Assembly: GCA_021775475.1 (NCBI GenBank)
Contig: JAJFHS010000028.1
Location: forward strand, 15,729-79,728
Length of the DNA: 64,000 bases
DNA from: Hyphomicrobiales bacterium
GTDB taxonomy: Bacteria > Pseudomonadota > Alphaproteobacteria > Rhizobiales > JAJFHR01
Reading direction: 5' to 3'
Part shown: piece by piece, positions 1-64,000 of the stretch
How the letters are laid out: each line of letters starts with the position of its first letter
Position numbering within the stretch: position 1 is the stretch's first letter
The notes under the pieces: generated by a model
What the model saw: the letters and a program-made list of their open reading frames with translations, nothing else
What the model was told of the DNA's origin: nothing
Databases searched by the model: none
Translations under genes and position numbers: made by a program

Positions 1-84
1 ATCAAAGCCGGTTATTACTCTATCAAGGCGCTGAACCCGACCGGTATCATCCCCGCTGGTCCTGCATTGATCCTGGCAACTTGA
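1..84 (+). CDS. 3' end of an unidentified upstream CDS (partial, 27 codons)
   Basis: Frame 1 is open from the window edge to TGA at 82-84 (IKAGYYSIKALNPTGIIPAGPALILAT*). Too short to name. Confidence 0.3.
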   Translation: MKAGYYSIKALNPTGIIPAGPALILAT

Positions 85-99
85 ACTGGAAAATTTTTA

Positions 100-915
100 A
101 TGACGTCACTTCCCAGCCTTTTTCTCGCTCACGGCGCTCCCGATTTGCCACTGAACGACCACCCGGCAAAACGTTTCCTGGTTAATATGCGCACCCAACT
201 GCCGCAACCAAAATCGATCCTGATCATATCAGCCCATTGGCAGGCCGAAGTGCCAACGCTGGCCACAGCGGCCAGACCTGAAACCATCTACGATTTTTCC
301 GGCTTTCCCCAACCATTGTATACTCTAGAATATCCCGCAATGAGCGATGTTGAATTGATTGAGAAAGTCAAAGCGCTGCTTGAAAAATCCGGTTCTCCGA
401 TTGGCGAAGATGCAACTCGTGGTTACGACCATGGTACCTGGGTGCCACTGCTTTTGGCCTATCCCGATGCAGATATTCCTGTGGTGCAGCTTTCTTTGCA
501 GCATTCCGGCAACGCCCGCCAACACTTCAAGATCGGTCAAGCCCTGTCGCCATTGCGCAAACAAGGCGTGCTGATCATCGGCTCGGGCGCTGCCGTTCAC
601 AATCTGGGCACTATGGCGCCGGAAGGAACACCCGCACCCAACTGGGCTAAAACCTTTGATCACTGGTTCAACAACAATATCCAGGCCCATAATCTTCAAC
701 CTCTGCTGGAGTTTCCAGGTTCGCCGGAAGAAGCGCGTCAGGCCCACCCAACCCCTGAACACCTGATGCCAATCTTTGTGGCCATGGGGGCGGGCTGGTC
801 AGGTGGCCATGCCTTGCGCTTGCATCATTCATACAGTTATGGTTCGCTTTCCATGGCGTGTTTTGCCTTTGGCAGCCAGGCTGAGACGGAAATTTATCCA
901 GTCACAAAATGTTGA
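100..915 (+). CDS. class III extradiol ring-cleavage dioxygenase, LigB/YgiD (4,5-DOPA dioxygenase-like) family
   Basis: 271-aa ORF with LFLAHGAPD, ISAHWQ, IYDFSGFP and YDHGTWVPL motifs typical of YgiD/LigB-type enzymes. Confidence 0.8.
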   Translation: MTSLPSLFLAHGAPDLPLNDHPAKRFLVNMRTQLPQPKSILIISAHWQAEVPTLATAARPETIYDFSGFPQPLYTLEYPAMSDVELIEKVKALLEKSGSPIGEDATRGYDHGTWVPLLLAYPDADIPVVQLSLQHSGNARQHFKIGQALSPLRKQGVLIIGSGAAVHNLGTMAPEGTPAPNWAKTFDHWFNNNIQAHNLQPLLEFPGSPEEARQAHPTPEHLMPIFVAMGAGWSGGHALRLHHSYSYGSLSMACFAFGSQAETEIYPVTKC

Positions 916-985
916 CACAACAAATTAGCAATTTCTGACACAACAGGATGAATGCGAGACACATTTTTGAAAAGGAAACACCCCT

Positions 986-1678
986 ATGCCCGGCTTTAGA
1001 CTGATCAGTTTCAAACGCTGCCCTTATGTGCAGCGATGCGTGATGATTTTACGCGAGAAAAATGTTGAATATGACATTGAATATATTGACCTGAGTGACC
1101 GCCCTGACTGGTTCAATGAGCTGAGCCCTTTGGGCAAGGTACCGGTGCTCGAAGTTACCCGTGATGATGGCACAAAAGTTGTGTTGTTTGAATCCGCCGT
1201 GATCAACGAATATCTCGACGAAGTAACACCCGGCAGCCTGCTTCCCGACGATCCTTTGGAACGCGCGCATTCTCGCGCCTGGTGCGTATTTGGCACAGCG
1301 TTGCTAAGTGATGCGGGAGACATTACCATGGCCAGAGATGAAGAAACATTAGCCGGGGACCTCGAAAGACTGGGCAAGAAGCTTGATCGTCTGGAAAGAG
1401 AAATTGATACGGGGCCTTTCTTTTTGGGCGCGGAAGTTTCTCTTGTCGATGCAGCTTTCGTACCGGCATTGCAGCGTCTGGCCTGGGCCAACGAATTCCA
1501 TCCGGCGATGGCAATCTTCGAGGGGCATCCGAAAGTTGCGCGCTGGTGGGCTGCTCTGGCCGACCGGGAAAGCGTTGTCAATTCCGCCGTCCCCGATCTT
1601 CGCCAGCGTTATGAGGCATATGTCGGTCGTGATCGCGGCGGCTATCGCAGCCTCGTAGGGGCCCGGATCGCGGCTTAG
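986..1678 (+). CDS. glutathione S-transferase family protein (Cys-type active site)
   Basis: 230 aa. N-terminal thioredoxin-like fold with CPYVQR, then VPVLE and ESAVINEYL G-site motifs and a helical C-terminal domain. Confidence 0.8.
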   Translation: MPGFRLISFKRCPYVQRCVMILREKNVEYDIEYIDLSDRPDWFNELSPLGKVPVLEVTRDDGTKVVLFESAVINEYLDEVTPGSLLPDDPLERAHSRAWCVFGTALLSDAGDITMARDEETLAGDLERLGKKLDRLEREIDTGPFFLGAEVSLVDAAFVPALQRLAWANEFHPAMAIFEGHPKVARWWAALADRESVVNSAVPDLRQRYEAYVGRDRGGYRSLVGARIAA

Positions 1679-1689
1679 GAATTTCCTTT

Positions 1690-2403
1690 CTACAGGTGTA
1701 GAAAACTGTCAATTACGCTGGTATCAGTCAGCAATTCATCATTGCTGCCGTGCCAGACGATTGTGCCTTTTTCCAGCACAAAATGGTGATCGGCAATGCG
1801 GGTCAGTTCCTCGATATTTTTGTCGATCACCAATATGGCTTCGCCGGATTTTTTTAAACCCGCAAGACACTGCCAGATTTCTTCCCTGACCAGAGGGGCG
1901 AGCCCTTCGGTGGCTTCATCAAGGATCAACAGGCGCGGATTTGTCATTAACGCACGGGCAATGGCGAGCATTTGCTGTTCACCGCCAGACAGTTGAGCAC
2001 CGAGATTATTAGCCCGGGCGGCCAGTGTCGGGAATAACTCGTAGACGGTTTCAAGGCTCCATCTGGCTGAACCTGAATGATTGGCTGCTGTTGCCACCAG
2101 GTTTTCACGCACATTCAAAGTAGGAAAGATCATCCGCCCCTCCGGCACCAGGCCAATACCGGCCTGGGCCAGTTTGAAGGGGGGGTGTGCGGTGAGGTTT
2201 TTGCCAAGAAAATGCACATTGCCGCCGGTTGGTTTTATCAGCCCCATGACGGATTTTACAACTGTGGTTTTACCCATGCCATTGCGGCCAATAAGCGTTA
2301 CAACCTGACCGGCTGCGACACTGAAATCGACACCAAACAGCACTTGTGCCGCCCCGTACCCGGCTTCAAGCCCCGTTACCTTCAACATTTTTTCGCCAGT
2401 CAT
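1690..2403 (-). CDS. livF: branched-chain amino acid (HAAT family) ABC transporter ATP-binding protein, LivF type
   Basis: Walker A GRNGMGKTT, signature LSGGEQQ, Walker B LLILDE. Shares 1 nt with the upstream livG stop. Confidence 0.9.
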   Translation of the reverse strand: MTGEKMLKVTGLEAGYGAAQVLFGVDFSVAAGQVVTLIGRNGMGKTTVVKSVMGLIKPTGGNVHFLGKNLTAHPPFKLAQAGIGLVPEGRMIFPTLNVRENLVATAANHSGSARWSLETVYELFPTLAARANNLGAQLSGGEQQMLAIARALMTNPRLLILDEATEGLAPLVREEIWQCLAGLKKSGEAILVIDKNIEELTRIADHHFVLEKGTIVWHGSNDELLTDTSVIDSFLHL

Positions 2404-3176
2404 TACATTGCACTCTCGCCCAGATAAGCGGCTTTCACTTCTGCGTTCTGCCGCACTTCGTCAGGTGTTCCCGTGGCAATTATCTTGCCATAAACCAGAA
2501 CCGCCACCCGGTCAGCGAGAGCAAATACCGCCTCCATGTCATGTTCAACCAGCAACAGCGGATAACGCGATTTGAGCGATTTGAGGATTTCAATGAGACG
2601 CAGGCTTTCATGCTTGCCAATCCCAGCCATCGGCTCATCCAGCAACAAGGCTTTGGGCTTCATGGCTATGGCGATTGCCAGTTCCAGTATACGTTTTTCA
2701 CCATGCGACAGATTATCGGCAATTGTCGTAATCTGCTTGTCAAATCCAACCATCTGAAGAGCTTCAAAGGCCTGATCATTGAGGGTTTTTTCATCTGCCG
2801 CAATGCCAAACAACCGCAAAGAGCCGTTGGTGCGCGCCTGTACCGCCAGAGCAACATTTTCAAGCGCACTCAAGGACGGTATAATCGAGGTAATCTGAAA
2901 CGAACGCGCAAGGCCGAGACGGGCGCGGGCATGTACCGGCAAATGAGTGATGTCGCGACCGTCAAAGATGACCGTGCCGCTATCGGGTGTAAAAAAGCCG
3001 GACAGCTGATGAATAAGGGTAGTTTTACCGGCACCATTGGGACCAATCAGGGCAAGGCACTCACCTGAAAACAGATCAAAGTTGACATCGGCATTAACTC
3101 GCAAGCCGCCAAAGTTTTTACACAGATCTACCACCTTCAATAATGCCTCAGGCACGATTACGGCCTCCTTTGACAT
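2403..3176 (-). CDS. livG: HAAT family ABC transporter ATP-binding protein, LivG type
   Basis: Walker A GPNGAGKTT, LSHGEKR, LLLDEP. I prefer the ATG at 3176 (MSKEAV...) preceded by GGGAGG over the ORF-track start at 3203. Confidence 0.88.
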   Translation of the reverse strand: MSKEAVIVPEALLKVVDLCKNFGGLRVNADVNFDLFSGECLALIGPNGAGKTTLIHQLSGFFTPDSGTVIFDGRDITHLPVHARARLGLARSFQITSIIPSLSALENVALAVQARTNGSLRLFGIAADEKTLNDQAFEALQMVGFDKQITTIADNLSHGEKRILELAIAIAMKPKALLLDEPMAGIGKHESLRLIEILKSLKSRYPLLLVEHDMEAVFALADRVAVLVYGKIIATGTPDEVRQNAEVKAAYLGESAM

Positions 3177-4140
3177 AAGCGAAAAACCTCCCAATACCAC
3201 CATTTTTGGACAGGACAGCGAGAACCATTAACGGTCCAAAAATCAGTTTCCAGTCTTGGGTGAAATCAGACAGAGCCTGTATCAGCAACACATAGGCAAA
3301 GGCACCAATCAGGGTACCGTTGCGTGTGCCCATGCCACCCAGGGCCACCATAATGATCAATTCGCCCGAATGCTGCCACCGCATGGTTGCCGGCGAGACA
3401 AACTCGGCCTGACTGGTGTGTAAAAATCCGGCAATTCCGGCGATCACTCCAGCGATCACATAAGCTGTCAGGCGCACGCGCAAAACATTGTAGCCAAGGG
3501 CTGAGATCCGTGTTTCGTTTTCTTTTGCGGCACGTAATACGCGGCCAAAGCGCGAGCCCACAAGGGTTTGAACCAAAAACAGTCCGGCAATCAAAAAGCC
3601 CAGTGAGATGTAAAATATACCGACGTCATCAGCAAAAATATCTGAGCCCAGGATTGTCACATTACCCCAGATGGTCAGGCCGTCATCGCCACCGTAAGTA
3701 GAAAGCGAACTGGCGGCAAAAAACAGCATTTGCCCAAATGCCAGCGTTATCATGATGAAATAAACACCGGAGGTGCGCAAACATATGATGCCAGTTATCA
3801 GTGCAAACAGCGTACTTACCACAACAACTATCGGGAAAATTATCAAAGCTTCGCCAAAGCCTTCGGTTACCATAATCGCGGTGATATATGCGCCGATACC
3901 GATAAAGGCGGCGTGACCGAAACTGACCATGCCGCCAAAGCCCAAAATCAAATCAAGTGCGATTGCCGCCAATGCCAGGATTATCGCCCGATTTACAAGA
4001 TCAAGAATAAATCCTTCGGCACCATAACGCGCAAATACCGGCACCAGTGCCAGTATCAAAAATATCAGGATCGATAATCGATAACTGTCAGACAGGTTTG
4101 AAATTACCGTACCGGGTTTTTTGTCAGGGGCGACGTTCAT
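3148..4140 (-). CDS. livM: HAAT family ABC transporter permease, LivM type
   Basis: 330-aa polytopic membrane protein. ATGA overlap with livH. Position and hydrophobic profile fit LivM. Confidence 0.85.
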   Translation of the reverse strand: MNVAPDKKPGTVISNLSDSYRLSILIFLILALVPVFARYGAEGFILDLVNRAIILALAAIALDLILGFGGMVSFGHAAFIGIGAYITAIMVTEGFGEALIIFPIVVVVSTLFALITGIICLRTSGVYFIMITLAFGQMLFFAASSLSTYGGDDGLTIWGNVTILGSDIFADDVGIFYISLGFLIAGLFLVQTLVGSRFGRVLRAAKENETRISALGYNVLRVRLTAYVIAGVIAGIAGFLHTSQAEFVSPATMRWQHSGELIIMVALGGMGTRNGTLIGAFAYVLLIQALSDFTQDWKLIFGPLMVLAVLSKNGGIGRFFAYVKGGRNRA

Positions 4141-5063
4141 GCCGTTTTACCCGGCGCAAACAACCCGGTTGGCTTGAAAAACAAGATTGCTGCCATCAGC
4201 ACATAAATCAACATAGAAGCGAGGGCGGGGCCAATTTGGTTGGCAGCGGATGCATCCATGAACAATTTGAGGATATCGGTCATCATCGAGCGGCCCAGGG
4301 TGTCAACCAGACCGATAACAAGGGCGGCAATAAAAGCACCGCGAATGGAGCCGATGCCGCCAACAATGATGACGACAAAAGCCACAATCAGGATATCATC
4401 GCCCATGCCGGGTTCGACCGAGAATATCGGTGCTGACAGGACACCGGCAAAGCCCGCAAGCATGGCACCAAACCCGAATACCAGCATAAACAGGCGGCGA
4501 ATATTAACACCAAGCGCTGATACCATCTCCAGATTTGTTGCCCCGGCGCGTACCAGCATGCCGAGTTTTGTTCGCGTCACCATGAACCACAACAGGCCGG
4601 CCACCGCCAGCCCAACAGCGATAATTGCCAAACGATAGACCGGGTATAACAGGCCCTCGACCAATGGGATTGATCCTGAAAGGAAGTCAGGCTCGGGAAT
4701 GACCAGTGGTTCTGGACCCCACAAAACCGTTGTTGCCTGATTGAGGAACAGGATAATGCCAAAGGTTGCCAGCACATGATCGAGATGATCGCGGTCATAG
4801 AGATGCCGGAAAATCAGGACTTCAAACAACAATCCCAACAACAGCGCCGAAGCTGACGCCAGTATCACCGTTAGCAGAAAATTTTGCGTAAGGGCGTAAA
4901 AGGCAACGGCAAAATAAGCCCCCACCATATACTGCACACCGTGGGCTAGGTTGATAAATCCCATGACGCCAAACACAAGCGTCAATCCCGCCGCAATCAA
5001 AAACAGCAACACACCCAGTTGCAACCCATTGAGAACCTGTACGAGGAAAAGTGTCGTAGACAT
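4137..5063 (-). CDS. livH: HAAT family ABC transporter permease, LivH type
   Basis: 308-aa polytopic membrane protein starting MSTTLFLVQVLNGLQLG..., a typical LivH N-terminus. Confidence 0.85.
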   Translation of the reverse strand: MSTTLFLVQVLNGLQLGVLLFLIAAGLTLVFGVMGFINLAHGVQYMVGAYFAVAFYALTQNFLLTVILASASALLLGLLFEVLIFRHLYDRDHLDHVLATFGIILFLNQATTVLWGPEPLVIPEPDFLSGSIPLVEGLLYPVYRLAIIAVGLAVAGLLWFMVTRTKLGMLVRAGATNLEMVSALGVNIRRLFMLVFGFGAMLAGFAGVLSAPIFSVEPGMGDDILIVAFVVIIVGGIGSIRGAFIAALVIGLVDTLGRSMMTDILKLFMDASAANQIGPALASMLIYVLMAAILFFKPTGLFAPGKTA

Positions 5064-5094
5064 AGTTTTTGATTTACGAAAATGCAGGAGTAAA

Positions 5095-5121
5095 GGGCCG
5101 GAACAACGTCAGTTCCGGCCC
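5095..5121 (-). terminator. intercistronic GC-rich hairpin between the binding-protein gene and livH (partial terminator or mRNA stabiliser)
   Basis: Perfect 10-bp stem GGGCCGGAAC / GTTCCGGCCC with a 7-nt loop, 10 nt past the stop of the SBP gene. Only a weak T-tract follows on the minus strand. Confidence 0.4.
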
Positions 5122-5130
5122 CTGAAGATA

Positions 5131-6300
5131 TTACCAGCTCATCTTGCAATCTTTGGCATAGAAGTCACCGGCAGCACTGAAGATTTTCCTATCAATTTCA
5201 GTCTGGAATTTGCCATCGGCGCGTTTGGCAACTTTCATCAGATAATAATCCTGAACAGGAAACTGATTGGTGTTGAATTTGAAGTTACCGCGTAAAGATT
5301 TAAAATCAGCGGCGCGAAGGGCATTGCGAACAGCCTTTTTATCACTCAGGTTATCGCCAACTTTGCGAATGACTGAATCGAGCAACATAGCGGTATCATA
5401 CCCCTGCATGGCATAGACTGAGGGCACATATCCGTATTTACCTTCAAAAGCTGCGACAAACTCGGCATTGCCGGGGGTTTTCATATTTGGTGCCCATGAT
5501 GCACCACCGAAAAAGCCTAAAGCTGCGTCTTTTTGTGCCGGTAATGTGGCTTCATCCACTGTAAAGGCCGACAGGAATGTCATTTTGTCAGCAAGACCAG
5601 CGGCCCTGAACTGTTTGACAAAACGCACACCCATGCCGCCGGGCATGAAGGTAAACAGGGCGTCAGGTTTGGCAGCAGCCAGTTTAGCGATTTCAGCAGA
5701 ATAATCTTTCTGGCCAAGCTTGGTGAAAACCGTATCAACAATCTTGCCCGAGAATTGGCGTTTAAACCCGTTCACGGCATCTTTGCCGGCCTGATAATTA
5801 GGTGCCAAAAGGAAAACGCTTTTGAACCCTTGTTGTTCGGCATGTTTGCCGAGAACTTCAAAGTTCTGATCATTCTGGAATGAAGTGACAAACAGCAGCG
5901 GATTGCAGTTTTTGCCCGCGAAAACCGAAGGACCGGCATTGGGGCTTATCAAAAATGTATTCGACTTGATAATCGGTTTGAAGACGGCAGCCAGCATGTT
6001 TGAAAAAACGGTACCGACGACGAAATCAACCTTGTCTCTTCCCACCAGACTTTTGGCTTTAGAAATAGCCACATCAGGTTTTAGTTCATCATCTTCAATA
6101 ATCAGCTCTGTGGTTTTGTCCCCCAACTTGCCACCGAGCTTTTCCATGGCCAGTTGAAAACCATCGCGCAATTGCTTGCCCAATACGGCTGGTGGCCCGG
6201 ATAAAGTGATCAGCATGCCGATTTTAACCGGTTTTGCCAATGCCACCGAACCACTCATTACCCCCACTGCGGTTGCAGCGGCCAAGAAATATCTTTTCAT
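5131..6300 (-). CDS. ABC transporter periplasmic substrate-binding protein (LivK/type-I PBP family)
   Basis: Signal peptide MKRYFLAAATAVGVMSGSVALA, then KIGMLITLSGP..., typical of Leu/Ile/Val-binding-like proteins. The ATG at 6300 has a GGGGAG RBS; the track start 6312 is less likely. Confidence 0.85.
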   Translation of the reverse strand: MKRYFLAAATAVGVMSGSVALAKPVKIGMLITLSGPPAVLGKQLRDGFQLAMEKLGGKLGDKTTELIIEDDELKPDVAISKAKSLVGRDKVDFVVGTVFSNMLAAVFKPIIKSNTFLISPNAGPSVFAGKNCNPLLFVTSFQNDQNFEVLGKHAEQQGFKSVFLLAPNYQAGKDAVNGFKRQFSGKIVDTVFTKLGQKDYSAEIAKLAAAKPDALFTFMPGGMGVRFVKQFRAAGLADKMTFLSAFTVDEATLPAQKDAALGFFGGASWAPNMKTPGNAEFVAAFEGKYGYVPSVYAMQGYDTAMLLDSVIRKVGDNLSDKKAVRNALRAADFKSLRGNFKFNTNQFPVQDYYLMKVAKRADGKFQTEIDRKIFSAAGDFYAKDCKMSW

Positions 6301-6435
6301 AAAACTCCCCATAACAAAAATTTACAGCCTGAAACGTGTGTAATTATCCACAGACTCAAGCGGAACCTACGACATTTTTCTATTTGGTTCAAACGATTGC
6401 ACCAGCATCGTGTGATTTTTTCCTGACCCGGATTG

Positions 6436-7341
6436 TCACTTCCAACTGGCCATCAAATCCGTTGTGATAGCCTCAAACACTTCTTCATTTTGACAAAACC
6501 GCGTCAATAAAGACAGATGGTTGGCATCATTGACGATGAAAATGTTTTCTTCATTGCCGCCGCTGAGCATTTGCGCACCGAGAAAAGTCTGACGTTTGAA
6601 GTCATCAGTCTCATCATTGCCAACCACAAATGCTGTGGGTTGATTGTTGATGCTCACGCCGGAATATACCGACCATTGTGCCACTTCTGCTTGAGACATT
6701 GCAAGTTCATCACCGATGTCGGTTTTTGCAACCGGGTAAATGTCATAGACACCGCTGAACAATAAAAGTGCGTCATTGGGCAGGACCAACCCCTGTTCAT
6801 GCGCCTGGGCTGTACCGTAGACTACCAGATGCGCACCGGCGGAATGACCGGCAATAATGCGATTGGCGGAAAGTCTGGCACGATCAGAAATTTTGGCGAT
6901 GTGACGCAATGCGCCGACCGTATCCGCCACCAGGTCGCTCAGGCGGAATTCCGGCATCAAGCGATATTCCAGAATGATGCAGTCAATCCCGCGTTTGAGG
7001 AAGGGCAAGGCCATAAAGCGTGATTGTTCGCGCTCCATCGCCCGCCAAAATCCGCCGTGAATAAATATCGCCAACCCGCGACCGGTTTTACTGGTGTCAG
7101 CTTTAAATATCTCCATGGTCTGGCGGGGATGGTCGCCATAATTTTCAACGAAAAACCCATGATCCGCAAAACAGATGTCACTGGAATATTTTTCCCACTC
7201 AGCAACATCATCGGCAAAACTCGTCAATGTTTTACGCAAGACGTATTGTTGGTTAAAATAACGACGCGCGGATGTTTTCGTGAACATAAAATGATCCTGC
7301 TGGTGGACAAATGCGTAAACCCAGTAACCCATGATTTGCAC
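6436..7341 (-). CDS. alpha/beta hydrolase (esterase/arylformamidase-like)
   Basis: HGGFW oxyanion motif and GHSAGAH nucleophile elbow. The start is uncertain (alternative Met at 7287). Confidence 0.7.
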   Translation of the reverse strand: MQIMGYWVYAFVHQQDHFMFTKTSARRYFNQQYVLRKTLTSFADDVAEWEKYSSDICFADHGFFVENYGDHPRQTMEIFKADTSKTGRGLAIFIHGGFWRAMEREQSRFMALPFLKRGIDCIILEYRLMPEFRLSDLVADTVGALRHIAKISDRARLSANRIIAGHSAGAHLVVYGTAQAHEQGLVLPNDALLLFSGVYDIYPVAKTDIGDELAMSQAEVAQWSVYSGVSINNQPTAFVVGNDETDDFKRQTFLGAQMLSGGNEENIFIVNDANHLSLLTRFCQNEEVFEAITTDLMASWK

Positions 7342-7396
7342 ATAATTGGAAGTGGTTTATAGTTCTCGCAAATCAACCCAGACAGGAAAAACAATA

Positions 7397-7909
7397 ATGA
7401 CCTATACGCTTGAAAACCTGGCGGGCGACATTCGCCAAACACTCAAAGACAGCCCTGGTAATGCGGGTTCCAGCGACATCTGTCAGTTTGTCGAAAAAGC
7501 TCTCGGTGACGAGAATTTCATCTCAACCAACTTTGGCACCGACAAAACCGGGCCGCGTCATATTATCTATGAAGACCCGGATTTTGGTTTTTGCATTTGT
7601 GTTCATATGTATCATGATGCACAAAATGGAAAACCTCATGACCACGGTCCCAGCTGGGCAGTATATGGTCAGGCCGAAGGGGTGACGGAAATGACCCACT
7701 GGCGCATCGTTAAACCCGCTGAAGGTGATAGTCCTGCTTTGGTGGAGCAGGAGGAAACGCTGGTGATGGACCCCGGCATGGCGCATTTTTACAAGGTCGG
7801 TGACATTCATGCCCCTAACCGCGCCGGCAAAGTTGCGCTGTTGCGCATAGAAGGTGCCAATCTCGACAATATAACACGTTCGAAAATACAGCCCGTGCAG
7901 GCTGCCTGA
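7397..7909 (+). CDS. cupin-fold thiol dioxygenase-like protein (cysteine dioxygenase type I / 3-mercaptopropionate dioxygenase family, COG5553-like)
   Basis: PHDHGPSWAVYGQAEG plus the downstream GDIHAPN give the 3-His pattern (H-x-H ... H) of bacterial CDO/MDO homologues. ATG at 7397 with an AGGAAA RBS. Confidence 0.65.
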   Translation: MTYTLENLAGDIRQTLKDSPGNAGSSDICQFVEKALGDENFISTNFGTDKTGPRHIIYEDPDFGFCICVHMYHDAQNGKPHDHGPSWAVYGQAEGVTEMTHWRIVKPAEGDSPALVEQEETLVMDPGMAHFYKVGDIHAPNRAGKVALLRIEGANLDNITRSKIQPVQAA

Positions 7910-7918
7910 AAGACCCAC

Positions 7919-9511
7919 ATGACATATGTAGATGCAGAGATTCTCAAGCCGCAGCTTACGAATGGTAGCGAAATCGCCTTTATTGATGTGCGTGAACACG
8001 GGCAGTATGGCGCGGGCCATCCCTTCTTTATTGCCTCAATTCCTTATAGTCAGCTTGAAGTGATGGCGGGAACCTTGCTGCCGAACAAGTCGATAGATAT
8101 TGTGCTGATGGACAATGGTGACGGGATATCCGAAAAAGCAAAAGTGAGACTGAGTGACATCGGATACACCTCCATTGCTATCCTGAAGGGCGGTGCCAAG
8201 GCCTGGAAAGAGGCGGGCTTTACGCTTTATGAGGGAGTTAATCTGCCGTCAAAAACATTAGGGGAGCTGATCGAACACGTGGCTGACACGCCACGGATCA
8301 GCGCGCAGCAACTAATGGCTATGATGGCAGAGGATGATGATTTTATTCTGGTGGATGGACGCACACCAGAAGAATTCCGCACCATGATGATTGGCAACGG
8401 CATATGCTGCCCCAATGCCGAACTGGGCCATCGCCTGCCGCAGTTGTTATCATCTGATAGCACAAAAATAATTGTCAATTGTGCCGGGCGCACGCGCAGT
8501 ATCATCGGCGCACAGGGGTTGATAAATCAAAGGTTTGACAATCCTGTCTTTGCGCTTGAAAATGGAACTCAGGGCTGGGAGCTGGCAGGCTATGAAGTCA
8601 CCCGAGGCGCTGAAGATAATCTGCCCCATGATCTTGATGAAACAACTTTGGACGCTTCGCGAAAGCGTGCAGCGGATTTGCGCCAAAAATTCAATATCAA
8701 ACAGATCGACTTATCCACGCTTCAGGCCTGGCAACTCGATGACACCAGGACAACTTACGTCTTTGATATTCGCACAAAAGAAGAATTCATCGCCGGTCAT
8801 CTGCTCAATAGCAGACATGCCCCCGGCGGCCAGCTGGTACAATCAACCGACAAGCGTGTAGGTGCCAGGGCTGCGCGCATTGTGCTGGTGGATGATACCG
8901 GATTAAGAGCGGCAAACACCGCAGTCTGGCTACAACAGATGAGCCATGAGGTCTATGTTCTTGAACAGAATGTCGCCACACTGGATGGACCTGAACGTGG
9001 GCTAACGCCAGAAACTTCCATTGTTGAAAAACTGCCACAATGCCGTATTTCCGAGGTGGCAGACAGGCTCGAAAATGGTGCCATATTGCTTGATCTCAAC
9101 AAGGCGATGGATTACCGCAAAGGTCATATTTCTGGTGCCCGGTGGACCATCAGACCTCGCCTTGGCAAGCTTGATGCGGGAACGGATTGTGAATTTATAC
9201 TGGTTGCCAGTGACAGACGTGTGGCAGAACTTGCGGCAATCGACTTGAAAGAGTTGGGCCTAAAAGACCTGAGCTATCTGGCCGGTGATGTAAAAACCTG
9301 GGCCGAGGCGGGACTGGAGATTGTCGCAACCCCTGATTTTCCCGCCGACAAAGATTGCATCGATTATCTGTTTTTTACCCACGACCGTCATGTCGGAAAT
9401 CTTGAGGCAGCACGTGGATATCTCGCCTGGGAACTTGCCCTCATCGATCAACTGGACGAGCAGGAAAGATCGTTTTACCAACTGGATTTTTATTCATCAC
9501 CCTCAGCGTAA
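7919..9511 (+). CDS. multi-domain rhodanese-like sulfurtransferase (four tandem rhodanese domains, one catalytic)
   Basis: Four repeats of the rhodanese fold. Only the second keeps an active-site loop, NCAGRTRS. The equivalent positions in the others read [15 protein letters not shown] and LVASDRR. Confidence 0.8.
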
Positions 9512-10722
9512 ATCCAGCGTGAGCTTTGTTTGGCTAACTCCAGTTTGGCAACAGTTACCCGGTGCACTTCGTCCGGTCCATCGGCCAGGCGCAAGCTACG
9601 GGTCTTAGCCCAGGCATGGGCCAAACCGAAATCTTCGCCGACACCACCACCACCATGCACCTGAATGGCGCGATCAATCACATCAAGCGCCATTTGGGGG
9701 GCGATAACTTTTATCATGGCAATTTCCGAGCGTGCCACTTTATTGCCGACCGTATCCATCATATAGGCCGCTTTGAGCGTTAACAGGCGGGCCTGTTCGA
9801 TGTCCATGCGCGAACGCGCGATGGCGTCAATCACAACACCTTGTTCGGCCAGCGTTTTGCCAAATGCCACCCGGGAATTAGCGCGAGCACACATGGCCTC
9901 GAGCGATCGCTCGGCAACACCAATGAGGCGCATACAATGGTGAATACGACCCGGCCCCAGTCTGCCTTGCGCAATTTCAAAGCCGCGACCTTCGCCAAGA
10001 ATGAGGTTTTCTACCGGGACGCGCACATTGTCAAAATTGATCTCGAAATGACCATGCGGGGCGTGGTCATAACCAAAAACCGTCAAGGGTCTGATCAGCG
10101 TTACGCCGGGTGTGTCACGCGGTATCAGGATCATCGATTGCTGGCGGTATTTTTTCGCCTCAGTGTCAGTTTTTCCCATGAAAATGAAAATCTCACAACG
10201 GTAATCACCGGCTCCCGATATCCACCATTTGCGGCCATTGATGATATAATCATCACCATCGCGCTCAATCGTCGATTGAATGTTGGTGGCGTCTGACGAG
10301 GCAACGTCGGGTTCGGTCATGGCGAAGGCCGAGCGGATTTGACCGGCGAGCAGAGGTTTGAGCCATTGGTCTTTTTGCGCGTCAGTGCCGTTTTGTACCA
10401 GCACTTCCATATTGCCGGTGTCGGGCGCTGAACAATTGAACACTTCGGGACCAATGGGTGAGCGCCCCATGATCTCGCACAAGGGTGCATATTCCAGATT
10501 GCTGAGGCCTGCACCATATTTAGCATCGGGCAAAAACAGGTTCCACAATCCTGCCTCGCGCGCCAAGGCTTTCAGGGTCTCCATTATCACTGGTGTGTGC
10601 CAGCGCTCACCTGCATCAAGCTGCTGCACATAGGTTTTTTCGCCGGGATAAACATGGGCATCCATGAAGGTGAGCAGTTTGGAACGTAAACCTTCAACTT
10701 TGGTGGAATAACTAAAATCCAT
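9490..10722 (-). CDS. acyl-CoA dehydrogenase (FadE2 / ACAD10-11-like)
   Basis: 410 aa. [23 protein letters not shown] and C-terminal [10 protein letters not shown] motifs. The 3' end overlaps the convergent rhodanese gene by 22 nt. Confidence 0.85.
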
Positions 10723-10738
10723 AATTGTTTTTCCCGGT

Positions 10739-11773
10739 TTAAAGTGTCAGATTGGCGGAAACTTGAATGACCAGCTTGCCGAAATTTCGGCCCTCAAGCA
10801 ATCCGATGAAAGCATCGGGGGCATTTTCCAGACCTTCGACAAAATCCTCGCGGTATTTCACTTTGCCGTCTTTGATCCAGTTGCTCATCGTTGTTTCAAA
10901 CTCTGTCTGCTGGCTGGCATAATCCCAGACAATAAAGCCCTGAATATGCAACCTGTTGGTGAGAACAGAACGCATCAAAAGTGGCGTCTTGTTGGGGCCA
11001 TCGGGCAAAGAGGTTGCATTATAATGGGCAATCAGGCCGCACACAGGCATGCGGGCAAAGAAATTAAACAACGGCAACACCGCTTCAAAAACCGCACCGC
11101 CGACATTTTCCCAATAGATATCAATGCCATCGCGACAGGCGTATTCAAGATTTTGTGCAAACTCTTCGTCATGGTGATTGATACAGGCATCAAACCCCAA
11201 TTCACGCACAACAAAGTCGCATTTTTCAGCTCCACCAGCGATACCAATCACGCGGCAGCCTTTGATTTTGCCTATTTGACCAACGGCAGAACCTACCGCA
11301 CCTGAAGCTGCGGCAACTACCAGGGTCTCGCCCTCTTTTGGCTTGCCGATGTTTGACAAGCCGGTGTAGGCCGTCATCCCGGGCATGCCCAAAATTCCCA
11401 GAGCTGTGGAAATGGGGACCTGGGATGCATCCAGTTTTCGCAGGCCCTTGCCATTACTTGAGGCATATTCCTGCCAGCCCAGATAGCCAAAGACAATATC
11501 ACCCTCATTGAATTTGGGGTTTTTGCTGGCAATGACCTCACCGACAACGCCACCTTCCATGACCTCGCCAATCCCAACCGGTGCGGCATAAGATTTTGCC
11601 TCATTCATGCGTCCGCGCATGTACGGGTCGAGAGAAAGATATATGGATCGTACTATCACCTCGCCCTCGCCTGGCGTCGGGACAGGTGTTTCAACAAGCT
11701 TGAAGTCGCTCTTTTTCGGCACACCATGGGGGCGGGCGAAAAGAGTAATCTGGCGATTTACATCTGGGGTCAT
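10739..11773 (-). CDS. NADP-dependent oxidoreductase, medium-chain reductase family (YncB / alkenal-enone reductase-like)
   Basis: [15 protein letters not shown] nucleotide-binding motif. ATG at 11773 preceded by AGGAGG; the longer track ORF to 11839 is unlikely. Confidence 0.8.
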
Positions 11774-11872
11774 AAGAGCCTCCTGAGAACTCACATCTAG
11801 ACATCTGAGAGGGTTGTGATTATTATGAAGTTTCGCCAAGCAAAATCAAGTTTCAATAATGGAAACACCTGA

Positions 11873-13966
11873 ATGAGTAATCTGGTCGCGTATGAAATCC
11901 ATGGTGCCATCGCCCTGATTGCACTAAACAGTCCACCGGTCAACGCCATGGGAGTTGAGGTCAGGCAGGGAATTGTTGATGCGCTGGCACAGGCGCAAAA
12001 TGATGATAGTATATCCGCCATTGTTTTGATCGGGCGCGGGCGCTGTTTTTGTGGCGGAGCTGATATTCGCGAATTTGGCAAGCCGCGGCTGCAACCTTAT
12101 TTACGCGATATTATTGACCAGCTCGAGGCCTGCCAAAAACCAGTGATTGCCGCCATCCACAAAACCGCTATTGGCGGCGGCTGTGAATTGGCGCTGGGGT
12201 GCCACTACCGGGTTGGCGATATGTCTGCCAGTTTCGGCTTGCCGGAAATTAAACTGGGTCTGTTGCCCGGTGCGGGCGGCACGCAGAGATTGCCCAGATT
12301 GATCGGCATTGAAGCTGCCCTCGATGTGATTTTGAGCGGTGATTTTGTTGCCACAGAAAAAGCCAAAGAGCTTGGCTTTCTCGATCAAATCATTTTCGGT
12401 GATCTCGCTCAGGGTGCGATTGATTTTGCCAGGAACCTGCTTGCGGCAGGCAAAGGGGTGCGCCCGGTGGGGCAGATGAAAATTGATGCGGCCGGAGCGA
12501 CAGAGATTTTTGCTGCCGCTCATAAAAAAACTTCCCGGCGCGCCCGTGGTCTTATAGCGCCTGAACGCTGTATTGCCGCAGTTGAAAGTGCTGTTACAGG
12601 CACGATTCAAGACGGTCTTGATCTTGAGCGCACATATTTTGACGAACTGGTGCAATCAGATCAGTCCAAGGCCCAGCGCCATTTATTTTTCGCCCAGCGC
12701 CAGGCCCACAAGGTTCCCGGTGTGCCCGCAGATACTCAGCCGCGCGAGATAAAAACAACCGCTGTTATCGGCTGCGGCACCATGGGGCGCGGTATCGCCA
12801 TGGCGCTTGCCAATGGCGGCTTGCCGGTAATTGTGCTGGAAGCTAACAGCGAAGCTTTGGACAAGGGTTTAGGGTTGGTGCGTGACACTTATGCGGGCAG
12901 TGTTAAACGCGGCAGCCTGTCTGCATCAGACATGGAGGCGCGTCTTGAGTTGATCAGTGGCACAACTGATTACACAGATCTGGCTGACGTCGATATCATT
13001 ATCGAGGCGGTGTTTGAGGATATGGATCTGAAAAAACAGATTTTTGCCAAGCTTGATCAGGCCTGCAAAGCAGACGCAATTCTTGCCACCAACACATCTT
13101 CGCTCGATATCAATGAAATTGCCGCTGCCACCAAACGGCCCGAAAATGTTATTGGCACGCATTTTTTCAGCCCGGCAAACATCATGAAGTTAATGGAAAA
13201 TGTGCGTGGGGCTAAGACTTCAGCCGATGTCATCGTAACGGTAATGAAACTTTCCAAAACCATCAACAAGGTTGGAGCCATGGTTGGTGTGTGCGATGGG
13301 TTCGTCGGCAATCGTATGTTGTATGCCTATCGCACCCAGGCCGAATTTCTACTTGAGGAGGGCGCCCTTCCCCATGAGATTGACAAGGTGATCTATGATT
13401 TCGGTTTTCCCATGGGACCGTTTGCCATGGGGGATCTTGCCGGGCTCGATGTCGGCTATCAGGTGCGCCAGCACCGGCGCAAGATGCGACCATCCAATGA
13501 TCGTTACTCATTTATCGCTGATCGTATTGTCGAAATGGATCGCTTTGGCCAGAAGAATAACAAAGGCTGGTATCTGTATGAACAAGGCAGTCGCACCCCC
13601 CAACCCGACCCGGTAATTGAAACACTGATTTCCGGTATTTCGTCAGAGCTGGGCATCACCCGGCGTGACATCAGCGACGCGGAAATTCTTGAGCGCTGCA
13701 TGTATACTTTAATCAATGAAGGCGCAAAACTTCTGGGTGAGAACATTGCCAGCAGACCAAGTGACATCGATCTCATCTGGGTCTATGGCTACGGCTTTCC
13801 TATCGGCAAGGGTGGTCCGATGTTTTATGCTGATCATATCGGTATCGAAACAATTCATAATGCTATGAACAAACTCTACCAACAGCATGGTGAAATGCTC
13901 AAGCCCGCCCCCCTGCTGGAGGAGTTGGCGAGAAGCGGAAAATCATTTGCGGATTTGCAAGGTTAG
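11873..13966 (+). CDS. bifunctional enoyl-CoA hydratase / 3-hydroxyacyl-CoA dehydrogenase (FadB/FadJ-like)
   Basis: 697 aa. N-terminal crotonase domain ([23 protein letters not shown]) and a central NAD domain ([13 protein letters not shown]). Confidence 0.9.
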
Positions 13967-13976
13967 GATTACGAAA

Positions 13977-15158
13977 ATGAACGAAGCGGTAATTGTCTCC
14001 ACGGCCCGCACCCCCATCGGCAAGGCATTTCGTGGCGCATTCAACAAGACCCATGGTGCGACGCTTACCGGCCATGTCATTAAACACGCAGTGGAGCGCG
14101 CCGGGCTGGCGCCCGATGAAATTGAAGATGTCATCATCGGTTGCGGCTATCCTGAAGGCGCAACGGGTAAAAACGTTGCCCGGTTGGGCGCTTTTCGCGC
14201 TAAACTTCCCGTAACTACCTCGGGTACCACGGTAAATCGGTTTTGTTCCTCCGGCCTGCAGGCCATCGCTATGGCAGCGCAGCGGGTGGTGATGGACAAG
14301 GTTCCAGCCATAGTTGCCGGGGGGGTTGAAAGCGTCAGCATGGTTCAACCTCATTTGAACCGTACCTATTTTGAAGAAGACTGGCTGATGCAGCACAAGC
14401 CTGAATTGTGGATGACGATGATAGACACCGCCGACATTGTGGCAAAGCGCTATAATATCTCGCGCGATGCCCAGGATGAATACGCCCTGCAGAGCCAGCA
14501 ACGCACAGCCGCTGCCCAGGAGAATAATCATTTCGATACCGAAATAATTCCGTTGACAAGCGTTAAAGACATCAAAGATAAAGAAACCGGTGAAATTTCC
14601 CAGCAGGAAGTGACGCTGGAAAAAGATGAGGGAAATCGACCCGGTACAAATCTCGAAGGCCTGTCGGGGCTCGAACCGGTCATGGGTGAGAACGGGTTTA
14701 TTACTGCCGGCAATGCCAGCCAGTTATCCGATGGCGCATCGGCCTGTGTGGTGATGGATGCAAAGCTGGCTGAACAGCGCGGGCTTGAACCGCTTGGCAT
14801 CTTCAAGGGCTTGGCTGTCGCGGGCTGTGAGCCCGACGAAATGGGAATTGGTCCGGTGTTTGCGGTGCCGCGATTGTTGCAGCGTTTTGGTCTTAAAACC
14901 GACGACATAGATTTGTGGGAGCTCAATGAGGCTTTTGCCGTCCAGGTGCTTTATTGCCGCGACAAACTGGGAATTTCCAACGACCAACTCAATGTCAATG
15001 GCGGATCAATTTCAATTGGCCACCCGTTTGGCATGACCGGCGCACGCCTTGCCGGTCACATACTGATTGAAGGAAAACGGCGCAAGGCCAAACATGTTGT
15101 CGTCACCATGTGTGTTGGTGGCGGCATGGGGGCTGCGGGCCTGTTTGAAGTGGTTTGA
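13977..15158 (+). CDS. acetyl-CoA C-acyltransferase (3-ketoacyl-CoA thiolase)
   Basis: [18 protein letters not shown] start, [10 protein letters not shown] acylation Cys, and C-terminal [19 protein letters not shown] and CVGGGMG. The true ATG at 13977 lies inside the longer track ORF. Confidence 0.92.
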
Positions 15159-15168
15159 ACAAGTTTGA

Positions 15169-15957
15169 CTATGAATAACTGCCGATGGTGGTGCCGCCAT
15201 CGATGACGAGGGTTTGGCCGGTAATGAAATTTCCGGCAGGAGCGGCAAGAAACACCGCTGCACCGGCGATATCTTCGGGCTCTCCCAATCGCCCGATGGG
15301 GTATGAGGCTATCGCCTTCGCCATGGCTTCAGGATCCTCCCACAAGGCACGGGCAAAATCAGTGCGCACCAGCCCTGGCGCAATGCAGTTGCAGCGAATA
15401 TTTGCCGGTCCCCATTCCACTGCCAGATTGCGCACCAGTTGCATGTCAGCAGCTTTCGACAGACCATAAGCCCCCAGCTTGTCATTGCCTTTTAGTCCGG
15501 CAATGCTGGATACGATTATGACAACGCCGTCTTTGCGCTTTGCCATCTGTGGCAACACCATATTGCACAGCCATAGATTGGATTTGACATTACTGCTCAT
15601 GATTTTATCGTAAGCCTCATCGGGAATTTCAGACAATGGGCCATAGTAAGGGTTCACGGCAGCATTACAGACAAGAATGTCGATCTGCTGCCACTTGTCC
15701 AGAGTTGCATTAACGAGAGACTGAAGCTGGTCTTTGTGCGAGATATTGCAAGCATGTGCCAGCACCTCACCACCGCCCTCATTGATCTCAGCGGCGACGG
15801 CTTTGCACACATCCTCTTTGCGGCTGGATATAACCACTTTGGCGCCCGCTTGAGCAAAGACCTGTGCAATCGCCTTGCCAATGCCTTTGGTTGAACCGGT
15901 AATGACAGCTACCTTGCCGCTTAGATCAAAAAGTCTATGAAGTTGCATCATCTGCAC
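15169..15957 (-). CDS. SDR family oxidoreductase
   Basis: TGSTKGIGKAIA cofactor motif, NAAV, and YGLSK catalytic Y-x3-K. Confidence 0.88.
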   Translation of the reverse strand: MQMMQLHRLFDLSGKVAVITGSTKGIGKAIAQVFAQAGAKVVISSRKEDVCKAVAAEINEGGGEVLAHACNISHKDQLQSLVNATLDKWQQIDILVCNAAVNPYYGPLSEIPDEAYDKIMSSNVKSNLWLCNMVLPQMAKRKDGVVIIVSSIAGLKGNDKLGAYGLSKAADMQLVRNLAVEWGPANIRCNCIAPGLVRTDFARALWEDPEAMAKAIASYPIGRLGEPEDIAGAAVFLAAPAGNFITGQTLVIDGGTTIGSYS

Positions 15958-17980
15958 TCAACCGCCATTGCTGAAACATTATTGGCGTAAGACATAACAC
16001 CAGCAAAATACCGGCAGCGATGGTTTTATCAAAATTGCTCCATGGGATAATCCCGCCGCCCGGTGTCGCCAGTAACAATCCTGCGGCAAGAATGCCCAGA
16101 CGCAACGGCCATTGCCATAATGCCCGTGTGCAAAGATCGCCAATGAATATCAAATAGCCCTGTAATGCACTGGACACCAGAGTGATGCCGACAATGGCAA
16201 ACACGAATGTCATGGCAATATGACTCACCGAACCCTTGAGGATGAAGGCTGGATCAAGGACGAAGAAAAACGGCACAAAATAGATGATGCTGCCCAGCCG
16301 CATGGCTTCAAAGCCGGTTCTTATGGGATTGGCGTTGGCGATTGTCGCAGCGGTATAAGCACCCAGTGCTACCGGCGGCGTGATGTAGGAGACCATGCCC
16401 CAATAAAAGATGAAGAGGTGCGAGGCCAGCGGATCAAGGCCACCCTGAATAAGGGCGGGGGCGAGAACAATGGCGAGAAAAATGTAGGCGGCGGTCACCG
16501 TCATGCCGATGCCCATGATGAAGCTGGTAAGTGCACCCATGAACAATAAAACAATGGTATTTCCACCGGCCAGAAACACCAGATCATTGACGAAGGTTCC
16601 AGCCATGCCGGTAACCGAAAGTGCGCCAACGATGAGGCCGACGCCGGCCAGCAGAGCGGTGATTTCAGCGAGCAGTGTGCCGGTGGCGAGGATGAAACCC
16701 TTGAGTTCTGCCCACCCCCATTTTTGCGACGAGGTTACCTGATTTATGATGATCAATAACAAGGTGGCATAAAACGGTGCCAAAACCTCACGCTTGAGAT
16801 AAATCAGCATGACGATGAGCAGGACAAACACCGCGATGAAATGCCAGCCTTCGCGCATGGTCTCACCAATTCGCGGCAGCTCCGAACGCGGCATTCCCGG
16901 CATTTTTTTGCGCGCTGCATAAGAATCAATCTGCACAAATAAAGCAAAGAAATAGAGGATGGAAGGAATGATGGCGGCGACTGCAATGGTGGCGTAGGGG
17001 ATTTCCAGAAACACCGCCATGATAAAGGCGGTGGCCCCCATAATCGGTGGCATCAATACCCCGCCGGTTGATGCGCAAGCCTCGACACCCGCTGCATAAG
17101 AAGGGCGAAACCCGGATCGTTTCATGGCCGGAATGGTCATGGCGCCGGTAGTTAAAACGTTAGAGATAACACTGCCACTCATGGAACCCATCAGACCACT
17201 GGCAAATATTGCCACTTTGGCCGGGCCGCCGCGCACATGGCCAAGCAGGGCAAAGGCAAGATTAATAAAAAACGTGCCGCCGCCGGTTTTTTGCAAGGCG
17301 ACACCAAAGATCAAAAAGCCGATGACCAGATTGGCCAGGGCGCGCATGGGGATACCGAGAACGCTCTCGTTGCTCAAAATGTGATAGACGGCAGTATCGG
17401 CAAGAGTGCTGGAGAGGCCTGAAATGGGACCGGGCATCTTGTCGGCGATCAACGGGTAAAAAGATACAATCGCCACAACAATAAACAGCGATGTCCCCCC
17501 TGCCCGTCTTGTGACCTCAAGCATCAACAACCAGAATACATAAGAGGCATAGACCATGTAATCGGGTGCGCCAAACTCCCAGCCCTTATCAAGTATCTCT
17601 TTGCTCTTGGACATGACAAAAACCGTGACAACCAATGTCAGGATAAACAGCGCCCAGTCATACAGCGGCACTGTGGTACGCGATGCTTTGGCTGTAGCCG
17701 GAAACATGATGAACACGATGGGTACAAACAGGCTGATCAACGCATATTGATAGTTATTATCAAGGATGGTGAGGCCGATAAAAAAGCCCAGGTTGAAGAA
17801 CTGATTGACGGCCAGCCCGACGCCCAGAATTGTAAAGACCAACAGACACAATTGCCAGTTGGCGGAAAGCTGGCGGTAGCGGCTTGGGGCCGCTTCCGCC
17901 GTATCGTCGATCTGATCGTGCCCGTGGGTCACGGGTTCATGCCAGCATCCATGAGTGCTGCTTTGCGGACCTTGAGCCAT
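15935..17980 (-). CDS. TRAP transporter fused permease (TAXI-associated, DctQM-like fusion)
   Basis: 681-aa highly polytopic protein immediately downstream of a TAXI solute receptor gene. Confidence 0.85.
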   Translation of the reverse strand: MAQGPQSSTHGCWHEPVTHGHDQIDDTAEAAPSRYRQLSANWQLCLLVFTILGVGLAVNQFFNLGFFIGLTILDNNYQYALISLFVPIVFIMFPATAKASRTTVPLYDWALFILTLVVTVFVMSKSKEILDKGWEFGAPDYMVYASYVFWLLMLEVTRRAGGTSLFIVVAIVSFYPLIADKMPGPISGLSSTLADTAVYHILSNESVLGIPMRALANLVIGFLIFGVALQKTGGGTFFINLAFALLGHVRGGPAKVAIFASGLMGSMSGSVISNVLTTGAMTIPAMKRSGFRPSYAAGVEACASTGGVLMPPIMGATAFIMAVFLEIPYATIAVAAIIPSILYFFALFVQIDSYAARKKMPGMPRSELPRIGETMREGWHFIAVFVLLIVMLIYLKREVLAPFYATLLLIIINQVTSSQKWGWAELKGFILATGTLLAEITALLAGVGLIVGALSVTGMAGTFVNDLVFLAGGNTIVLLFMGALTSFIMGIGMTVTAAYIFLAIVLAPALIQGGLDPLASHLFIFYWGMVSYITPPVALGAYTAATIANANPIRTGFEAMRLGSIIYFVPFFFVLDPAFILKGSVSHIAMTFVFAIVGITLVSSALQGYLIFIGDLCTRALWQWPLRLGILAAGLLLATPGGGIIPWSNFDKTIAAGILLVLCLTPIMFQQWRLSADDATS

Positions 17981-19080
17981 TCTGCTTTATAGGCGTCATC
18001 ATCGGCAATGTTTTTGTCTTTCATCGTTGCCCAGGCAGTGCCAAGCACATCCTGACGCTTGATCAAAGCATCGTTGTTTTTTTGCATATCATCGGTCCAG
18101 ACGCCGATTTCTTTCCAGTATTTTATAGCGGCAGGAGCATGAGGCACCGCCCATTTAAAGGATTGTCTTTCGGTTGACCAGCCAGACAGGGCCGCCATGG
18201 CGTCCTTATAATCGGGAAACGTCACATTTATCGCCTTGGTCATGGAATAGACCAACTCGGCATCCTGATCGGCCATGGTAATCAGTATCGGATAAGGGTA
18301 GCCCGCACCTTCCAGTGGCGTTTCCTTGGAAATATTGCCGGAGCCAATTGTTGCTGTGTGTGGCAGAATATAGGGTGCGACTTTTTTCAGGCGCGCCCAG
18401 CCCGCAGCGTCATTGGCTGGCATTGCCGGCCAGTAGATCCCGCGTGGAGATGCTTCCAGTTTACGGGTTGGACCTGATACAGTGGATGCAAATGCTGCAT
18501 CAACCTGACCGGAAACCATACCCTTCCACGAAGCGCCATAGCCGGGAAACTCAACTTTTTTGACGTCATCCCAGGTCAGGTTGGCGAAGGCCAGAATAGC
18601 TTCCATGCCGATATTGAGAGCGTCCGATCCAATCACGTAAGCAACGCGCTTGCCTTTAAGGTCGGCATAGGTTTTGACATTTGCATCTTTGGCGGTGCCG
18701 ACTTGCAGATTGGCATCAGAAGTTGCTGAAACCAATAATCTGAGTTTCATCGGGCCCCATTCACGCGCGGCAAACAGGGAGATACCTTCAGAGGCAAAAT
18801 AAGTTGCACCCCCATTGGCGACAAACTGAACCTTGCCTTTTTTCAAAGGCGTGAGCCGTGAAATATCATTCTTGCCGGGAATAACCCGTAAGCTGACACC
18901 GTATTTGTCCTTTAAAGCCTTGCCGATGGCGACTGCCTGATTATACCCGGTTGTACCGGTGTTATAAGCCGACCAGGCTATTGTCGCAGGCAGCTTGACC
19001 TCAGCCGCCAGCACCTGGCCCAAAGTTGCGCCGGTCAGGATTACCGCTGTTGCAACAATTTTCAGTTTTTCGTATTTCAT
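17929..19080 (-). CDS. TAXI family TRAP transporter solute receptor
   Basis: Signal peptide MKYEKLKIVATAVILTGATLGQVLA and TGTTGYNQAVAIGKAL, typical of the TAXI/Imm family. ATG at 19080 with a GGAGG RBS; the track ORF extends to 19221. Confidence 0.85.
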   Translation of the reverse strand: MKYEKLKIVATAVILTGATLGQVLAAEVKLPATIAWSAYNTGTTGYNQAVAIGKALKDKYGVSLRVIPGKNDISRLTPLKKGKVQFVANGGATYFASEGISLFAAREWGPMKLRLLVSATSDANLQVGTAKDANVKTYADLKGKRVAYVIGSDALNIGMEAILAFANLTWDDVKKVEFPGYGASWKGMVSGQVDAAFASTVSGPTRKLEASPRGIYWPAMPANDAAGWARLKKVAPYILPHTATIGSGNISKETPLEGAGYPYPILITMADQDAELVYSMTKAINVTFPDYKDAMAALSGWSTERQSFKWAVPHAPAAIKYWKEIGVWTDDMQKNNDALIKRQDVLGTAWATMKDKNIADDDAYKAEWLKVRKAALMDAGMNP

Positions 19081-19141
19081 CTCAAACCTCCGTGTCAATC
19101 GCCCTGATTTTGACCGTTTTTCGGCCTTGGTAAACATTATC

Positions 19142-19158
19142 ATTCTGCATAGCAGAAT
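19142..19158. promoter_or_regulatory. perfect 17-bp palindrome ATTCTGCATAGCAGAAT in the divergent TAXI / acyl-CoA synthetase promoter region (candidate IclR operator)
   Basis: Perfect inverted repeat. The 12-nt core ATTCTGCATAGC recurs at 22245-22256, upstream of the acyl-CoA dehydrogenase next to the IclR gene. Confidence 0.5.
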
Positions 19159-19245
19159 TAAGTTTTGCATTTTTAGATGCACCGTGTAAAGAAAATCAGG
19201 GAATAACAGCCGACTTTTCAAGTGTCTCTGGTGGGAGCGTTTTAG

Positions 19246-21360
19246 ATGCAGGATAAAAATGACGGTTTGCGGGCGATGCTGGAACCGGCATCGGTAGCGA
19301 TTATTGGCGCTTCCGACGATCCGGCACGCATTGGCGGACGGCCGTTGCGCTATATGCGCGATGGTGGTTTTGGCGGTGCACTTTACCCAGTTAACCCCAA
19401 CCGTAGCGAGGTCCAGGGGCTACCGGCCTTCGCGTCAATTCTGGATGTACCTGAAACGGTTGACTGCGCCATTATTGCGGTGCCGGCAAAAATCGTTGCC
19501 CGGACAATTGAAGATTGCGCTGGCATGGGTGTTAAATCCGTTATTGTCTTCAGCGCCGGATTTGCTGAAACGGCCACTCACGAAGGCGAAGAGATGCAGG
19601 CGCAACTGGCAGAAATTGCCGCGCGCACCGGCATACGCATTCTGGGCCCAAACTGTTTAGGAATTTTAAGCTTCAAATCACGGTTTTTTGCGACGTTCTC
19701 AAGCACCGGTGATGGTGGCTATACCGAACCTGGCCCGCTTGCCATTATCTCGCAAAGCGGTGCTTACGGCACTCATCTTTATGCAGTTGCGCGTAGCTGG
19801 GGCCTCGGCGTGGCACAGGTTATCACCACGGGAAACGAGTGTGACATCACGGTAGCCGAGTGCATTGGCTGGGCCGCCCTTGACGATGATGTCAGGATAA
19901 TTGCAGCCTACGCCGAAGGCATCAAGGATGGACCTGCTCTTGTTCAAAGCCTTGAGTTGGCTCGTGCCAACAACAAACCGGTGATTTTCATGAAAGTGGG
20001 CAGAAGTGAAGAAGGTGCCGCGGCTGCGGCCTCACACACTGCATCGCTGGCCGGTGCTGACGAGATTTACGAAGCTGTGTTTAAGCAACATGGTGTGTTC
20101 AGAGCCGATACGACCGAGGAAATGCTTGATATCACTTATGCCTGCACCGCTGGCATTTACCCGGCTGGAAAAAAAATCGGACTGGTAACGCTTTCCGGTG
20201 GCGTCGGTGTTCAAATGGCAGATCATGCCAACAAGGTGGGGCTGGATGTATCGCCTATGCCGGAAGCTGCCCAGGCCAGATTGAAATCAGCTTTGCCGTT
20301 TGCAGCACCACGCAACCCGGTCGATACCACGGCGCAAATCTTCAATGATCTGTCTTTGGTGGGAAAAAATTTCACCATTATGCTTGATGAGGGCGGCTAT
20401 GATGTGTCGGTGGCATTCTTCACAGTTGCTGCGGCCTCCCCCTATATTGTCGAGCCTTTGTTGCAGGAACTCGATGAACTGCGGCAACGGTTTCCCGACA
20501 AGCTGATTATACTGTCAATCATGGGGCCGGACAACATTATGGCGCGCTATCGTCAGGCCGGATATCTGATTTTCGAAGATCCGTGCCGGGCCATTTCAGC
20601 GGCAGCAGCGCTGGTACATTTTGGCATGAGCTTTAATGAAAAGCTTGAAACGGCTCCGGAACAATATCCTTTTAACATGGTGCGGCAGGATCTAGGCACG
20701 CAGGCATTAAGCGAATGGGCTTCGCGAGAGTTTCTTGAAAATGCCGGTATACCGGTGGCAGAAGGCAGGCTTGCTACCAGCGCTGAAGAAGCTGCTGCGA
20801 TTGCCCGAAAGTTTGCTGTGCCGCTGGCGATGAAAATCAATAGCGATGACATTTCTCATAAAACCGAAATCGGTGGAGTTGAACTCAACGTTGCCGTGGA
20901 CACTGCATCACAGGTTTTTGCCCAACTGCAAGCGCGGGTTACAAAACATGCGCCCGACGTAGAAACCTCCGGCATCATCCTTTCACCAATGGTCGCTGGC
21001 GGCATTGAAACAATTCTTGGGGTTAAGGTCGATCCGGTTTTCGGGCCTGCGGTGATGTTTGGTTTAGGCGGAATATTTGTGGAAGTCTTGCAAGACGTGG
21101 TTTTCCGCATGGCACCTTTTGATCACTTGGAAGCCATGAAAATGATTGCTGAAATCAAAGGTATCAAATTGTTGCAAGGCGCGCGCGGGGCCCCACCATC
21201 AGACATTGAGGCCCTGGCAGATGCGCTGGTGGCCCTGTCACAATTTGCAGCCATGCACGGCGATCAACTGCACAGTATTGACCTTAATCCCTTTATCGTC
21301 ATGCCGCAGGGGCAAGGTGTGATGGCGCTGGATTGTCTGGTGGTGCCAAAAACCAATTAG
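19246..21360 (+). CDS. ADP-forming acyl-CoA synthetase (acetate--CoA ligase family; CoA-binding + ATP-grasp fusion)
   Basis: 704 aa. N-terminal CoA-binding fold (SVAIIGASDD), a SucD-like ligase domain, and a C-terminal ATP-grasp (PLAMKINSDDISHKTEIGGV). Confidence 0.85.
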   Translation: MQDKNDGLRAMLEPASVAIIGASDDPARIGGRPLRYMRDGGFGGALYPVNPNRSEVQGLPAFASILDVPETVDCAIIAVPAKIVARTIEDCAGMGVKSVIVFSAGFAETATHEGEEMQAQLAEIAARTGIRILGPNCLGILSFKSRFFATFSSTGDGGYTEPGPLAIISQSGAYGTHLYAVARSWGLGVAQVITTGNECDITVAECIGWAALDDDVRIIAAYAEGIKDGPALVQSLELARANNKPVIFMKVGRSEEGAAAAASHTASLAGADEIYEAVFKQHGVFRADTTEEMLDITYACTAGIYPAGKKIGLVTLSGGVGVQMADHANKVGLDVSPMPEAAQARLKSALPFAAPRNPVDTTAQIFNDLSLVGKNFTIMLDEGGYDVSVAFFTVAAASPYIVEPLLQELDELRQRFPDKLIILSIMGPDNIMARYRQAGYLIFEDPCRAISAAAALVHFGMSFNEKLETAPEQYPFNMVRQDLGTQALSEWASREFLENAGIPVAEGRLATSAEEAAAIARKFAVPLAMKINSDDISHKTEIGGVELNVAVDTASQVFAQLQARVTKHAPDVETSGIILSPMVAGGIETILGVKVDPVFGPAVMFGLGGIFVEVLQDVVFRMAPFDHLEAMKMIAEIKGIKLLQGARGAPPSDIEALADALVALSQFAAMHGDQLHSIDLNPFIVMPQGQGVMALDCLVVPKTN

Positions 21361-22160
21361 GCGCTTACGGTTATTTTTTTGGCAAGTTCTACCAGCCGCG
21401 GCCCGCACTTTTTTTTCAACATATCGGCTGAAACCCTGAAGGCTGGACCGCCACAAATCAGACCATAGACATTTTGATCGTGAGCCACGAGAGGTACACC
21501 CACCGCATTTACATCGGGGCGCCAATTGCCCACGGACAAACAAAAACCATGATCGGCGACATCACGGACGGATTTTTCAACACCGGTTTCAAGGGCTAAA
21601 TATTCTTCCGGGCTTTCTGTGCGCTTCTTGATGTGCTGCATCAGAAATTCGCGCTCGCCCGGAGGCAGGGCGGCCAGCAATGCACGACCCATGGCAGTTG
21701 AGGCCAGAGGAATGCGGGTGCCCACATCAATGGTGAGGGTTACGGCAGCAGGCCCGCGGCAAACTTCCAGATAAACCATCTCCATGCGATCACGCCCGCC
21801 GAGCGCAACAGTAACATCAAGCTCGTTCGATAGTTCCTGCAAATAAGGCCGGGCGCGTTCGCGAATGCTGAGGCCCGATAACATCGCATATCCCAAGGAA
21901 AGCACACCGGAGCCCAGTTGGTAGGTGCCATGTTTTGCTGAGTATGTAAGATATCCAAGCTGGGTTAAAGTGTACGTCAACCGCGAGATCGTTGGCTTCG
22001 GCAGGCCTGTGCGTTTGGCGATTTCCAGATTTCCCAGTGAAATATCACCCGATTTAAAACAGCGAAGCACATCAAGACCACGCGCCAGAGCCGTTACAAA
22101 ACGTCGATCTTTAATCGCCTCTTCCAGCTCCAGAATATCGTGGTCAGAAATTTTTTGCAT
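21357..22160 (-). CDS. IclR family transcriptional regulator
   Basis: N-terminal winged HTH (LGNLEIAKRTGLPKPTISRLTYTL) and a C-terminal IclR effector domain. Confidence 0.88.
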   Translation of the reverse strand: MQKISDHDILELEEAIKDRRFVTALARGLDVLRCFKSGDISLGNLEIAKRTGLPKPTISRLTYTLTQLGYLTYSAKHGTYQLGSGVLSLGYAMLSGLSIRERARPYLQELSNELDVTVALGGRDRMEMVYLEVCRGPAAVTLTIDVGTRIPLASTAMGRALLAALPPGEREFLMQHIKKRTESPEEYLALETGVEKSVRDVADHGFCLSVGNWRPDVNAVGVPLVAHDQNVYGLICGGPAFRVSADMLKKKCGPRLVELAKKITVSA

Positions 22161-22244
22161 AAGTCTATTAATCTGCCTGCGGGTGAAAAACCTGCAACGG
22201 AATATGATGCAAGCCTATACCAGGATTTCATTTTATGGTAACTA

Positions 22245-22261
22245 ATTCTGCATAGCGAAAC
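22245..22261. promoter_or_regulatory. second copy of the ATTCTGCATAGC operator-like motif (iclR / acyl-CoA dehydrogenase divergent promoter)
   Basis: ATTCTGCATAGCGAAAC matches the 19142-19158 palindrome at 14 of 17 positions. It lies 46 nt upstream of the ATG at 22307. Confidence 0.45.
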
Positions 22262-22306
22262 AATTCGACAGACTTCGCCGTCCTTCATTCTGGAGAGATT
22301 ATACCC

Positions 22307-23461
22307 ATGGCATTGGACCAGGAAACATTTTCACAACTTATCGACACCCTCCGCCGCTTTGTTGAAAACCGGCTGGTTCCGCTGGAAGCTGAAGTGAGCG
22401 AGACCGATAAAATACCGGATGATGTTGTGGATGACATGCGTGCACTGGGGCTTTTTGGGCTGGCCACACCTGAGGAATATGGCGGTCTTGGTCTTAATCT
22501 CGAAGAAGAAGTTCGGATCATCATTGAGCTTGGCCACACCACGCCCGCTTTTCGATCGGTGTTTGGCACCAACAATGGCATCGGATCGCAAGGTATCGTC
22601 ATGGATGGTACACCTGAACAGAAACAGAAATACCTGCCCAAAATGGCCTCGGGCGAAATCATCGGCTCGTTTGCTTTGACCGAGCCGGAAGCGGGGTCGG
22701 ATGCAGCGTCCCTGCAGACGACAGCAATTTTGGATGGCAGCGAGTATGTTCTCAATGGCACCAAACGTTTTATCACCAACGCGCCACAGGCCAACCTTTT
22801 CACCGTCATGGCGCGCACGGGTAAATCGATAAAGGGCGCATCAGGAATTTCGGCATTTTTGGTGGAGGCGGGGATACCTGGTCTGTCACTGGGGCCGCGC
22901 GTGAGAAAAATGGGTCAACAAGGTGCGCATGTGTGTGATGTCATTTTTGAAGATTGCCGCATACCGGCTGACGCTTTAATCGGTGGCGTTGAAGGCCGTG
23001 GATTCAGGACTGCCATGAAAGTTCTTGATCGTGGTCGTATTACCATATCGGGCATGTGCATCGGCAATGCCCAACGGTTAATCCGTGACAGTCTAACCTA
23101 CGCCATGGAACGCAAACAGTTTGGCAAGCCGATCGCCGATTTCCAGCTGGTGCAGGCAATACTGGCCGATTGTGAAACGGAGACCTATGCGGCAAAATCC
23201 ATGGTGCTGGATACAGCACGGCGCAAGGATACCGGTGAAGATGTCACCAAGCTGGCGGCAATTTGTAAATATTACGCATCCGAAATGGTTGGGCGAGTGG
23301 CCGACCGGGCGGTGCAGATTCACGGTGGTGCTGGCTATGTTGCCGATTATGGTATCGAGAGGTTCTATCGCGATGTGCGGCTATATCGACTTTATGAAGG
23401 AACATCACAAATTCAGCAACTGATTATCGCCCGCGAGATGATGAAAGAGGCTAAGGGGTAG
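22307..23461 (+). CDS. acyl-CoA dehydrogenase
   Basis: 384 aa. FALTEPEAGSDA, FITNA and C-terminal YEGTSQIQQLIIAREM (catalytic Glu context). Confidence 0.9.
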   Translation: MALDQETFSQLIDTLRRFVENRLVPLEAEVSETDKIPDDVVDDMRALGLFGLATPEEYGGLGLNLEEEVRIIIELGHTTPAFRSVFGTNNGIGSQGIVMDGTPEQKQKYLPKMASGEIIGSFALTEPEAGSDAASLQTTAILDGSEYVLNGTKRFITNAPQANLFTVMARTGKSIKGASGISAFLVEAGIPGLSLGPRVRKMGQQGAHVCDVIFEDCRIPADALIGGVEGRGFRTAMKVLDRGRITISGMCIGNAQRLIRDSLTYAMERKQFGKPIADFQLVQAILADCETETYAAKSMVLDTARRKDTGEDVTKLAAICKYYASEMVGRVADRAVQIHGGAGYVADYGIERFYRDVRLYRLYEGTSQIQQLIIAREMMKEAKG

Positions 23462-23462
23462 G

Positions 23463-24446
23463 CTAAGGGGTAGGCGAAGGATGAACTCCAATCCCCATTC
23501 GGACCGCTGCCGCATCATACTGATTGATGAGTTCATTGATTCGTTCTGAAACCGGTACGATTTTTTGAACCACTCCGATACCCTGACCGCTGCCCAGTAT
23601 ATCCTTCCACGCCTTGGATTTGGAACCACTGCTGGAGCCGAACTTCATGGTTGAAAGATCGCCCTCAGCCAGATTGTCGGGATCAAGTCCCTGGGCTGCA
23701 ACCGAGGGTTTAAGGTAATTACCGTGCACCCCCGTGAACAGGTTGGAATAGATAATATCATCGGCACTGCAATCGACAATCATCTGTTTATAGGTGTCTG
23801 AGGCATTGGCTTCTTCGGTGGCAATGAAGGGGGAGCCGACATAGGAGAGATCGGCACCCATGGCCTGGGCCGCGAGAACGGAACCGCCGGTAGCTATAGA
23901 GCCCGCCAGCAATAGCGGACCATCGAACCATTGACGAATTTCCTGCACCAGCGCGAAAGGCGAAATTGTGCCAGCGTGCCCACCGGCACCCGCAGCTACC
24001 GCAATCAGGCCATCGGCACCTTTTTCAATTGCCTTTCTGGCAAAACGATTATTGATAACATCGTGCAGAACGATGCCACCATAGTCATGAATGGCGTCAT
24101 TGAGTTCCGGTCTTGCACCCAGCGACGTTATGATAATCGGCACCTTGTGTTTGACACAGACCTCGACATCTTCCCACAGGCGCTCGTTGGTTTTATGGAC
24201 GATCTGATTTACCGCAAAGGGCGCTGCGGGTTGATCGGGATTGGCGTGAGAGTAGCGTTCCAGCTCCCCGGTGATACGCATCAGCCACAGATCAAGCAGC
24301 TCGACTGGTCGGGCGTTGAGGGACGGAAAACTGCCGACGATACCGGCTTTACATTGGGCAATGACCAGATCCGGGTTTGAAATCAAAAACAGGGGCGCAG
24401 CCACAATCGGTGCGCGCAGATTATCGAATATTGGCGGCAGGCTCAT
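23463..24446 (-). CDS. nitronate monooxygenase (NMO / 2-nitropropane dioxygenase family, FMN-dependent)
   Basis: APLFLISNPDLV N-terminus and AAGAGGHAG FMN/active-site motif. Confidence 0.82.
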   Translation of the reverse strand: MSLPPIFDNLRAPIVAAPLFLISNPDLVIAQCKAGIVGSFPSLNARPVELLDLWLMRITGELERYSHANPDQPAAPFAVNQIVHKTNERLWEDVEVCVKHKVPIIITSLGARPELNDAIHDYGGIVLHDVINNRFARKAIEKGADGLIAVAAGAGGHAGTISPFALVQEIRQWFDGPLLLAGSIATGGSVLAAQAMGADLSYVGSPFIATEEANASDTYKQMIVDCSADDIIYSNLFTGVHGNYLKPSVAAQGLDPDNLAEGDLSTMKFGSSSGSKSKAWKDILGSGQGIGVVQKIVPVSERINELINQYDAAAVRMGIGVHPSPTP

Positions 24447-25033
24447 GGCTTGACATCTCGCCCCATGGTGTAAAACTCATCATTAGCCCGCATCGAGGTT
24501 ACATTGGCCATGCGATTGGACAGGCCGAAAAACGATGTAATGCCGGCGATGTCCCAGATATCTTCGTCACTGAAACCGTGACCATGCAGAATTTCAAAAT
24601 CATTATCGTCAATTTCCTGAACGTGATTGCAGACCTTGAGAGCGAAATCCAGCATGGCCATCTGGCGCGCTGAAATATCAGCCTTGCGATAATTGACGGC
24701 AACCTGATCGGCGACAAGCGCATTTTTCGCCCGAATGCGTAAAATCGCCCCGTGGGCAATAACGCAATAGTGGCAACTGTTGGCGTTGGACGTGGCAACA
24801 ATGATCATTTCCATATCGGCCTTGCTGAGACCGCTGTCCTTTTCCATCAGGGCATCGTGATAAGCGAAAAATGCCCGGAATTCATCGGGGCGGTGCGCCA
24901 GTACCAGAAAAACATTGGGAACAAATCCCGCCTTTTCCTGCACCGCCAGAATTTTCGTGCTTATATCTTCTGGAAGACTGTTGATATCAGGAACCGGGAA
25001 ACGCGAAATCGGTGGTGTCGTCATGGTAATCAC
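24443..25033 (-). CDS. carboxymuconolactone decarboxylase (AhpD-like) family peroxidase-related protein
   Basis: 196 aa with the CMD-domain motif SCHYCVIAHG (C-x2-C-x2-H). ATGA overlap with the NMO gene. Confidence 0.75.
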   Translation of the reverse strand: MITMTTPPISRFPVPDINSLPEDISTKILAVQEKAGFVPNVFLVLAHRPDEFRAFFAYHDALMEKDSGLSKADMEMIIVATSNANSCHYCVIAHGAILRIRAKNALVADQVAVNYRKADISARQMAMLDFALKVCNHVQEIDDNDFEILHGHGFSDEDIWDIAGITSFFGLSNRMANVTSMRANDEFYTMGRDVKP

Positions 25034-25042
25034 TCTTTTTGT

Positions 25043-26638
25043 TTAATAGCCGATGGCACAGCCGTCTTTTCGCGGGTCCGACCCCGCCGTCAACACGCCC
25101 TGCTCCCAATCTATCCAGATCGCCTGGGAGCCACCAATAGGGCGTTTGGCAGCAGATATTCTGTGACCACGGCGGCGCAGTTTTTCAGTAATTTCTTCCG
25201 GCACACCGGCTTCAACCTCTACATCACCAGTGAACGGATCAACCATGGTGCGCGGATAATCCATGGCCTGTTGAATATCGAGACCGTAGTCCAGCAGCCG
25301 GGTTAAAAACTGCATGTGCCCAAAAGCCTGATATTCGCCGCCCATAACACCAAACGGCATGACCACGCGATTTTCCTTGGTTACCATGCCGGGAATAATC
25401 GTATGCAGCGGGCGCTTGTTGCCGGCGATGCAATTACGGCTATTGGGATCAAGCGAAAACCCCATGCCGCGGCTTTGCAGCACAACGCCGGATTTAGGCG
25501 CTACCAGACCAGAGCCAAAGCCAGTGAAAACCGTATTGATAAAACTACAGCAGTTTCTGTCCTTATCCACCACAGTGATATAAACCGTGTCTTCATGGCG
25601 CGGCAAATCCACATCAACAGGAGGCTCAACCGCGCGTTCAGGGTCAATAGCTTCTCGAATGCGGGCAGCGAATTCGGCTGACAGAATTTCTTCCACCGGC
25701 ACCTCACTATGGTCAGGATCGGCGAGATAAATACTGCGTGCGGCATAGGCAAGGCGACAGGCTTCCAGTTCCTGATGCAGACGATCTACTGTTATCGGAT
25801 CTGCCGAATCCAGTTCAATCCCACTGATGATATTCAACAATAAAAGTGCAATCACGCCCTGACCGTTGGGCGGGCATTCATGCACCTGATAGCCGCGAAA
25901 TTCAGTGGATATGGGGGTGACATAGTCGCCTTTTGCGGCCGCGAAATCTGCCAATGTGTGTAAGCCGCCTTTCGATTGCAGATAATCGACAATGTCGTGG
26001 GCAACCTCTCCGGTATAGAAAACCTCGCGACCGTGATCGGCGATTTTTTGTAAAGTGGCTGCCAGCAGGGGCTGAAAATGCATTTGGCCAACAGCGGGAA
26101 CGCGTCCTTTTGGCAAAAAAATTTCTGCGCCATTCTCACTTGCCCGCAATAAGGCCTCACTGTTTACGAAATCCGTATGTACGCGCGAGGATATTGGATA
26201 GCCATCGCGCGCATAGGCGATGGCCGGGCCTAAAAGCTCGCCGAGGGATTTTTTACCGTGATCGCCAACAAGCTGGCTCCAGGCGTCAATGGATCCCGGA
26301 ACCGTTACGGCATGGGGTGTATCGACTTCAATTTTTGAAATGCCATGCTCCTGATACCAGTCGATTGAGGCAGCAGCAGGGGCGCGGCCTGAGCCGTTAA
26401 AGGCTATAATTTCGTCTGACCCGCCCTTTGAATAAAGACAAAAGCAATCCCCGCCGATACCGGTTGAGCCAGGCTCGACCACGCATTGAACCGCACAGGC
26501 AGCAACGGCTGCATCCATGGCGTTGCCGCCTGATTTCAACACATCAACAGCTGCCTGAGTTGACAGGGGATGTGAGGAGCTGGCCATAGCAGTGGGGGTG
26601 TGAACAGGCGAGCGCCCGGGTAATTGAAGGTTACGCAT
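25043..26638 (-). CDS. gamma-glutamyltransferase family protein
   Basis: 531 aa. GGNAMDAAVA, TGIGGDCF, an autoprocessing-site-like HEDTVYITVVD, and MGGEYQ near the C-terminus. Confidence 0.85.
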   Translation of the reverse strand: MRNLQLPGRSPVHTPTAMASSSHPLSTQAAVDVLKSGGNAMDAAVAACAVQCVVEPGSTGIGGDCFCLYSKGGSDEIIAFNGSGRAPAAASIDWYQEHGISKIEVDTPHAVTVPGSIDAWSQLVGDHGKKSLGELLGPAIAYARDGYPISSRVHTDFVNSEALLRASENGAEIFLPKGRVPAVGQMHFQPLLAATLQKIADHGREVFYTGEVAHDIVDYLQSKGGLHTLADFAAAKGDYVTPISTEFRGYQVHECPPNGQGVIALLLLNIISGIELDSADPITVDRLHQELEACRLAYAARSIYLADPDHSEVPVEEILSAEFAARIREAIDPERAVEPPVDVDLPRHEDTVYITVVDKDRNCCSFINTVFTGFGSGLVAPKSGVVLQSRGMGFSLDPNSRNCIAGNKRPLHTIIPGMVTKENRVVMPFGVMGGEYQAFGHMQFLTRLLDYGLDIQQAMDYPRTMVDPFTGDVEVEAGVPEEITEKLRRRGHRISAAKRPIGGSQAIWIDWEQGVLTAGSDPRKDGCAIGY

Positions 26639-26784
26639 AAATAAAATACCTCATTGTTTTTTTTAGCCTTTTTGTGCTGCCCATTGCTCTGAGTAGAGCA
26701 TTTTAAACAATTTTCTTCAACAGGCCTAAGCAAAAATTAATACTATTATTCCATATTTTGACAATTCAAATTGGGAGATAAGCT

Positions 26785-29166
26785 GTGTGGAAATTGTTTG
26801 AAAACATGTCGATAAAAGTTAAGCTGATCCTCAGCGCTTTGGGAGCAGGATTATTGACACTTATCGTTGCCTCAATAGGTTTCAGTAATATATCTTCCCA
26901 AGGCAATACTGTTAGATCATCTCAAGATCTGGCAACAGCACTTTCCGGAATGAACGACATTTCCCGGAATATGGCCATATACTTAAATAGCCCTGGCTCC
27001 AAAGTTGCCGAAGACATCGCAACAGCTACCACGGTTGTGAGATCAGAACTGGAAGGCCAGGCGACTGCCCATTTCGAGATTTCCGACATTCTAGCAGAGG
27101 TTGATAAGTTCTCGGTCTCTTTTTCCGCTCTGGAAACTGCCACTGAAAATATAATCCAGCAGTCTAGCAAAATGAACAGCGCAGTGAAGACCTTGCGTGA
27201 TACCGGCAATAAAATTCGTGCGAAAGCCAAGGTTGAAGCCAACAAAATCATGGCTAAACGCAATGGTCAGCGTAAAATTGTCGCGCGTGCATTAGGTCTT
27301 GCTGTTATAGTAAGTGAAGCTGCACTGTCGGCAGAAAAAGCATCCAAAATTCTGGGGCCGGTTTTATTGTCAGGAATAACATCAAAGACACCGGATGAAG
27401 ATAAGTTAGTATTTGCAGAGCTGGAATCTCGCACTAAAAAACTATCCGAATCTTCCGTATCTCCAGAAACTGATGAAATGGCGCGGGCGTTGAATAGCCG
27501 TGTTGCCCTTGTTTTCAAATTATTGGAAGAATTCAAAAACGATTCTGATGCAATGTCACGCTCAAGTGTGCAATTGCAGGCGTGGGGTGCCTTAAGCAAG
27601 ATTGCAGATGATACGGTCAATTTAAGCAATGCTTTCATCAATTTTAACAAGCAGGCGCGCAAAAGTAACGAAAAACTTTCGCGCGAACTTCGCGCCGCCC
27701 TCACCCGGGCGACAATTGGTGATGCGTATGCCAATGCCGCTGTTGATGTGGCCATGCAGGTAGCCGATTATCGTTTGAAACCCGGCAAGGATCAGCAAAA
27801 AGCGGTTGAAGATAAAATCAATCAGCTGTCAGGACTGTCAGGAGCGTTGAAGGCTATGACCAAGACGGACACAATGCCTTTGATTAATGATTTCAAAAAG
27901 ACCTTTGTCAATCTGGCTCAGGCCAATGCCGGTTTGTTGGCGGCATTAGCCCGTGCACAAAATGCTGAAAAATCAATCGCCGAAAGGGTCACAGAGCTGG
28001 TTGAAGAACAATCAAGTCTGGCAACCAGCACCGCGACCCAGGCCTTTACGTTGATTTCTGCCGCAACAATTATTGCAGTGGTGTTTGCAATATTGATAAC
28101 TTTGGGCTTGTGGATGCTTATCTCCAAACCACTGTCCAATCTTACGAAGATTACGCAGCGTGTTTCTTCCGGTGATCTTGACATCGAGCTTGAGGCCAAT
28201 GGCCGCAAGGATGAAGTCGGGCAGTTGATGCTGGAAATTTCAGGATTTAGAGATAATTCACTACGACAAAGAGAACTGGAATCCGAGGCCGAAGATTCAA
28301 GAACAACTGAACGCGAACGTCAGGGGCGAATTAAAGACCTGATCGACGATTTCAGAACCGACGTTCAAAAAGGATTGTCCGGGGTTGGCGACAATGCCAC
28401 TCAGATGCAGAACTCCGCGCAGGATATGACAGGCATAGCAGATCAAACCGCTGAGCAGGCAGCGGGTGCTGAAAACGCGTTTAAAGAAGCCTCAGGAAAC
28501 GTCCAGACTGTTGCCTCCGCCGCCGAAGAGCTAAGCTCATCAATTGAAGGGATCCGGCGCCAGGTAGCCACGACCAGTGGCATAGTTGACCAGGCGACCA
28601 ACAACGCCTCCGACACCAGTCGAAAGATCGGCGAACTTGCCCTGGCGGCAGATAAAATCGGTGCCGTGGTCAATCTGATACAGGATATTGCCGAGCAAAC
28701 AAATCTTTTGGCACTCAATGCTACAATTGAGGCAGCACGTGCCGGTGACGCGGGCAAGGGTTTTGCCGTTGTTGCCAGCGAAGTAAAAAGTCTGGCAACG
28801 CAAACAGCCAACGCCACCCAGGAAATTGCCACCCAGGTTTCAGGTATTCAGGGTTCGACCACAGAGGCTGTTGATGCCATTGGTGAGATCACCAAAATTA
28901 TGGACGAGGTTAACGAATACACCTCAACCATTGCCGTTGCCGTCGAGCAGCAGGGTGATGCTACATCTGAGATTTCTCTTTCCGTTCAAAAAGCTGCCAC
29001 CGGCACGCATGCGGCGGCTGAAAAGATGGCCGGTGTAATGAACGGTGTCTCAAAGACGACCAATTCCTCAAGCCAGGTGCTGACAGCTTCTTCCGAGGTC
29101 AGTGATCAGGCAGCGCATTTGCGAAATTTGATTGACAGCTTCCTCAAAGAAGCTTTGGCAGCATAG
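26785..29166 (+). CDS. methyl-accepting chemotaxis protein with a ~390-aa helical periplasmic sensor domain
   Basis: Two TM segments (about aa 15-33 and 420-445), HAMP, and the highly conserved MA signalling hairpin (IAEQTNLLALNATIEAARAGDAGKGFAVVASEVKSLA). The track start is GTG 26785; ATG 26806 (MSIKVKL) is an alternative. Confidence 0.9.
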   Translation: MWKLFENMSIKVKLILSALGAGLLTLIVASIGFSNISSQGNTVRSSQDLATALSGMNDISRNMAIYLNSPGSKVAEDIATATTVVRSELEGQATAHFEISDILAEVDKFSVSFSALETATENIIQQSSKMNSAVKTLRDTGNKIRAKAKVEANKIMAKRNGQRKIVARALGLAVIVSEAALSAEKASKILGPVLLSGITSKTPDEDKLVFAELESRTKKLSESSVSPETDEMARALNSRVALVFKLLEEFKNDSDAMSRSSVQLQAWGALSKIADDTVNLSNAFINFNKQARKSNEKLSRELRAALTRATIGDAYANAAVDVAMQVADYRLKPGKDQQKAVEDKINQLSGLSGALKAMTKTDTMPLINDFKKTFVNLAQANAGLLAALARAQNAEKSIAERVTELVEEQSSLATSTATQAFTLISAATIIAVVFAILITLGLWMLISKPLSNLTKITQRVSSGDLDIELEANGRKDEVGQLMLEISGFRDNSLRQRELESEAEDSRTTERERQGRIKDLIDDFRTDVQKGLSGVGDNATQMQNSAQDMTGIADQTAEQAAGAENAFKEASGNVQTVASAAEELSSSIEGIRRQVATTSGIVDQATNNASDTSRKIGELALAADKIGAVVNLIQDIAEQTNLLALNATIEAARAGDAGKGFAVVASEVKSLATQTANATQEIATQVSGIQGSTTEAVDAIGEITKIMDEVNEYTSTIAVAVEQQGDATSEISLSVQKAATGTHAAAEKMAGVMNGVSKTTNSSSQVLTASSEVSDQAAHLRNLIDSFLKEALAA

Positions 29167-29183
29167 GGCACTTCTCGATTATC

Positions 29184-30113
29184 CTAGTTAGGTACATCTG
29201 GTAAAAATCGACCATCCTCGGCGACAATAAACTCATGGAATTTTTCGGCAACCGGGCTAAGTTCAATATCGCGTCGATGTATCAAGAACCAGTGGCGGGT
29301 AATTGGCACCCCGTCCGCCCTGATTTGCACCAACCGTCCGTCAGTCAATTCACTGGCCACCGTGTGGGCTGAAATAAAGGCGATGCCAAGATTGGCAATA
29401 ACGGCTTGCTTAATGGTTTCGTTGGTGCCCATTTCAACCGTATGATAGGGGCGCCCCTCACCTATCCGGTCCATATGCCGTTCCATCAAAATGCGCGTTC
29501 CCGACCCCCTTTCGCGTGTCAGGAAGGTTTGATTGAGCAAATCTTCGGGCAAAACGTCGCACCCTGTGGCTAAAGGGTGCCCATAGGGCGCAATTATAAT
29601 GTGGGGGTGGACCCCCAGAATTTCCGCGACAACTTCCGATATGCGCGGCGGTCTGCCGGTGATTGCAAGATCGACGGTGCCTTCAGAAATCAGTGAAATA
29701 ATTTCCCCGCGATTGCCTATTTTCAAGCCGACTTCAATATCTGGAAAGAGGCTTTGAAAGGTCGAAACCAACTGCGGTGCAAAATATTTTCCAGTGCTGG
29801 TAACGCCAAGCGCGAGGTAGCCGGTTTTTCCTGATGACAGTGATTTTATTCTGTCAAAACAGATGTTTAAATTAGCGTTTATGGTATATGCCGTGCGCAG
29901 AACTTCCTCGCCTGAAGCGGTTAGAGCGGTTTTACCGTCATTACCGCGCTCGACCAGCTTTACGCCCAGATTTTGTTCCAGCAGCCGCAATTGTATCGAT
30001 ATGGCCGGTGGCGTCAGGTTTAACACAATTGCAGCCGCCGCAAGGGTTCCGTTTTCATTGATGGCGACCAGAGCCCGCAGCTGTTTCAGACTTATGGCAT
30101 TATGCTTGGTCAT
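29184..30113 (-). CDS. cbbR: LysR family transcriptional regulator, CbbR type
   Basis: LysR wHTH (LRALVAINENGTLAAAAIVLNLTPPAISIQLRLLE). Divergent from a Calvin-cycle operon, the canonical cbbR position. Confidence 0.85.
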   Translation of the reverse strand: MTKHNAISLKQLRALVAINENGTLAAAAIVLNLTPPAISIQLRLLEQNLGVKLVERGNDGKTALTASGEEVLRTAYTINANLNICFDRIKSLSSGKTGYLALGVTSTGKYFAPQLVSTFQSLFPDIEVGLKIGNRGEIISLISEGTVDLAITGRPPRISEVVAEILGVHPHIIIAPYGHPLATGCDVLPEDLLNQTFLTRERGSGTRILMERHMDRIGEGRPYHTVEMGTNETIKQAVIANLGIAFISAHTVASELTDGRLVQIRADGVPITRHWFLIHRRDIELSPVAEKFHEFIVAEDGRFLPDVPN

Positions 30114-30212
30114 AAATTTTATTTAACACAGACATGATTTTTTTCAATTTATTTTTCTAATGTTATTGCCCAAAACTTATCTGGTAGAAACCTTAAAACC
30201 AGAGATTGTGTG
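30114..30212. promoter_or_regulatory. AT-rich divergent cbbR-cbbF control region (expected CbbR operator and cbb promoter)
   Basis: 99-bp AT-rich spacer between divergent starts. I could not pin down an unambiguous T-N11-A box by eye. Confidence 0.4.
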
Positions 30213-31232
30213 ATGAACAGGGCGTTGGAATTTTCTAAATACATGGCAACCAATGGTGACATCCCCACGGATGTGGCCGAAGTTGTTGTGGCGCTGTCAA
30301 CGGTGGCCAAGACCCTGTCTAAGAAAATTTCCAGAGGCGCTCTTGAAGGTGCCATGGGGGCATCTGTCGGCGAGAACAGCGATGGGGACACTCAAAAAGC
30401 CCTCGACATTATTGCTGACGAAATGTTTTTCGAACAGATATGCAAAACCAGCGTGCGTTGGTTTGCTTCAGAAGAACGCGACGAGGTTATTACAGCAAAT
30501 GCTTCGGGCAGACTGGCGCTGGCCATCGATCCACTCGACGGCTCCTCCAACATCGATGTCAACATGTCGATCGGCACAATCTTTTCGATTTACGAAGCTA
30601 AAGACGATGGCGATGAAAGCTTCCTGCGGCCGGGTATTGATCAGATTGCCGGTGGCTACATCATCTACGGGCCACAGACGGCGATGATGATAACGTTTGG
30701 TGCCGGCACACTGTCGTTGATCCTCGATCCTGATAGCGACCAGTTTGTGATGCTCGATCAGGCGGTTAAAATACCTGACCAGACCGTTGAGTTTGCCATC
30801 AATGCCTCCAACTACCGCCATTGGCCCACCCCTGTCCGGGCTTATATTGACGATTGTTATTCCGGTGAAACCGGCCCGCGTGGCAAAAATTTCAACATGC
30901 GCTGGGTAGCCTCTCTGGTGGCGGAAACCCATCGTATTCTCACTCGTGGCGGTATATTTCTTTATCCCGGTGACAGTCGCAAAGGTTATGAGCACGGTCG
31001 TCTGCGCATGGTTTACGAATGTGCCCCCATTGCCTTTTTACTCGAGCAGGCTGGTGGTCTGGCCACCGATGGCTGCGACCGGCTGCTGGAGCAACGGGCG
31101 AAAACACTGCACGCCCGCACGCCGTTCGTTTTTGGCACCGCTGAAAAAGTTAGCCGTCTTAGCGCATATTATGATTTACCCGAATTTGAGGCACCGGCAT
31201 TGTTCCGCAACCGCGGCCTGTTCAGGGATTGA
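30213..31232 (+). CDS. cbbF: class 1 fructose-1,6-/sedoheptulose-1,7-bisphosphatase
   Basis: [28 protein letters not shown] and RMVYECAP motifs. First gene of the cbb operon. ATG at 30213. Confidence 0.9.
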
Positions 31233-31243
31233 GGAGAGGTCTT

Positions 31244-32116
31244 ATGAGTACGAAGCATCCGATCATTACAGTCACAGGATCTTCTGGAGCCGGCACGACC
31301 ACTGTCAAGCACACGTTTGACCAGATTTTTCGCCGCGAAGGCATTAGATCGGTGTCGATTGAAGGTGACGCTTTTCACCGCTACAATCGCGCCGAGATGG
31401 CAGCGGAAAATGAAAAACGGCAGGCGGAAGGCGATCATTCATTCAGTCATTTTTCATTTGATGCAAATAAACTGAAAGAGCTGGAAAGCGTGCTTTGCAC
31501 CTACGGTGAAACCGGTAAAGGGCGCACGCGCACATACATTCATGACGATGTGGAGGCAAATCGCCTTAATACGCCATCGGGAGAGTTTACCAAGTGGAAG
31601 CCTTTTGACGATGGCACCGATATTCTGTTCTATGAAGGTTTGCACGGCGCGGTTTCAAACAGTGTTATCAAGATTGCCGATTACGCGGATTTGAAAATCG
31701 GTGTTGTGCCGGTTATCAATCTTGAGTGGATCCAGAAAATTCACCGGGATAAATCCTCGCGCGGCTATTCAACCGAAGCCGTCACCGATGTTATTTTGCG
31801 CCGCATGGATGCCTATGTGAAATGTATTGTACCGCAATTTTCAAACACCGATATCAACTTCCAGCGCGTGCCGGTTGTCGACACCTCAAACCCCTTCATT
31901 GCCCGAACCATCCCGAGCGCGGATGAGAGCCTGGTGGTCATTCGCTTTGCCAATCCAAGCGGCATCGATTTTCCCTATCTGACATCGATGATCAAGGACA
32001 GTTGGATGAGCCGGGCCAATTCAATCGTCATTCCCGGTGGCAAAATGGATATTGCCATGCAGCTGATCCTGACACCGCTAATTTTCCGCCTTATCGATAA
32101 TGCACGGCGGGCCTGA
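31244..32116 (+). CDS. cbbP: phosphoribulokinase
   Basis: HPIITVTGSSGAGTTT P-loop and EGDAFHRYNR, as in bacterial PRK. 290 aa from the ATG at 31244, preceded by GAGGAGAGG. Confidence 0.92.
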   Translation: MSTKHPIITVTGSSGAGTTTVKHTFDQIFRREGIRSVSIEGDAFHRYNRAEMAAENEKRQAEGDHSFSHFSFDANKLKELESVLCTYGETGKGRTRTYIHDDVEANRLNTPSGEFTKWKPFDDGTDILFYEGLHGAVSNSVIKIADYADLKIGVVPVINLEWIQKIHRDKSSRGYSTEAVTDVILRRMDAYVKCIVPQFSNTDINFQRVPVVDTSNPFIARTIPSADESLVVIRFANPSGIDFPYLTSMIKDSWMSRANSIVIPGGKMDIAMQLILTPLIFRLIDNARRA

Positions 32117-32175
32117 GAAAAAATTATGAAAGTTACAACCGCCAGCACAGCGAACAATAAAAAGGAAACCCGATC

Positions 32176-33240
32176 ATGTCCCTGATAACTTTGCGGCAGC
32201 TTTTGGATCATGCCGCCGAAAACGACTACGGAGTACCGGCCTTCAACATCAATAATATGGAGCAGGGATTGGCCATAATGAAGGCGGCAAAAAAATGTGA
32301 CGCCCCCGTTATAATGCAGGCAAGTCGGGGCGCTCGGTCATATTCAGGTGATATCATGCTGCGCCACATGGTCCAGGCGCTGGCCGAAATGTATCCCGAA
32401 ATTCCGATCTGCATGCATCAGGATCACGGCAATAATGAAGCCACCTGTTCGTCCGCCATTCGACATGGTTTTACCTCCGTGATGATGGACGGCAGTCTTG
32501 AAGCTGACATGAAAACCCCGGCATCATATGAGTATAACATCGCCATTACCGAACGCGTGGCGCGTATGGCCCATTGGGTCGGAGCCTCCGTTGAAGGTGA
32601 GCTTGGTGTTCTCGGTTCTCTGGAGACCGGGGAAGCCGAAGAAGAAGACGGTTCTGGTGCTTCGGGAAAATTGTCTATGGAACAATTGCTGACAGACCCG
32701 GATCAGGCGGTTGATTTCGTCGAAAAAACCAAAGTGGATGCTCTGGCAATCGCCTGTGGCACCAGCCATGGTGCCTACAAATTCAGCCGCAAGCCTGATG
32801 GTGACATTCTGGCGATGAATGTGATTGAAGCCATTCACAAAAAACTTCCCGGCACGCACCTGGTGATGCACGGCTCATCTTCAGTGCCGCAGGAGTTGCA
32901 GGACATCATCAATACCTGTGGCGGTGACATGCCCCAGACCTACGGGGTACCGGTGGAAGAAATCGAACGCGGCATAAAAAACGGTGTGCGCAAGGTCAAC
33001 ATCGATACCGACTGTCGCATGGCGATGACCGGGCAATTTCGCAAAATCGCTACACAAGACGCAACCCAATTTGACCCGCGCAAATTCCTCATCCCCGCCA
33101 TGGAGGCGATGGAAGCCCTGTGTCTGGACCGGTTTGAACGCTTTGGTACGGCTGGAAACGCGGCAAGCATCAAAGTCATCCCCATGGACAATATGGCCAG
33201 ACGTTACGCTGAGGGATCACTTGATCCCGTTGCTGCATAA
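32176..33240 (+). CDS. cbbA: class II fructose-bisphosphate aldolase (Calvin-cycle type)
   Basis: [27 protein letters not shown] and MHGSSSVP motifs. Confidence 0.92.
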
Positions 33241-33263
33241 ACTTTCAAAAAGGAGAAAATATC

Positions 33264-34643
33264 ATGGATCAATCTGATCGCTACGCCGATTTATCCCTCA
33301 CCGAAGAAGGCCTGATTGCAGGTGGTGGCCACGTGCTGGTCGCTTACATCATGAAACCGAAAGCAGGTTTCGGTGGCTATCTTGAAACGGCTGCGCATTT
33401 TGCCGCTGAAAGCTCCACCGGCACCAATGTGGATGTATCCACTACCGATGATTTCACCCGTGGCGTTGATGCCTTGGTTTATGAAATTGACGAAGCCACA
33501 GACTTGATGAAGATTGCATATCCCGTTGAGTTGTTTGACCGCAACATCACCGATGGCCGGGCGATGATATGTTCTTTTCTCACCCTGTGCATTGGCAACA
33601 ATCAGGGTATGGGCGACGTGGAGCATGCTAAAATTCATGACTTTTATGTGCCGCCTGAATTCTTACGCTTGTTCGATGGTCCTTCGACCTCGATTTCGGA
33701 CCTGTGGCGAGTGTTGCGCCGCCCGGTTGTCGATGGCGGATTTATTGTCGGCACCATCATCAAGCCCAAATTGGGATTGCGGCCACAACCGTTTGCTTCC
33801 GCCTGCTATGACTTCTGGCTCGGTGGTGATTTTATCAAGAACGATGAACCCCAAGGCAATCAGCTGTTTGCTCCATTGAAAGAGACCATTCCCCTGGTGG
33901 CGGATGCGATGAAACGCGCTCAGGATAAAACGGGGGAAGCCAAACTGTTCTCGGCCAATATCACCGCTGATGATCATTATGAAATGGTCGCGCGCGGCGA
34001 GTTTATTCTGGAAACTTTTGCAGAAAATGCCGATCATGTGGCCTTCCTTGTGGATGGATATGTCACCGGGCCTGCCGCCATCACCACGGCGCGGCGCACC
34101 TTTCCCAAGCAATATCTGCATTACCACCGTGCCGGTCACGGAGCGGTAACCTCACCAAGTGCCATGCGCGGCTATACGGCCTTCGTTCTGTCAAAAATGG
34201 CGCGGATGCAAGGGGCGTCAGGCATTCACACCGGCACCATGGGGTTTGGCAAAATGGAAGGTGAGGCAGCAGACAAGTTGATGGCCTATATGATATGTGA
34301 TGACAGTGCCGACGGGCCATATTATCATCAGGAATGGGAAGGCATGAAGCCAACCACACCGATCATTTCCGGCGGCATGAACGCGCTCAGAATGCCGGGA
34401 TTTTTCAAAAACCTCGGACACTCCAACCTGATCCTGACGGCCGGTGGTGGTGCCTTTGGCCACATTGATGGTGCAGCTGACGGGGCAACCTCTCTGCGTC
34501 AGGCCGAACAATGCTGGAAACAGGGTGCGGACCCGATTGAATTTGCCAAAGATCATCGCGAATTTGCCCGCGCATTTGAAAGTTTTCCCAGTGATGCCGA
34601 CAGTATCTTCCCAGGCTGGCGCAGAGCCTTGGGCGTTAATTGA
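33264..34643 (+). CDS. cbbM: ribulose-1,5-bisphosphate carboxylase/oxygenase, form II large subunit
   Basis: 459 aa, near-collinear by eye with Rhodospirillum rubrum CbbM ([60 protein letters not shown]). No small-subunit gene follows. Confidence 0.97.
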
Positions 34644-34696
34644 CACGAAACAGCAAAGCAAGTAGAAAATCCAACTCTTAAACCCAAGAGGATATT

Positions 34697-35383
34697 ATGG
34701 ACCGTTCCATCAAAATCGCCCCGTCAATACTGGCATCGGATTTTGCCAATTTCGGCCTCGAGTGCGAAGCCATCGAGGCTGAGGGTTGCGACTGGGTGCA
34801 TGTGGATGTGATGGACGGGCACTTCGTTCCCAACATCACCTTTGGCCCGGCTACCTGTGCTGCCATTCGACCGCACATCAAAACAGTAATGGATGTGCAC
34901 CTGATGATAGCTCCGGTGGATGGGTTTTTAAAAGATTTTGCCGATGCCGGTGCTGATGTCTTGACTATCCACGCCGAAGCGGGTCCGCATTTGCATCGCT
35001 CCTTACAATATATCCGTGACCTTGGTTGCAAGGCCGGTGTTGCCCTTAACCCGTCAACACCGGCGAGTGCTATTGAATATGTGATCGACCTCATAGATCT
35101 GGTGTGCGTCATGACCGTTAACCCCGGGTTTGGCGGGCAGAAATTTATCCACTCGCAAGTGGCCAAAGTCGAACAGCTGCGCGCAATGATAGGCGAGCGG
35201 CCCATTCATATTGAAATTGATGGCGGGATTACGCCGCAAACAGCACCCTTGATGGCAGCTGCCGGTGCCGATGTACTGGTGGCGGGCTCCGCTGTGTTCA
35301 AAGGCGGGTCAGTTACAAACCCCGCACCGTATGGTGAAAATATTCGCGCCATTCGCAGTGCTGCGCAAGCTGCTTGCAAATGA
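34697..35383 (+). CDS. rpe: ribulose-phosphate 3-epimerase
   Basis: IAPSILASDF, HVDVMDGHFVPN, MTVNPGFGGQKF and IEIDGG motifs. Confidence 0.93.
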   Translation: MDRSIKIAPSILASDFANFGLECEAIEAEGCDWVHVDVMDGHFVPNITFGPATCAAIRPHIKTVMDVHLMIAPVDGFLKDFADAGADVLTIHAEAGPHLHRSLQYIRDLGCKAGVALNPSTPASAIEYVIDLIDLVCVMTVNPGFGGQKFIHSQVAKVEQLRAMIGERPIHIEIDGGITPQTAPLMAAAGADVLVAGSAVFKGGSVTNPAPYGENIRAIRSAAQAACK

Positions 35384-36075
35384 GCGTCAAGGCGCTGATT
35401 TTTGATGTCGACGGCACCTTATGCGAAACCGAAGAAGCCCACCGGCACGCCTTTAATGAGACTTTTGCTGAATTTGAATTGCCCTGGGTGTGGTCGCCTG
35501 AACTCTATGGTGAATTGCTGAACACAACCGGTGGCAAGGAACGCATGGCAGCTTACGTGCGTAATTATCTCGGCGAGGTTCCCAACTTGTCGCAAATCGC
35601 AGAACTACATCGATACAAAACCGATCTCTATGGTGAATTGATTACCAGTGGTGCCGCGTGTTTGCGTGCGGGAATTGCCGATTTGATTGCGGATGCCAAA
35701 GCCTGCAATGTAACCGTGGCGGTGGCTACAACCACCAACCGGCCCAATGTCGACCGGCTGACGGAGGCGTGTTTTGGATTACCTGCATCAGAGGTTTTTG
35801 CTGTGATTGCGGCGGGCGATGAGGTAAAAAATAAAAAACCTGCACCTGACGTGTTTAATCTGGCGGTGCGGGATCTGGGTTGGCGGCCGGACGAATGTGT
35901 CGGGCTGGAAGATTCGCGCAATGGCCTGTTGTCTTGCACTCGCGCGGGCGTGCCTTGCGTGGTTTGCCCGTGCATGTATACGATCGGATCTGATTTCAGC
36001 GAGGCAAGTGCTATTGTCAATTGCTTCAGTGAGATCAATACTGTGGCAAAATTGAATGCGGTTTTGGGAAATTAA
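35380..36075 (+). CDS. cbbY: HAD-superfamily phosphatase CbbY (xylulose-1,5-bisphosphate phosphatase type)
   Basis: ALIFDVDGTLCETEEAHRHAFNETF...TTGGKERMAAYV closely parallels Rhodobacter CbbY. ATGA overlap with rpe. Confidence 0.85.
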   Translation: MSVKALIFDVDGTLCETEEAHRHAFNETFAEFELPWVWSPELYGELLNTTGGKERMAAYVRNYLGEVPNLSQIAELHRYKTDLYGELITSGAACLRAGIADLIADAKACNVTVAVATTTNRPNVDRLTEACFGLPASEVFAVIAAGDEVKNKKPAPDVFNLAVRDLGWRPDECVGLEDSRNGLLSCTRAGVPCVVCPCMYTIGSDFSEASAIVNCFSEINTVAKLNAVLGN

Positions 36076-36077
36076 AA

Positions 36078-36632
36078 ATGGCGGTAGAAACACCTATATG
36101 TGATTTTGGCTGGCAGGCGCCGGATTTCACCTTGAAAAACGTTGATGGCACTACAGTATCATTGAGTGATGTGTCCGGGCCCAAAGGCACTTTGGTAATG
36201 TTCATCTGCAACCATTGCCCCTATGTCAAATCGGTACTTGATCGCATCATCAGAGATGCTCGAGACCTGACAGAGTTGGGGGTTGGCGTGGTAGCGATCA
36301 ATGGCAATGATGCTGATGATTACCCTGAAGACAGCTTTGAAGGCATGCAGGCGGTGGCGACGGCCAATGATTTTCCTTTTCCTTATCTGCATGATGAAAG
36401 TCAAGCTGTTGCCAAAACCTATGATGCTGTTTGTACGCCCGATTTTTTTGGCTTCAATGCCAATGGTGAATTACAGTATCGCGGACGCCTCGATGCCTCG
36501 CGCAAACAGGCCGGACCTGAAGATTTGCGCCGCGACTTATTTGAAGCGATGAGACAGGTGGCCCAGTACGGCCACGGACCCAAAGCGCAAATCCCCTCCA
36601 TGGGATGTTCCATAAAATGGAAGAGTGATTAG
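36078..36632 (+). CDS. thioredoxin-fold (AhpC/TSA-redoxin-like) protein
   Basis: 184 aa. FICNHCPYV active-site-like motif. Starts 3 nt after cbbY, so probably co-transcribed with the cbb operon. Confidence 0.7.
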   Translation: MAVETPICDFGWQAPDFTLKNVDGTTVSLSDVSGPKGTLVMFICNHCPYVKSVLDRIIRDARDLTELGVGVVAINGNDADDYPEDSFEGMQAVATANDFPFPYLHDESQAVAKTYDAVCTPDFFGFNANGELQYRGRLDASRKQAGPEDLRRDLFEAMRQVAQYGHGPKAQIPSMGCSIKWKSD

Positions 36633-36724
36633 AGTAATTCTGTCAACCGCCGGGAATGTATGGTGATAGATCCCTTATTGTGACAATATCATATTCGTAA
36701 ACCAAGAATAATCTGGTGGTGAAT

Positions 36725-37888
36725 ATGGTATGTATTGTGGGGTGGGCGCATTCTCCTTTTGGAAAATTGCCTGAAGAAAATGCGGAAAGTCTGTTGCGTG
36801 ATGTAGCGATACAATCGCTGTCGCATTCAGGCATTGCGGCGGGTGATGTTGATGGATGCTTCGTTGGTGTGATGAACAACGGGCTTAGTGCTCAGGATTT
36901 TCATGCCGGATTGTTTTCTCTTGCCGATGACAGCTTTAGACATACGCCAGCGGTGCGGGTGGAAAACGCCTGTGCCACCGGAAGTGCCGCCATTCATGCA
37001 GCTCGGGATTTCATTCTGTCGGGACGCGGGCGCATAGCGCTTGTTGTCGGTGTTGAAAAAATGACGGCAACGCCGGTTGGTGAAATAGGAAAAATCCTTC
37101 TCGGTGCAAGTTACCACAGCCAGGAAGCTGATGTTGCCGGTGGCTTCGCCGGGGTGTTTGCGAAGATTACCGAAGCCTATTTCCAGCGCCACGGAGATAA
37201 ATCCGAAACGCTGGCCCGAATTGCTGCCAAAAACCATCACAATGCGATGTCCAATCCGTATGCCCATATTCGCAAAGACCTTGGGTTTGAGTTCTGTAAT
37301 ACAGTGTCGGAAAAAAACCCCTATGTTGCCCAACCGTTGCGGCGGACGGATTGTTCGCTTATTTCGGATGGTGCTGCGGCCATCGTGTTGGCTGATACTG
37401 AAACCGCGCTCACCATGAAACGCGCCATAGCTTTTCGGGCAACTGTGCAGGTGAATGAATTTCTGCCGCTGTCAAAGCGCGATATTGCCCGTTTTGACGG
37501 GGCCGCTCTGGCGTGGAAATCAGCACTGGAAACAGCAAAGCTCTCTATCCACGATCTCGATCTGGTGGAAACCCATGATTGTTTCACCATCGCCGAATTG
37601 CTCGAATATGAAGCCATGGGGCTGGCTGAAGAGGGTCAGGGAAGTCGCATCATTGATGAGGGTATTTCGCAAAAAGATGGTGCGCTGCCGATAAATCCTT
37701 CCGGTGGCCTCAAGGCCAAGGGCCATCCAATTGGTGCCACAGGCGTTTCCATGCATGTGCTGGCCGCGATGCAGCTTATGGATGAAGCAGACGAGATGCA
37801 GATACCTGATGCTGAACTGGCAGGTATTTTCAACATGGGTGGAGCAGCCGTTGCCAATTACGTCAGTATTCTGGAGCGTATCAAGTGA
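36725..37888 (+). CDS. thiolase-like protein (SCP-x / non-specific lipid-transfer-type thiolase family)
   Basis: VENACATGSAA nucleophile Cys, GHPIGATG and NMGGAAVAN. ATG at 36725 (MVCIVGWAHSPFG); the track ORF starts at GTG 36716. Confidence 0.78.
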   Translation: MVCIVGWAHSPFGKLPEENAESLLRDVAIQSLSHSGIAAGDVDGCFVGVMNNGLSAQDFHAGLFSLADDSFRHTPAVRVENACATGSAAIHAARDFILSGRGRIALVVGVEKMTATPVGEIGKILLGASYHSQEADVAGGFAGVFAKITEAYFQRHGDKSETLARIAAKNHHNAMSNPYAHIRKDLGFEFCNTVSEKNPYVAQPLRRTDCSLISDGAAAIVLADTETALTMKRAIAFRATVQVNEFLPLSKRDIARFDGAALAWKSALETAKLSIHDLDLVETHDCFTIAELLEYEAMGLAEEGQGSRIIDEGISQKDGALPINPSGGLKAKGHPIGATGVSMHVLAAMQLMDEADEMQIPDAELAGIFNMGGAAVANYVSILERIK

Positions 37889-39501
37889 GTGCAGCAAAGG
37901 GTTTTGATGGCCTCCCTCAAAGCCGCCGGGTGATGAACCTTGGCGACATGCTAACCCAGACGGCCCGGCGCCTGCCCGATTATCCGGCCCTTATTTGGGG
38001 TGTAAAAACATGGACCTGGCGTGAGCTCAATGCCCGCGTTGATAATGTTGCGCACGGCCTTGCTGCCAGAGGTGTCGTTAAGGGTGACCGGGTTCTGGTG
38101 CAATCGCGAAATTGCAATCAGATGTTTGAGGCCATGTTTGCCTGTTTCAAGCTTGGCGCAATACTGGTGCCGGTAAATTTTCGCCTGATGCCCGATGAAG
38201 TTGCCGGGATTGCTAAAAGTGCCGGTGCTGTGGCGGTAATTTCGCAAATCGAGTTTTTGGATCATGTGGCAGCAGTTAAAAAAACCATGCCCGAACTGAA
38301 GGTCCTGATTTCGATTGGCGCAGAATTCGACTGTGCTACCTACTTTGATAGTCTGGCTGAAAATGGCAGCGAATTGCCATTTCAATCGGTAGCAGTTGAG
38401 TATGATGATCCCCTGTGGTTTTTCTTTACGTCAGGCACAACTGGCAACCCCAAAGCCGCTGTGCTAACCCATGGGCAAATGGCCTTTGTGGTGACCAATC
38501 ACCTCGCCGATCTTTTGCCCGGCACTACTGAGGCCGACCGCTCATTGGTGGTAGCACCCCTGTCCCATGGTGCTGGAATTCACCAGCTGACACAGGTCGC
38601 ACGAGGGGCTGCAACGGTTCTGCTCGAAGCCAAAAGATTGATGCCGGAAGAAGTCTGGCAACTGGTTGAGGAACATCGCATCAGCAATATGTTCACAGTG
38701 CCCAGCATCGTCAAACTTCTGGTCGAACATGAGGCCGTAGATACATTTGATCACTCCAGTTTGCGCCACGTAATCTATGCCGGTGCGCCAATGTATGGCG
38801 AAGATCAAAAAAAGGCACTGGCAAAACTCGGTCCGGTTTTAGTGCAGTATTTCGGACTGGGCGAGGTCACCGGTAACATAACGGTGCTGCCGGCAAATTT
38901 GCATACAATAGAAAACGGCGCTCTGGTTAAAGCAGGAACCTGCGGCTTTGCCCGCACCGGCATGCAGGTGGCGATCATGGATGAGGGTGGCATTATGCTG
39001 AAAGCCAATGAGACCGGTGAAATCTGCGTTATCGGTCCGGGAGTTTTTGCCGGATATTTCAACAATGAAAAAGCCAACGGCGAAGCCTTTCGTGACGGCT
39101 GGTTTCGAACCGGCGATCTGGGACATCTGGACGACAATGGCTATGTGTTCATCACCGGGCGGGCGTCCGACATGTATATTTCCGGCGGCTCAAATATTTA
39201 TCCGCGTGAAATTGAAGAAAAAATTCTGTGCCATCCCGATGTCAGTGAAGTGGCCGTGGTTGGAATGCCGCATGACAAATGGGGTGAAGTGGGGGTAGCA
39301 ATAATTGTCTGTGCTTACGATTGCGCTTTAACAGAAGCAGAATTAATCGGCTGGATGGGCAGTAAAATTTCCCGCTACAAGGTGCCGCAACTGGTTTTGT
39401 TTTGGGATGAAATGCCAAAATCAGCCTATGGCAAAGTTGCCAAGAAAACTATTAAAGAAATTTTGAACAAGGGCGGTTGGCCGAGAGGACAAGGGCAATG
39501 A
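37885..39501 (+). CDS. AMP-dependent acyl-CoA synthetase/ligase (ANL superfamily)
   Basis: FFFTSGTTGNPKAAVLTH AMP motif, GWFRTGDLG, and SRYKVP near the C-terminus. 4-nt overlap with the thiolase-like gene. Confidence 0.88.
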   Translation: MSAAKGFDGLPQSRRVMNLGDMLTQTARRLPDYPALIWGVKTWTWRELNARVDNVAHGLAARGVVKGDRVLVQSRNCNQMFEAMFACFKLGAILVPVNFRLMPDEVAGIAKSAGAVAVISQIEFLDHVAAVKKTMPELKVLISIGAEFDCATYFDSLAENGSELPFQSVAVEYDDPLWFFFTSGTTGNPKAAVLTHGQMAFVVTNHLADLLPGTTEADRSLVVAPLSHGAGIHQLTQVARGAATVLLEAKRLMPEEVWQLVEEHRISNMFTVPSIVKLLVEHEAVDTFDHSSLRHVIYAGAPMYGEDQKKALAKLGPVLVQYFGLGEVTGNITVLPANLHTIENGALVKAGTCGFARTGMQVAIMDEGGIMLKANETGEICVIGPGVFAGYFNNEKANGEAFRDGWFRTGDLGHLDDNGYVFITGRASDMYISGGSNIYPREIEEKILCHPDVSEVAVVGMPHDKWGEVGVAIIVCAYDCALTEAELIGWMGSKISRYKVPQLVLFWDEMPKSAYGKVAKKTIKEILNKGGWPRGQGQ

Positions 39502-40022
39502 TACAGTGGCCGGAGTTTCATCAACATCCCGGCGAGGTCGATAAAGAACGTGTGCTGACAAAAATCTCACACCGTAACATTGCCTTTAGTCAGCTTCTGT
39601 TGCCGGGTGAGTTTTTGAGTGATGAGTTGATAAAAGCCTGCCGGTTGCATGGTTTGAAGTCAGCGGGCGTTAATCTTGTCGGCGGGTTTCTTGAAGATTT
39701 TGAATTTTGCTTAGGCCAAAAAGATCCGACTGTGCACAATAAAATCAACTACAGGCCGCCACAAAAAGAAAGCGCTGCCGTGATGCTGATTTGCGCCAAT
39801 GCAAATATTGGTATTGGCGAAGATGGCGAACTTTTGGTCCACTGCCATGGTCTTGTTTCTTCACATAAAGGTGTGCCAATTGGTGGGCATTTTGTGGCGG
39901 ATAAGATCAGAATTTACAAACAGCCGGTGACGGCTTTTTTTACCGGGCTTGTGGGTGCGGGGTTCAGGCAAATGTATGATGGCGAAGTCACACATTCGAT
40001 TTTCAAGCCAGCAACGCTTTGA
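39498..40022 (+). CDS. PPC (DUF296)-like domain protein, function unknown
   Basis: 174 aa from the ATG at 39498 (ATGA overlap with the ligase). LLVHCHGLVSSHKGVPIGGHFVAD resembles the H-x-H...GGH core of PPC/DUF296 domains. Assignment is from memory only. Confidence 0.5.
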   Translation: MIQWPEFHQHPGEVDKERVLTKISHRNIAFSQLLLPGEFLSDELIKACRLHGLKSAGVNLVGGFLEDFEFCLGQKDPTVHNKINYRPPQKESAAVMLICANANIGIGEDGELLVHCHGLVSSHKGVPIGGHFVADKIRIYKQPVTAFFTGLVGAGFRQMYDGEVTHSIFKPATL

Positions 40023-40039
40023 AGCGATAGGATAATATT

Positions 40040-40417
40040 ATGGCGGTGGAAGTGAATAAATTGAACAGTCGGGCCATCTGTGTGCGTATTGCTCCTAATC
40101 AAGACCTTGTAACCAGCATTGAAAAAACCTGCCTGAAGGAGAACATTCTCAATGCTTTTATCAGGGGAAGTCTGGGAAGCCTTACCAGTGCCAACCTGGA
40201 AATTGCCGAGGGGAAATCACAGGCCGTAGAAGGCCCCGTGGTTGAAATATTGTGTTTAAACGGCGAGATAAAATGCGACGATGGAGATGTTCCCCAAGCC
40301 AGCCTGTATGGTGTGGTGGTTGATCAACACGGTGACATCCGGGCGGGCCGGTTTATCCCCAGTGCCAACAATGTCTGTGTCACCATGGAACTGATAATTG
40401 AAGAATGGGGCGATTAA
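40040..40417 (+). CDS. PPC (DUF296)-like domain protein, function unknown
   Basis: 125 aa. Same size and fold pattern as the previous gene (VEILCLNGEI...LYGVVVDQHGDIRAGRF...VCVTMELIIEE). Confidence 0.5.
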   Translation: MAVEVNKLNSRAICVRIAPNQDLVTSIEKTCLKENILNAFIRGSLGSLTSANLEIAEGKSQAVEGPVVEILCLNGEIKCDDGDVPQASLYGVVVDQHGDIRAGRFIPSANNVCVTMELIIEEWGD

Positions 40418-42111
40418 AATACAGGTGTTTCGCGATATACGCCCCAGACAGTTTTAAGTTTTTCAACAATGTCACCCATGGTGGCACCGGCTTTTACCAG
40501 CTTAATGGTAACGGGCATAATGTTCTGACTGTCGTCTTGGGCGGTTTGAACCAGATCGTCGAGCAGAGCTTGCACTTTGCTTTCATCGCGCTGGGCGCGG
40601 ACGCGCCTGGTTCTTGAAATCTGTTTTTTTGCGGTTTCAAGATCATAGGGGTGAGTTTCTATTTTTACGTCACTCTCATCCATTTTGTGGCAGTTGACAC
40701 CAATGACCGGCTTTTCGCCCGATTGTTTTCGCAACGCTGTTTCATAGGCAAAATCTGCGATGTGTTTTTGAAACCAGCCTTCTTCGATCAGTTTGATGGT
40801 GCCGCCGCGTTCATCAATTTCGCCCAGCACTTCGAAGATTTTGTTTTCATATTCATTGGTCAGCGCTTCGACATAGTATGAGCCGCCGAGTGGATCGACC
40901 ACCTGGGTTACATTGGTTTCGTCCGATATGATTTGCTGGGTGCGCAAAGCCAGTCGCATGGCATCTTCGGTGGGAATGGCGAAGGCCTCATCATAGCCGT
41001 TGGTGTGCAGGGATTGTGCGCCGCCGAGTACGGCTGAAAGCGCCTGAAAGCCGGTGCGCACCGTGTTGATCATGAATTGCGGTTTTGTCAGTGATGCGGC
41101 CGCCGTCTGGCAATGAAAACGCAGGCGCATGGATTCAGGCTTTTTAGCATCAAAGCGCTCTTTCATAATCTTGGCATAACACCGCCGCAAGGCGCGAAAC
41201 TTGGCAATTTCCTCAAAGAAATCGGCCTGGGAGACAAAGAAAAAAGACAGGCGCGGGGCAAAATCATCCACATCCATCCCGGTTTTTACAACCTCCTCCA
41301 CATAGACAATCAGATTGGCAAGGGTGAAGGCTGCCTCATGCAGGGGCGATGCACCGGCTTCTGAAATGTGGTAGCCGGAGATGTTGACCGGGTTGTAGCG
41401 TTTCATGGTTTTGGCTGAATAGGCAATCATGTCACGCACAATTCGCACCGATGGCGCTATTGGAAAAATGAACTCTTTTTGCGCCATATATTCTTTGAGA
41501 ATGTCGGCCTGAACCGTGCCGGATATCTTGTTGAGATCGCAACCACGCTTTTCAGCCAGAGCGATATACATGGCCAGTAAAATCCAGGCAGACGGATTTA
41601 TGGTCAAGGACACAGAGATTGCTTCAAGATCAATGTCGGCAAACAGCGCTTCCATATCGGCGAGCGTGTCTACGGCTACACCTTCGCGTCCGACTTCGCC
41701 ATCTGACATTTCATGATCACTGTCATAGCCCATCAGGGTTGGCATATCAAAATCGGTGGAGAGGCCGGTCTGGCCTTGTGAGATCAGGAATTTAAAGCGC
41801 TCATTGGTATCTTCGGCAATGCCAAAACCGGCAATCTGGCGCATGGTCCAGTTGCGACTGCGATACATGGTGGGATATGGCCCGCGGGTGAACGGATATT
41901 TGCCGGGAAGACCAATGTCTTGCGCCGGGGTATCAGCAATATCCGCAGCTGTGTATGTACGTTCAACCGGAATATCACCAGCGGTGTAAAACTGTTCGCG
42001 GGCTTCTGGCGCCCGCGCCAGAAAACCGGCGACTTCACCCGCCTGCCATTTTTCGGCTTCGGTGGCTGTGTCTTGCGTGGAAATTTGCGAGATGGTTTTA
42101 GGTGTTTTCAT
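40414..42111 (-). CDS. hcmA: B12-dependent acyl-CoA mutase large (substrate-binding) subunit, 2-hydroxyisobutyryl-CoA mutase HcmA-like
   Basis: TIM-barrel mutase motifs (FTRGPYPTMYRSRNWTMRQIAGFG, GLSTDFDMPT). Ile in RQIAG and Asp 27 residues later replace Tyr/Arg (MCM) or Phe/Gln (ICM). ATG at 42111 has a GAGGA RBS; the track start 42126 is TTG. Confidence 0.7.
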   Translation of the reverse strand: MKTPKTISQISTQDTATEAEKWQAGEVAGFLARAPEAREQFYTAGDIPVERTYTAADIADTPAQDIGLPGKYPFTRGPYPTMYRSRNWTMRQIAGFGIAEDTNERFKFLISQGQTGLSTDFDMPTLMGYDSDHEMSDGEVGREGVAVDTLADMEALFADIDLEAISVSLTINPSAWILLAMYIALAEKRGCDLNKISGTVQADILKEYMAQKEFIFPIAPSVRIVRDMIAYSAKTMKRYNPVNISGYHISEAGASPLHEAAFTLANLIVYVEEVVKTGMDVDDFAPRLSFFFVSQADFFEEIAKFRALRRCYAKIMKERFDAKKPESMRLRFHCQTAAASLTKPQFMINTVRTGFQALSAVLGGAQSLHTNGYDEAFAIPTEDAMRLALRTQQIISDETNVTQVVDPLGGSYYVEALTNEYENKIFEVLGEIDERGGTIKLIEEGWFQKHIADFAYETALRKQSGEKPVIGVNCHKMDESDVKIETHPYDLETAKKQISRTRRVRAQRDESKVQALLDDLVQTAQDDSQNIMPVTIKLVKAGATMGDIVEKLKTVWGVYRETPVF

Positions 42112-43051
42112 TTTTAAAATCCTCAATCAACGACAAGGCAAGCGAATAAGGATCACCTTTGCGGGCAGCCAGCTTTTGTGCGCTTGCGGTGATATCCAAA
42201 AAGTTGCGAAATTCTTCCAACAACAAGGTTTCAGCCGCCTTGGACAATCTGAACCTGGCAATATCTTCCCGGCGCTGTGAATTTACCGAACTATCTTTGT
42301 GAGCAGCCAATGCCTCAATCAGCGCTTCAAAACCTTCATCCGCATAGGAACTAATGCCAATAACAGGTGGGTGCCAATGGTCAATGCCGGAAGAACCAAG
42401 GCCGTCTTTCAGCATCATTTTCAGGTCTGTCAGACAGCGGTTAGCGTCACCGCGGTCGCATTTTGACACGACATGAATGTCGGCGATTTCCAAAATACCG
42501 GCTTTGATCGCCTGAATTTCATCACCCAGCCCCGGCGCTGAAACCACCACCGTTGTGTGCGCTGCATGAGCAATTTCCACTTCATCCTGACCAACACCAA
42601 CGGTTTCAATAATAATCGTATCAAAGCCCGCCACATCAAGAATATCCACAACATCAAGAGCACAATGGGCCATACCACCAACAGCACCGCGGGTGGCCAT
42701 GGAACGGATAAAAACGCCGGGGTCGAGCACCAAGTCGGCCATGCGAATGCGATCGCCCAGAATGGAGCCGCCGGAATAAGGACTGGAGGGATCGATGGCA
42801 ACGATGGCAATGGTGCGACCGTTCTGACGCAGCTTTTCCGCCAACTTGTTAACCAACGTGGATTTGCCGCTGCCCGGAACACCGGTAATACCGATAATGT
42901 GGGCGCGACCGGCTTTGCGGTAGATTTCTCCAATGGCTTCACGTGCCTCAGTCGCCCCGGCTTCGGCCCGGGTGATCATTCGGGCAATGGCCCAGGTCTG
43001 CCCGCTTTCGATATGTTCGATCAGTTCATGTGAAGGGACATAGGCTGCCAT
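42098..43051 (-). CDS. meaB: MeaB-like G3E-family GTPase (mutase chaperone, MeaH-like)
   Basis: ITGVPGSGKSTL P-loop, IIETVGVGQ and VSKCD motifs. Confidence 0.88.
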   Translation of the reverse strand: MAAYVPSHELIEHIESGQTWAIARMITRAEAGATEAREAIGEIYRKAGRAHIIGITGVPGSGKSTLVNKLAEKLRQNGRTIAIVAIDPSSPYSGGSILGDRIRMADLVLDPGVFIRSMATRGAVGGMAHCALDVVDILDVAGFDTIIIETVGVGQDEVEIAHAAHTTVVVSAPGLGDEIQAIKAGILEIADIHVVSKCDRGDANRCLTDLKMMLKDGLGSSGIDHWHPPVIGISSYADEGFEALIEALAAHKDSSVNSQRREDIARFRLSKAAETLLLEEFRNFLDITASAQKLAARKGDPYSLALSLIEDFKNENT

Positions 43052-44484
43052 CAGGAATTATGCTCCTCAAGTCTTGCGCGCATTTCGCGCAGCACATCGC
43101 GATCATCAATTACCCGGCGCGCCTTGAAATCGGTTCTTTCAATCGAATTAGGTGCGACGATCTCGACCACAGCGCGCAGGCCGAGAATTTTGTGCAGATG
43201 GGTGGCAGCAACACCCTGAAAAGCCGCTATGCTTTGTGGCCCGGATTGCCAGACACTTGTATCGGCTTCCAGCGTGACGGCGATTTCATCCATACTGCCT
43301 TCGCGGGTGATCAAAATACGGTGCTCACCACCATAGGAGGGCAGTTGGTTGAGGGCGGCATCAATTTCGCTTGGATAGACGTTTTCGCCGCGGATGGTGA
43401 ACATGTCATCAATGCGGCCGATGATGCCCAACGGTAGACGTGGGTAGGTGCGGCCACAGGGGTTGGGCCCGTCCTGCCACAAGGTGAGATCGCCTGATTC
43501 CATTCGGATCATCGGTTGTGAGGTGCGCTCAAGATGGGTGTAAACCGGCGTGCCGCGCGATCCATACGGCACACGCACATGAGTTTTGGGATCGCACACT
43601 TCGGTATAGACAATATCCTGCCAGCACAGCATACCTGAGGTTTCAAACGATCCGCCCACATGCATCCACGGGGTCATTTCTGCCATTGATCCGCTGTCGA
43701 AAACTTTGGCACCATAAAGCTCCTGTATTTTGTCGCGCACGCTGGGAATGGAGGCTCCGGGTTCGCCAGAAAAGAACATATAGCGCAAGCCGAAATCACG
43801 CGGGTTAAGGCCATTGTCAATGGCTGTTTGGGCCAGATGCAGGGCATAGGTGGGGGTGCCGTAAAAACCAGCCGGTTTGAGAGTGTTGAGCCACTGGGCG
43901 CAACGTGCCGACATGCCGGTGGCACCGGCACCGAACGGAAAAGCCTTGGCACCAAGACGCTCGGCCCCGGCCAGCGCCCCCCAACTGCCCATATACAGAC
44001 TGAAAATGGCAGCGACACAGATAATGTCGCCGGGCCGCATGCCCATCGCCCACATAATACGGGCATGGGCATTGGCGATAGATCGCCAGTCATCGCGACC
44101 GATGGCGAAAGCCGTTGGCGTGCCGGTGGTGCCGCTGGTGCCGTGAATATGATAGATTTCATCTTGAGGGATACACAGGTAATCACCAAAGGGGGTGTGA
44201 TTTTCCTGTGATGCGCGTATTTCAGCTTTTCTGATAACCGGAACGCGGGCTTCAAAATCCTCCAGTGATTTCAACTGCGAGGGATGAAACCCGGCCTCGT
44301 CCCATCTGGTGCGGTAGAAGCCCGCGTTTTCATAAGCGTAAGCGCAAATCTCCTGTAGCCGCTTTAAAATATGCCCCTCGCGTTCGCCTGCGGGCATTGT
44401 TTCGCGCGCCGTAAACCAGTAGCGGCTGTCAGGCGGCGGCATATAGCTGTCATCGTACTTTGGCGGGAACGACCATTGTTCCAT
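43051..44484 (-). CDS. phenylacetate-CoA ligase (PaaK)-family acyl-CoA ligase, candidate 2-hydroxyisobutyrate-CoA ligase (Hcl-like)
   Basis: 477 aa. HGTSGTTGTPT AMP-binding loop and PaaK-like length and architecture. It sits between the two mutase subunit genes. Confidence 0.65.
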   Translation of the reverse strand: MEQWSFPPKYDDSYMPPPDSRYWFTARETMPAGEREGHILKRLQEICAYAYENAGFYRTRWDEAGFHPSQLKSLEDFEARVPVIRKAEIRASQENHTPFGDYLCIPQDEIYHIHGTSGTTGTPTAFAIGRDDWRSIANAHARIMWAMGMRPGDIICVAAIFSLYMGSWGALAGAERLGAKAFPFGAGATGMSARCAQWLNTLKPAGFYGTPTYALHLAQTAIDNGLNPRDFGLRYMFFSGEPGASIPSVRDKIQELYGAKVFDSGSMAEMTPWMHVGGSFETSGMLCWQDIVYTEVCDPKTHVRVPYGSRGTPVYTHLERTSQPMIRMESGDLTLWQDGPNPCGRTYPRLPLGIIGRIDDMFTIRGENVYPSEIDAALNQLPSYGGEHRILITREGSMDEIAVTLEADTSVWQSGPQSIAAFQGVAATHLHKILGLRAVVEIVAPNSIERTDFKARRVIDDRDVLREMRARLEEHNS

Positions 44485-44495
44485 AATCTTTATCC

Positions 44496-44906
44496 TTACC
44501 TGGGGCCGCGTTCGGCAACCAGCTGTTGCAGCGAGGCGATGATCTCCTTAGGCGGAGTATCTTGCAGCATCACCAAAGCCACACCCATTTTTTTGATGGC
44601 AACAACATCTTCATCGGGCATGACACCGCCAGCAACAACGATCAGGTCATTGACATTTTTTTCTTTCAACAGCGCAAATATTTTTGGAAAAACCGTTAAC
44701 TGTACACCAGACAAAAGACTAACGCCGAGGATGTCGACATCCTCCTGAACAGCGGCGATGACCACTTCTTCCGGGGTGCGGTGAAGACCGGAATAGACCA
44801 CATCCATGCCGGCATCGCGCAAAGTTCGGGCTACGACCTTGATGCCACGGTCATGGCCATCAAGGCCAACTTTTGCCAGCAAAACTCTGATTGCCGTTGA
44901 CGCCAT
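44496..44906 (-). CDS. hcmB: acyl-CoA mutase small subunit (cobalamin-binding domain), HcmB-like
   Basis: DGHDRG (D-x-H-x2-G) B12-binding motif and a Rossmann-like fold. ATG at 44906 (136 aa) has an AGGGGGA RBS; the track ORF extends to TTG 44936. Confidence 0.8.
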   Translation of the reverse strand: MASTAIRVLLAKVGLDGHDRGIKVVARTLRDAGMDVVYSGLHRTPEEVVIAAVQEDVDILGVSLLSGVQLTVFPKIFALLKEKNVNDLIVVAGGVMPDEDVVAIKKMGVALVMLQDTPPKEIIASLQQLVAERGPR

Positions 44907-44927
44907 AACCCATCCCCCTGTCATTTC

Positions 44928-44976
44928 GCATACCAAATTTCGTATACAGAATGCTGTTTTGACGCTATAGTGTCAA
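44928..44976. promoter_or_regulatory. two palindromes in the hcmB / gntR divergent region (candidate GntR operators)
   Basis: GCATACCAAATTTCGTATAC (44928-44947, 16/20 self-complementary, GT..AC type) and TTGACGCTATAGTGTCAA (44959-44976, 16/18 self-complementary). Confidence 0.4.
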
Positions 44977-45015
44977 GCAGACATATGGTTACAACCGTCA
45001 GGGGAAAAGTTTTCA

Positions 45016-45666
45016 ATGGAAACACTGACACCGGCAAAATCGCTGGTACAAATGACCTATGAAGCAATCCTGGACGAAATTTGCACTGGGTCTTTGACGC
45101 CGGGCACGCGGTTATCGCAAGACCACCTGGCAGCCCAACTCAATGTTTCGCGCCAACCGGTGAACAGTGCAATTACCATGCTGAAAGCACAAAACTTTGT
45201 TGAAGATACCGGTCGGCGTGGCGTCGTTGTGGCTGCGGTTGACAGGAAACTGTTTGATGCAATTTACCAGTTTCGCGCGGCCATAGATCCGCTGGCCGTC
45301 GAACTGTCTATTAAACGTATGGCTGAAAAAGACATTGCAGAGGCACGTGAAATCATTGCCCGCGGCAAGGCTTGCGTTGAGGCTGCTCAAAGCCAGGCGG
45401 TTTTGCAGGCGGACATAGATTTTCATTCCCTGATTTATCAACTCAGTGGCAATGCCATCATTATTGATACGATGCATTTGAACTGGCGGCATCTGCAAAG
45501 GTCAATGAGAAAAGTCTTGCAACACCCCGGCATGACGGCCCAAGTGTGGAGTGAACACGAACAGATTTTTGATGCGATGGTGGCAGGCAAAACCGCGCAG
45601 GCAACCGCACTCATGCGCGCCCATGTTCGCGATGCCCCAAACAGGATTTCCAACCCAAAAGGGTAG
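45016..45666 (+). CDS. GntR family transcriptional regulator (FadR/FCD subfamily)
   Basis: N-terminal wHTH (LSQDHLAAQLNVSRQPVNSAITMLKAQNFV) and an all-helical FCD-like C-terminal domain. Confidence 0.85.
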   Translation: METLTPAKSLVQMTYEAILDEICTGSLTPGTRLSQDHLAAQLNVSRQPVNSAITMLKAQNFVEDTGRRGVVVAAVDRKLFDAIYQFRAAIDPLAVELSIKRMAEKDIAEAREIIARGKACVEAAQSQAVLQADIDFHSLIYQLSGNAIIIDTMHLNWRHLQRSMRKVLQHPGMTAQVWSEHEQIFDAMVAGKTAQATALMRAHVRDAPNRISNPKG

Positions 45667-45772
45667 TCCAGCTTTAACGAACACGTCTCGACCAATCGTT
45701 TCCTGTTTGGTTCACAGGCAAAAATTGCGGCAATATACCATTGCCTACAGATCACCAGAAGGACACAAAATC

Positions 45773-46156
45773 ATGAATATATTTCAGGTCGCAATGCTTG
45801 GGGCCATCAGCTGTCTGGTCTTGACCATTCCGGCAAACGCCTGGATTGTGGGCGAGCGCGGCGAAGCCAACAGTGTTTTTTTATATGATGAACCAATCGA
45901 AGGCGTCTATCAGAACAACTGGTGGGGCACCGCTGTCAGTTCCGGTGAAACCGGGCAGATCAACGTTTATATCCAAGGCGAAGGTAAGACAGTCGACTTC
46001 GATGGCATATTGAGTTTGAACTGCGAAAACCCATCCGGATATTTCTGGAAAACCGCTTCCAACTTTGAAACGCCCGTCAAAAAGAAGAAGATAATGGAAA
46101 TTTTGCCGCATACTGTCTTACAGAATGCACGCACATTATTCTGCCGGCAAAACTGA
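45773..46156 (+). CDS. hypothetical secreted protein
   Basis: 127 aa from the ATG at 45773. Signal peptide MNIFQVAMLGAISCLVLTIPANA. I recognise no family. The longer track ORF (45551) overlaps the GntR gene and is rejected. Confidence 0.55.
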   Translation: MNIFQVAMLGAISCLVLTIPANAWIVGERGEANSVFLYDEPIEGVYQNNWWGTAVSSGETGQINVYIQGEGKTVDFDGILSLNCENPSGYFWKTASNFETPVKKKKIMEILPHTVLQNARTLFCRQN

Positions 46157-46171
46157 TCTGGCTGCAATCAG

Positions 46172-46819
46172 TTATTTGTCTTTGGCAACGCCAAAATCGA
46201 CGAAGTTCGGGCCACCATAGAAAGGTTTGCCCAGGACATCGCCCAAAAGCAGCCAGCCTGACGCACCATTGGCGCAGGTCAACTTCATCCACTCGTCGAC
46301 AAGCCGTACCTTTGTTGAGGCCTTGGTGTCTTTTTCCAGTGAAGCTTCCATCAAATCCTGATCGGCTGTATAGGTCGTGCCCTTGAAGGTTATCTTGAAC
46401 ATGCCCTCAGCATAATAGGTCAGATAGGTCCATTCATCGCCCACACCAAACGTGATCTTCTCGTCACTGTCGGTTTGTTCGTTGCGCAGCGTCAATGTGG
46501 CCGGTTTCTTGATCACAAAAATCTCTATGGGAATATAGCTGAGAAATTCCAGCTTTGAGGATGTAACACGTTCGCTGTTCCAGGGATGGTAGGTGGCACC
46601 TTTTTTCATCGTACAGTTGATGGTCATGGACGCTTGCGGATCGGGCGTAGTTCGGATCAGTGTCATTACGTTTTGTTCCAGCGTAAACCCGTGGGGGTAT
46701 TCGCCAGCCCAGAAGTCGGTCTTGTACCATGTTGCATCATACGCCAATGCGGTGACGGTCAATAACGGGTAGATTGACAGCAATCCCAAGCTGCAAATAG
46801 CGAGTTTTCCAGATTTCAT
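46172..46819 (-). CDS. hypothetical secreted protein
   Basis: 215 aa. Signal peptide MKSGKLAICSLGLLSIYPLLTVTALA. No recognisable family. Confidence 0.6.
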   Translation of the reverse strand: MKSGKLAICSLGLLSIYPLLTVTALAYDATWYKTDFWAGEYPHGFTLEQNVMTLIRTTPDPQASMTINCTMKKGATYHPWNSERVTSSKLEFLSYIPIEIFVIKKPATLTLRNEQTDSDEKITFGVGDEWTYLTYYAEGMFKITFKGTTYTADQDLMEASLEKDTKASTKVRLVDEWMKLTCANGASGWLLLGDVLGKPFYGGPNFVDFGVAKDK

Positions 46820-46974
46820 TTTGACCTCTTCCAGTATCAGGTGGCCTGATCATCCGTAAGTTCCCATAGGCTCAACTACCTGCAAGGTAGTTCCAGAGCA
46901 GCAACGCGTCAACTCGGTTGACTTTTAGACCAACCTCTCATTTGTCAGCTGACACAGTTAAAACAACGATTTTT

Positions 46975-46988
46975 TTGACCTTGATCAA
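46975..46988. promoter_or_regulatory. FNR/FixK-type box TTGACCTTGATCAA upstream of the Crp/Fnr regulator gene
   Basis: Matches TTGAT-N4-ATCAA at 9/10 positions. The centre is 73 nt upstream of the ATG at 47055 (class II-compatible geometry). Confidence 0.65.
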
Positions 46989-47054
46989 AGAAAAAGTGAG
47001 CCGGAACACCAATACTGCCGACATTGAATTATTCTTCCATAAAAGGAGGCTGCA

Positions 47055-47768
47055 ATGCAAAATTTCACCACCGCGCGGCATGGGTGTGAGGCTGCGGGCT
47101 CTTTTACCTGTATGGCGTCTGCAGATGATAATGGCGATCCCCTTGCACGGCTACCTTATCAGTTGACCGATATAGAAAGCGCTTTGAAACATGTCCGGCG
47201 TGCACCTTATCCAATTATCATTATTTCCAGCGGTGCGGCTGGCTTGCAACATTTTCTCAAAGATGGCCGACGAACCATTTCTACGATATTCCTGACCGGT
47301 GAAGTCCTGGATTTTAGTCAGATACGAGGAAGCGGGGGCTCGTTATGTTGCCTCCTTCCCGGCCAGGTACAAATGTTCAATGCGGTAGATCTGGAAAAAC
47401 TGCGACAGGAAAACCCACAAGCCTGGTCGAGCCTGATGGTTGATAAATTCAGGTGTTGTAGTCAAATCGCCAATCATTCCGTCGACCTTGCCCGCAAGTC
47501 TGCGGTTGAAAAGCTCGCTTCATTTATTTTTGAATGCCGCAACCGTCAGGCTGCCGAGCGTGGCAAACTCATAAACCTGATTTTAAACCGAATTGATATT
47601 GCAGATTATATGGGGTTGAGACCGGAAACACTTTCACGTGCTTTCACAAAACTGAAACAGCTTAAAATGATAGCCTGCGAGTGTGGAGATTGTATTCATA
47701 TTCTCAATGAGCCGGCCTTGCGACAAATTGCAAATGGTGCGGCCGACGAATTTGCCTGCGCGGTATGA
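47055..47768 (+). CDS. Crp/Fnr family transcriptional regulator (FixK-like; no canonical FNR Cys cluster)
   Basis: C-terminal HTH IADYMGLRPETLSRAFTKLK carries the E--SR recognition motif of FNR/FixK proteins that read TTGA-N6-TCAA. AGGAGG RBS. Confidence 0.82.
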   Translation: MQNFTTARHGCEAAGSFTCMASADDNGDPLARLPYQLTDIESALKHVRRAPYPIIIISSGAAGLQHFLKDGRRTISTIFLTGEVLDFSQIRGSGGSLCCLLPGQVQMFNAVDLEKLRQENPQAWSSLMVDKFRCCSQIANHSVDLARKSAVEKLASFIFECRNRQAAERGKLINLILNRIDIADYMGLRPETLSRAFTKLKQLKMIACECGDCIHILNEPALRQIANGAADEFACAV

Positions 47769-47772
47769 ACAC

Positions 47773-49170
47773 TTATGCTCTGGCAGAAATTCCCGCTCTG
47801 GCATTCGCGGGCGCTACCTGTGCGACATCGGGCAGGTAGCAGTTAATTTTGCTCGCTGTTGCCCGTGCTTGTTCTATGCAACTTCCGACAGACACACCGC
47901 CGAGATAATTTCCAGTGACATATAATCCGGGCTGACGCAGGTGCAAAGCCTCTATGGTTGAAACTTTAACGCTGTGCCCGATCTCATATTGCGGGATGCT
48001 GCGCGCCCATTGACGGCAGCGGGAAAAAATCGGCTCGCCACTGATTTCCAACAGATCTGATAGTTCGCGGTGTACCAGATGGCTGAGGTCATTGCTGTTC
48101 AGGCAGGCTGCGTCATGGTTGCCGCTGCCGCCCACATAAGCAGAAATCGAGACAAATCCATCGGGAGCCCTATTGGCAAACATGGTCGAAGGGAATTGCG
48201 CACCGTTGATAATTCCTCCTGACCCTGCCACACTCAAAAACCCCAGACTATCAAGGCGGTGGCTAACCTGCTGGCGGGCATAGGCCAGAAAAATGACGCT
48301 AAGAGGGGGGGCATCAATCGCGGCTGCGGCTGTTGCAGCTGGCTCATCCAATGGCTCAAGCAGGCTGGCGGCAACGTGTGGCTGAACGGCAAAGACAATT
48401 GTTCTGGCTATCAGGTCACCTGATCTGTGAGTCTCTAACCTGTAGCCTTGCGGGTGTTTTGAAACGGATTTGACTGCGGTGCCGGTTTTAATGCAACCGG
48501 CCATCGCGTTAGCCAAAGTCTTCGGCAATGTTGCGATACCATCGCGAAACGAAAACAGTCTTTTACCGGGTTCACCACTGTGTCCGGCGTTAAACACACC
48601 TCGCGTGACAGAACCGAATTGCTGCTCCATTTTCATTAGTTTAGGAAAGGCTGATTGCAAAGATAGCTTGTGAGCGTCCCCCGCAAAAATTCCAGCCACC
48701 AGCGGTGCCATGATTTTTTCGGCAAACTCGATGCCAAAGCGACGGCATATAAAGGCGTGAATGCTTTCATCTTCGTTATTTGTTTTGCGCGGGCGTAGTA
48801 TCTCGGTCATGAGACGAAGCCGCCCACGAACAGACAGATAGGGCGACATCAGGAAACCCGTGCGCTTAATTCCGATGCCGTGCAAGGTACCGCCGTCACG
48901 CAGATAGCGTTTGCGCACACCGAGGCCCAAATCAAGTAGCTGGTTTTCAATATCGAGATTTTTAGTCAATTCCAGCGCTTGCGGCACCAGGGTATTGAGG
49001 GTGGTGGGACCATGTTCCATCAAGAAACCATTGATGCGCTGGGATATGGCATTGCCGCCAACGGTTTGCTGGCGTTCGAGGACAATAACCCGGCGGCCAC
49101 TTCGCTGCAGATCATACGCTGTGGTCAGGCCGGAAATGCCCCCACCTATTATAGCAACATCGTAGGTCAT
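47773..49170 (-). CDS. HemY-type FAD-dependent (copro/proto)porphyrinogen oxidase-like protein
   Basis: 465 aa. DVAIIGGGISGLTTAY...LERQQTVGGN...EHGPTTL dinucleotide-fold N-terminus, and overall length as in HemY/PgoX/CgoX. ATGA overlap with the radical SAM gene. Confidence 0.68.
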   Translation of the reverse strand: MTYDVAIIGGGISGLTTAYDLQRSGRRVIVLERQQTVGGNAISQRINGFLMEHGPTTLNTLVPQALELTKNLDIENQLLDLGLGVRKRYLRDGGTLHGIGIKRTGFLMSPYLSVRGRLRLMTEILRPRKTNNEDESIHAFICRRFGIEFAEKIMAPLVAGIFAGDAHKLSLQSAFPKLMKMEQQFGSVTRGVFNAGHSGEPGKRLFSFRDGIATLPKTLANAMAGCIKTGTAVKSVSKHPQGYRLETHRSGDLIARTIVFAVQPHVAASLLEPLDEPAATAAAAIDAPPLSVIFLAYARQQVSHRLDSLGFLSVAGSGGIINGAQFPSTMFANRAPDGFVSISAYVGGSGNHDAACLNSNDLSHLVHRELSDLLEISGEPIFSRCRQWARSIPQYEIGHSVKVSTIEALHLRQPGLYVTGNYLGGVSVGSCIEQARATASKINCYLPDVAQVAPANARAGISARA

Positions 49171-50453
49171 GACACCTCAGGCCTTTTGATGCCCGGTGGC
49201 ATGCCATTTTTGAACCGCTCTTTGGCCAGACGCGAAAGGTCATCTGCTGTGACCGTTGATCCGCCCTTTGAGCGCACATCTGCCTCAACGCGATTTTTGA
49301 CCATACGGCGAACGAAACCGGGTATGCGGGCAACGCGTTGTTGGGCATCGTCTGTCCAGTTGAGGTTAGTCTCACCGGTTTTCAAAACTTCGATGATTGC
49401 CCCGTTTTGCGGCTGGTATGAACATAGAAAGTCTTCACCCATGAGATCGTTTGAGCGCGCCAGCGGCCGGGCGCGACAACCGCCACACAGTTTTTGAAAT
49501 TCACAAACCCCGCAACGCCCTTCCAGTTGTGGCTGGCGCAGGGCGGTAAAAATCTCACCATCCTGCCAGATGTCGGAAAAACTGTTGTGGCGCAAAGACC
49601 CGCCGGAGGTTTCGATGAACGGACAAGGGGTTACCTCACCTTCGGGTGTGACGCGGGCATATCGTGTGCCGGCAATACAGCCACCGGCTTCATAACCATG
49701 AGCCATGGTGATCGGCCATTCCGGGTCGAGATCAAGCGCCAGTCGTTTGAAATGCGGCGCACATTTAGCGCGCACCATCAATTGCTTTTCATCGTGGGCA
49801 GCCTCGACAACGCGCTTGAGCACCTTGTCGTAATTTTCAATCGAAATATCGGTGTATTTCTCACCACGCCCGGTGCACACCAGAAAAAACACATTGAGCA
49901 CCAAAGCCTGTGCCTGCCGGGCAAAGCTGATCATGTCGTCAATTTCATCTGCGGTATGATCGGTAACCGAAAAATGTATCTGGAAGGCTAGACCTTCTTT
50001 GCGGCAGGCATCTATGGCGGCCATGGTTTTCAACCAGGCACCTCTGCGGCCGCGAAAATCATCATGCTTTTGCGGATCAAGGGAATCGATACTCAGACCA
50101 ATACCGGCAACCCCGGATTTTTTGAGACGCTTTACCCGTTCAGCTGTCAAAGTGATACCGTTGGATCCAATGACGACCATCAGCCCGAGTTTGCTGGCGT
50201 GGGCTGCCAATTCTTCGATGTCTGGGCGCAGCAACGGTTCACCACCGGTCAATACGATCATACACTCCGGCCCAACGCTGGCGATGTCACTGATGGCCCT
50301 TTTTACCTCGTCGGTAGACAATTCATCGGTGCTGCCGTTTTTCAGAATTTCAGCATCAAGATAACAATGCGTGCACGACAGGTTGCACCGTTTTGTCAAA
50401 TTGAAGGCGACAAGAAAAGGTGCCTCTACCGGATTAGAATCTGGTCTAGTCAT
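49167..50453 (-). CDS. radical SAM/SPASM protein of the NirJ/AhbC/AhbD tetrapyrrole-modifying type with a C-terminal BchB-C-terminal-like (PCP_red) module
   Basis: CNLSCTHCY cluster motif, NVFFLVCTGRG and AKCAPHFKR (family hallmarks), SPASM cysteines (GGCIAG...CPF, CGVCEFQKLCGGCRARP), and the tail WTDDAQQRVARIPGFVRRMVKNRVE. The ATG at 50453 overlaps the upstream stop by 8 nt; the track ORF to 50714 is rejected. Confidence 0.78.
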   Translation of the reverse strand: MTRPDSNPVEAPFLVAFNLTKRCNLSCTHCYLDAEILKNGSTDELSTDEVKRAISDIASVGPECMIVLTGGEPLLRPDIEELAAHASKLGLMVVIGSNGITLTAERVKRLKKSGVAGIGLSIDSLDPQKHDDFRGRRGAWLKTMAAIDACRKEGLAFQIHFSVTDHTADEIDDMISFARQAQALVLNVFFLVCTGRGEKYTDISIENYDKVLKRVVEAAHDEKQLMVRAKCAPHFKRLALDLDPEWPITMAHGYEAGGCIAGTRYARVTPEGEVTPCPFIETSGGSLRHNSFSDIWQDGEIFTALRQPQLEGRCGVCEFQKLCGGCRARPLARSNDLMGEDFLCSYQPQNGAIIEVLKTGETNLNWTDDAQQRVARIPGFVRRMVKNRVEADVRSKGGSTVTADDLSRLAKERFKNGMPPGIKRPEVS

Positions 50454-52107
50454 GATCGCGCTCGGTTGCATCAGGCTTCGGGCACATGGCTTTTCGCGCT
50501 TTGGCAAAACCCCCTTCGGCAACCTCACCATCAACGCGAACTTCACCGTTTGCGCGCACATAATCTTCAATGGTTTGCCTGGCTTTGGACCGAAAAATTT
50601 CCGGCACTCTTTGCAGTCGTGCCAGATAGGCTGCTGCCCACTCGAGATCATTGTGGTAAGTCTCGGCAACAAAAGGTTGCACGTGTTGTGGTAATACTTC
50701 GGTGGCAGCATCACGGCGGGCGGATTTTTCTGCTCTCAGGCGAATATTTTCCTGCAACACCTTGTCATCCAGCGTTGCCAGCAGGGCCGTTGCTGCGGCA
50801 TTCCAGGCGAGCGGGTCAAAACCTGAACTGACGGGTGTTTCATCACCGTCAGAATTTCCGCCCGGCATCATTTTTTTCATCACATCTTCAACAAAGCGGC
50901 TGGTGATGAATGTATGTCCCTCTGCATGGGCCTGGCGAATAACCGAGGTGCGGGCGATGCCACGGACAAAATCAGGCGCGCGCGACATCATTGCATCAGC
51001 CTCGTCAGACCACATTATGGTTTCTTCAGCGATAACATCAAGCGAAGGAAAATGGGTCTTTTGGCCAATCCAGATGTGGCACGGTGCCATCCGTAACAGA
51101 TTTTCCGTGGTGCCGCCGATGTCGAGTTCTTCATCACCATGAACGCCAACCTTTCCTACCATCAACAAGCTTGCGTCAACTTTTTCGAGATATTTGCGGA
51201 TGGCCTGAAACGGTTTTCCTGAAACCAGCTTGCAGATGATGTTGACACCTTCTTCTTCGGCCACAGTTTTGGCAATGGCAAGATGGGATTGGTAGATCTT
51301 GGCAATACCATCATCAATCAGTTCTTCGTGCAGCTGTTCCTGCTCTTTAAACCGAAACACTTTTCCCGCCTCATCAGATAAAACACCGGCAATCTTGTTA
51401 AAGGCAACGTAGTGATAATAGGGATCATAAGCTGCAACTGCGTGCACGTCGGCACCGATCTGGCGGGCGATCATCAGTGCGGATTTGAGAACTCCGAAAG
51501 ACTGGGGTGAGCCGTCAATTCCGACAACGATTGGTCCATCACCAATGCTGGTTTTGCGGTCTTTGATTACCAGCACATCAATTGGCGCGCGCCGTACAAC
51601 ACGTTCGCAAACGCTGCCAATAATACTGCCTGCAACCGCACCAAGCCCGCGGGAGCCCAGGGCGAGCACGTCAAATTCTCCGGTTTTAGCCGCATCAATG
51701 ATGCAGGTGTAGTTTTTACCTTCCGGGCTCAACCTTTTGAATTTTACTTGGGATTTTTCGCATTTGGCTTGAGCCGTATCATGGTAACTGTCGGAAATAA
51801 TGCCAAGTCCCTTGCCAATCAGGTCTTCATGTACGTCGCGCTGGTGTTCCATTTCGGTTTCATAACGATAACGTTCCGGCAATCCGCCTTCCATCTGCTT
51901 GAAACGCCGGTCATGCATTTTGGCAGCATAGGCATGAATGCCTATTATATTGCCATTGATTGGCTTAACCAATTTGATGGCTTCGACAACTGCCTGGTTG
52001 GCGAGGTCTGATTGATCAAGGGCGACAAGAATATTGTTCAGGCGAACCGGTGCTGTACCGACTTGCTCATCGGCAATTTTTTCAGTGTGCGCCCTTGCTG
52101 TAGACAT
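50446..52107 (-). CDS. tandem universal stress protein (2x Usp) fused to three PCP_red-like modules
   Basis: Usp domains at about aa 24-182 (GSRGLGAVAGSIIGSV) and 192-348. From aa 366 come three ~45-aa repeats starting WSDEADAMMSRAPDFVRG, WNAAATALLATLDDKVLQ and WAAAYLARLQRVPEIFRS. Confidence 0.75.
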   Translation of the reverse strand: MSTARAHTEKIADEQVGTAPVRLNNILVALDQSDLANQAVVEAIKLVKPINGNIIGIHAYAAKMHDRRFKQMEGGLPERYRYETEMEHQRDVHEDLIGKGLGIISDSYHDTAQAKCEKSQVKFKRLSPEGKNYTCIIDAAKTGEFDVLALGSRGLGAVAGSIIGSVCERVVRRAPIDVLVIKDRKTSIGDGPIVVGIDGSPQSFGVLKSALMIARQIGADVHAVAAYDPYYHYVAFNKIAGVLSDEAGKVFRFKEQEQLHEELIDDGIAKIYQSHLAIAKTVAEEEGVNIICKLVSGKPFQAIRKYLEKVDASLLMVGKVGVHGDEELDIGGTTENLLRMAPCHIWIGQKTHFPSLDVIAEETIMWSDEADAMMSRAPDFVRGIARTSVIRQAHAEGHTFITSRFVEDVMKKMMPGGNSDGDETPVSSGFDPLAWNAAATALLATLDDKVLQENIRLRAEKSARRDAATEVLPQHVQPFVAETYHNDLEWAAAYLARLQRVPEIFRSKARQTIEDYVRANGEVRVDGEVAEGGFAKARKAMCPKPDATERDHD

Positions 52108-52123
52108 TTTCTGCTCCCGCTAA

Positions 52124-52234
52124 CTATCCGTACAGCAGCCAATAGCCAAAAATCAAAGCTATAACCGCAACATTTACAGCCGCACCAGCCAGTACAAAAC
52201 CGTCAAAGGCATTGAGCTTTTTTTTAGGTGTCAT
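52124..52234 (-). CDS. 36-aa single-TM peptide (not in the ORF track)
   Basis: ATG at 52234 with a GAGG 8 nt upstream. MTPKKKLNAFDGFVLAGAAVNVAVIALIFGYWLLYG* has a basic N-terminus followed by one hydrophobic helix. It fills the only gap in the operon. Confidence 0.45.
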   Translation of the reverse strand: MTPKKKLNAFDGFVLAGAAVNVAVIALIFGYWLLYG

Positions 52235-52261
52235 GGCCTCGACCTCAGGTTTGCCGGATGA

Positions 52262-53002
52262 TCAGAATGACAGGTCGATTTTGGTGTCGGCGCCAGAGGC
52301 AACCTTTACCTTGCCACTCTTGATTTCACCTAAAAACCCCTGCCACAGCCTGATTTTGTATTCGCCAGGCGGTATGTCACCGATGGTGAACTCACCGTTT
52401 TCATTAACAACGGAAAAATAAGGGCTTTGGGCAACGAACATATAGGCATGCATAAAATCATGCGCGTCGCACTCGATTTTCATGCCGGCACCTTTACGCA
52501 TTTTGATTTTCTTGGTTACCTTGTCCCCGGCGTTGGGCTGCGACACGTTTATTGCTGTGCGTCTTGCTTTGCCGATAAGTTCGTAGGTGTGGATGTTATG
52601 CAGGGTTTTATCTGAATTAACAGCGGTGAGTTTTCCGCCATTCGCCATCACGGAAAATCCGGGAGCAAACGCGCATTTTTCCTGATTGATGGTTACATTC
52701 ATCAGCTCTTTTGGAAATGCTTTACCCTGCTTGACTTTGTACAGAAAGACTATCGCATTTTTTACAGTGCCGTTTTTGTTAATTTCAACAAGGGGCACAA
52801 TGCGTTTGCCTTCACCACAGATTTGTGGATCCTTGGAAATAGTGAATGTTTTTGTTTTCTCGACAACACCGCCTGCCATAACTTTTCCCGAAATACTGCC
52901 ACCATCGGAGACATCGATTTCCTTGTACTTTGCGGCGTGAGCCAATCCGGTAAAACTTACCAATGCAACTGTGCAGAGTATTCCTTTAAACAATCTATTC
53001 AT
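52262..53002 (-). CDS. periplasmic cupredoxin-like protein with amicyanin-type ligand spacing plus a C-terminal Ig-like (carboxypeptidase-regulatory-like) domain
   Basis: Signal peptide MNRLFKGILCTVALVSFTGLAHA. Candidate type-1 Cu ligands are H in TLHNIHTYE and C-x2-H-x2-M in IECDAHDFMHAYM. C-terminal GEFTIGDIPPGEYKIRLW. Confidence 0.6.
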   Translation of the reverse strand: MNRLFKGILCTVALVSFTGLAHAAKYKEIDVSDGGSISGKVMAGGVVEKTKTFTISKDPQICGEGKRIVPLVEINKNGTVKNAIVFLYKVKQGKAFPKELMNVTINQEKCAFAPGFSVMANGGKLTAVNSDKTLHNIHTYELIGKARRTAINVSQPNAGDKVTKKIKMRKGAGMKIECDAHDFMHAYMFVAQSPYFSVVNENGEFTIGDIPPGEYKIRLWQGFLGEIKSGKVKVASGADTKIDLSF

Positions 53003-53038
53003 CGACGTTTCCTCTTCGTTAAATGTTGAAAATAGGGC

Positions 53039-55207
53039 TCAGGCGGCGGCTTGGATATCACCATTTTCTGAATAGCTGAAGAGATCTCCAAGCGCTTCGA
53101 TGGCGACCAGCCATGCCCGCTTGTTGTCATCATCATCAAGAATATTGAGATATTTTTCCGCCGCTTCATTGGCGTTCCAGTCCTTGAGCATGGCGACAAT
53201 ATCGCGACGGTGCATACCATCATGCGCCAGGCTTAATTCAACCAGAACATCCATTTGAGAGCGCCGGTTGGCAAGGACTTGAGCCGCAGCAATTCGAACC
53301 CCGGAATAATTATCATCAAGTGCACGCAACAGGCTTTCCACATGACCTTTCTTGCGACCAAGGGCTGTGATGGCTTCACGGCGAGCATGCACATCGCCAT
53401 CACTGCATAACTCGACCAGGACATCTTCAACCTCTTTGCCCTTGATGTAACCGAGGCAACGGGCGCCAAGCATGCGAACAACACGATCTTTATGCTGAGT
53501 TTCTTTTAGGATTGCCGGGTACAGGCGTTTTTTCAATTTCCCCCGCCGATTGGCAATGAGAGCCAGACTTTCCAGACAGGATTGTTTGAGCTCAACATCA
53601 TCATCTCCTAAGGCCTGGCCCAGAGCTCTAGTCACTCCCGGAAAATCAAAGTCACCCAGAAGACAGGCAGTAAACCGGCGAACATCACGATGGGGAGCTA
53701 CTTTGGCATCCAGCGATACCTTGCCTTTTTTCATCGCGCGCAATTTCGATATTTCGAGGAATTTTTTATCGTCTTCGGAAAGTTTTATTTCCTCCGGTTC
53801 CGGTTCATTTTTGAGGGCCGGTTCGGTGCCAACTCCATCGCGTAAAATTTTATCCAATGTGGATGTGGCAGGAGATTGTTCTTCGGGCACAACATCGTCA
53901 ACGTCTCTGGCTGTTTCTTGTTCTGTGTCGTCTACGTCCTCAACCGCCTCGACAAGTTCGCCTCGAAGCGCCGCGAGGAGACTGTCCCCGGCCGTGTTGG
54001 GCCATTTACCTGAGGTAGCAATTTCTGCCAGCGCCGACATGGTCGAGATGCGGATCTGTCTGTTGCTGTTGCCAATGGTATCCAGCAGATAGGGCAGACC
54101 GGCATCATCGAGCAAGGTTAGTGCTTCAATCAAGCCAAGCCGAAAAATCAGTGGTTGTTCAGGGTTTTGCAGTGCTCGCCCCAAGCTTTTTGCTGATTCT
54201 TTTCCAATCATGCCTGCCCAGGCGACAGCTGCGGCACCGGCAACTTCCGGTATGCCGATTATGGCCTTTTTGACAATCTCGGAAAAACCTTCTTTTTCAA
54301 ACGCTCCGGGTTCAACGGCAATTGACCTGAAGATTGTTTCCCGGACTTTCGCAGACTTGTCAGACAATCTCTCCATCGCCAAACCAGGTTCGTTTGAGCT
54401 TATTGTTTTGGCAATCAGAATGCGCACATCAACATCATTGTCACTGAAGTATGCGGCAAGACGGGCGTCTTCAGGGTCATTATCAATTATTTTTTCCAGA
54501 GCAACATAGCGAACTTCACCTGCGTTATCGGCCAGACACTTTTCCAAAAGTCCATCCATTTCGACAGATTGCCCTGGCTGTAAAACCGAACAGACCCGGC
54601 GGCGCGTGCGTGCGTCACCTTCGGTGTACAATGTGGTCAGTGCGGCAACACCTTCGGTTTTAAGTTGAGCCAGAGCCGGGATGGCAACCTGGGTCAGGTC
54701 TTGACCCTCGTCATTTTTCAATTCGTTCATAATGACAGTGACGGATTTAGCTGTACCAACTTTACCCAGCGCCTTGATTGCCGCCAGTTGAATGTCGAGC
54801 CAGTCATCCCAGCCTGAGGCATAACAATCGTCATCTCCCCAGTTTATTTCTTCTTCCCGGCCCGCAACTATTGTATGCAGCCAGGGGACAACCGGGCGAT
54901 GGTTGACGCTGGCAAGCAATTCAATTGCTGACAGTTTGACTTCTGGGCAGGGGTCACCGAGAAGATTTTCCATGATGGCACCGGCAGCTTGCGTTTCGTC
55001 AAGTTCAAGCAAGGCGGCGGCGGCATCGGTCCTTACATCTTCATCTTCATCCAGCAGTGCCTGTTGCAGCACGGGTCCAGCTCCGGGATGAGCAATCTTG
55101 CCCACCGCCTTTGCTGCGGCACAACGATGAATATCCAGCCCCTCCAAAACGAGAGTACTCAGTTGGGTAAATGCTCTTTCTTTTGCAGATTTTGCTCTTG
55201 TTACCAT
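53039..55207 (-). CDS. HEAT-repeat (PBS-lyase HEAT-like) protein, cytoplasmic
   Basis: About 722 aa of repeated D.d..VR..AA.AL units with a central acidic/Lys-rich linker and no signal peptide. ATG at 55207; the track start 55213 is TTG. Confidence 0.75.
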   Translation of the reverse strand: MVTRAKSAKERAFTQLSTLVLEGLDIHRCAAAKAVGKIAHPGAGPVLQQALLDEDEDVRTDAAAALLELDETQAAGAIMENLLGDPCPEVKLSAIELLASVNHRPVVPWLHTIVAGREEEINWGDDDCYASGWDDWLDIQLAAIKALGKVGTAKSVTVIMNELKNDEGQDLTQVAIPALAQLKTEGVAALTTLYTEGDARTRRRVCSVLQPGQSVEMDGLLEKCLADNAGEVRYVALEKIIDNDPEDARLAAYFSDNDVDVRILIAKTISSNEPGLAMERLSDKSAKVRETIFRSIAVEPGAFEKEGFSEIVKKAIIGIPEVAGAAAVAWAGMIGKESAKSLGRALQNPEQPLIFRLGLIEALTLLDDAGLPYLLDTIGNSNRQIRISTMSALAEIATSGKWPNTAGDSLLAALRGELVEAVEDVDDTEQETARDVDDVVPEEQSPATSTLDKILRDGVGTEPALKNEPEPEEIKLSEDDKKFLEISKLRAMKKGKVSLDAKVAPHRDVRRFTACLLGDFDFPGVTRALGQALGDDDVELKQSCLESLALIANRRGKLKKRLYPAILKETQHKDRVVRMLGARCLGYIKGKEVEDVLVELCSDGDVHARREAITALGRKKGHVESLLRALDDNYSGVRIAAAQVLANRRSQMDVLVELSLAHDGMHRRDIVAMLKDWNANEAAEKYLNILDDDDNKRAWLVAIEALGDLFSYSENGDIQAAA

Positions 55208-55270
55208 GATCAATGTCCCAGAACGTCCTGTTTTGTGGGTTCAATTGAGCACAATCGGCGGCGGCCTCCC

Positions 55271-55284
55271 TTGACATATGTCAA
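55271..55284. promoter_or_regulatory. perfect palindromic FNR/FixK-type box TTGACATATGTCAA upstream of the HEAT-repeat operon
   Basis: TTGA-N6-TCAA, fully self-complementary. The centre is 70 nt upstream of the ATG at 55207. Confidence 0.65.
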
Positions 55285-55341
55285 GTCTGTTCTTTCTAGA
55301 TTTTCCGCCCAAAGTGATTGTTCGCATCGATTTCAAAAATC

Positions 55342-55378
55342 AAAACCGGAAGAGGCCTATTCTCTTCCGGTTTTTTTT
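55342..55378 (-). terminator. rho-independent terminator after the Mo-oxidoreductase gene
   Basis: 9-bp stem CCGGAAGAG / CTCTTCCGG (55346-55354 / 55362-55370) extended by A/T pairs, with T-runs on both strands. It begins 32 nt past the stop at 55410. Confidence 0.6.
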
Positions 55379-55409
55379 GTTTTTCAACTTCACTCAATCG
55401 TAGTTATGA

Positions 55410-58085
55410 TCAGACCGGGATATCGCGCGGTGCAAAAGACATCGACCGGAACGTGTTTTTGTAAGGGGATATACCAATTTTTTTGATCCTGGCAACGCCC
55501 ATTTTGTAGTTGTAGTTACCACTCATCCAGTCAACAACACGCCCTTCCAATGCGTTTGCCGGCTGCGATGTGTGCAGGAAGTCCATATAAAGAACCCCTT
55601 TCTTCACCGCCCGCGTAACCATGGCTACAGCGGTAACCGCTGCTTCGCTGAGTTCGACGTTGCCGTTCTTCATCTGGCCAGAGAACTTGTAGTCATCACC
55701 TTCCACCCCAAGGATCGTCTCCTTGAGTGAGGGCACGCGATCGGAATAGATCATCACCATATCGCCGCTTTCAATACCACGGGCCTTGGCGTCTTCCGGG
55801 TTGATTTCAACCCAGTTTTCAGGCCAGCGCTGCACGATATAGGGGCGACGGCGATCATCAAAGCCTGACTGCCAACGCTCATTTGAGCGACCCGATGTAC
55901 ACCACAACTCGTCATCCTTGGGACGCATCCATTCCCAATAATCTGAAAACCACGACCATTGCCCCTTTTCAAGATTGCAACGTCCGGTCTGGGAATTGAA
56001 GTGTGTGGTCTTCTTGTTGACCATGTTGGCTCCAGCTGGGCCGGTTGGCGACAATTTCATTTGCGTATCGTGCAGTCGCTTTGTGCCGACCAGAGTACCA
56101 TCATCCAGCATCGACACCGGACCCTGAATACCATTGGTGCCAAATTCCCTGAGTTTTTGATGCAGGGTTTTGCCTTCACGTTTGGCGGCAACTTTGACCA
56201 TATTGTAGTCTTTACGGCTGCCACGTGAAAAGCGTGCGGATTCTTCAGCAACTTCGTTGGAGTTTTTCCAGTCAAAGCCTTTATAGCCCATGCGAGTAGC
56301 CAGTTGGGCGATGATCCACCAATCCGGCTTTGCGTCCCCCGGCGGATCGTAGAACTTCTGGTACAGGCGCAGACGGCGCTCGCCGTTGGCACGCATAAAG
56401 TCTTCTTCCCCCCATGTAGCTGCCGGGAAGATGATATCGGCAAACTGGTTGCCAATCGGATCGACCAGATAAATGTCCTGGTTAATGATCACCATGCCAC
56501 CTGAATCAGCCCGTTTTTTCAAGGTTTCAATGATTTTCTCTTTATTGAGAGAACGCACCTGATGCGGATTGCCATTGGTGAGTTCATGGAACTTGGCAGC
56601 CAATTCGAATGACCCGCACATGGATTGAATCCAGGTAGTTCCGATGACATGGGCCATGCGGGTGTGACCGGCCATGGTCCAGGTATCGGTGTCAAGTGCG
56701 CGGCGACGACGACCGGGCAGTTTCATCGGTGATTTGTTGCGTGGATATTTGCCACCGCCAACACCGCCGCGTTGATGGCCGCCAGCACGACCGATCATCT
56801 GACCAGGTCTGCCGCCGGCACCGACTATGATGCCCAGTGCCGAGATGGCAACGGTATTACCAGTATTGTTTGACCAGTAAAATCCCTTCTCGATCATGAC
56901 CGATGTTTTCGGGCGTTTGCCTTTGACAGGTTTTGCCATCATCTCAGCGGCAAGCTGAATTTTTTCTGCATCAATGCCGGACATTTTTGAGGCATTTTCT
57001 AACGTGTAATCATCTTGCGACAACAGCCATTTCTTCCAGTCCTCAAAGCCCTTGGTCTGGAACTGGCCCCAGGTGGTACGCCATTGCCACGGCGTGTTGC
57101 GGGTGCCCTGGCCAAATCCTGATGAGGAGCCCCACTTGTCGTTGACCCAGTTTTTAATCCACTCTTTGTCCTGCCAGCCGTTTTCTACAATGATGCGGGC
57201 AATGGCATTGACCACAAGAAGGTCTGTGCCAGGAGTTACATCAAGCCACAGGCCACCATTTTGCTCGGCATAAGCGACACCGGCAGTGCGACGTGGCACC
57301 ATCATAATGGTTTTCTGGCCGTTTTGAATACCCTTCATAATCCACTGTGTGAACAGGATTGTTTTGGTTTCATAAGGGTCGGTTCCGCAGATAAGCAGTG
57401 TTTCGGCGTCGCGCCAATCTTCATAAGAAGGCGCAAAGTTATCAAATCCAGCGTTGCGAAAACCCGGCGTTGAAGAGACGTTCGACGGGGTGTCATGGAA
57501 AGTGAAGTTCGCCGTGTTAACGGAACCGAGTGCGAATTTTGTGATCGCGTAGGTGTTTTCAATATATTGATAGGAGAATGTTTTGACACCGTAAGCCAAA
57601 GGCCCATGCTTTTCGATCACATATTTTGCAACAGCAGCAGCGACATCAAGTGCCAGATCCCAGGTAACCGGTTGAAGAATGCCGTGAATACGCATCAACG
57701 GCGTGGTCAGGCGGTCGCGCGTGGGTTTTTGGGGATTGTAGCATTTTTGTGCGATACAGCCACCGCGAAGCGATGAATCGCCGTCGGTATTAACGGCTTT
57801 GGTTTCCTTGTCAGGCAGGATGACCACATGATGGGGTTCGTCCTCGTGAAGCACGATGTTGTGCTGGTTGGGGGCTACCCAGGGGCCGAGCACTTCCACG
57901 GGGAAGTCGACGCCGAAGGCATTTTCTCCCGCCTTGGCACCGCCGCGCTTGCCGCCTTTTACCGGCCAGCGATAAACTTTGTAGCCGCAGGCAACGATGC
58001 AATAATCGCACGCCGTAGATATAACATCCGCATCCTTGGGAGGCAGGGGTACATCTGTATCTGGAATATAATATGGTGTTGACAT
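55410..58085 (-). CDS. molybdopterin (bis-MGD) oxidoreductase catalytic subunit of the arsenite oxidase AioA / iodate reductase IdrA family
   Basis: 891 aa. N-terminal C-x2-C-x3-C (CDYCIVACGYKVY), which I read as AioA-like 3Fe-4S-type by analogy with AioA (no alignment run; the next Cys lies about 80 residues downstream). GRAGGHQRG motif. C-terminal tail similar to AioA. No signal peptide (Tat hitch-hiker). Confidence 0.8.
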   Translation of the reverse strand: MSTPYYIPDTDVPLPPKDADVISTACDYCIVACGYKVYRWPVKGGKRGGAKAGENAFGVDFPVEVLGPWVAPNQHNIVLHEDEPHHVVILPDKETKAVNTDGDSSLRGGCIAQKCYNPQKPTRDRLTTPLMRIHGILQPVTWDLALDVAAAVAKYVIEKHGPLAYGVKTFSYQYIENTYAITKFALGSVNTANFTFHDTPSNVSSTPGFRNAGFDNFAPSYEDWRDAETLLICGTDPYETKTILFTQWIMKGIQNGQKTIMMVPRRTAGVAYAEQNGGLWLDVTPGTDLLVVNAIARIIVENGWQDKEWIKNWVNDKWGSSSGFGQGTRNTPWQWRTTWGQFQTKGFEDWKKWLLSQDDYTLENASKMSGIDAEKIQLAAEMMAKPVKGKRPKTSVMIEKGFYWSNNTGNTVAISALGIIVGAGGRPGQMIGRAGGHQRGGVGGGKYPRNKSPMKLPGRRRRALDTDTWTMAGHTRMAHVIGTTWIQSMCGSFELAAKFHELTNGNPHQVRSLNKEKIIETLKKRADSGGMVIINQDIYLVDPIGNQFADIIFPAATWGEEDFMRANGERRLRLYQKFYDPPGDAKPDWWIIAQLATRMGYKGFDWKNSNEVAEESARFSRGSRKDYNMVKVAAKREGKTLHQKLREFGTNGIQGPVSMLDDGTLVGTKRLHDTQMKLSPTGPAGANMVNKKTTHFNSQTGRCNLEKGQWSWFSDYWEWMRPKDDELWCTSGRSNERWQSGFDDRRRPYIVQRWPENWVEINPEDAKARGIESGDMVMIYSDRVPSLKETILGVEGDDYKFSGQMKNGNVELSEAAVTAVAMVTRAVKKGVLYMDFLHTSQPANALEGRVVDWMSGNYNYKMGVARIKKIGISPYKNTFRSMSFAPRDIPV

Positions 58086-58102
58086 AACTCACTTCTCCCG
58101 AA

Positions 58103-58687
58103 TTAGCTGTGCAGATTGTTTTCGCGACCAAAAATCAGCCCAAAAATGCCAGTGGCATAGACACTGTCACCTTCGATTTCGAGCAAAATTTGCGGCAGGC
58201 TCTGATAAGCCTGACCTGAGATCAAAATGCCGTGGCGGGTGAGGTCATAAGTTGAAAGATGTAGCGGACAGGCACCAAGTGATTTGGTTTCAGCTTTGTA
58301 ACTGCCAGACAATGAGTTGCCCTGGTGGGTGCAGGCGTAATTGTAAGCGACAATATCCTGGTCCTTACCCAAACCACCGCCAGCTTTAACGCCGAGCTTG
58401 ACCACCATGTTATCAGAATATTCGCCCTCATCAGGGTAGTTGAAGTCAAGCGGTTCATCCTGCTTCAGTTCGGACAGTTTGCAGATAAATTTGCGCGGAT
58501 AATTGGTGATCTGCGCCGGCACAGCCTTAGCATCAGCAGTCCCCGGGTTCAGGGTCACCATTACAGTGACAGTTGTCGCCCCGGTGCCAATAAGAAAGTT
58601 GCGACGTGAAACCAGACATTTGTGGCCGACTTCTTTCGCCAGCTGCTTTCTCGACCGGGTGTTTTTATAGACAGTTGTTTTGGCCAT
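58103..58687 (-). CDS. Rieske [2Fe-2S] small subunit with Tat signal (AioB / IdrB family)
   Basis: Twin-arginine leader SRRNFLIGTGA. Rieske ligand boxes CTH and CPLH. Small-before-large gene order as in aioBA. Confidence 0.82.
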   Translation of the reverse strand: MAKTTVYKNTRSRKQLAKEVGHKCLVSRRNFLIGTGATTVTVMVTLNPGTADAKAVPAQITNYPRKFICKLSELKQDEPLDFNYPDEGEYSDNMVVKLGVKAGGGLGKDQDIVAYNYACTHQGNSLSGSYKAETKSLGACPLHLSTYDLTRHGILISGQAYQSLPQILLEIEGDSVYATGIFGLIFGRENNLHS

Positions 58688-58699
58688 TTTTGATCCCCT

Positions 58700-59854
58700 T
58701 TAATTTTTTGCCGGATTGGGTAGTGGTGCATATGGCGGAAGCGTTGGTGGCTCAACCACCAGTTCTTCCCCGCTAAAGGCGTCAAGGAAAGCCACAAGAT
58801 CTTCGACTTCTTTTTCAGACAATCCCAGTGGCTTGATTAAAGGCGATTTGCTTTTTGCCATGGTGCCATCGGTAAAGTCATTTTCGCCGCCACCCTGGTT
58901 ATAAAATTCAACAACCTCTGTCAGGTCCCAGAACGAACCATTGTGCATATAAGGAGCTGTGTACTTGAGATAGCGCAGAGGAGGAGTTCTGAACTTGCCC
59001 ATGTCGACCTTCTGCTTGGTGCGATAATAAAGACCTGCATCGTCTTTTATTTTACGATACATTTTTTGCGTTACACCTTTGGCAAACTGTTCGTAACGGA
59101 AGGTGATTTGAGCCAGACCGTCTTCTCCCCAGCGTTCGGAAGGAGGCACGCCCAGATTGTAATATTTCTGGTCGGTGGCAAGTGCGCCATTATGGCAGGC
59201 AATACAACCAGCCTTGCCGTTGAACAGTTCCAGCCCGCGTTTTTGCTGGGCGCTGAGGGCTTTTTTGTCACCGCGCAGATACTTGTCCAGCGGTGTGTTG
59301 TTGTGGATCAACGTGCGTTCGAACGAGGCAATTGCCTTCCAGGCATCCGAAATTAGTGGCCAATCGGTGCCAAAGGATTGTTTGAAAAGTTTGCGATATT
59401 CCGGAATGAAAGCCAGCCTTGCCTCCATCACATCATTTTCACCATTGCCGGCAACACCACCTTTGGCAGCACTCGGAGCCTGCTTTTCCAAAGACGAGGC
59501 GGCACCGACCCAGAACAACTTCATCAGGTAAGCAGAATTCACCACCGTTTGACTGTTACGCCAGTGAACCGTACCGGGATAGCCGCGTGACAATGCATCA
59601 CCAAAGCCCCAACCCTGATCGGGTTCATGGCAGGTCACGCAACCGGTGGAGGCATCGCCGCCAAGCCGAGGGTCCCAAAACAACATCTTGCCAAGCTTGA
59701 CTTTAACATCTGACAGCTTGTTGTCAGCTGGAATTGGCGGATCTCCCAGAGGTGCCAATGGCGGCACGTCTGATCCAGCGTGTACGATGCCAACGGTGGC
59801 GACGGTGATGAGTGCTCCGGCGAGGAGACCCGATATTTTCTTTGCAAATTTCAT
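58700..59854 (-). CDS. dihaem cytochrome c peroxidase (CCP/MauG family; IdrP-like position)
   Basis: Signal peptide. Two CxxCH motifs (CVTCHEP, CIACHNG). TAPYMHNGSF motif. Confidence 0.88.
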   Translation of the reverse strand: MKFAKKISGLLAGALITVATVGIVHAGSDVPPLAPLGDPPIPADNKLSDVKVKLGKMLFWDPRLGGDASTGCVTCHEPDQGWGFGDALSRGYPGTVHWRNSQTVVNSAYLMKLFWVGAASSLEKQAPSAAKGGVAGNGENDVMEARLAFIPEYRKLFKQSFGTDWPLISDAWKAIASFERTLIHNNTPLDKYLRGDKKALSAQQKRGLELFNGKAGCIACHNGALATDQKYYNLGVPPSERWGEDGLAQITFRYEQFAKGVTQKMYRKIKDDAGLYYRTKQKVDMGKFRTPPLRYLKYTAPYMHNGSFWDLTEVVEFYNQGGGENDFTDGTMAKSKSPLIKPLGLSEKEVEDLVAFLDAFSGEELVVEPPTLPPYAPLPNPAKN

Positions 59855-59872
59855 CGAATAATCTCCCTTGAT

Positions 59873-60994
59873 CTAATTTTTAACGGCGCGCCAGTTTTCG
59901 ATGGCGGTATAATTGGTGGGGATTTTTTCCTTCCAGACGAATTCCTTGGTGTTCAATGGATCGCCTGACAGAGCCTCCAGGAAGGCAACAAGATCTTTTT
60001 GTTGACCAAACGTCAGCTCAAGCGGTTTTAAATTCTTATCTTTGTTTTTATCTTCACCACCACCGTGGTTATAAAAAGCCACCACTTCAAACAGCGAATT
60101 AAACATGCCGTTGTGCATATAAGGTGCAGTGTATTTCAACTCGCGCAAAGTTGGCGTGGCGAACTTCGCAATATTGGAACCATCGGCTTTGGGGTTGAGG
60201 ATGTTGGCACCGACATCACGACGAACATTCATGATATTTCCAATGCCCATAAATGTGCCAAAAGCCACATAGGTCATATGACGCATTGGATCAGACCAGA
60301 TTTCCGGGTTTTCCGGAACGCCAAGATTATAGACCTTGTCGTTGGTAAAATTTGCCCCACTATGGCAGCTGGCACATTGCGCTTTGCCTTTGAACAATTC
60401 ATATCCACGTTTGGCTGCGGGTGTCATGGACCCTTTGTCAAAGGGGGAGTTGCGCGACGTCAGTGTTTTCAAATACTCAGGTATGGCTTTTCGAACCGAA
60501 CCGTTGGAAGGTTCACCATAGCCCGCATCTTTGAACATCTTTACGTATACAGGATCCTGCTTGAGACGCTCCTGCATCAGGCGCATGTCCATGTTCATGA
60601 TGTAATCTTCAGTGATCATCTCACGCGTAACATCATTCAGATTGGTGCCAATGCGACTGTCGTGGAACCAGTTTTTCCGGGTCGCGGTATTTATCAAAGT
60701 AGGTGTATTGCGAAATCCTTTTGAGCCCGGATAGGCTTTGGACAAAGCCAGACCGTCGCTGAAACCTTTGTCAGGCTGGTGACAGGTGGCACAACTGATT
60801 GCTGCATCACCGGACAGCCTTTGGTCAAAAAACAAACGTTTGCCGAGTTCCGCTTTTTTGGCATCAACTTTGATCGGCTTGATTGGCCCCTGATTGTTTT
60901 GGCCAGCAATTACAGTGCCTAAAAAAACAATAGAACCAATCAGTCCCGTTGACAGCGCCAGCATAAATCTTGTTTTGCTACCGAACGTCTTCAT
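59873..60994 (-). CDS. dihaem cytochrome c peroxidase (CCP/MauG family; IdrP-like position), paralogue of the previous gene
   Basis: CATCHQP and CASCHSG haem motifs. TAPYMHNGMF. I place the start at ATG 60994 (MKTFGSKTRFMLALS..., AAGGGAG RBS), because the track start 61084 overlaps the FNR-type box. Confidence 0.85.
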   Translation of the reverse strand: MKTFGSKTRFMLALSTGLIGSIVFLGTVIAGQNNQGPIKPIKVDAKKAELGKRLFFDQRLSGDAAISCATCHQPDKGFSDGLALSKAYPGSKGFRNTPTLINTATRKNWFHDSRIGTNLNDVTREMITEDYIMNMDMRLMQERLKQDPVYVKMFKDAGYGEPSNGSVRKAIPEYLKTLTSRNSPFDKGSMTPAAKRGYELFKGKAQCASCHSGANFTNDKVYNLGVPENPEIWSDPMRHMTYVAFGTFMGIGNIMNVRRDVGANILNPKADGSNIAKFATPTLRELKYTAPYMHNGMFNSLFEVVAFYNHGGGEDKNKDKNLKPLELTFGQQKDLVAFLEALSGDPLNTKEFVWKEKIPTNYTAIENWRAVKN

Positions 60995-61083
60995 GGAGTT
61001 ACTCCCTTTTGTTCCCGGGTGAGTCGACGAGACATCGTCCACAAATGCTGCGTTACTGTCGCTGGCAATGCCATGTGGGGTCA

Positions 61084-61097
61084 TTGACGAATGTCAA
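61084..61097. promoter_or_regulatory. perfect-arm FNR/FixK-type box TTGACGAATGTCAA upstream of the peroxidase / Rieske / Mo-enzyme operon
   Basis: TTGAC-N4-GTCAA. The centre is 96 nt upstream of the ATG at 60994. Third copy of this motif within 14 kb. Confidence 0.62.
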
Positions 61098-61168
61098 GAA
61101 TGCGCGTGTAAAAATATAAAAACCCGGGAGATTTTATTTTTTTTCAAAATTTTCGAGTGACAGTAAAA

Positions 61169-63436
61169 CTAAACGGAGAATTTGCGGCGCTGCTGCCGCA
61201 CCAAACCCAGGAACAACAGACCGGCAAAAAGGCCCGTGCCGGCGGGAACAGCGATTAGTGTCACCCGGTCTTCGCGCGCTTCCAGCTTCAGCCAGTACCA
61301 TGAGGCAAATGAATGGCGGCCGCCTTTTTCACCGGCAAGACCATCCCAGTTGGCAAAAGAAATTGGTATATATTTTTCTTCTTCAAATTGCAGGTCGAGC
61401 GCATTGTCGGTGACCAGGCTACGATTGAATACAACGCGCCAGCGGCCATCTTTCCAGACACCTTTGGCGGCAAGCCCGCTTGTGTCCTTACGTGGAGCGG
61501 GAGCAGCATTGGGCCCGTTTGCATCCAGCACTAAGGTGCGGGCATTATCTTTAGGCTCAACACTTGGTGCCTGCCAGTACCACATGTTAACGGCACGGTT
61601 TTTGTCGCCGTGACGAAATGCGGGCTTTTCACTTGTAAGAGGAATTAATCGTGGCAATTGAACGGCAATGGCATCGCGGGTTGGTTCGACATCGGCCAGT
61701 CTGTATTGTTTTTCCAGCTTATCGCCGGGTACCGAATAGGTGCGATCATCCACATCAACACGTATGGCCAGATTTTTGTCATTAAACAGAACGCGGATTG
61801 TCGCCCGGTCGTTCAGGGAAAAGAACAATCGAGGTTCTTTGATAATGTTCGGCGCCATGGCAAATGTCATGGGCAATGCTTTACCCCATTCAGGATCGCC
61901 CGGATCTGTTGGAAGCTCACCATCCACACGCCGGGCTTTGATAACTGTCTCACCTTTGGATAACTGTACGGAAGTGTTTCTTAACGACATTACATAATTG
62001 GCAATGTTCCAGCGATCATCGGTTGACATAGTGGTTGTGTGTTCGGGCATTGGTGTCGAGCGAATACCGGTTGAGATGCGTTCAAACACATCTTTTGCGG
62101 TTTTGGTAAAACGCCAGGTTTCCGGCCGGGTCAGATTGCGTGGCCAAATGCGATCCTGCCAATCATCTTTCAGTTTTTTACCTGAGGTAATATTACCGCG
62201 CCCCGATAGCCCGTGACATTGAGCGCAGGCTTTTACAAATGATTTCCAGCCCTTGGCGATTGATTCAGGTGAGGTTTTGACCTGTTGACCGGGATCAATG
62301 GGTTTGTTTTCAATATCTTCTTCATCCCAGTCACCAAATTTCTTGATCTTCAATATCAGACCGTCCACTTCGCGTGGCGTAAGAATGGATTTCCACGCCG
62401 GCATGGCGGTACCCGGCAGACCTTGCAGAATGGTCTTGCGCAAATCATCATCATACGGAAATTCATTATCTGCACTGGTGGTCTTGTATTTGAATGACGC
62501 TATGGTGAAATCGCGCGGCTTGGGGTAGAGAAATTCAGCTGCCGGGCCGGTGCCATCACCTTCGACGCCGTGACACTGAGCACAGCGTTTGGCGTAAACA
62601 GTGTCAATTGAGACTTCCTTGGTTTTTTTGTCTTCAGGCGCAGCGGCAGTCGCTACCGATTTGTCCGGCGCATCTTCAAGTTCCCATGATCGCGGGGCAT
62701 AACCGGTGTAGTCATACAGGAATGTGATGAGTTTCCAGACTTCCTCTTCTTTCAGCATTCCACGCCACACCGGCATGGCTGAGGCCCACGGGGTTCCTTC
62801 GCGTGGCAGGCCGGGACCACCTGTGGTTATGCGCCAGAAAAGAAAAGATTCCTGCAGTTGCGCAATGGTTCTGACATCTTGAAAATTAATCGGCCGGGGA
62901 TTGAATGCGGGCGCAAAAACTCCGGCACCATCAAGCATGTCACCATGGCAAAACACACAGTTTTTATAATAAAGCTGTCTGCCTTCTGCGACCGCTGATT
63001 GATATCCTTGCGATCCTTTTGGATTGGCATCACGAATAGGATTGGTCAATTTGAGCAGGTTGAAGGTTTTGCCATAGACCTTAAGCGATGAAGGTGGTGC
63101 AGGATGTACTGTGCGCAATTCTACCGGCGAGGCCGTTGTTGGCTTTATCTTGTTGTAAGTAAAACCAGCGACGCCGCCAACAATTACAATCAGAGCAACT
63201 CCGCGAGCCATGGCCATTTTCGGACTGCCCAGAAGGGTTATAATTGGTGCAACAAACCGGCTGGCGGAAGTGTCCTCGAAAGTCGCAACCAAAACAACGG
63301 AGACGGCTATGATGATCATATACTGAATGACGATTGATTGCGGCAACGGTGGCGAAATGATTTGTGTGAACACCACGTAGGCGGCAACGAGTGTCAGAAT
63401 AGACAGAAACAGGGGATGTGAAAAAAAACGTTTCAT
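61169..63436 (-). CDS. membrane-anchored trihaem cytochrome c fused to an EB_dh (ethylbenzene-dehydrogenase gamma / DOMON-like haem b) domain
   Basis: Three N-terminal TM helices. Three CxxCH motifs (CVFCHG, CAQCHG, CAQCHG). The C-terminal ~250 aa has the EB_dh pattern (NMWYWQA, GVWKDGRWRVVFNRSL, ISFANWDG). A final TM helix follows. Confidence 0.72.
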   Translation of the reverse strand: MKRFFSHPLFLSILTLVAAYVVFTQIISPPLPQSIVIQYMIIIAVSVVLVATFEDTSASRFVAPIITLLGSPKMAMARGVALIVIVGGVAGFTYNKIKPTTASPVELRTVHPAPPSSLKVYGKTFNLLKLTNPIRDANPKGSQGYQSAVAEGRQLYYKNCVFCHGDMLDGAGVFAPAFNPRPINFQDVRTIAQLQESFLFWRITTGGPGLPREGTPWASAMPVWRGMLKEEEVWKLITFLYDYTGYAPRSWELEDAPDKSVATAAAPEDKKTKEVSIDTVYAKRCAQCHGVEGDGTGPAAEFLYPKPRDFTIASFKYKTTSADNEFPYDDDLRKTILQGLPGTAMPAWKSILTPREVDGLILKIKKFGDWDEEDIENKPIDPGQQVKTSPESIAKGWKSFVKACAQCHGLSGRGNITSGKKLKDDWQDRIWPRNLTRPETWRFTKTAKDVFERISTGIRSTPMPEHTTTMSTDDRWNIANYVMSLRNTSVQLSKGETVIKARRVDGELPTDPGDPEWGKALPMTFAMAPNIIKEPRLFFSLNDRATIRVLFNDKNLAIRVDVDDRTYSVPGDKLEKQYRLADVEPTRDAIAVQLPRLIPLTSEKPAFRHGDKNRAVNMWYWQAPSVEPKDNARTLVLDANGPNAAPAPRKDTSGLAAKGVWKDGRWRVVFNRSLVTDNALDLQFEEEKYIPISFANWDGLAGEKGGRHSFASWYWLKLEAREDRVTLIAVPAGTGLFAGLLFLGLVRQQRRKFSV

Positions 63437-64000
63437 GGGTTTTCCGGCAGGTTTTTCAGGTAATCGATAATCAGGTTCAATTCGCTCACCCGCATCTGCT
63501 CACCAAAGTCGTCAGGCATGGTATCGGCTTCAAAGCCTTCGGCAATTTCCGCATTGGGTTTGATAATTGCTTCAGTGATTTTGGCATCATCAAGTTTTTT
63601 GGAAATACCGTTTAGTTTTGGTCCGATATCAGCCTCCGATCCCTCCAGATCATGACAGGAGCTGCAACCGAATTTTTCCAATGCCGCAACGGCAGTGGTT
63701 GACGGACCTTCTTCTTCCTCACCGGCGTCGTTGCTGGGCGCAGGTGCTTCACTGGCACTTGGCAGGGCTATTGTGGGGGTGAGACCGGCCCGGTCCTGTA
63801 AAAATGCCGTAATCGCATTTATTTCAACCGGTGACAGAGAGATCGGGGGCAAATTAATTTTTGGCATTTGGCTGATGGTGTCACCAGAACCTTTTTTACC
63901 AAATCCGGCAACCACATATTTTGAAGGATCGAGCATCGATTCATGAATATACTCACCAATAGCCTGCGCACCTTCTTTGGACTTGGCGATGCCTGTGTAG
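63433..64000 (-). CDS. multihaem class I cytochrome c (5' end outside the window)
   Basis: The frame stays open to the window edge upstream of the track ATG (63936). One complete domain has CSSCHD ... TMP, and the tail of a preceding haem domain is visible (SQMP). ATGA overlap with the 755-aa cytochrome gene. Confidence 0.7.
   Translation of the reverse strand, partial: YTGIAKSKEGAQAIGEYIHESMLDPSKYVVAGFGKKGSGDTISQMPKINLPPISLSPVEINAITAFLQDRAGLTPTIALPSASEAPAPSNDAGEEEEGPSTTAVAALEKFGCSSCHDLEGSEADIGPKLNGISKKLDDAKITEAIIKPNAEIAEGFEADTMPDDFGEQMRVSELNLIIDYLKNLPENP

Follow-up and report, generated by a model that had tools for sequence, protein, structure and literature searches.

A conserved six-gene operon encoding tetrapyrrole-family enzymes beside cytochrome bd-like respiratory genes in uncultured bacteria

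The locus described here raises the question of what a compact set of co-directional genes, two of which encode enzymes of tetrapyrrole families, contributes to the cell, and which of the respiratory complexes encoded nearby it serves. The window, a stretch of 64,000 nucleotides from a bacterium of the Hyphomicrobiales, places the set next to genes resembling those of iodate reductase. A first-pass annotation suggested a dedicated haem or modified-tetrapyrrole maturation or delivery module that would be co-regulated with the haem-rich respiratory enzymes nearby. The comparison of related loci points to a different partner.

The operon and its promoter

All six genes lie on the minus strand. 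In order of transcription they encode a HEAT-repeat protein (53039-55207, 722 aa from the ATG at 55207; the open reading frame starts at a TTG at 55213), a cupredoxin-like protein (52262-53002), a membrane peptide of 36 aa (52124-52234), a USP/PCP_red protein (50446-52107, 553 aa), a radical SAM/SPASM protein (49167-50453, 428 aa) and a HemY-type oxidase (47773-49170, 465 aa). The first three gaps are of 36, 27 and 16 nt, the USP/PCP_red and radical SAM genes overlap by 8 nt (ATGACTAG) and the radical SAM and HemY genes share an ATGA; translation of the USP/PCP_red gene is in this way coupled to that of two genes for enzymes of tetrapyrrole families. The upstream idr-like operon ends in an intrinsic-terminator-like hairpin (55342-55374, minus strand), placed directly 3' of the gene for an 891-aa Mo-enzyme; its G+C-rich stem of 13-14 bp contains 6 G-C pairs, and a T-run comes after it. 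The earlier description of a separately promoted syntenic unit, with tight spacing, a perfect promoter box and a terminator after the Mo-enzyme gene, is thereby borne out, and the arrangement is repeated in relatives. The same description spoke of seven genes. The window holds six, as many as the accompanying gene list names, and the seven-gene form, in which an FGE-sulfatase-like gene stands between the peptide and USP genes, is seen in relatives only, among them those of the Rhodobacteraceae type. The six-gene operon is real and widely conserved, and is apparently undescribed so far, no description of it having been found in the literature searched.

A palindrome of the FNR/FixK type, TTGACATATGTCAA, is located at 55271-55284, matches TTGAY-N4-RTCAA perfectly and is likely to be where an activator binds at the operon promoter. 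Some 22 nt downstream of the box, a TG-n-TCAATT element would fit a class II promoter. Across the window the pattern occurs four times where 0.43 would be expected, and none of 100 shuffles gave as many. At 38 of 70 loci the homologous operon has a perfect box within the 400 nt before its first gene, most often at a distance of 40-110 nt, and the central bases of the box differ among these operons. Boxes of this type precede this operon, those of the idr-like and bd-like genes and an adjacent Crp-family regulator gene, so that the co-regulation with neighbouring respiratory genes proposed at first is plausible. The regulator gene (47055-47768, plus strand, with its box at 46975-46988) is convergent with the operon, and its place is retained in the nearest relatives (L001, L002, L004 and L008). 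Its product carries HTH_Crp_2 (Pfam) and has FixK and FnrL as its best NCBIfam matches, both below cut-off; this Crp/Fnr-family (FixK-like) gene is a candidate regulator of the operon. Together, the palindrome at a conserved promoter position and the Crp/Fnr-family gene are the sequence marks of membership of an FNR/FixK regulon.

Protein components

The radical SAM protein shows matches to Radical_SAM (E=2e-27) and SPASM (E=2e-7) and has an extra C-terminal PCP_red domain (Pfam); its motifs include CNLSCTHC, which holds the CX3CX2C core, and CGVCEFQKLCGGC, which holds the SPASM cysteines. Among NCBIfam models it scores 308.5 bits with NirJ2 and 291.7 with AhbD, as against 175 with NirJ, 167 with AhbC and 132 with PqqE, so that the two haem b synthase models beat any other family by more than 115 bits. 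It nevertheless falls short of the AhbD/NirJ2 equivalog cut-off of 500 bits (TIGR04545 / TIGR04055) and by these scores is a member of the AhbD/NirJ2 clade, not an equivalog. With the haem b synthases it has in common the CX3CX2C core and the full set of SPASM cysteines; it differs from them in this lower score, in the added PCP_red domain, in its occurrence in Proteobacteria and Rhodothermales and in its position beside a respiratory cluster. In certain Gram-positives AhbD serves for the last step under anaerobic conditions, in combination with enzymes of the HemY type (PMC13564367).

The HemY protein scores 284.2 bits with TIGR00562 (protoporphyrinogen oxidase; cut-off 97.85), has the N-terminal FAD dinucleotide motif VAIIGGGISGL and finds its best solved relative in Myxococcus xanthus (Mx) PgoX (2ivd). 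The pocket residues that separate PgoX from CgoX were taken from PMC10740692: R95, F329 and L332 in the Mx enzyme, and no Arg at the position of R364 in Bs CgoX. At these positions the window protein has R88, L309, L312 and S343. Across 95 orthologues an Arg corresponds to Mx R95 in all 95 and a Leu to Mx L332 in 93, and the position of Bs R364 is occupied by S, A, T or C and never by Arg. The protein is a bona fide HemY-family oxidase with a PgoX-type signature. The family assignment, FAD motif and signature residues are common to it and to PgoX, whereas its gene lies behind an FNR-type box, is translationally coupled to the radical SAM gene and is absent from certain lineages that keep the remaining genes. 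HemY enzymes normally require O2, and this need sits oddly with an FNR-type box. The CgoX of S. aureus, however, is reported to be needed anaerobically too (PMC6620371).

The USP/PCP_red protein contains two Usp stretches (Pfam Usp, E=4e-35). In a structure model of moderate confidence (pLDDT 73), residues ~20-350 were matched by Foldseek to the tandem USP fold of Rv2623, TTHA0350 and UspE, and the nucleotide motif G-x2-G-x9-G-S of the first USP domain is represented by the invariant residues G151, G154, G164 and S165. Three repeated helix modules follow in the model (366-413, 434-482 and 489-541). The PCP_red model (PF08369; cut-off 32.5) scores 60.4 bits with this protein and 50.0 bits with the radical SAM protein. 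The three PCP_red-like modules originally proposed are present, the third of them, which is below the Pfam threshold in the window, as a helix repeat in the model; Pfam calls three in a relative. The C-terminal Cys-Pro tail includes C542, a residue that close homologues share without exception and for which other subfamilies have His. In the DPOR structures, PCP_red forms the C-terminal domain with which ChlB/BchB covers the tetrapyrrole, and the best PDB sequence matches of the USP/PCP_red tail are ChlB 457-501 and the stand-alone 63-aa protein 2kru, which represent the same small helical module. Outside DPOR, a role for PCP_red in binding tetrapyrroles is suggested by analogy only. In contrast to BchB/ChlB, the module is here repeated three to five times, is fused to USP or radical SAM domains without a nitrogenase-like catalytic domain and occurs mostly in lineages not known as phototrophs. 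An identity of the USP or radical SAM protein with BchB/ChlB was rejected, as neither has an Oxidored_nitro match and only the last 50-70 residues of BchB models align. The likeness to Rv2623, TTHA0350 and UspE extends to fold, nucleotide-binding motif and low-oxygen-type control; the present protein is set apart from them by a PCP_red extension of ~200 residues with its Cys/His tail and by a fixed position beside tetrapyrrole enzyme and bd-like oxidase genes.

The three genes at the start of the operon encode proteins of other kinds. The HEAT protein (HEAT_2 E=6e-39, HEAT_PBS E=3e-8; Pfam) is cytoplasmic, with an acidic linker between its two HEAT blocks and no strong hydrophobic segment in its hydropathy profile; its likeness to NblB and CpcE is generic only. 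Its gene co-occurs with the cupredoxin gene across loci. The cupredoxin-like protein is secreted and has two domains, the C-terminal one Ig-like (fn3_3 / CarboxypepD_reg). It has no cupredoxin match in Pfam or NCBIfam and no PDB sequence match, and none of its 607 homologues is named. Its AlphaFold2 model (pLDDT 84) finds pseudoazurin, plastocyanin, amicyanin and AcoP as top Foldseek matches, with target-normalised TM-scores of 0.5-0.72 for pseudoazurin/plastocyanin, and H135, H138, C178, H181, M184 and H185 are invariant across 30 homologues. According to the model, this is a type-1-copper-like fold with a His/Cys/His/Met ligand set. All six domain assignments of the first-pass annotation hold, that of the cupredoxin through the model and the invariant ligand set and without Pfam support. 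A part for the copper protein in cofactor maturation, as first suggested, is less likely than one as a periplasmic electron carrier. The 36-aa peptide is a single-helix membrane peptide (hydropathy maximum 2.28) encoded directly after the cupredoxin gene, an order conserved from Alpha- to Gammaproteobacteria. Its motif was detected at 39 of 53 loci with the cupredoxin gene and at none of 88 without it. A CydX-type small subunit was considered for the peptide and rejected, since it tracks the cupredoxin gene and not the oxidase genes.

Genomic context

Three scans of GTDB species genomes gave ~110 distinct loci, all of them from uncultured bacteria. The USP gene has 455 relatives in these genomes, and no cultured idr carrier appeared among them; the USP/PCP_red family was not found in cultured relatives and is rare, with 200 clusters among 1.84 billion representatives. 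Where enough downstream sequence was available, a radical SAM gene followed the USP gene at 79 of 96 loci and HemY at 64 of 86. The USP/PCP_red, AhbD-like radical SAM/PCP_red and HemY genes are a conserved core whose neighbour is almost always a cytochrome bd-like gene accompanied by genes for cytochrome c and EB_dh. The HEAT, cupredoxin and peptide genes are a second, optional block, and the operon is accordingly not the one indivisible module that had been envisaged.

In the window the operon is preceded by idrP1P2BA-like genes (55410-61097, minus strand) for two di-haem peroxidases, a Rieske subunit and a Mo subunit of the AioA/IdrA type, with an FNR-type box at 61084-61097. Beyond these lies the 3' end of the bd-like cluster (61169-64000, minus strand), in which a gene for a tri-haem cytochrome c/EB_dh (haem b) protein occupies 61169-63436; the window ends within a cytochrome c gene. 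In locus L081, which is on the same contig, the next upstream gene encodes a 585-aa Cyt_bd_oxida_I homologue that has its own FNR-type box; the protein is without CxxCH and has at least 11 hydrophobic segments. Since the bd-like cluster is found just upstream of them on this contig, the idr-like genes look like an insertion. At most loci the USP, radical SAM and HemY genes come directly after the bd-like/cytochrome c/EB_dh cluster without idr-like genes, which separate the two in certain lineages only. Among 54 fully flanked loci carrying the USP gene, 43 have bd-like and/or cytochrome c/EB_dh genes and 13 have idrA. At eight of these 13 the idr-like genes fill the upstream flank, leaving the bd-like cluster out of view, and at others, as in the window, it lies just beyond them. 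The core genes are kept together across genomes, and idrA is not co-inherited with them.

The association also extends beyond the Alphaproteobacteria. Gammaproteobacteria have the complete six-gene operon divergent from the bd-like cluster, without idr-like genes, and in Rhodothermales the bd-like, cytochrome c/EB_dh, radical SAM and USP genes are grouped. In Chloroflexota, Dormibacterota and Actinomycetes a USP protein with five PCP_red modules is encoded near Rieske, cytochrome b and bd-like genes, and at certain Chloroflexota loci the USP gene is separated from the oxidase genes by an ABC transporter, a point of likeness to the bd assembly factors CydDC. Loci of the Chloroflexota type keep the USP/PCP_red protein in the absence of radical SAM and HemY, so that its role cannot depend on either. 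An arrangement repeated in dozens of independent genomes is more than chance. One Gammaproteobacterial locus (L079) has the USP and radical SAM genes beside narGHJI-narK and not beside a bd-like gene. The conserved partner of the operon is an uncharacterised cytochrome bd-like respiratory complex, the idr-like genes being a mere neighbour. The partner is a CydA homologue without a quinol-type context, encoded with cytochromes c or, in Chloroflexota, with Rieske and cytochrome b, and it may resemble the OR-N / OR-C bd-like oxidases (Murali et al., 10.1101/2021.01.16.426971). The main text of that preprint contains no mention of radical SAM, USP or protoporphyrinogen genes.

Possible functions

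We give about an even chance to the explanation that the operon is an accessory unit that makes and handles haem for the cytochrome bd-like respiratory complex (a CydA-like membrane protein with cytochromes c and haem-b proteins of the c/EB_dh kind), and that it does not belong to the iodate-reductase-like enzyme. When oxygen is low, an activator of the Crp/Fnr family, probably encoded by the adjoining gene, would bind the TTGAC-N4-GTCAA box and bring about one transcript of all six genes. The AhbD-like enzyme might carry out an oxygen-independent propionate-to-vinyl decarboxylation of a copro-type tetrapyrrole (coproporphyrinogen III or coprohaem), and the PgoX-type HemY would oxidise protoporphyrinogen IX. 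With its BchB-like capping modules and Cys/His tail, the USP/PCP_red protein may bind the tetrapyrrole or haem and hand it to the radical SAM enzyme, which has the same module, and then to the apo-oxidase; the nucleotide-binding USP domains may gate this transfer. The optional block would supply an electron carrier with type-1 copper in the periplasm, together with the small membrane protein that partners it and a HEAT scaffold in the cytoplasm. The tetrapyrrole theme of the first-pass annotation remains reasonable given the AhbD/NirJ2-like enzyme, the genuine HemY and the PCP_red modules of the BchB type. A PgoX-type HemY and a coprohaem decarboxylase do not form a single linear known pathway, and no ferrochelatase was recognised among the cluster genes examined. 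In Rhodobacter hemN adjoins fnrL and ccoNOQP, and in Bradyrhizobium FixK2 controls hemN2. The logic is the same, with an oxygen-independent haem enzyme co-regulated through an FNR/FixK box beside a low-oxygen oxidase; here the enzyme is AhbD-like and not HemN, the oxidase is bd-like and not cbb3, and USP/PCP_red, HemY and the copper block are added.

The hemN precedent is also consistent with another explanation, in which the genes encode general anaerobic haem isoenzymes that raise the bulk supply of haem b and adjoin bd-like genes through shared regulation with no dedicated partnership. The FNR-type boxes, the many haem proteins encoded in the cluster and the locus beside narGHJI-narK would all suit it. 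We consider it unlikely, as the bd-like linkage holds across classes and phyla even where radical SAM and HemY are lost, and the USP/PCP_red family is rare and was not detected in cultured relatives, which does not resemble the pattern of a housekeeping isoenzyme. To our knowledge no biosynthetic gene has been assigned to the haem d of canonical bd oxidases, and a dedicated pathway might make or insert a non-canonical haem destined for the bd-like oxidase's active site, with the AhbD-like enzyme and HemY acting on a non-standard intermediate. Such a pathway would accord with a radical SAM subfamily that is below all curated cut-offs and has an extra PCP_red domain, and with the tight linkage to an oxidase family whose cofactor content is undescribed. 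It is made improbable by the protoporphyrinogen-type pocket residues kept in HemY, by the plain haem b synthases that are the nearest models of the radical SAM protein and by the Chloroflexota-type bd-like clusters, which manage without both enzymes.

A hypoxia stress or regulatory module, in which the USP protein acts as an Rv2623-like regulator of dormancy or respiration and PCP_red modules are protein-protein adaptors with no tetrapyrrole, has a slim chance of being correct: the coupling of the USP gene to two tetrapyrrole-family enzyme genes, the conserved Cys/His tail and the fact that PCP_red has been characterised solely within a tetrapyrrole enzyme all count against it, despite the fold match to Rv2623, TTHA0350 and UspE, the G-x2-G-x9-G-S motif and the FNR-type control. 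The original proposal of cofactor maturation or delivery for the idr/aio-like molybdoenzyme and its haem partners is very improbable, being largely refuted by synteny. It had in its favour the adjacency in the window and at the 13 loci with idrA, all 13 of which also have HEAT and cupredoxin, and the box type common to both operons. Most loci with the core triad are without idr-like genes, however, no cultured idr carrier is among the USP gene relatives, the catalytic subunits show molybdopterin and Fe-S-type domains only and it is the Ccm system that matures the peroxidases' c-type haems. The iodate-reduction island as published, moreover, consists of the four genes idrABP1P2 in poorly conserved surroundings (PMC8692401); the upstream neighbours of the operon match it in gene content and order, whereas the six operon genes are outside it and are mostly found without it. 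SPASM enzymes frequently modify peptides and a small ORF is nearby, yet RiPP maturation of the 36-aa peptide is disfavoured to the point of being hardly credible, as the peptide is a plain membrane helix that follows the cupredoxin gene and not the radical SAM gene, and the radical SAM protein reaches no more than 132 bits with models of peptide maturases, as opposed to ~300 with those of tetrapyrrole enzymes.

Returning to the accessory operon of a bd-like complex, a wider proposal can be made tentatively, with a rather low probability. The USP/PCP_red proteins may be unrecognised cross-phylum haem chaperones or assembly factors for bd-like (OR-N-type) terminal oxidases, which in marine Proteobacteria would be joined by a new AhbD-like enzyme for either a new oxygen-independent haem step or a non-canonical haem.

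Structure and regulation of the operon

The operon lies entirely on the minus strand, downstream of an AioA/IdrA-type molybdoenzyme gene (891 aa, minus strand, end at 55410). On the same strand, a strong hairpin with a T-run (55342-55374) is found 3' of the molybdoenzyme gene and is followed by a perfect palindrome, TTGACATATGTCAA (55271-55284), upstream of the first gene. In order, the minus-strand genes encode a HEAT-repeat protein (53039-55207/55213), a secreted cupredoxin-like protein of 246 aa (52262-53002), a peptide of 36 aa (52124-52234), a tandem-USP protein of 553 aa that carries PCP_red modules (50446-52107), a radical SAM/SPASM protein of 428 aa with a single PCP_red module (49167-50453) and a HemY of 465 aa (47773-49170). 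Successive genes are separated by gaps of 36, 27 and 16 nt, then overlap by 8 nt (ATGACTAG) and finally through an ATGA. Domain and family profile searches agreed with the domain calls made in the first-pass annotation, which had counted seven genes; by gene coordinates there are six. A seventh gene, of the FGE-sulfatase family, is absent from the window and is found between the peptide and USP genes in many Rhodobacteraceae-type loci (for example at 9103-9954 of locus L011 and at 9134-9970 of L186, a locus on a 3.08-Mb metagenomic contig). FGE-like proteins are copper enzymes that also occur, as NirV, alongside copper nitrite reductase.

The window contains four copies of the FNR/FixK-type palindrome TTGAY-N4-RTCAA, where 0.43 would be expected. 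Besides the box before the HEAT gene, one (61084-61097) directly adjoins the first idr-like peroxidase gene at its start, one (46975-46988) lies upstream of a convergent Crp/Fnr-family gene, where autoregulation is possible, and one (62285-62298) falls inside a cytochrome c/EB_dh gene. On the source contig (L081) a further box (337-350) precedes the cytochrome bd-like gene. Among 70 loci, 38 have a perfect box no more than 400 nt (mostly 40-110 nt) ahead of the gene that opens the homologous operon, which is HEAT where that gene exists and otherwise USP. The central bases of the box vary among loci. The retention of the box ahead of whichever gene comes first supports the earlier view that the operon is separately promoted. 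From the type of box, induction at low oxygen would be expected.

Conservation and genomic partners

Species-representative genomes contain 455 relatives of the USP/PCP_red gene, and three genome scans yielded approximately 110 distinct loci, all of them in metagenome-assembled genomes or on metagenomic contigs. The hosts are marine Alpha-, Gamma- and Zetaproteobacteria and, more distantly, Rhodothermales, Chloroflexota, Dormibacterota, Actinomycetes and others. No cultured isolate was present among these loci, including those from the third scan, for which a Roseovarius-type sequence served as seed. Also missing were the idr-carrying cultured species of Roseovarius and Aliiroseovarius examined elsewhere (PMC11445184).

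The gene set is real and conserved across genomes. The USP gene is followed by the radical SAM gene in 79 of the 96 loci with enough downstream sequence, and by HemY in 64 of 86. A Cyt_bd_oxida_I homologue, cytochrome c/EB_dh genes or both were found in 43 of the 54 loci with full flanks. Only 13 of these 54 carry idrA, all 13 of which also have HEAT and cupredoxin genes; five have HEAT and cupredoxin without idrA, and three have neither the bd-like cluster nor idrA. On these counts, membership of the six genes in the idr island was rejected. The first-pass annotation had proposed a tetrapyrrole-related module co-regulated with the neighbouring respiratory enzymes. Synteny holds among the core genes (USP/PCP_red, radical SAM and HemY) but extends to the idr-like genes only in the minority just described. 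The proposal survives in outline, with the bd-like oxidase cluster in place of the idr-like enzyme as the partner.

The typical order in Rhodospirillaceae is cytochrome c, cytochrome c/EB_dh, cytochrome c, bd-like, cytochrome c, cytochrome c, cytochrome c/EB_dh, USP, radical SAM, HemY. Just upstream of the idr-like block of the window are genes for a 755-aa tri-haem c/EB_dh protein and for a cytochrome c that is cut by the right edge of the window (63433-64000; 279 aa on the source contig, L081 1-3301 region). Next upstream, beyond the window, is a Cyt_bd_oxida_I homologue of 585 aa, which lacks CxxCH and has 11 or more hydrophobic segments. Because the bd-like cluster adjoins the idr-like block upstream, the idr-like genes together with HEAT, cupredoxin and peptide genes stand between that cluster and the core triad. 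The same layout, with the FGE-sulfatase homologue added between peptide and USP, was recovered on the 3.08-Mb contig by an independent gene call. On that contig a MoeA (molybdopterin molybdenumtransferase) gene lies directly 3' of HemY (L186 14588-15847) and may be for the use of the idr-like enzyme.

In Gammaproteobacteria the full six-gene operon is divergent from the bd-like cluster and idr-like genes are absent. Downstream of one such operon (L069 15237-19882) are genes for a PAS/Cache sensor kinase, a sigma-54 response regulator and a SCO1/SenC copper chaperone, which suggests copper delivery and a different regulation in this lineage. Another Gammaproteobacterial locus (L079 205-13187) has USP/PCP_red and radical SAM genes directly after narGHJI-narK-narK with a Crp/cNMP-family regulator nearby, and neither HemY nor a bd-like gene within the locus in view. 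In Chloroflexota the USP protein has five PCP_red modules, and radical SAM and HemY are absent; a Chloroflexia locus (L123 9917-18679) encodes an 860-aa USP protein of this kind, followed by an ABC ATPase, an ABC-2 permease, a protein of 440 aa, a Rieske protein, cytochrome b and a bd-like protein of 458 aa, a pattern seen again in Dormibacterota and Actinomycetes.

The core genes, a probable haem block

The model of the USP protein (pLDDT 73) shows a tandem USP resembling Rv2623 and TTHA0350 followed by three repeats of one helix module. Foldseek matches to the whole model were dominated by the USP domains and so do not inform on the PCP_red part. The best PDB sequence matches of the tail, both weak, were ChlB residues 457-501 (E=0.08) and the small protein 2kru. 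Triple PCP_red arrays are uncommon: among 1.84 billion representatives they make up 200 clusters (50% identity), many of them 550-900 residues long with a match starting near residue 340, as in the USP fusion architecture. In the subfamily of the window the tail, whose C-terminus is encoded at 50446-50500, carries an invariant Cys-Pro ('AMCP'); other subfamilies have 'AMH...GGHK' in its place, with His at the Cys position, or a terminal 'G-x-F-H' motif, and the longer forms end in a conserved Phe-His. Residues that bind a metal or haem typically interchange Cys and His in this way, although this does not amount to proof of such a ligand.

The radical SAM protein scored highest against NirJ2 (308 bits) and AhbD (292 bits), with at most 175 bits against NirJ, NirJ1 and AhbC and at most 132 bits against peptide maturases, every score falling below the cut-off of the curated model concerned. 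Its approximately 80 extra C-terminal residues are the PCP_red module. HemY exceeds the TIGR00562 cut-off, and among solved structures M. xanthus PgoX is the nearest to it. Signature residues distinguishing PgoX and CgoX have been listed (PMC10740692), and the window HemY with 94 orthologues follows the PgoX pattern, with Arg at Mx-R95 in 95/95, Leu at Mx-L332 in 93/95 and never an Arg at the position of Bs-CgoX R364. On this pattern HemY was rejected as the coproporphyrinogen oxidase of a Gram-positive-type pathway, and a Gram-positive-style route (CgoX, chelatase, AhbD) is therefore not the simplest reading, even if the pairing of AhbD with HemY-type enzymes is a known theme (PMC13564367). 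It is equally possible that the two enzymes would act in consecutive steps, an oxygen-independent decarboxylation of coproporphyrinogen and then protoporphyrinogen oxidation.

The optional block, with a probable copper protein

The cupredoxin-like call of the first-pass annotation lacked support from sequence models and was therefore tested by structure. A PDB sequence search with the protein gave no match. An AlphaFold2 model (pLDDT 84, from a 30-sequence alignment) had pseudoazurin, plastocyanin, amicyanin and AcoP as its best PDB structure matches, and His135, His138, Cys178, His181 and Met184 are invariant in the alignment; fold and residues together bear the call out. Azurin-type proteins are partners of Aio-type enzymes. 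We read this protein as a putative periplasmic electron carrier, whose partner could be the idr-like enzyme or the bd-like complex.

Conservation of the 36-aa peptide extends from Alpha- to Gammaproteobacteria, and its motif was found in 39 of 53 loci with the cupredoxin gene and in none of 88 without it. We read it as a membrane partner of the cupredoxin; on this distribution, a RiPP substrate and a CydX analogue were both rejected. By locus counts the HEAT gene travels with the cupredoxin and peptide genes, and the PBS-lyase-type repeats of its product give a weak hint of tetrapyrrole binding. The gene set divides into an optional block with copper as its theme and a core block concerned with haem, all biochemical steps being inferred.

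Other features of the window

The AioA/IdrA-type subunit is flanked by two di-haem peroxidase genes in the fashion of idrP1P2 (55410-61084). It passes the NCBIfam cut-off for the arsenite oxidase large subunit (413 against 359 bits), and automatic annotation would therefore probably name this iodate-reductase-like enzyme 'arsenite oxidase'. An unrelated minus-strand cluster (40414-45666) encodes a 570-aa methylmalonyl-CoA-mutase-family large subunit, a MeaB GTPase, a PaaK-like AMP-forming ligase and a 146-aa B12-binding subunit, and is adjoined by a divergent GntR/FCD regulator. Between this cluster and the Crp-family gene lies a gene for a 215-aa predicted secreted protein (46172-46819) that has no Pfam match and is conserved only in the closest relative of the locus, L001.

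Relation to known systems and implications

The gene set is mentioned neither in the main text of a preprint on the bd superfamily (10.1101/2021.01.16.426971) nor in the paper on the idr island (PMC8692401). It was described nowhere in the literature searched, which covered PF08369/PCP_red, bd-like oxidases with radical SAM or EB_dh, and the surroundings of idr. The operon follows a logic like that of hemN, which adjoins FNR-controlled cbb3 oxidase genes, but its components are new.

Nitrifiers, Chloroflexota and bacteria of oxygen-minimum zones commonly have cytochrome bd-like oxidases, whose cofactors and assembly are not known to have been described. This question becomes approachable through a conserved neighbour with tetrapyrrole-capping modules and, in marine Proteobacteria, through a translationally coupled pair of haem-pathway enzymes. 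If the radical SAM protein acts on coproporphyrinogen or coprohaem, the proteobacterial haem pathway would gain an oxygen-independent route, at work in those inhabitants of oxygen-minimum zones whose respiration uses iodate and trace oxygen. For the marine idr-like locus the picture is corrected as well: here the iodate-reductase-like genes sit within a larger low-oxygen respiratory island and adjoin a putative high-affinity oxidase, an arrangement consistent with models of iodate reduction as a source of reactive oxygen species or O2.

What the first reader, a model, noticed from the sequence alone, without database searches (positions are those of the whole stretch)
49170..51012. Four copies of a BchB/ChlB C-terminal-like (PCP_red) module spread over two adjacent non-photosynthetic proteins
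Seen: four ~45-aa segments share the pattern W-x3-A-x3-h-x2-h-P/D-x-F/h-h-R-x5-9-E-x2-A/V-R-x2-G. Three are in the USP protein, starting at W366, W435 and W490 (about nt 51012-50488). They read WSDEADAMMSRAPDFVRGIARTSVIRQAHAEGHTFIT, WNAAATALLATLDDKVLQENIRLRAEKSARRDAATEVL and WAAAYLARLQRVPEIFRSKARQTIEDYVRANGEVRV. The fourth is the tail of the radical SAM enzyme (about nt 49358-49215): WTDDAQQRVARIPGFVRRMVKNRVEADVRSKGGSTVT. Established: this resembles the C-terminal helical domain of the DPOR B subunit (W..EAE..L.KIPFFVRGKARRNTEKFA), which caps the protochlorophyllide pocket. Finding it four times, fused to Usp domains and to a NirJ/AhbD-like enzyme where no photosynthesis genes are visible, is unusual. 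It argues for a tetrapyrrole-binding or hand-over function.
Basis: partly seen in the sequence, partly recalled or inferred. Interest (0 to 1): 0.62.

Follow-up and report, generated by a model that had tools for sequence, protein, structure and literature searches.

The report
PCP_red modules in haem-maturation genes
Two overlapping genes carry real copies of a small domain otherwise known from the chlorophyll enzyme DPOR, and with a neighbouring HemY oxidase they form an unstudied gene set that most likely finishes and hands over haem for an unusual cytochrome bd-like respiratory complex.

Summary
Three of the four segments pass Pfam's PCP_red (PF08369) threshold on their own. The fourth (W435) is a degenerate copy. 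The evidence for this is profile-profile alignment, weak in-register Pfam hits in orthologues, and an identical predicted beta-alpha-alpha-beta-alpha pattern.

The claim of rarity does not hold. PCP_red occurs in about 2,200 protein clusters and in half of the sampled non-phototrophic Nitrospirota genomes. Usp+PCP_red is its commonest multi-module architecture.

The genes Usp-Usp-PCP_red x3, AhbD/NirJ2-like radical SAM-PCP_red and HemY overlap. They keep this order in all 42 alphaproteobacterial loci with enough sequence.

The set is accessory, because HemN, HemJ and one ferrochelatase lie elsewhere in the genome. The iodate-reductase genes beside it are not its constant partner. That partner is a divergent CydA-like (cytochrome bd-like) gene with cytochrome c/EB_dh proteins:
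- 10 of 10 alphaproteobacterial genomes with the radical SAM gene have the CydA-like gene, against 2 of 341 without it.
- 47 of 47 Nitrospirota genomes with the CydA-like gene have PCP_red.

Best reading: a low-oxygen haem finishing and delivery module. No tetrapyrrole binding by PCP_red has been shown. I found no paper describing this module.

The parts
50446..52107 (-). Gene for the 553-aa Usp-Usp-PCP_red x3 protein
   Evidence: ORF. Usp scores 122 bits and PCP_red 60.4 bits. The 120 best homologues all have Usp+PCP_red at 62-96% identity.
51064..52035 (-). Tandem Usp domains (about residues 25-182 and 191-348), each with a G-x2-G-x9-G-(S/T) nucleotide-binding motif: G151/G154/G164-S165 and G318/G321/G331-G332-T333
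   Evidence: Pfam finds two stretches. The motif glycines are invariant in 116 sequences. Foldseek's best matches are the tandem USPs Rv2623 and ATP-bound TTHA0350.
50869..51012 (-). PCP_red module 1 (residues 366-413)
   Evidence: PF08369 38.9 bits when scanned alone. Predicted E365-366, H368-375, H379-396, E400-401, H403-413.
50668..50805 (-). Degenerate PCP_red module 2 (residues 435-480). The P-x-F-V-R motif is replaced by D-x2-V/L-x-E-N-I-x-L-R-A-E-K-x-A-R-R-D-A
   Evidence: No Pfam hit for the window copy. hhalign 93% against the radical SAM tail. Orthologues give in-register PF08369 hits of 13-18 bits. Same predicted secondary structure: E434-435, H437-443, H449-465, E470-471, H473-480.
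50485..50640 (-). PCP_red module 3 (residues 490-541)
   Evidence: PF08369 34.1 bits when scanned alone. Aligns to ChlB 455-501 of PDB 2xdq_B and to the 63-aa domain 2kru.
50479..50484 (-). Conserved Cys-Pro (M541-C542-P543) directly after module 3. It resembles a haem-regulatory motif
   Evidence: C542 is invariant and M541 and P543 are >=90% conserved in 116 sequences. 'MCP' is present in 30 related loci (31 of the 60 tails listed, the window's own included). More distant clades have Met/His-rich tails instead.
49167..50453 (-). Gene for the 428-aa radical SAM/SPASM enzyme with a C-terminal PCP_red. Its ATG overlaps the Usp stop by 8 nt
   Evidence: Radical_SAM 96 bits, SPASM 33 bits, PCP_red 49.5 bits. 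NirJ2 307.7 bits and AhbD 290.9 bits, both below the 500-bit cut-off. Overlap read. AF2 pLDDT 83.6, pTM 0.85.
49215..49358 (-). PCP_red module of the radical SAM enzyme (residues 366-413)
   Evidence: PF08369 54.2 bits when scanned alone. Hits PDB 2kru. pLDDT 82-91.
47773..49170 (-). HemY-type protoporphyrinogen/coproporphyrinogen oxidase gene. Its start overlaps the radical SAM stop (ATGA)
   Evidence: TIGR00562 284 bits, above the 97.85 cut-off. Closest structures are M. xanthus PPO 2ivd and B. subtilis 3i6d. Overlap read. Only HemY homologue in the genome.
52262..55213 (-). Upstream genes of the same apparent transcription unit: a 724-aa HEAT/PBS-lyase-like repeat protein (53039-55213) and a 246-aa secreted protein (52262-53002)
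   Evidence: Pfam. Both co-occur with the three genes in the idr-type loci.
55271..55284 (.). FNR/FixK-type palindrome TTGACATATGTCAA upstream of the HEAT gene. It follows a strong bidirectional terminator at 55342-55374 that closes the idrA unit
   Evidence: Sequence shown. A Crp/Fnr-family regulator gene lies at 47055-47768 (+).

Best explanation
The four segments are three canonical PCP_red (PF08369) domains and one degenerate one. They belong to a conserved, translationally coupled three-gene set:
- a tandem-Usp protein with three PCP_red modules,
- an AhbD/NirJ2-like radical SAM/SPASM enzyme with one PCP_red tail,
- a HemY-type porphyrinogen oxidase.

I read the set as an accessory terminal haem-synthesis and hand-over module, probably induced at low oxygen. 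It serves a divergent CydA-like (cytochrome bd-like, probably OR-N-type) enzyme and its cytochrome c/EB_dh haem-b partners. Here the iodate reductase has been inserted into that cluster.

Proposed steps, all inferred:
1. HemY oxidises a porphyrinogen.
2. The radical SAM enzyme removes CO2 from the two propionates without O2. It acts either on coprohaem (AhbD-like) or on coproporphyrinogen III (the step HemN catalyses).
3. The PCP_red modules are small basic three-helix adaptors strung on flexible linkers. They hold the tetrapyrrole or dock the partners so that the reactive intermediate or haem passes from enzyme to enzyme and on to the apo-cytochromes.
4. The two Usp domains couple this to nucleotide state.

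Shown here: domain identity, gene coupling, synteny, phyletic linkage and accessory status. Inferred: substrates, binding and delivery.
For: Domain identity.

Translational coupling: an 8-nt overlap and an ATGA overlap.

Synteny: Usp-PCP_red, then rSAM-PCP_red, then HemY, in all 42 alphaproteobacterial loci whose contig extends far enough. Nitrospirota have Usp-PCP_red x5 with rubredoxin-like inserts, rSAM-PCP_red, a PCP_red x4 protein and a CopD/HemJ-like membrane protein.

The radical SAM enzyme sits in the tetrapyrrole-tailoring NirJ/Ahb clade. It has CX3CX2C and the SPASM cysteines.

Accessory status: HemN (474 bits), HemJ and a single ferrochelatase lie elsewhere, and there is no ChdC.

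Context: idr genes are absent from about a third of loci. There the set follows cytochrome c/EB_dh fusions plus a CydA-like gene, or a type II DMSO-reductase alpha-beta-delta-gamma(EB_dh) operon. The window's own genome has the CydA-like gene just beyond the window end.

Phyletic linkage in 351 sampled Alphaproteobacteria: the rSAM gene is in 10 genomes of 10 families. All 10 have the CydA-like gene, against 2 of 341 others (p=1e-17). The two genes share a contig, 1-16 kb apart, in 8 of the 9 genomes other than the window's own.

Phyletic linkage in 151 Nitrospirota: 47 of 47 CydA-like-positive genomes have PF08369, against 33 of 104 others. In one search a PCP_red x2 gene lies about 1 kb upstream of a CydA-like gene, with one ORF between them.

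Among nitrogenase-like enzymes the domain is fused to the DPOR B subunit, as its Pfam description and the ChlB hit show. That it is also on BchZ of COR, and absent from NifK and CfbD, is recalled from my own knowledge of Pfam architectures.

A conserved Cys-Pro follows module 3.

AhbD is known to replace ChdC anaerobically in coproporphyrin-pathway bacteria (PMC13564367). The Nitrospirota carriers have ChdC but mostly lack HemN and HemF.
Against: - No binding or activity data exist.
- In DPOR the helix shown to touch Pchlide (BchB 398-420) is not the PF08369 segment. The tetrapyrrole role of the domain is therefore by association only.
- Alphaproteobacterial carriers already have HemN or HemF, so no pathway gap demands this set.
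- No ferrochelatase accompanies the set. That is awkward for a coprohaem route.
- HemY enzymes normally need O2, yet the operon carries an FNR-type box.
- Many Nitrospirota have Usp-PCP_red without a nearby radical SAM gene.
- The Nitrospirota correlation may partly reflect shared ancestry.
- The CydA-like gene was not formally classed as OR-N.
Confidence: 0.55

Rival explanations
1. PCP_red is only a protein-protein docking or regulatory module. The Usp protein senses ATP or another nucleotide. Through like-with-like PCP_red contacts, or by recruiting an electron donor such as ferredoxin or rubredoxin, it switches the radical SAM enzyme on or off. It never touches a tetrapyrrole.
For: - The module is present on both partners.
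- The Usp nucleotide motifs are invariant, and the fold matches ATP-bound TTHA0350.
- Nitrospirota versions intersperse rubredoxin-like domains between PCP_red modules.
- In DPOR the PF08369 segment is not the Pchlide-contacting helix.
Against: - NifK docks the same type of reductase without this domain (my own knowledge of Pfam architectures).
- PCP_red-only proteins of two to four modules exist next to CydA-like genes, with no enzyme to regulate.
- The conserved Cys-Pro or Met/His tail suggests ligand binding.
Confidence: 0.22
2. The set does not make ordinary haem b. It tailors a special tetrapyrrole, for example a haem d-like or partly decarboxylated haem, that the divergent CydA-like oxidase or the EB_dh domains need.
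For: - Linkage to the CydA-like gene is tight in two phyla.
- The radical SAM enzyme scores below both equivalog cut-offs, so it is a distinct subfamily.
- Housekeeping haem b synthesis already exists.
- An O-methyltransferase and a DUF420 gene sit beside a PCP_red gene in a Nitrospirota locus.
Against: HemY and AhbD-like chemistry are exactly the ordinary last steps. No extra tailoring enzyme is conserved in the alphaproteobacterial loci. The haem content of OR-N enzymes is unknown.
Confidence: 0.12
3. The module is specific to iodate respiration. It would supply or repair haem for the IdrP peroxidases, or exploit O2/H2O2 released during iodate reduction.
For: It lies directly downstream of idrP1P2BA here and in about 29 related loci. 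An O2-dependent HemY would make sense if iodate reduction releases oxygen species.
Against: The same three genes occur without idr, next to a type II DMSO-reductase operon or to cytochrome/CydA-like genes only. They also occur in Nitrospirota without idr.
Confidence: 0.06
4. The repeats are generic amphipathic helices, and the resemblance to PCP_red is chance.
For: The window's middle segment alone gives no Pfam hit.
Against: Three segments pass the curated threshold independently, at E 1e-8 to 1e-14. The modules are conserved across two phyla.
Confidence: 0.02

Closest known systems
C-terminal PCP_red domain (PF08369) of DPOR subunit B (BchB/ChlB); isolated domain structure PDB 2kru. The same domain on BchZ of chlorophyllide reductase is from my own knowledge
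   Same: Same domain by HMM: 34-54 bits against a 32.5 cut-off. Aligns to ChlB 455-501 and to 2kru. It is attached to an enzyme that acts on a tetrapyrrole.
   Different: Not fused to a nitrogenase-like subunit. It occurs in tandem (three copies, one degenerate), on a Usp protein and a radical SAM enzyme, in a genome without DPOR. Its role in DPOR is itself undefined, because the Pchlide-contacting helix is a different segment.
AhbD (haem b synthase, TIGR04545) and NirJ2 (TIGR04055), radical SAM/SPASM enzymes that decarboxylate coprohaem
   Same: Best-scoring families, matched end to end (NirJ2 profile 1-325/326, AhbD 1-339/339). CX3CX2C plus SPASM cysteines. AhbD is known to work with HemY-type (CgoX) pathways as the anaerobic substitute for ChdC (PMC13564367).
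   Different: 308 and 291 bits against a cut-off of 500. It has an extra 80-residue tail carrying PCP_red. No AhbA/B/C partners and no radical SAM paralogue in the genome. It occurs in Alphaproteobacteria that use the protoporphyrin route.
Tandem universal stress proteins (Rv2623, TTHA0350, UspE)
   Same: Two Usp domains with nucleotide-binding glycine motifs. Foldseek E 1e-13 to 1e-16.
   Different: Long helical inserts with invariant motifs such as HDRRFKQMEGGLPERY and AGKVFRFKEQE. A 200-residue PCP_red tail.
HemW and CydDC, known haem chaperone and transporter for respiratory enzymes (own knowledge; CydDC in PMC10374445)
   Same: The proposed job is the same: delivering haem to respiratory complexes, including cytochrome bd.
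   Different: No sequence relation. This is a resemblance of proposed function only.
OR-N family of cytochrome bd-like enzymes (Murali et al., bioRxiv 10.1101/2021.01.16.426971)
   Same: The linked gene is a divergent CydA (PF01654, 48.8 bits). OR-N is concentrated in Nitrospirota, the second phylum that carries these PCP_red genes.
   Different: I did not test membership of OR-N. The paper's main text does not mention radical SAM, haem-synthesis or Usp genes.

Membership tests
PCP_red (PF08369) | Score at or above Pfam's gathering cut-off (32.5 bits) | tested here: met
   Modules scanned alone: 38.9, 34.1 and 54.2 bits. The own-genome scan finds the same three.
PCP_red (PF08369), middle segment W435 | Score at or above Pfam's gathering cut-off | tested here: not met
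   No hit for the window copy. Orthologues give 13-18 bits in register. hhalign 93% against the radical SAM tail. I file it as a degenerate copy, not a formal member.
PCP_red (PF08369) | Fold of the solved domain (2kru / ChlB C-terminus) | tested here: inconclusive
   All four segments are predicted as strand-helix-helix-strand-helix. Models could not be cropped, and Foldseek returned only Usp and radical SAM hits.
DPOR/COR B subunit (BchB/ChlB/BchZ) | Nitrogenase-like Oxidored_nitro domains N-terminal to PCP_red | tested here: not met
   Only Usp or Radical_SAM/SPASM precede the domain. BchB equivalogs score 37-44 bits against cut-offs of 490-509.
AhbD haem b synthase (TIGR04545) | Equivalog score >=500 bits | tested here: not met
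   290.9 bits.
NirJ2 (TIGR04055) | Equivalog score >=500 bits | tested here: not met
   307.7 bits.
Radical SAM/SPASM enzymes | CX3CX2C motif and a C-terminal cysteine-rich SPASM domain | tested here: met
   C23, C27 and C30 invariant. C259, C277, C314, C317, C323, C326 and C344 invariant. PF04055 96 bits, PF13186 33 bits. Fold matches PqqE, SkfB, SuiB and anSME.
AhbD haem b synthase | Coprohaem decarboxylase activity | not testable with these tools
   Needs an enzyme assay.
Sirohaem-dependent Ahb pathway | Companion radical SAM enzyme AhbC/NirJ1 in the genome | tested here: not met
   tblastn with the radical SAM protein finds only itself and one weak 27% fragment.
Universal stress protein (PF00582), ATP-binding type | Usp HMM over cut-off and a G-x2-G-x9-G(S/T) motif | tested here: met
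   122 bits in two stretches. Motif glycines invariant in both domains. Nucleotide binding itself was not tested.
HemY (PgoX/CgoX; TIGR00562) | Equivalog score >=97.85 bits | tested here: met
   284.2 bits. Substrate (proto- or coproporphyrinogen) unresolved: 2ivd 192 bits against 3i6d 177 bits.
Coproporphyrin-dependent haem pathway | ChdC, or AhbD in its place, together with CgoX and a coproporphyrin ferrochelatase | tested here: inconclusive
   No ChdC. One ferrochelatase of untested specificity, elsewhere in the genome. HemN and HemJ of the protoporphyrin route are present.
Cytochrome bd subunit I (PF01654), linked gene | HMM over cut-off (26.2 bits) | tested here: met
   48.8 bits over residues 62-573. 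OR-N subfamily membership was not tested.

The most novel reading that the evidence does not exclude
PCP_red is a widespread, unrecognised cytoplasmic haem/tetrapyrrole-carrier domain. Usp-PCP_red proteins, PCP_red-only proteins and a new AhbD-lineage radical SAM-PCP_red enzyme, with HemY or a HemJ/CopD-like oxidase, would form the dedicated cofactor synthesis and insertion system of the OR-N-type cytochrome bd-like oxidases and their EB_dh haem-b partners. The radical SAM enzyme might be a third class of oxygen-independent coproporphyrinogen decarboxylase, or the maker of a modified haem.
Probability: 0.3. Interest if true: 0.8.

Novelty: new variant of a known kind. Interest (0 to 1): 0.6.

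Why it matters
PF08369 is named after one enzyme, yet about 2,200 protein clusters carry it, most of them outside phototrophs. I found no paper on its function.

Here it marks a conserved gene set that joins the last steps of haem synthesis to an uncharacterised family of cytochrome bd-like respiratory enzymes. That family is common in marine Alphaproteobacteria and in Nitrospirota, which are key nitrifiers.

If the reading is right, it gives three things:
- a handle on how these oxidases and periplasmic EB_dh haem-b proteins get their cofactor,
- a new AhbD-like enzyme subfamily to characterise,
- a testable function for a domain whose role even in DPOR is unclear.

It also corrects annotation. 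The proteins are currently labelled 'universal stress protein', 'radical SAM protein' or 'AhbD'.

Tried and rejected
- Foldseek of both full-length models against the PDB returned only tandem Usp and SPASM radical SAM folds. The small PCP_red part could not be searched alone, because models cannot be cropped.
- Literature searches for PF08369, PCP_red or IPR013580 found only incidental mentions. A search for iodate with idrA, radical SAM and universal stress found nothing.
- I first considered that the set serves the iodate reductase. I dropped this because idr-free loci keep the three genes.
- I then considered the EB_dh haem-b domain as the constant partner. It is present wherever alphaproteobacterial flanks reach far enough, but it is absent within 10 kb in Nitrospirota. 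The CydA-like gene is the better-supported constant.
- I tried to decide between PgoX and CgoX for HemY from the closest solved structures. The scores are too similar.
- I tried to decide the radical SAM substrate from pathway gaps. The result is ambiguous. Alphaproteobacterial carriers have HemN/HemF and no ChdC, whereas Nitrospirota carriers have ChdC and mostly lack HemN/HemF.
- The DPOR papers available did not state what the PF08369 segment does.


Full report
**Anatomy**

On the minus strand the window carries, in order:
- idrP1, idrP2, idrB and idrA (61084-55410),
- a HEAT-repeat protein (55213-53039),
- a 246-aa secreted protein (53002-52262),
- a 553-aa Usp protein (52107-50446),
- a radical SAM/SPASM enzyme (50453-49167),
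- a HemY-type oxidase (49170-47773).

A divergent Crp/Fnr-family regulator gene lies at 47055-47768.

The radical SAM ATG overlaps the last codons of the Usp gene by 8 nt. The HemY ATG overlaps the radical SAM stop as ATGA. A strong bidirectional terminator (55342-55374) closes the idrA unit. An FNR/FixK-type palindrome, TTGACATATGTCAA (55271-55284), precedes the HEAT gene.

**Are the four copies real?**

Pfam finds PCP_red (PF08369, cut-off 32.5 bits) in both proteins. Scanned alone, the W366 segment scores 38.9 bits, the W490 segment 34.1 bits and the radical SAM tail 54.2 bits. The W435 segment scores nothing.

The W435 segment is nevertheless among the best-conserved parts of the protein. 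Its alignment matches the radical SAM tail alignment in hhalign at 93% probability over 44 columns. Against modules 1 and 3 it matches less well: 73% over 18 columns, and 15%.

Five of nine orthologous middle segments hit PF08369 and no other family. These hits are in register from the tryptophan, at 13-18 bits. An HMM that I built from canonical modules only detects a middle module in many orthologues.

AlphaFold2 models (pLDDT 78.6 and 83.6) give all four segments the same strand-helix-helix-strand-helix pattern. In the Usp protein the modules are separated by low-confidence linkers.

I conclude that there are three canonical modules and one degenerate module. The shared core is W-x3-A-x7-P-x-F-x-R.

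**Is the setting non-photosynthetic, and is that unusual?**

The genome is 3.86 Mb and 94% complete. It has no PF08369 hit other than these three, so it has no BchB or BchZ.

The domain is common outside phototrophs:
- A profile of 12 modules finds 2,208 clusters at 50% identity with E<=1e-3.
- Of the 80 largest multi-module proteins, 44 carry Usp, 10 carry rubredoxin-like domains and 6-7 carry radical SAM/SPASM.
- 75 of 151 sampled Nitrospirota genomes have the domain over the cut-off, with up to 12 modules each.

Both window proteins have more than 100 close full-length relatives with the same architecture. These are labelled 'universal stress protein', 'radical SAM protein' or 'AhbD'. The architecture is therefore well represented in databases but, as far as I could find, unstudied.

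**Conserved neighbourhood**

Of the 68 related loci, 42 alphaproteobacterial loci with enough downstream sequence all have Usp-PCP_red, then rSAM-PCP_red, then HemY. The other 11 alphaproteobacterial loci end at a contig edge.

About 29 loci have idr upstream. The others have one of two arrangements:
- cytochrome c proteins, cytochrome c/EB_dh fusions and a CydA-like gene (for example L036),
- a type II DMSO-reductase alpha-beta-delta-gamma(EB_dh) operon (L041).

In Nitrospirota (L060) the gene order is:
- a Crp/Fnr regulator,
- Usp-Usp-PCP_red x5 with two rubredoxin-like inserts,
- rSAM/SPASM-PCP_red,
- a protein made only of four PCP_red modules,
- a CopD/HemJ-like membrane protein.

Marine Nitrospirota have Usp-PCP_red x3 followed directly by the CopD/DUF4149-like protein.

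**The constant partner**

In the window's own genome a divergent CydA lies just past the window end (C21:80000-81754; PF01654, 48.8 bits). This extends the cluster to: CydA-like, cytochromes c, cytochrome c3/EB_dh, idr, HEAT, the secreted protein, and then the three genes.

In 351 evenly sampled Alphaproteobacteria the radical SAM gene is in 10 genomes of 10 different families. All 10 have the CydA-like gene, against 2 of the 341 others (Fisher p=1e-17). In 8 of the 9 genomes other than the window's own, the two genes share a contig, 1-16 kb apart.

In 151 Nitrospirota all 47 genomes with a homologue of this CydA-like protein have PF08369, against 33 of 104 without it. This sample is not corrected for shared ancestry. 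In one Nitrospirota genome a PCP_red x2 gene lies about 1 kb upstream of a CydA-like gene, with one ORF between them. A DUF420 gene and an O-methyltransferase gene sit beside it.

The OR-N family of CydA-like enzymes is described as concentrated in Nitrospirota and lacking a quinol site. That paper's main text does not mention these accessory genes.

**Pathway logic**

The radical SAM enzyme matches NirJ2 (308 bits) and AhbD (291 bits) end to end, but below their 500-bit cut-offs. It has the CX3CX2C and SPASM cysteines and the expected fold. HemY passes its equivalog cut-off. It is about equally close to a PgoX structure and a CgoX structure.

The window's genome also has HemN, HemJ and one ferrochelatase elsewhere, and no ChdC. 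The set is therefore accessory.

Among other carriers:
- 10 of 11 Alphaproteobacteria have HemN, 8 of 11 have HemF, and none has ChdC.
- 13 of 14 Nitrospirota have a ChdC/Cld-family protein, 1 of 14 has HemN, and none has HemF.

AhbD is known to stand in for ChdC anaerobically in coproporphyrin-pathway bacteria (PMC13564367). That fits the Nitrospirota.

In Alphaproteobacteria two things fit consecutive steps equally well, coproporphyrinogen to protoporphyrinogen to protoporphyrin: the lack of a local ferrochelatase, and the gene order of radical SAM followed by HemY. I cannot decide between these two routes.

**What the domain does**

This part is inference. Among nitrogenase-like enzymes the domain is fused to the DPOR B subunit, as its Pfam description and the ChlB hit show. 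From my own knowledge of Pfam architectures it is also on BchZ of COR and is absent from NifK and CfbD. Here it sits on an AhbD-like enzyme and next to porphyrinogen oxidases.

In the Hyphomicrobiales/Rhodobacterales clade an invariant Cys-Pro follows module 3. This resembles a haem-regulatory motif. Other clades have Met/His-rich tails at that position.

Against a simple 'pocket cap' analogy: the DPOR helix reported to contact Pchlide in trans is BchB 398-420. PF08369 aligns to ChlB 455-501.

A docking-only or regulatory role is the main rival.

**Verdict**

The domain family and the enzyme families are known. The three-gene module and its link to CydA-like respiratory clusters are, as far as I could find, undescribed in the literature.

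Two earlier notes from this scan on other genomes reached similar readings. I treated them as leads and tested the CydA-like link independently.

Noticed in passing
Own genome C21:80000-81754 (minus strand), about 0.3 kb beyond the window's right end: A divergent CydA-like (cytochrome bd subunit I) gene heads the extended cluster. It is followed by the cytochrome c genes at 63433-64000 and the trihaem-c/EB_dh fusion at 61169-63436.
   Followed up: yes
window 55271-55284 and 55342-55374: A perfect FNR/FixK-type palindrome TTGACATATGTCAA lies upstream of the HEAT gene. Just before it, a 13-14 bp bidirectional terminator hairpin closes idrA. This suggests that the HEAT-to-HemY genes form their own low-oxygen-regulated unit.
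   Followed up: partly
window 50479-50484 (Usp residues C542-P543): An invariant Cys-Pro dipeptide follows the last PCP_red helix. It resembles haem-regulatory motifs. In Rhodospirillales-type orthologues it is replaced by AM-x-EAM-x2-GGH, and in Nitrospirota by AMEEAMK.
   Followed up: partly
window 53039-55213: A 724-aa HEAT-repeat protein has PBS-lyase-type repeats, with weak NblB/CpcE-like hits. These are families that handle linear tetrapyrroles. It co-occurs with the three genes in idr-type loci.
   Followed up: no
L041:2905-9933: A Rhizobiaceae locus places a type II DMSO-reductase-like operon directly upstream of the same three genes. The operon has a 1226-aa Mo subunit, a beta subunit (not checked here), a Nitrate_red_del chaperone and an EB_dh gamma subunit. 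A CydA-like gene lies at the start of the locus.
   Followed up: partly
L060:5410-7899 (minus strand): A Nitrospirota locus has an 829-aa fusion of a radical SAM/SPASM domain with a class I SAM methyltransferase. It lies next to the Crp/Fnr gene and is divergent from the PCP_red genes.
   Followed up: no
L079:2546-8676 (Nitrospirota genome G113): The gene order is a CarboxypepD_reg-like secreted protein, an O-methyltransferase, a DUF420 membrane protein, a PCP_red x2 protein, an unknown 362-aa protein and a CydA-like protein. Two FGE-sulfatase-like genes and a second CydA-like gene follow.
   Followed up: partly
L036:14333-15070: An SCO1/SenC copper chaperone gene follows HemY in Rhodospirillaceae-type loci.
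   Followed up: no
Genomes G001-G014 (Nitrospirota carriers): Thirteen of 14 have a ChdC/Cld-family gene. Only one has a HemN above the cut-off and none has HemF. This is consistent with a coproporphyrin-type haem route in these Nitrospirota.
   Followed up: partly
window 40414-44936: A split B12-dependent acyl-CoA mutase cluster (large subunit, MeaB-like GTPase, PaaK-like ligase, small B12-binding subunit) with a divergent GntR/FCD regulator. It is unrelated to the finding.
   Followed up: no

Follow-up and report, generated by a model that had tools for sequence, protein, structure and literature searches.

A probable idrP2-idrP1-idrB-idrA iodate reductase operon embedded in a recurrent set of electron-carrier and tetrapyrrole genes in a Hyphomicrobiales bacterium

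The four-gene core and its neighbourhood

The window, by which we mean the full 64-kb stretch of DNA analysed, carries on its minus strand at 55410-61097 a compact core of four open reading frames that encode, in this order, two peroxidase-like proteins (CCP-a and CCP-b), a Rieske protein and a molybdenum subunit (Table 1). The gaps between them, going from CCP-a to the Mo subunit, are 18, 12 and 17 nt. The open reading frames and the Pfam and NCBIfam domains agree with an initial annotation of this DNA, which had described four tightly spaced genes for CCP, CCP, a Tat-Rieske protein and an 891-aa Mo subunit, with the small subunit ahead of the large one. The TTGAC-N4-GTCAA box that it placed before the operon and the terminator that it placed after it are also present, the latter as a hairpin with a T-run that is the top-scoring site of our terminator scan. 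As first called, CCP-a spans 59873-61084, and its ATG at 61084 overlaps the palindromic box. Comparison with orthologues places the real start at the ATG at 60994, and in one of them the reading frame is closed by a stop codon between the two ATGs. The ATG at 60994 is preceded by an AAGGGAG ribosome-binding site and gives a 373-aa product with a signal-peptide-like N-terminus.

Table 1. Features of the idr locus and its surroundings (coordinates are those of the window)
Feature	Coordinates	Strand	Remarks
CRP/FNR-family regulator, divergent from cluster	47055..47768	+	Pfam HTH_Crp_2; FixK and FnrL models match weakly
HemY-type protoporphyrinogen/coproporphyrinogen oxidase-like flavoprotein	47773..49170	-	465 aa; Pfam Amino_oxidase
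Radical SAM/SPASM enzyme, AhbD/NirJ type, C-terminal PCP_red	49167..50453	-	start uncertain; Pfam Radical_SAM, SPASM, PCP_red
Universal-stress-protein domains fused to two PCP_red domains	50446..52107	-	553 aa; Usp 122 bits, PCP_red 60 bits
Secreted cupredoxin-like protein (p246), C-terminal Ig-like domain	52262..53002	-	AF2 and Foldseek
HEAT/PBS-lyase-like repeat protein	53039..55213	-	about 722 aa; HEAT_2 133 bits, HEAT_PBS
Second exact FNR/FixK-type box, upstream of HEAT gene	55271..55284		exact match
Intrinsic terminator-like hairpin, 3' of idrA stop codon	55342..55374	-	13-14 bp stem, 6 GC pairs, then T-run
idrA, Mo-bisMGD/[3Fe-4S] catalytic subunit	55410..58085	-	891 aa, without signal peptide
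idrB, Tat-exported Rieske [2Fe-2S] subunit	58103..58687	-	194 aa
Di-haem CCP/MauG-family protein, idrP1 position (CCP-b)	58700..59854	-	384 aa
Di-haem CCP/MauG-family protein, idrP2 position (CCP-a)	59873..60994	-	373 aa from corrected start
FNR/FixK-type palindrome TTGACATTCGTCAA, TTGAC-N4-GTCAA	61084..61097		about 97 nt upstream of idrP2-position start
Tri-haem cytochrome c fused to EB_dh/NxrC-like haem b domain, predicted membrane-anchored	61169..63436	-	755 aa
Mono-haem cytochrome c	63433..63936	-	167 aa; Pfam Cytochrom_C

Beyond the coordinates of the initial annotation, the idr core lies among genes for electron carriers and tetrapyrrole-related functions that recur together with it, a linkage that looks to be undescribed in the idr literature. 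Upstream, the 755-aa protein contains three cytochrome c domains and an EB_dh domain (Pfam, 49.7 bits; TIGR03477, 86 bits), and its PDB matches are the di-haem cytochrome 6h5l_B (126 bits), EbdC and NxrC. The hydrophobic ends read from its translation suggest a membrane anchor; a link between it and idr is seen in 21 of the 135 relatives, and the 167-aa cytochrome c is co-conserved with it. The window ends 64 nt past the cytochrome c gene, and in several relatives (L002, L003, L007, L009, L021, L030, L043 and L058-L060) a gene for a cytochrome bd-like membrane protein lies directly upstream, this protein being found in 49 of 128 idr loci.

Downstream, the HEAT gene, whose translation has no evident signal peptide, comes next after idrA in 51 of the 135 relatives. 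The AF2 model of p246 (pLDDT 87.7) finds pseudoazurin, plastocyanin and amicyanin as its best Foldseek matches, and the residues H135, H138 and C178-x2-H181-x2-M184 are invariant. This cupredoxin occurs in 64 of 135 idr loci, and its homologues of at least 39% identity on contigs reaching beyond the gene all adjoin idr core or accessory-set genes. The Usp/PCP_red protein is co-conserved with the remaining accessory genes; the radical SAM enzyme scores 308 bits with the NirJ2 model and 291 bits with AhbD, both under cut-off, and the HemY-like flavoprotein reaches 284 bits with TIGR00562 against a cut-off of 98. Elsewhere in the window there is a cbb operon that includes form II RuBisCO, which fits the description of the organism as autotrophy-capable.

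Within the 64 kb, TTGAC-N4-GTCAA is matched exactly at the two boxes in Table 1 and nowhere else, and a one-mismatch version at 46975-46988 accompanies the CRP/FNR-family gene. Against a background frequency of one box per 31 kb, the box is found in the spacer upstream of the idrP2-position gene in 9 of 11 relatives with the extended cluster (31 of 172 relatives overall), and in the idrA-HEAT spacer in 8 of these 11 (14 of 75 overall). In Roseovarius azorensis, induction by the combination of low oxygen and iodate has been published (PMC11445184). Taken together, the boxes, the CRP/FNR gene close by and these R. azorensis results lead us to infer a low-oxygen switch, in which a CRP/FNR-family regulator at the TTGAC-N4-GTCAA box would turn transcription on at low oxygen. 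The anaerobically induced enzyme of which the initial annotation spoke is therefore a plausible prediction.

The Mo subunit and its partner proteins

The Mo subunit has the Pfam domains Rieske_3 (3Fe-4S), Molybdopterin and Molydop_binding. The AioA-style C-x2-C-x3-C motif recognized earlier is read from the translation as C26-x2-C29-x3-C33, and with S104 this [3Fe-4S] motif fits that of IdrA (C-x2-C-x3-C-x70-S, without signal peptide). The protein is 50% identical to Denitromonas IR-12 IdrA (885 bits) but only 31-34% identical to AioA-like proteins. With the AioA model TIGR02693 it scores 412.9 bits and formally passes the NCBI arsenite oxidase cut-off of 359; as the proven IdrA of IR-12 (438.7 bits) passes too, and AioA-like proteins score 1011-1149 bits, this cut-off cannot separate AioA from IdrA.

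In a neighbour-joining (not maximum likelihood) tree of 212 sequences, all 197 idr-locus sequences, that is the window and 196 relatives' loci including IR-12, form a single clade, with a bootstrap of 97/100 in a 64-taxon subset. From a set of references that also includes the closer, tested R. azorensis protein (WP_093034476.1) and the Pseudomonas SCT IdrA, this comparison covers the proven IdrA of IR-12 alone, and the window and IR-12 proteins fall in different sub-clades. Relatives at 70-76% identity include Labrenzia alba, Ruegeria halocynthiae, Pelagimonas varians and Endozoicomonas OPT23, all listed as idr holders (Table S3, PMC8692401). The Mo subunit thus groups with IR-12 IdrA and outside the AioA clade, and it belongs to the IdrA clade.

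Alignment of the substrate pocket gives H197-D-T-P-S201-N-V-S-S205 and R433..H437-Q-R439 in the window protein, which thus carries the signature of the IdrA clade, HD..S...S with HQR, compared with HNRPA...E with HQE in AioA. Of the 197 clade members, 194 have Asp as the equivalent of Asn196, 172 have Ser as that of Ala199 and 174 have Ser as that of Glu203, while at the Glu following HQ all 196 of 196 have Arg; the window protein follows the majority at each position. Of the arsenite-binding set, the equivalents of His195, Arg419 and His423 are kept and Glu203 is lost (Ser205), which bears out an earlier by-eye reading that R-x-G-G-H is retained and an acidic residue replaced. At the Glu203 equivalent IR-12-type enzymes have Asp and the window type has Ser, and for this reason the two types may differ in substrate handling.

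The Rieske protein scores 113 bits with TIGR02694, above its cut-off, and its translation contains an SRRNFL Tat motif and C-x-H-x18-C-x2-H (CTH-x18-CPLH); its C-terminus aligns with the end of the open reading frame immediately 5' of IR-12 idrA, where idrB directly precedes idrA. Each peroxidase-like protein has a CCP_MauG domain (PF03150), two CxxCH motifs and, after correction of the CCP-a start, a hydrophobic N-terminus resembling a Sec signal. CCP-b (PF03150, 133 bits) has bacterial di-haem peroxidases as its top PDB relatives (149 bits), with the di-haem enzyme 6e1c at 136 bits; its P1 label follows solely from where it stands when compared with the order of the Azoarcus DN11 accessions. 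CCP-a (PF03150, 140 bits) is the more divergent from peroxidases, with 88 bits in the PDB compared with 149. Both fall below every curated sub-family cut-off in NCBIfam, where their top matches are MbnH and MauG.

Of the unique loci with good flanks, 135 in all, 133 have CCP-a, 134 have CCP-b and 133 have IdrB, and the P-P-B-A order holds almost without exception among the loci surveyed for it; the sister-clade loci L235 and L236 lack the CCP genes. Reyes-Umana et al. (2021) recognize idr by the conserved clustering of idrA and idrB with a pair of genes for cytochrome c peroxidases, an arrangement which the window has (P-P-B-A, gaps of 12-18 nt), and a threshold score of at least 640 has been published for an IdrA profile HMM (PMC8692401). 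Among the open reading frames scanned against family libraries across the 64-kb window there are no aioXSR, ars or cld genes and no aio neighbours of the cytC/moeA type; two CCP genes are attached instead.

Proposed function and alternative readings

Because phylogeny, HMM scores, pocket, gene order and the lack of aio/ars genes agree, we propose, as had the initial annotation, that this is an iodate-reductase-type module and not a classical arsenite oxidase: the four genes very probably constitute an idrP2-idrP1-idrB-idrA operon whose product is a periplasmic iodate reductase like the IdrABP1P2 enzymes already published. It is a marine alphaproteobacterial copy of a known cluster, as idrABP1P2 in marine Alphaproteobacteria is already in print (2021, 2024), and the databases mislabel such clusters as arsenite oxidase. 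Deletion of idrA in IR-12 abolishes growth with iodate and has shown that the reduction of iodate to iodide depends on this gene there (PMC8692401); in R. azorensis, a gel band with iodate activity was found to contain IdrA (PMC11445184).

Following published models, IdrA would be exported by riding with IdrB, and electrons would pass from a high-potential periplasmic carrier through the Rieske cluster and the [3Fe-4S] cluster to Mo-bisMGD, where IO3- would be reduced to HIO and finally I-. The CCP-like pair may remove H2O2 or another oxidant by-product, or may be part of the complex. In the lineage of the window, the carrier chain from the membrane to IdrB could be encoded next door, its candidate members being the cytochrome bd-like membrane protein (seen in relatives, past the window end), the mono-haem cytochrome c, the tri-haem c/NxrC-like haem b protein and the cupredoxin, while the downstream operon behind the second box copy would supply accessory and tetrapyrrole-related functions.

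That the enzyme is an arsenite oxidase (AioBA), as the database annotation of close relatives has it ('arsenate reductase (azurin) large subunit'), is highly improbable. The TIGR02693 and TIGR02694 cut-offs are passed, the nearest solved structures to the Mo subunit are AioA, and both enzymes have the small subunit gene first, a 3Fe-4S motif and the residues equivalent to Arg419 and His423; but the score of 413 bits is far from the range of AioA-like proteins, the identity to AioA is low, the protein stands apart in the tree, and three more pocket positions are altered besides the change of Glu203 to Ser. Nesting within AioA, a conserved set of arsenite residues and nearby aioXSR genes were looked for and none was found, aioXSR/ars being absent from the 64 kb, and two CCP genes are constantly linked, unlike in aio loci (PMC8692401). 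It is less improbable, though still unlikely, that an Idr-family enzyme acts here on another oxidant (bromate, chlorate, selenate or a peroxide-linked substrate) or is a mere electron sink or detoxifier without energy conservation. The 50% identity to the proven IdrA and the presence of Ser where IR-12 has Asp leave room for this, and carriers like those of NXR clusters would suit any high-potential acceptor, whereas the monophyly of the clade and its conserved synteny speak against it. Marine aerobic Alphaproteobacteria with idr clusters reduce iodate under oxygen limitation, and for these the authors propose an electron-sink role; since anaerobic growth with iodate did not occur in the strains tested, to speak of 'respiration' may be going too far. 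The idea of growth by iodate respiration was overstated at first and is uncertain.

Within the iodate reductase reading, the role of the CCP/MauG pair is a separate question, and there is some chance, albeit a minor one, that these proteins are not peroxide scavengers and serve instead as electron-entry subunits of Idr or as protein-modifying enzymes of MauG/MbnH type with a part in the maturation of a partner, for instance the cupredoxin. The MbnH and MauG matches, both under cut-off, point this way, as does the co-migration of IdrP1 and IdrP2 with IdrA in active gel bands of SCT and DN11, and their presence in 133-134 of 135 loci is a tighter linkage than a generic detoxifier would predict. 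However, their nearest solved relatives are genuine bacterial di-haem peroxidases, and the cupredoxin is missing from about half of the idr loci, whereas the CCPs are always there.

Comparison with known systems

The closest counterpart is IdrABP1P2 of Pseudomonas sp. SCT, Denitromonas iodatirespirans IR-12, Azoarcus sp. DN11 and Roseovarius azorensis, which has the same four proteins, cofactor motifs, export signals, gene order and Mo-subunit clade, and a pocket signature alike at all positions but one. The motifs described for Azoarcus DN11 Idr match the window proteins. The window differs in its 50% identity to IR-12 IdrA, in Ser rather than Asp at the Glu203 equivalent, and in its apparent control by FNR-type boxes, where DN11 has a sigma-54 two-component pair upstream. 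In IR-12, the 5 kb that follow idrA contain none of the accessory set of the window; they have instead a gene whose translation looks like a mercuric reductase, in keeping with the mer genes reported nearby (PMC8692401).

With AioAB (Alcaligenes faecalis 1G8K, Rhizobium NT-26 4AAY) the window shares the fold family, a 3Fe-4S and Mo-bisMGD large subunit, a Tat-Rieske small subunit, the small-before-large order, the His195, Arg419 and His423 equivalents and a cupredoxin or cytochrome c as likely redox partner. It differs in its 31-34% identity, separate clade and pocket (HD.PS...S with HQR, not HNRPA...E with HQE), in lacking aioXSR and having two CCP genes attached, and in an electron flow that is presumed to be opposite. 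The CCP-like pair shares PF03150 and two CxxCH motifs with the di-haem CCP/MauG/MbnH superfamily and aligns with MacA and the Pseudomonas and Marinobacter peroxidases, but differs in lying under all curated sub-family cut-offs.

The nxr clusters of Kuenenia, Nitrospira and Nitrospina have a conserved accessory gene set (Lucker et al. 2013, PMC3578206), and the surroundings of the idr core resemble it as a parts list, by domains and folds, with the parts seen in the window or in relatives of 78-95% identity: an alternative NxrC-like EB_dh haem b protein, mono-/di-haem cytochromes c, one or more cupredoxin-like proteins and a cytochrome bd-like protein. No NXR genes are present in the window, where the enzyme partner of the carriers is of the AioA/IdrA type, namely Idr, and not a NarG-type NXR. 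The cytochrome c and NxrC-like parts, moreover, are fused in the window into one protein whose hydrophobic ends suggest that it is anchored in the membrane.

Gene order and boundaries of the idr core

The four minus-strand genes of the idr core lie in the order P-P-B-A and are separated by gaps of 18, 12 and 17 nt in the ORF list. As the initial annotation had described, these are tightly spaced, co-directional genes for two CCP-like proteins, a Tat-Rieske protein and a Mo subunit, on which the ORF list and the Pfam/NCBIfam assignments agree. A palindrome precedes them, and a strong, terminator-like hairpin with a T-run follows at 55342-55374, 3' of idrA. The Idr motifs of Azoarcus DN11 are all found in the window, namely C-x2-C-x3-C-x70-S, C-x-H-x18-C-x2-H, the Tat signal and two CxxCH per peroxidase.

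The called start of the first gene, an ATG at 61084, overlaps the palindrome; orthologues begin at a downstream ATG with a good ribosome-binding site, and in one of them a stop codon separates the two ATGs. For these reasons we reject ATG 61084 and place the start at 60994, which gives a protein of 373 aa with a signal-like N-terminus. In Denitromonas iodatirespirans IR-12, the bearer of the genetically proven IdrA, idrA is immediately preceded by the end of idrB, and in Azoarcus DN11 the genes carry successive accessions in the order A, B, P1, P2. Going by position in this order, the gene adjacent to idrB corresponds to idrP1 and the first gene to idrP2.

Coordinates within the window of the idr core, flanking genes and regulatory boxes
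Feature	Position	Strand	Remarks
CCP-like protein, idrP2 position	59873-61084 as called	minus	403 aa as called; CCP_MauG (Pfam/NCBIfam)
CCP-like protein, idrP1 position	58700-59854	minus	384 aa; CCP_MauG (Pfam/NCBIfam)
Rieske protein (idrB)	58103-58687	minus	194 aa; Rieske, SRRNFL Tat motif
Mo subunit (idrA)	55410-58085	minus	891 aa; Rieske_3 (3Fe-4S), Molybdopterin, Molydop_binding
Mono-haem cytochrome c	63433-63936	minus	upstream of idr core
755-aa protein	61169-63436	minus	three cytochrome c domains and EB_dh/NxrC-like haem b domain
p246	52262-53002	minus	secreted, 246 aa; annotated hypothetical everywhere; cupredoxin-like, with C-terminal Ig-like domain
Palindrome TTGACATTCGTCAA	61084-61097		exact TTGAC-N4-GTCAA; precedes idrP2-position gene
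Second box	55271-55284		exact TTGAC-N4-GTCAA; precedes HEAT gene after idrA terminator
Near-consensus box TTGACCTTGATCAA	46975-46988		one mismatch; about 65 nt upstream of CRP/FNR-family gene
CRP/FNR-family regulator gene	47055-47768		divergent from cluster

Relationship of the Mo subunit to IdrA and AioA

The solved structures closest to the window Mo subunit are arsenite oxidases, at just 277 bits. Against TIGR02693 ('arsenate reductase (azurin) large subunit', the NCBI model for AioA, the arsenite oxidase large subunit) the protein scores 412.9 bits, as compared with 438.7 bits for IR-12 IdrA and 1011-1149 bits for AioA-like proteins; it is 50% identical to IR-12 IdrA (885 bits) and 31-34% identical to the AioA-like proteins. 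We obtained IR-12 idrA with the published cloning primer IR361_F as an exact query. Protein-seeded scans of genome contigs returned uncharacterised relatives only, with Denitromonas, Pseudomonas SCT, Azoarcus DN11 and R. azorensis not among the best 80. Relatives at 70-76% identity include idr holders listed by Reyes-Umana et al., namely Labrenzia alba, Ruegeria halocynthiae, Pelagimonas varians and Endozoicomonas OPT23.

In a neighbour-joining tree of 212 sequences and 887 columns, in which IR-12 represents proven IdrA, a single clade holds all 197 idr-locus sequences (196 fetched loci and the window), IR-12 among them; outside it lie intermediate clusters and then AioA. The bootstrap of this clade is 97/100 on a 64-taxon subset, and the 891-aa protein thus groups with IR-12 IdrA, apart from AioA. 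Two relative loci (L235:5501-8634 and L236:1283-4607) have Rieske and Mo genes without peroxidase genes. Their clades, 38-46% identical to the window protein, lie between IdrA and AioA, where one enzyme type gives way to the other, and the absence of CCP genes from these sister-clade loci agrees with the published idr synteny criterion. Both CCP genes and idrB are found in 133-134 of 135 unique, well-flanked relatives, and the order P-P-B-A is near-universal among the loci surveyed for order.

The alignment gives a similar division in the substrate pocket, which reads H-N-R-P-A-Y-N-S-E and R-L-G-G-H-Q-E in AioA-like proteins and H197-D-T-P-S201-N-V-S-S205 and R433-A-G-G-H437-Q-R439 in the window protein. 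Across the IdrA clade there is Asp in the H-D position (194/197 sequences), Ser in the ..-P-S position (172/197) and Ser in the ...-S position (174/197, with Asp in 13 IR-12-type sequences), while Arg closes R-x-G-G-H-Q-R in 196/196. A by-eye remark that the acidic residue after the conserved His region was replaced, with R-x-G-G-H kept, is thus confirmed, Ser205 standing in that position, and the change is a clade-wide signature in the aligned sequences. Among the larger ORFs scanned across the 64-kb window against family libraries, none matched the aioXSR, ars or cld families. Those ORFs are genes for transporters, for enzymes of beta-oxidation and for methylmalonyl-CoA mutase, together with a cbb operon that has form II RuBisCO. 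This Calvin-cycle operon (29184-36632) also comprises FBPase, phosphoribulokinase, class II aldolase, ribulose-phosphate epimerase, HAD phosphatase and peroxiredoxin genes, with a divergent LysR (CbbR-like) regulator; the form II-type RuBisCO large subunit has 459 aa and is encoded without a small-subunit gene.

Clade, TIGR02693 scores, pocket residues and synteny together bear out the initial annotation of an iodate-reductase-type module rather than an arsenite oxidase, and its interpretation of the finding is correct. The locus is no surprise, being one more carrier of idr clusters that were already published for marine Alphaproteobacteria (2021) and partly tested (2024), here in a further uncultured alphaproteobacterium whose genome also has a Calvin-cycle operon. 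Close relatives are named 'arsenate reductase (azurin) large subunit' in public databases because the TIGR02693 cut-off of 359 bits is passed (412.9 bits for the window protein), a threshold that proven IdrA, at 439 bits, and the rest of the IdrA clade likewise exceed. Because the model takes in that clade, hundreds of genomes and metagenome contigs contain relatives that go under the name of arsenite oxidase or 'arsenate reductase (azurin)'; this skews gene surveys of both the arsenic and the iodine cycle. Marine bacterial iodate reduction yields iodide, which governs both the deposition of ozone on the sea surface and how much iodine is supplied to the atmosphere. This systematic mis-annotation and the linkage of accessory genes described below are the parts worth following.

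Regulatory boxes

There are exactly two matches to the FNR-type box TTGAC-N4-GTCAA in the 64 kb, one before the idrP2-position gene and the other before the HEAT gene. We surveyed relatives with a relaxed box (TTGAY-N4-RTCAA; background 1 per 31 kb across relatives), which is present upstream of the first CCP gene in 31/172 loci and in the idrA-HEAT spacer in 14/75. In the 11 loci with the full extended cluster it occupies the first-CCP spacer in nine and the idrA-HEAT spacer in eight, and is almost absent elsewhere. In Roseovarius azorensis, idr transcription rises in static (low-oxygen) growth and responds to iodate at concentrations down to 0.1 uM (PMC11445184), and the box positions fit this induction. 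The gene behind the near-consensus box could be autoregulated or part of a regulatory cascade; the translation of this CRP/FNR-family protein has no clear FNR-type N-terminal cysteine cluster.

Accessory genes and a possible electron-transfer chain

The idr core is flanked by electron-carrier and tetrapyrrole genes. Upstream, the 755-aa protein matches a Kuenenia di-haem cytochrome (6H5L chain B), EbdC and NxrC. Just upstream of the cytochrome c gene, relatives encode a membrane protein like cytochrome bd subunit I; in the window this position falls past base 64000. These observations concern 61169-63936 of the window, and L002:161-1801 and L264:4903-6807 in relatives. Downstream, the second box is followed by five minus-strand genes (47773-55213). 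Besides p246 they code for a HEAT/PBS-lyase-like protein, a Usp protein that has two PCP_red domains, a radical SAM/SPASM enzyme of AhbD/NirJ-like type that has one, and a HemY-type oxidase. This operon has a tetrapyrrole theme, and its linkage to idr is kept across phyla and rearrangements.

The p246 structure model is confident (pLDDT 87.7), with matches to pseudoazurin, plastocyanin and amicyanin in the central domain. His135, His138 and Cys178-x2-His181-x2-Met184 are invariant, with the ligand spacing of amicyanin (C-x2-H-x2-M), and because of these fold matches and ligands we predict that p246 is a type-1 copper protein. In idr clusters its gene has one of two places, ahead of the first CCP gene or behind the HEAT gene. 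Neither cupredoxin nor azurin is mentioned in the main idr paper (PMC8692401), and among the papers listed by a literature search for idrA with cupredoxin, azurin or HEAT there was none that links them.

Among well-flanked idr loci, the cupredoxin is present in about half (64/135), the HEAT protein in 51/135, the bd-like protein in 49/128 and any accessory gene in 79/128. It might be supposed that the downstream genes are chance neighbours of idr. We reject this because the linkage outlasts rearrangement and 49-90% IdrA divergence. In an independent scan of metagenomes that started from p246, all homologues of at least 39% identity whose contig extended beyond the gene adjoin the idr core or genes of the accessory set, also where the operons are divergent or reordered and where IdrA shares just 49% identity with the window protein. 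The wider cupredoxin family is not idr-specific as a whole, as homologues of 37% identity or less occur in unrelated contexts.

At least one genome fragment, the metagenome contig Ga0256834_1000001 (L264:1-20744), has a related accessory set but no idr core in the 10 kb around it. One arm has bd-like, cytochrome c, cytochrome c/EB_dh and SCO1 copper-chaperone genes, and the divergent arm has HEAT, cupredoxin, Usp with four PCP_red, rSAM with three PCP_red, HemY-like and PAS histidine kinase genes. The accessory set may thus work with terminal enzymes other than Idr as well.

According to published models (PMC8692401, PMC10149662), IdrAB would be exported via the Tat system, a periplasmic carrier would pass electrons to the Rieske cluster, iodate would be reduced at the Mo centre, and the CCP-like proteins would either remove a reactive by-product or belong to the complex. 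The window itself shows the motifs for the cofactors and for Tat export, N-terminal stretches that resemble signals, the clade and the synteny. Tested aerobic Alphaproteobacteria reduce iodate and do not grow anaerobically on it. We infer that in many lineages the accessory genes are electron-supply and maturation equipment of Idr.

More tentatively, and with slightly less than even confidence, we suggest that the idr core forms the middle of a larger supercluster, ancient and mobile and about 12 genes in size, which joins a high-potential electron-transfer chain to a co-regulated tetrapyrrole-cofactor operon. The chain would comprise the bd-like membrane protein, the mono-haem cytochrome c, the fusion of tri-haem c with NxrC-like haem b and a dedicated amicyanin-type cupredoxin, and would provide the missing link from the membrane to IdrB. 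The operon (HEAT/PBS-lyase-like, Usp-PCP_red, AhbD/NirJ-like rSAM with PCP_red and HemY-like proteins) might synthesize or insert a tetrapyrrole cofactor for the system at low oxygen. The accessory genes are testable candidates for the Idr electron donor and for further requirements of Idr.

A conserved set whose function is unexplained has been described in the nxr clusters of Kuenenia, Nitrospira and Nitrospina, and consists of a bd-like oxidase, an alternative NxrC, mono- and di-haem cytochromes c and cupredoxins (PMC3578206). The carrier genes flanking idr share this parts list, and the accessory genes described here may help to account for the similar set in nitrite oxidisers.
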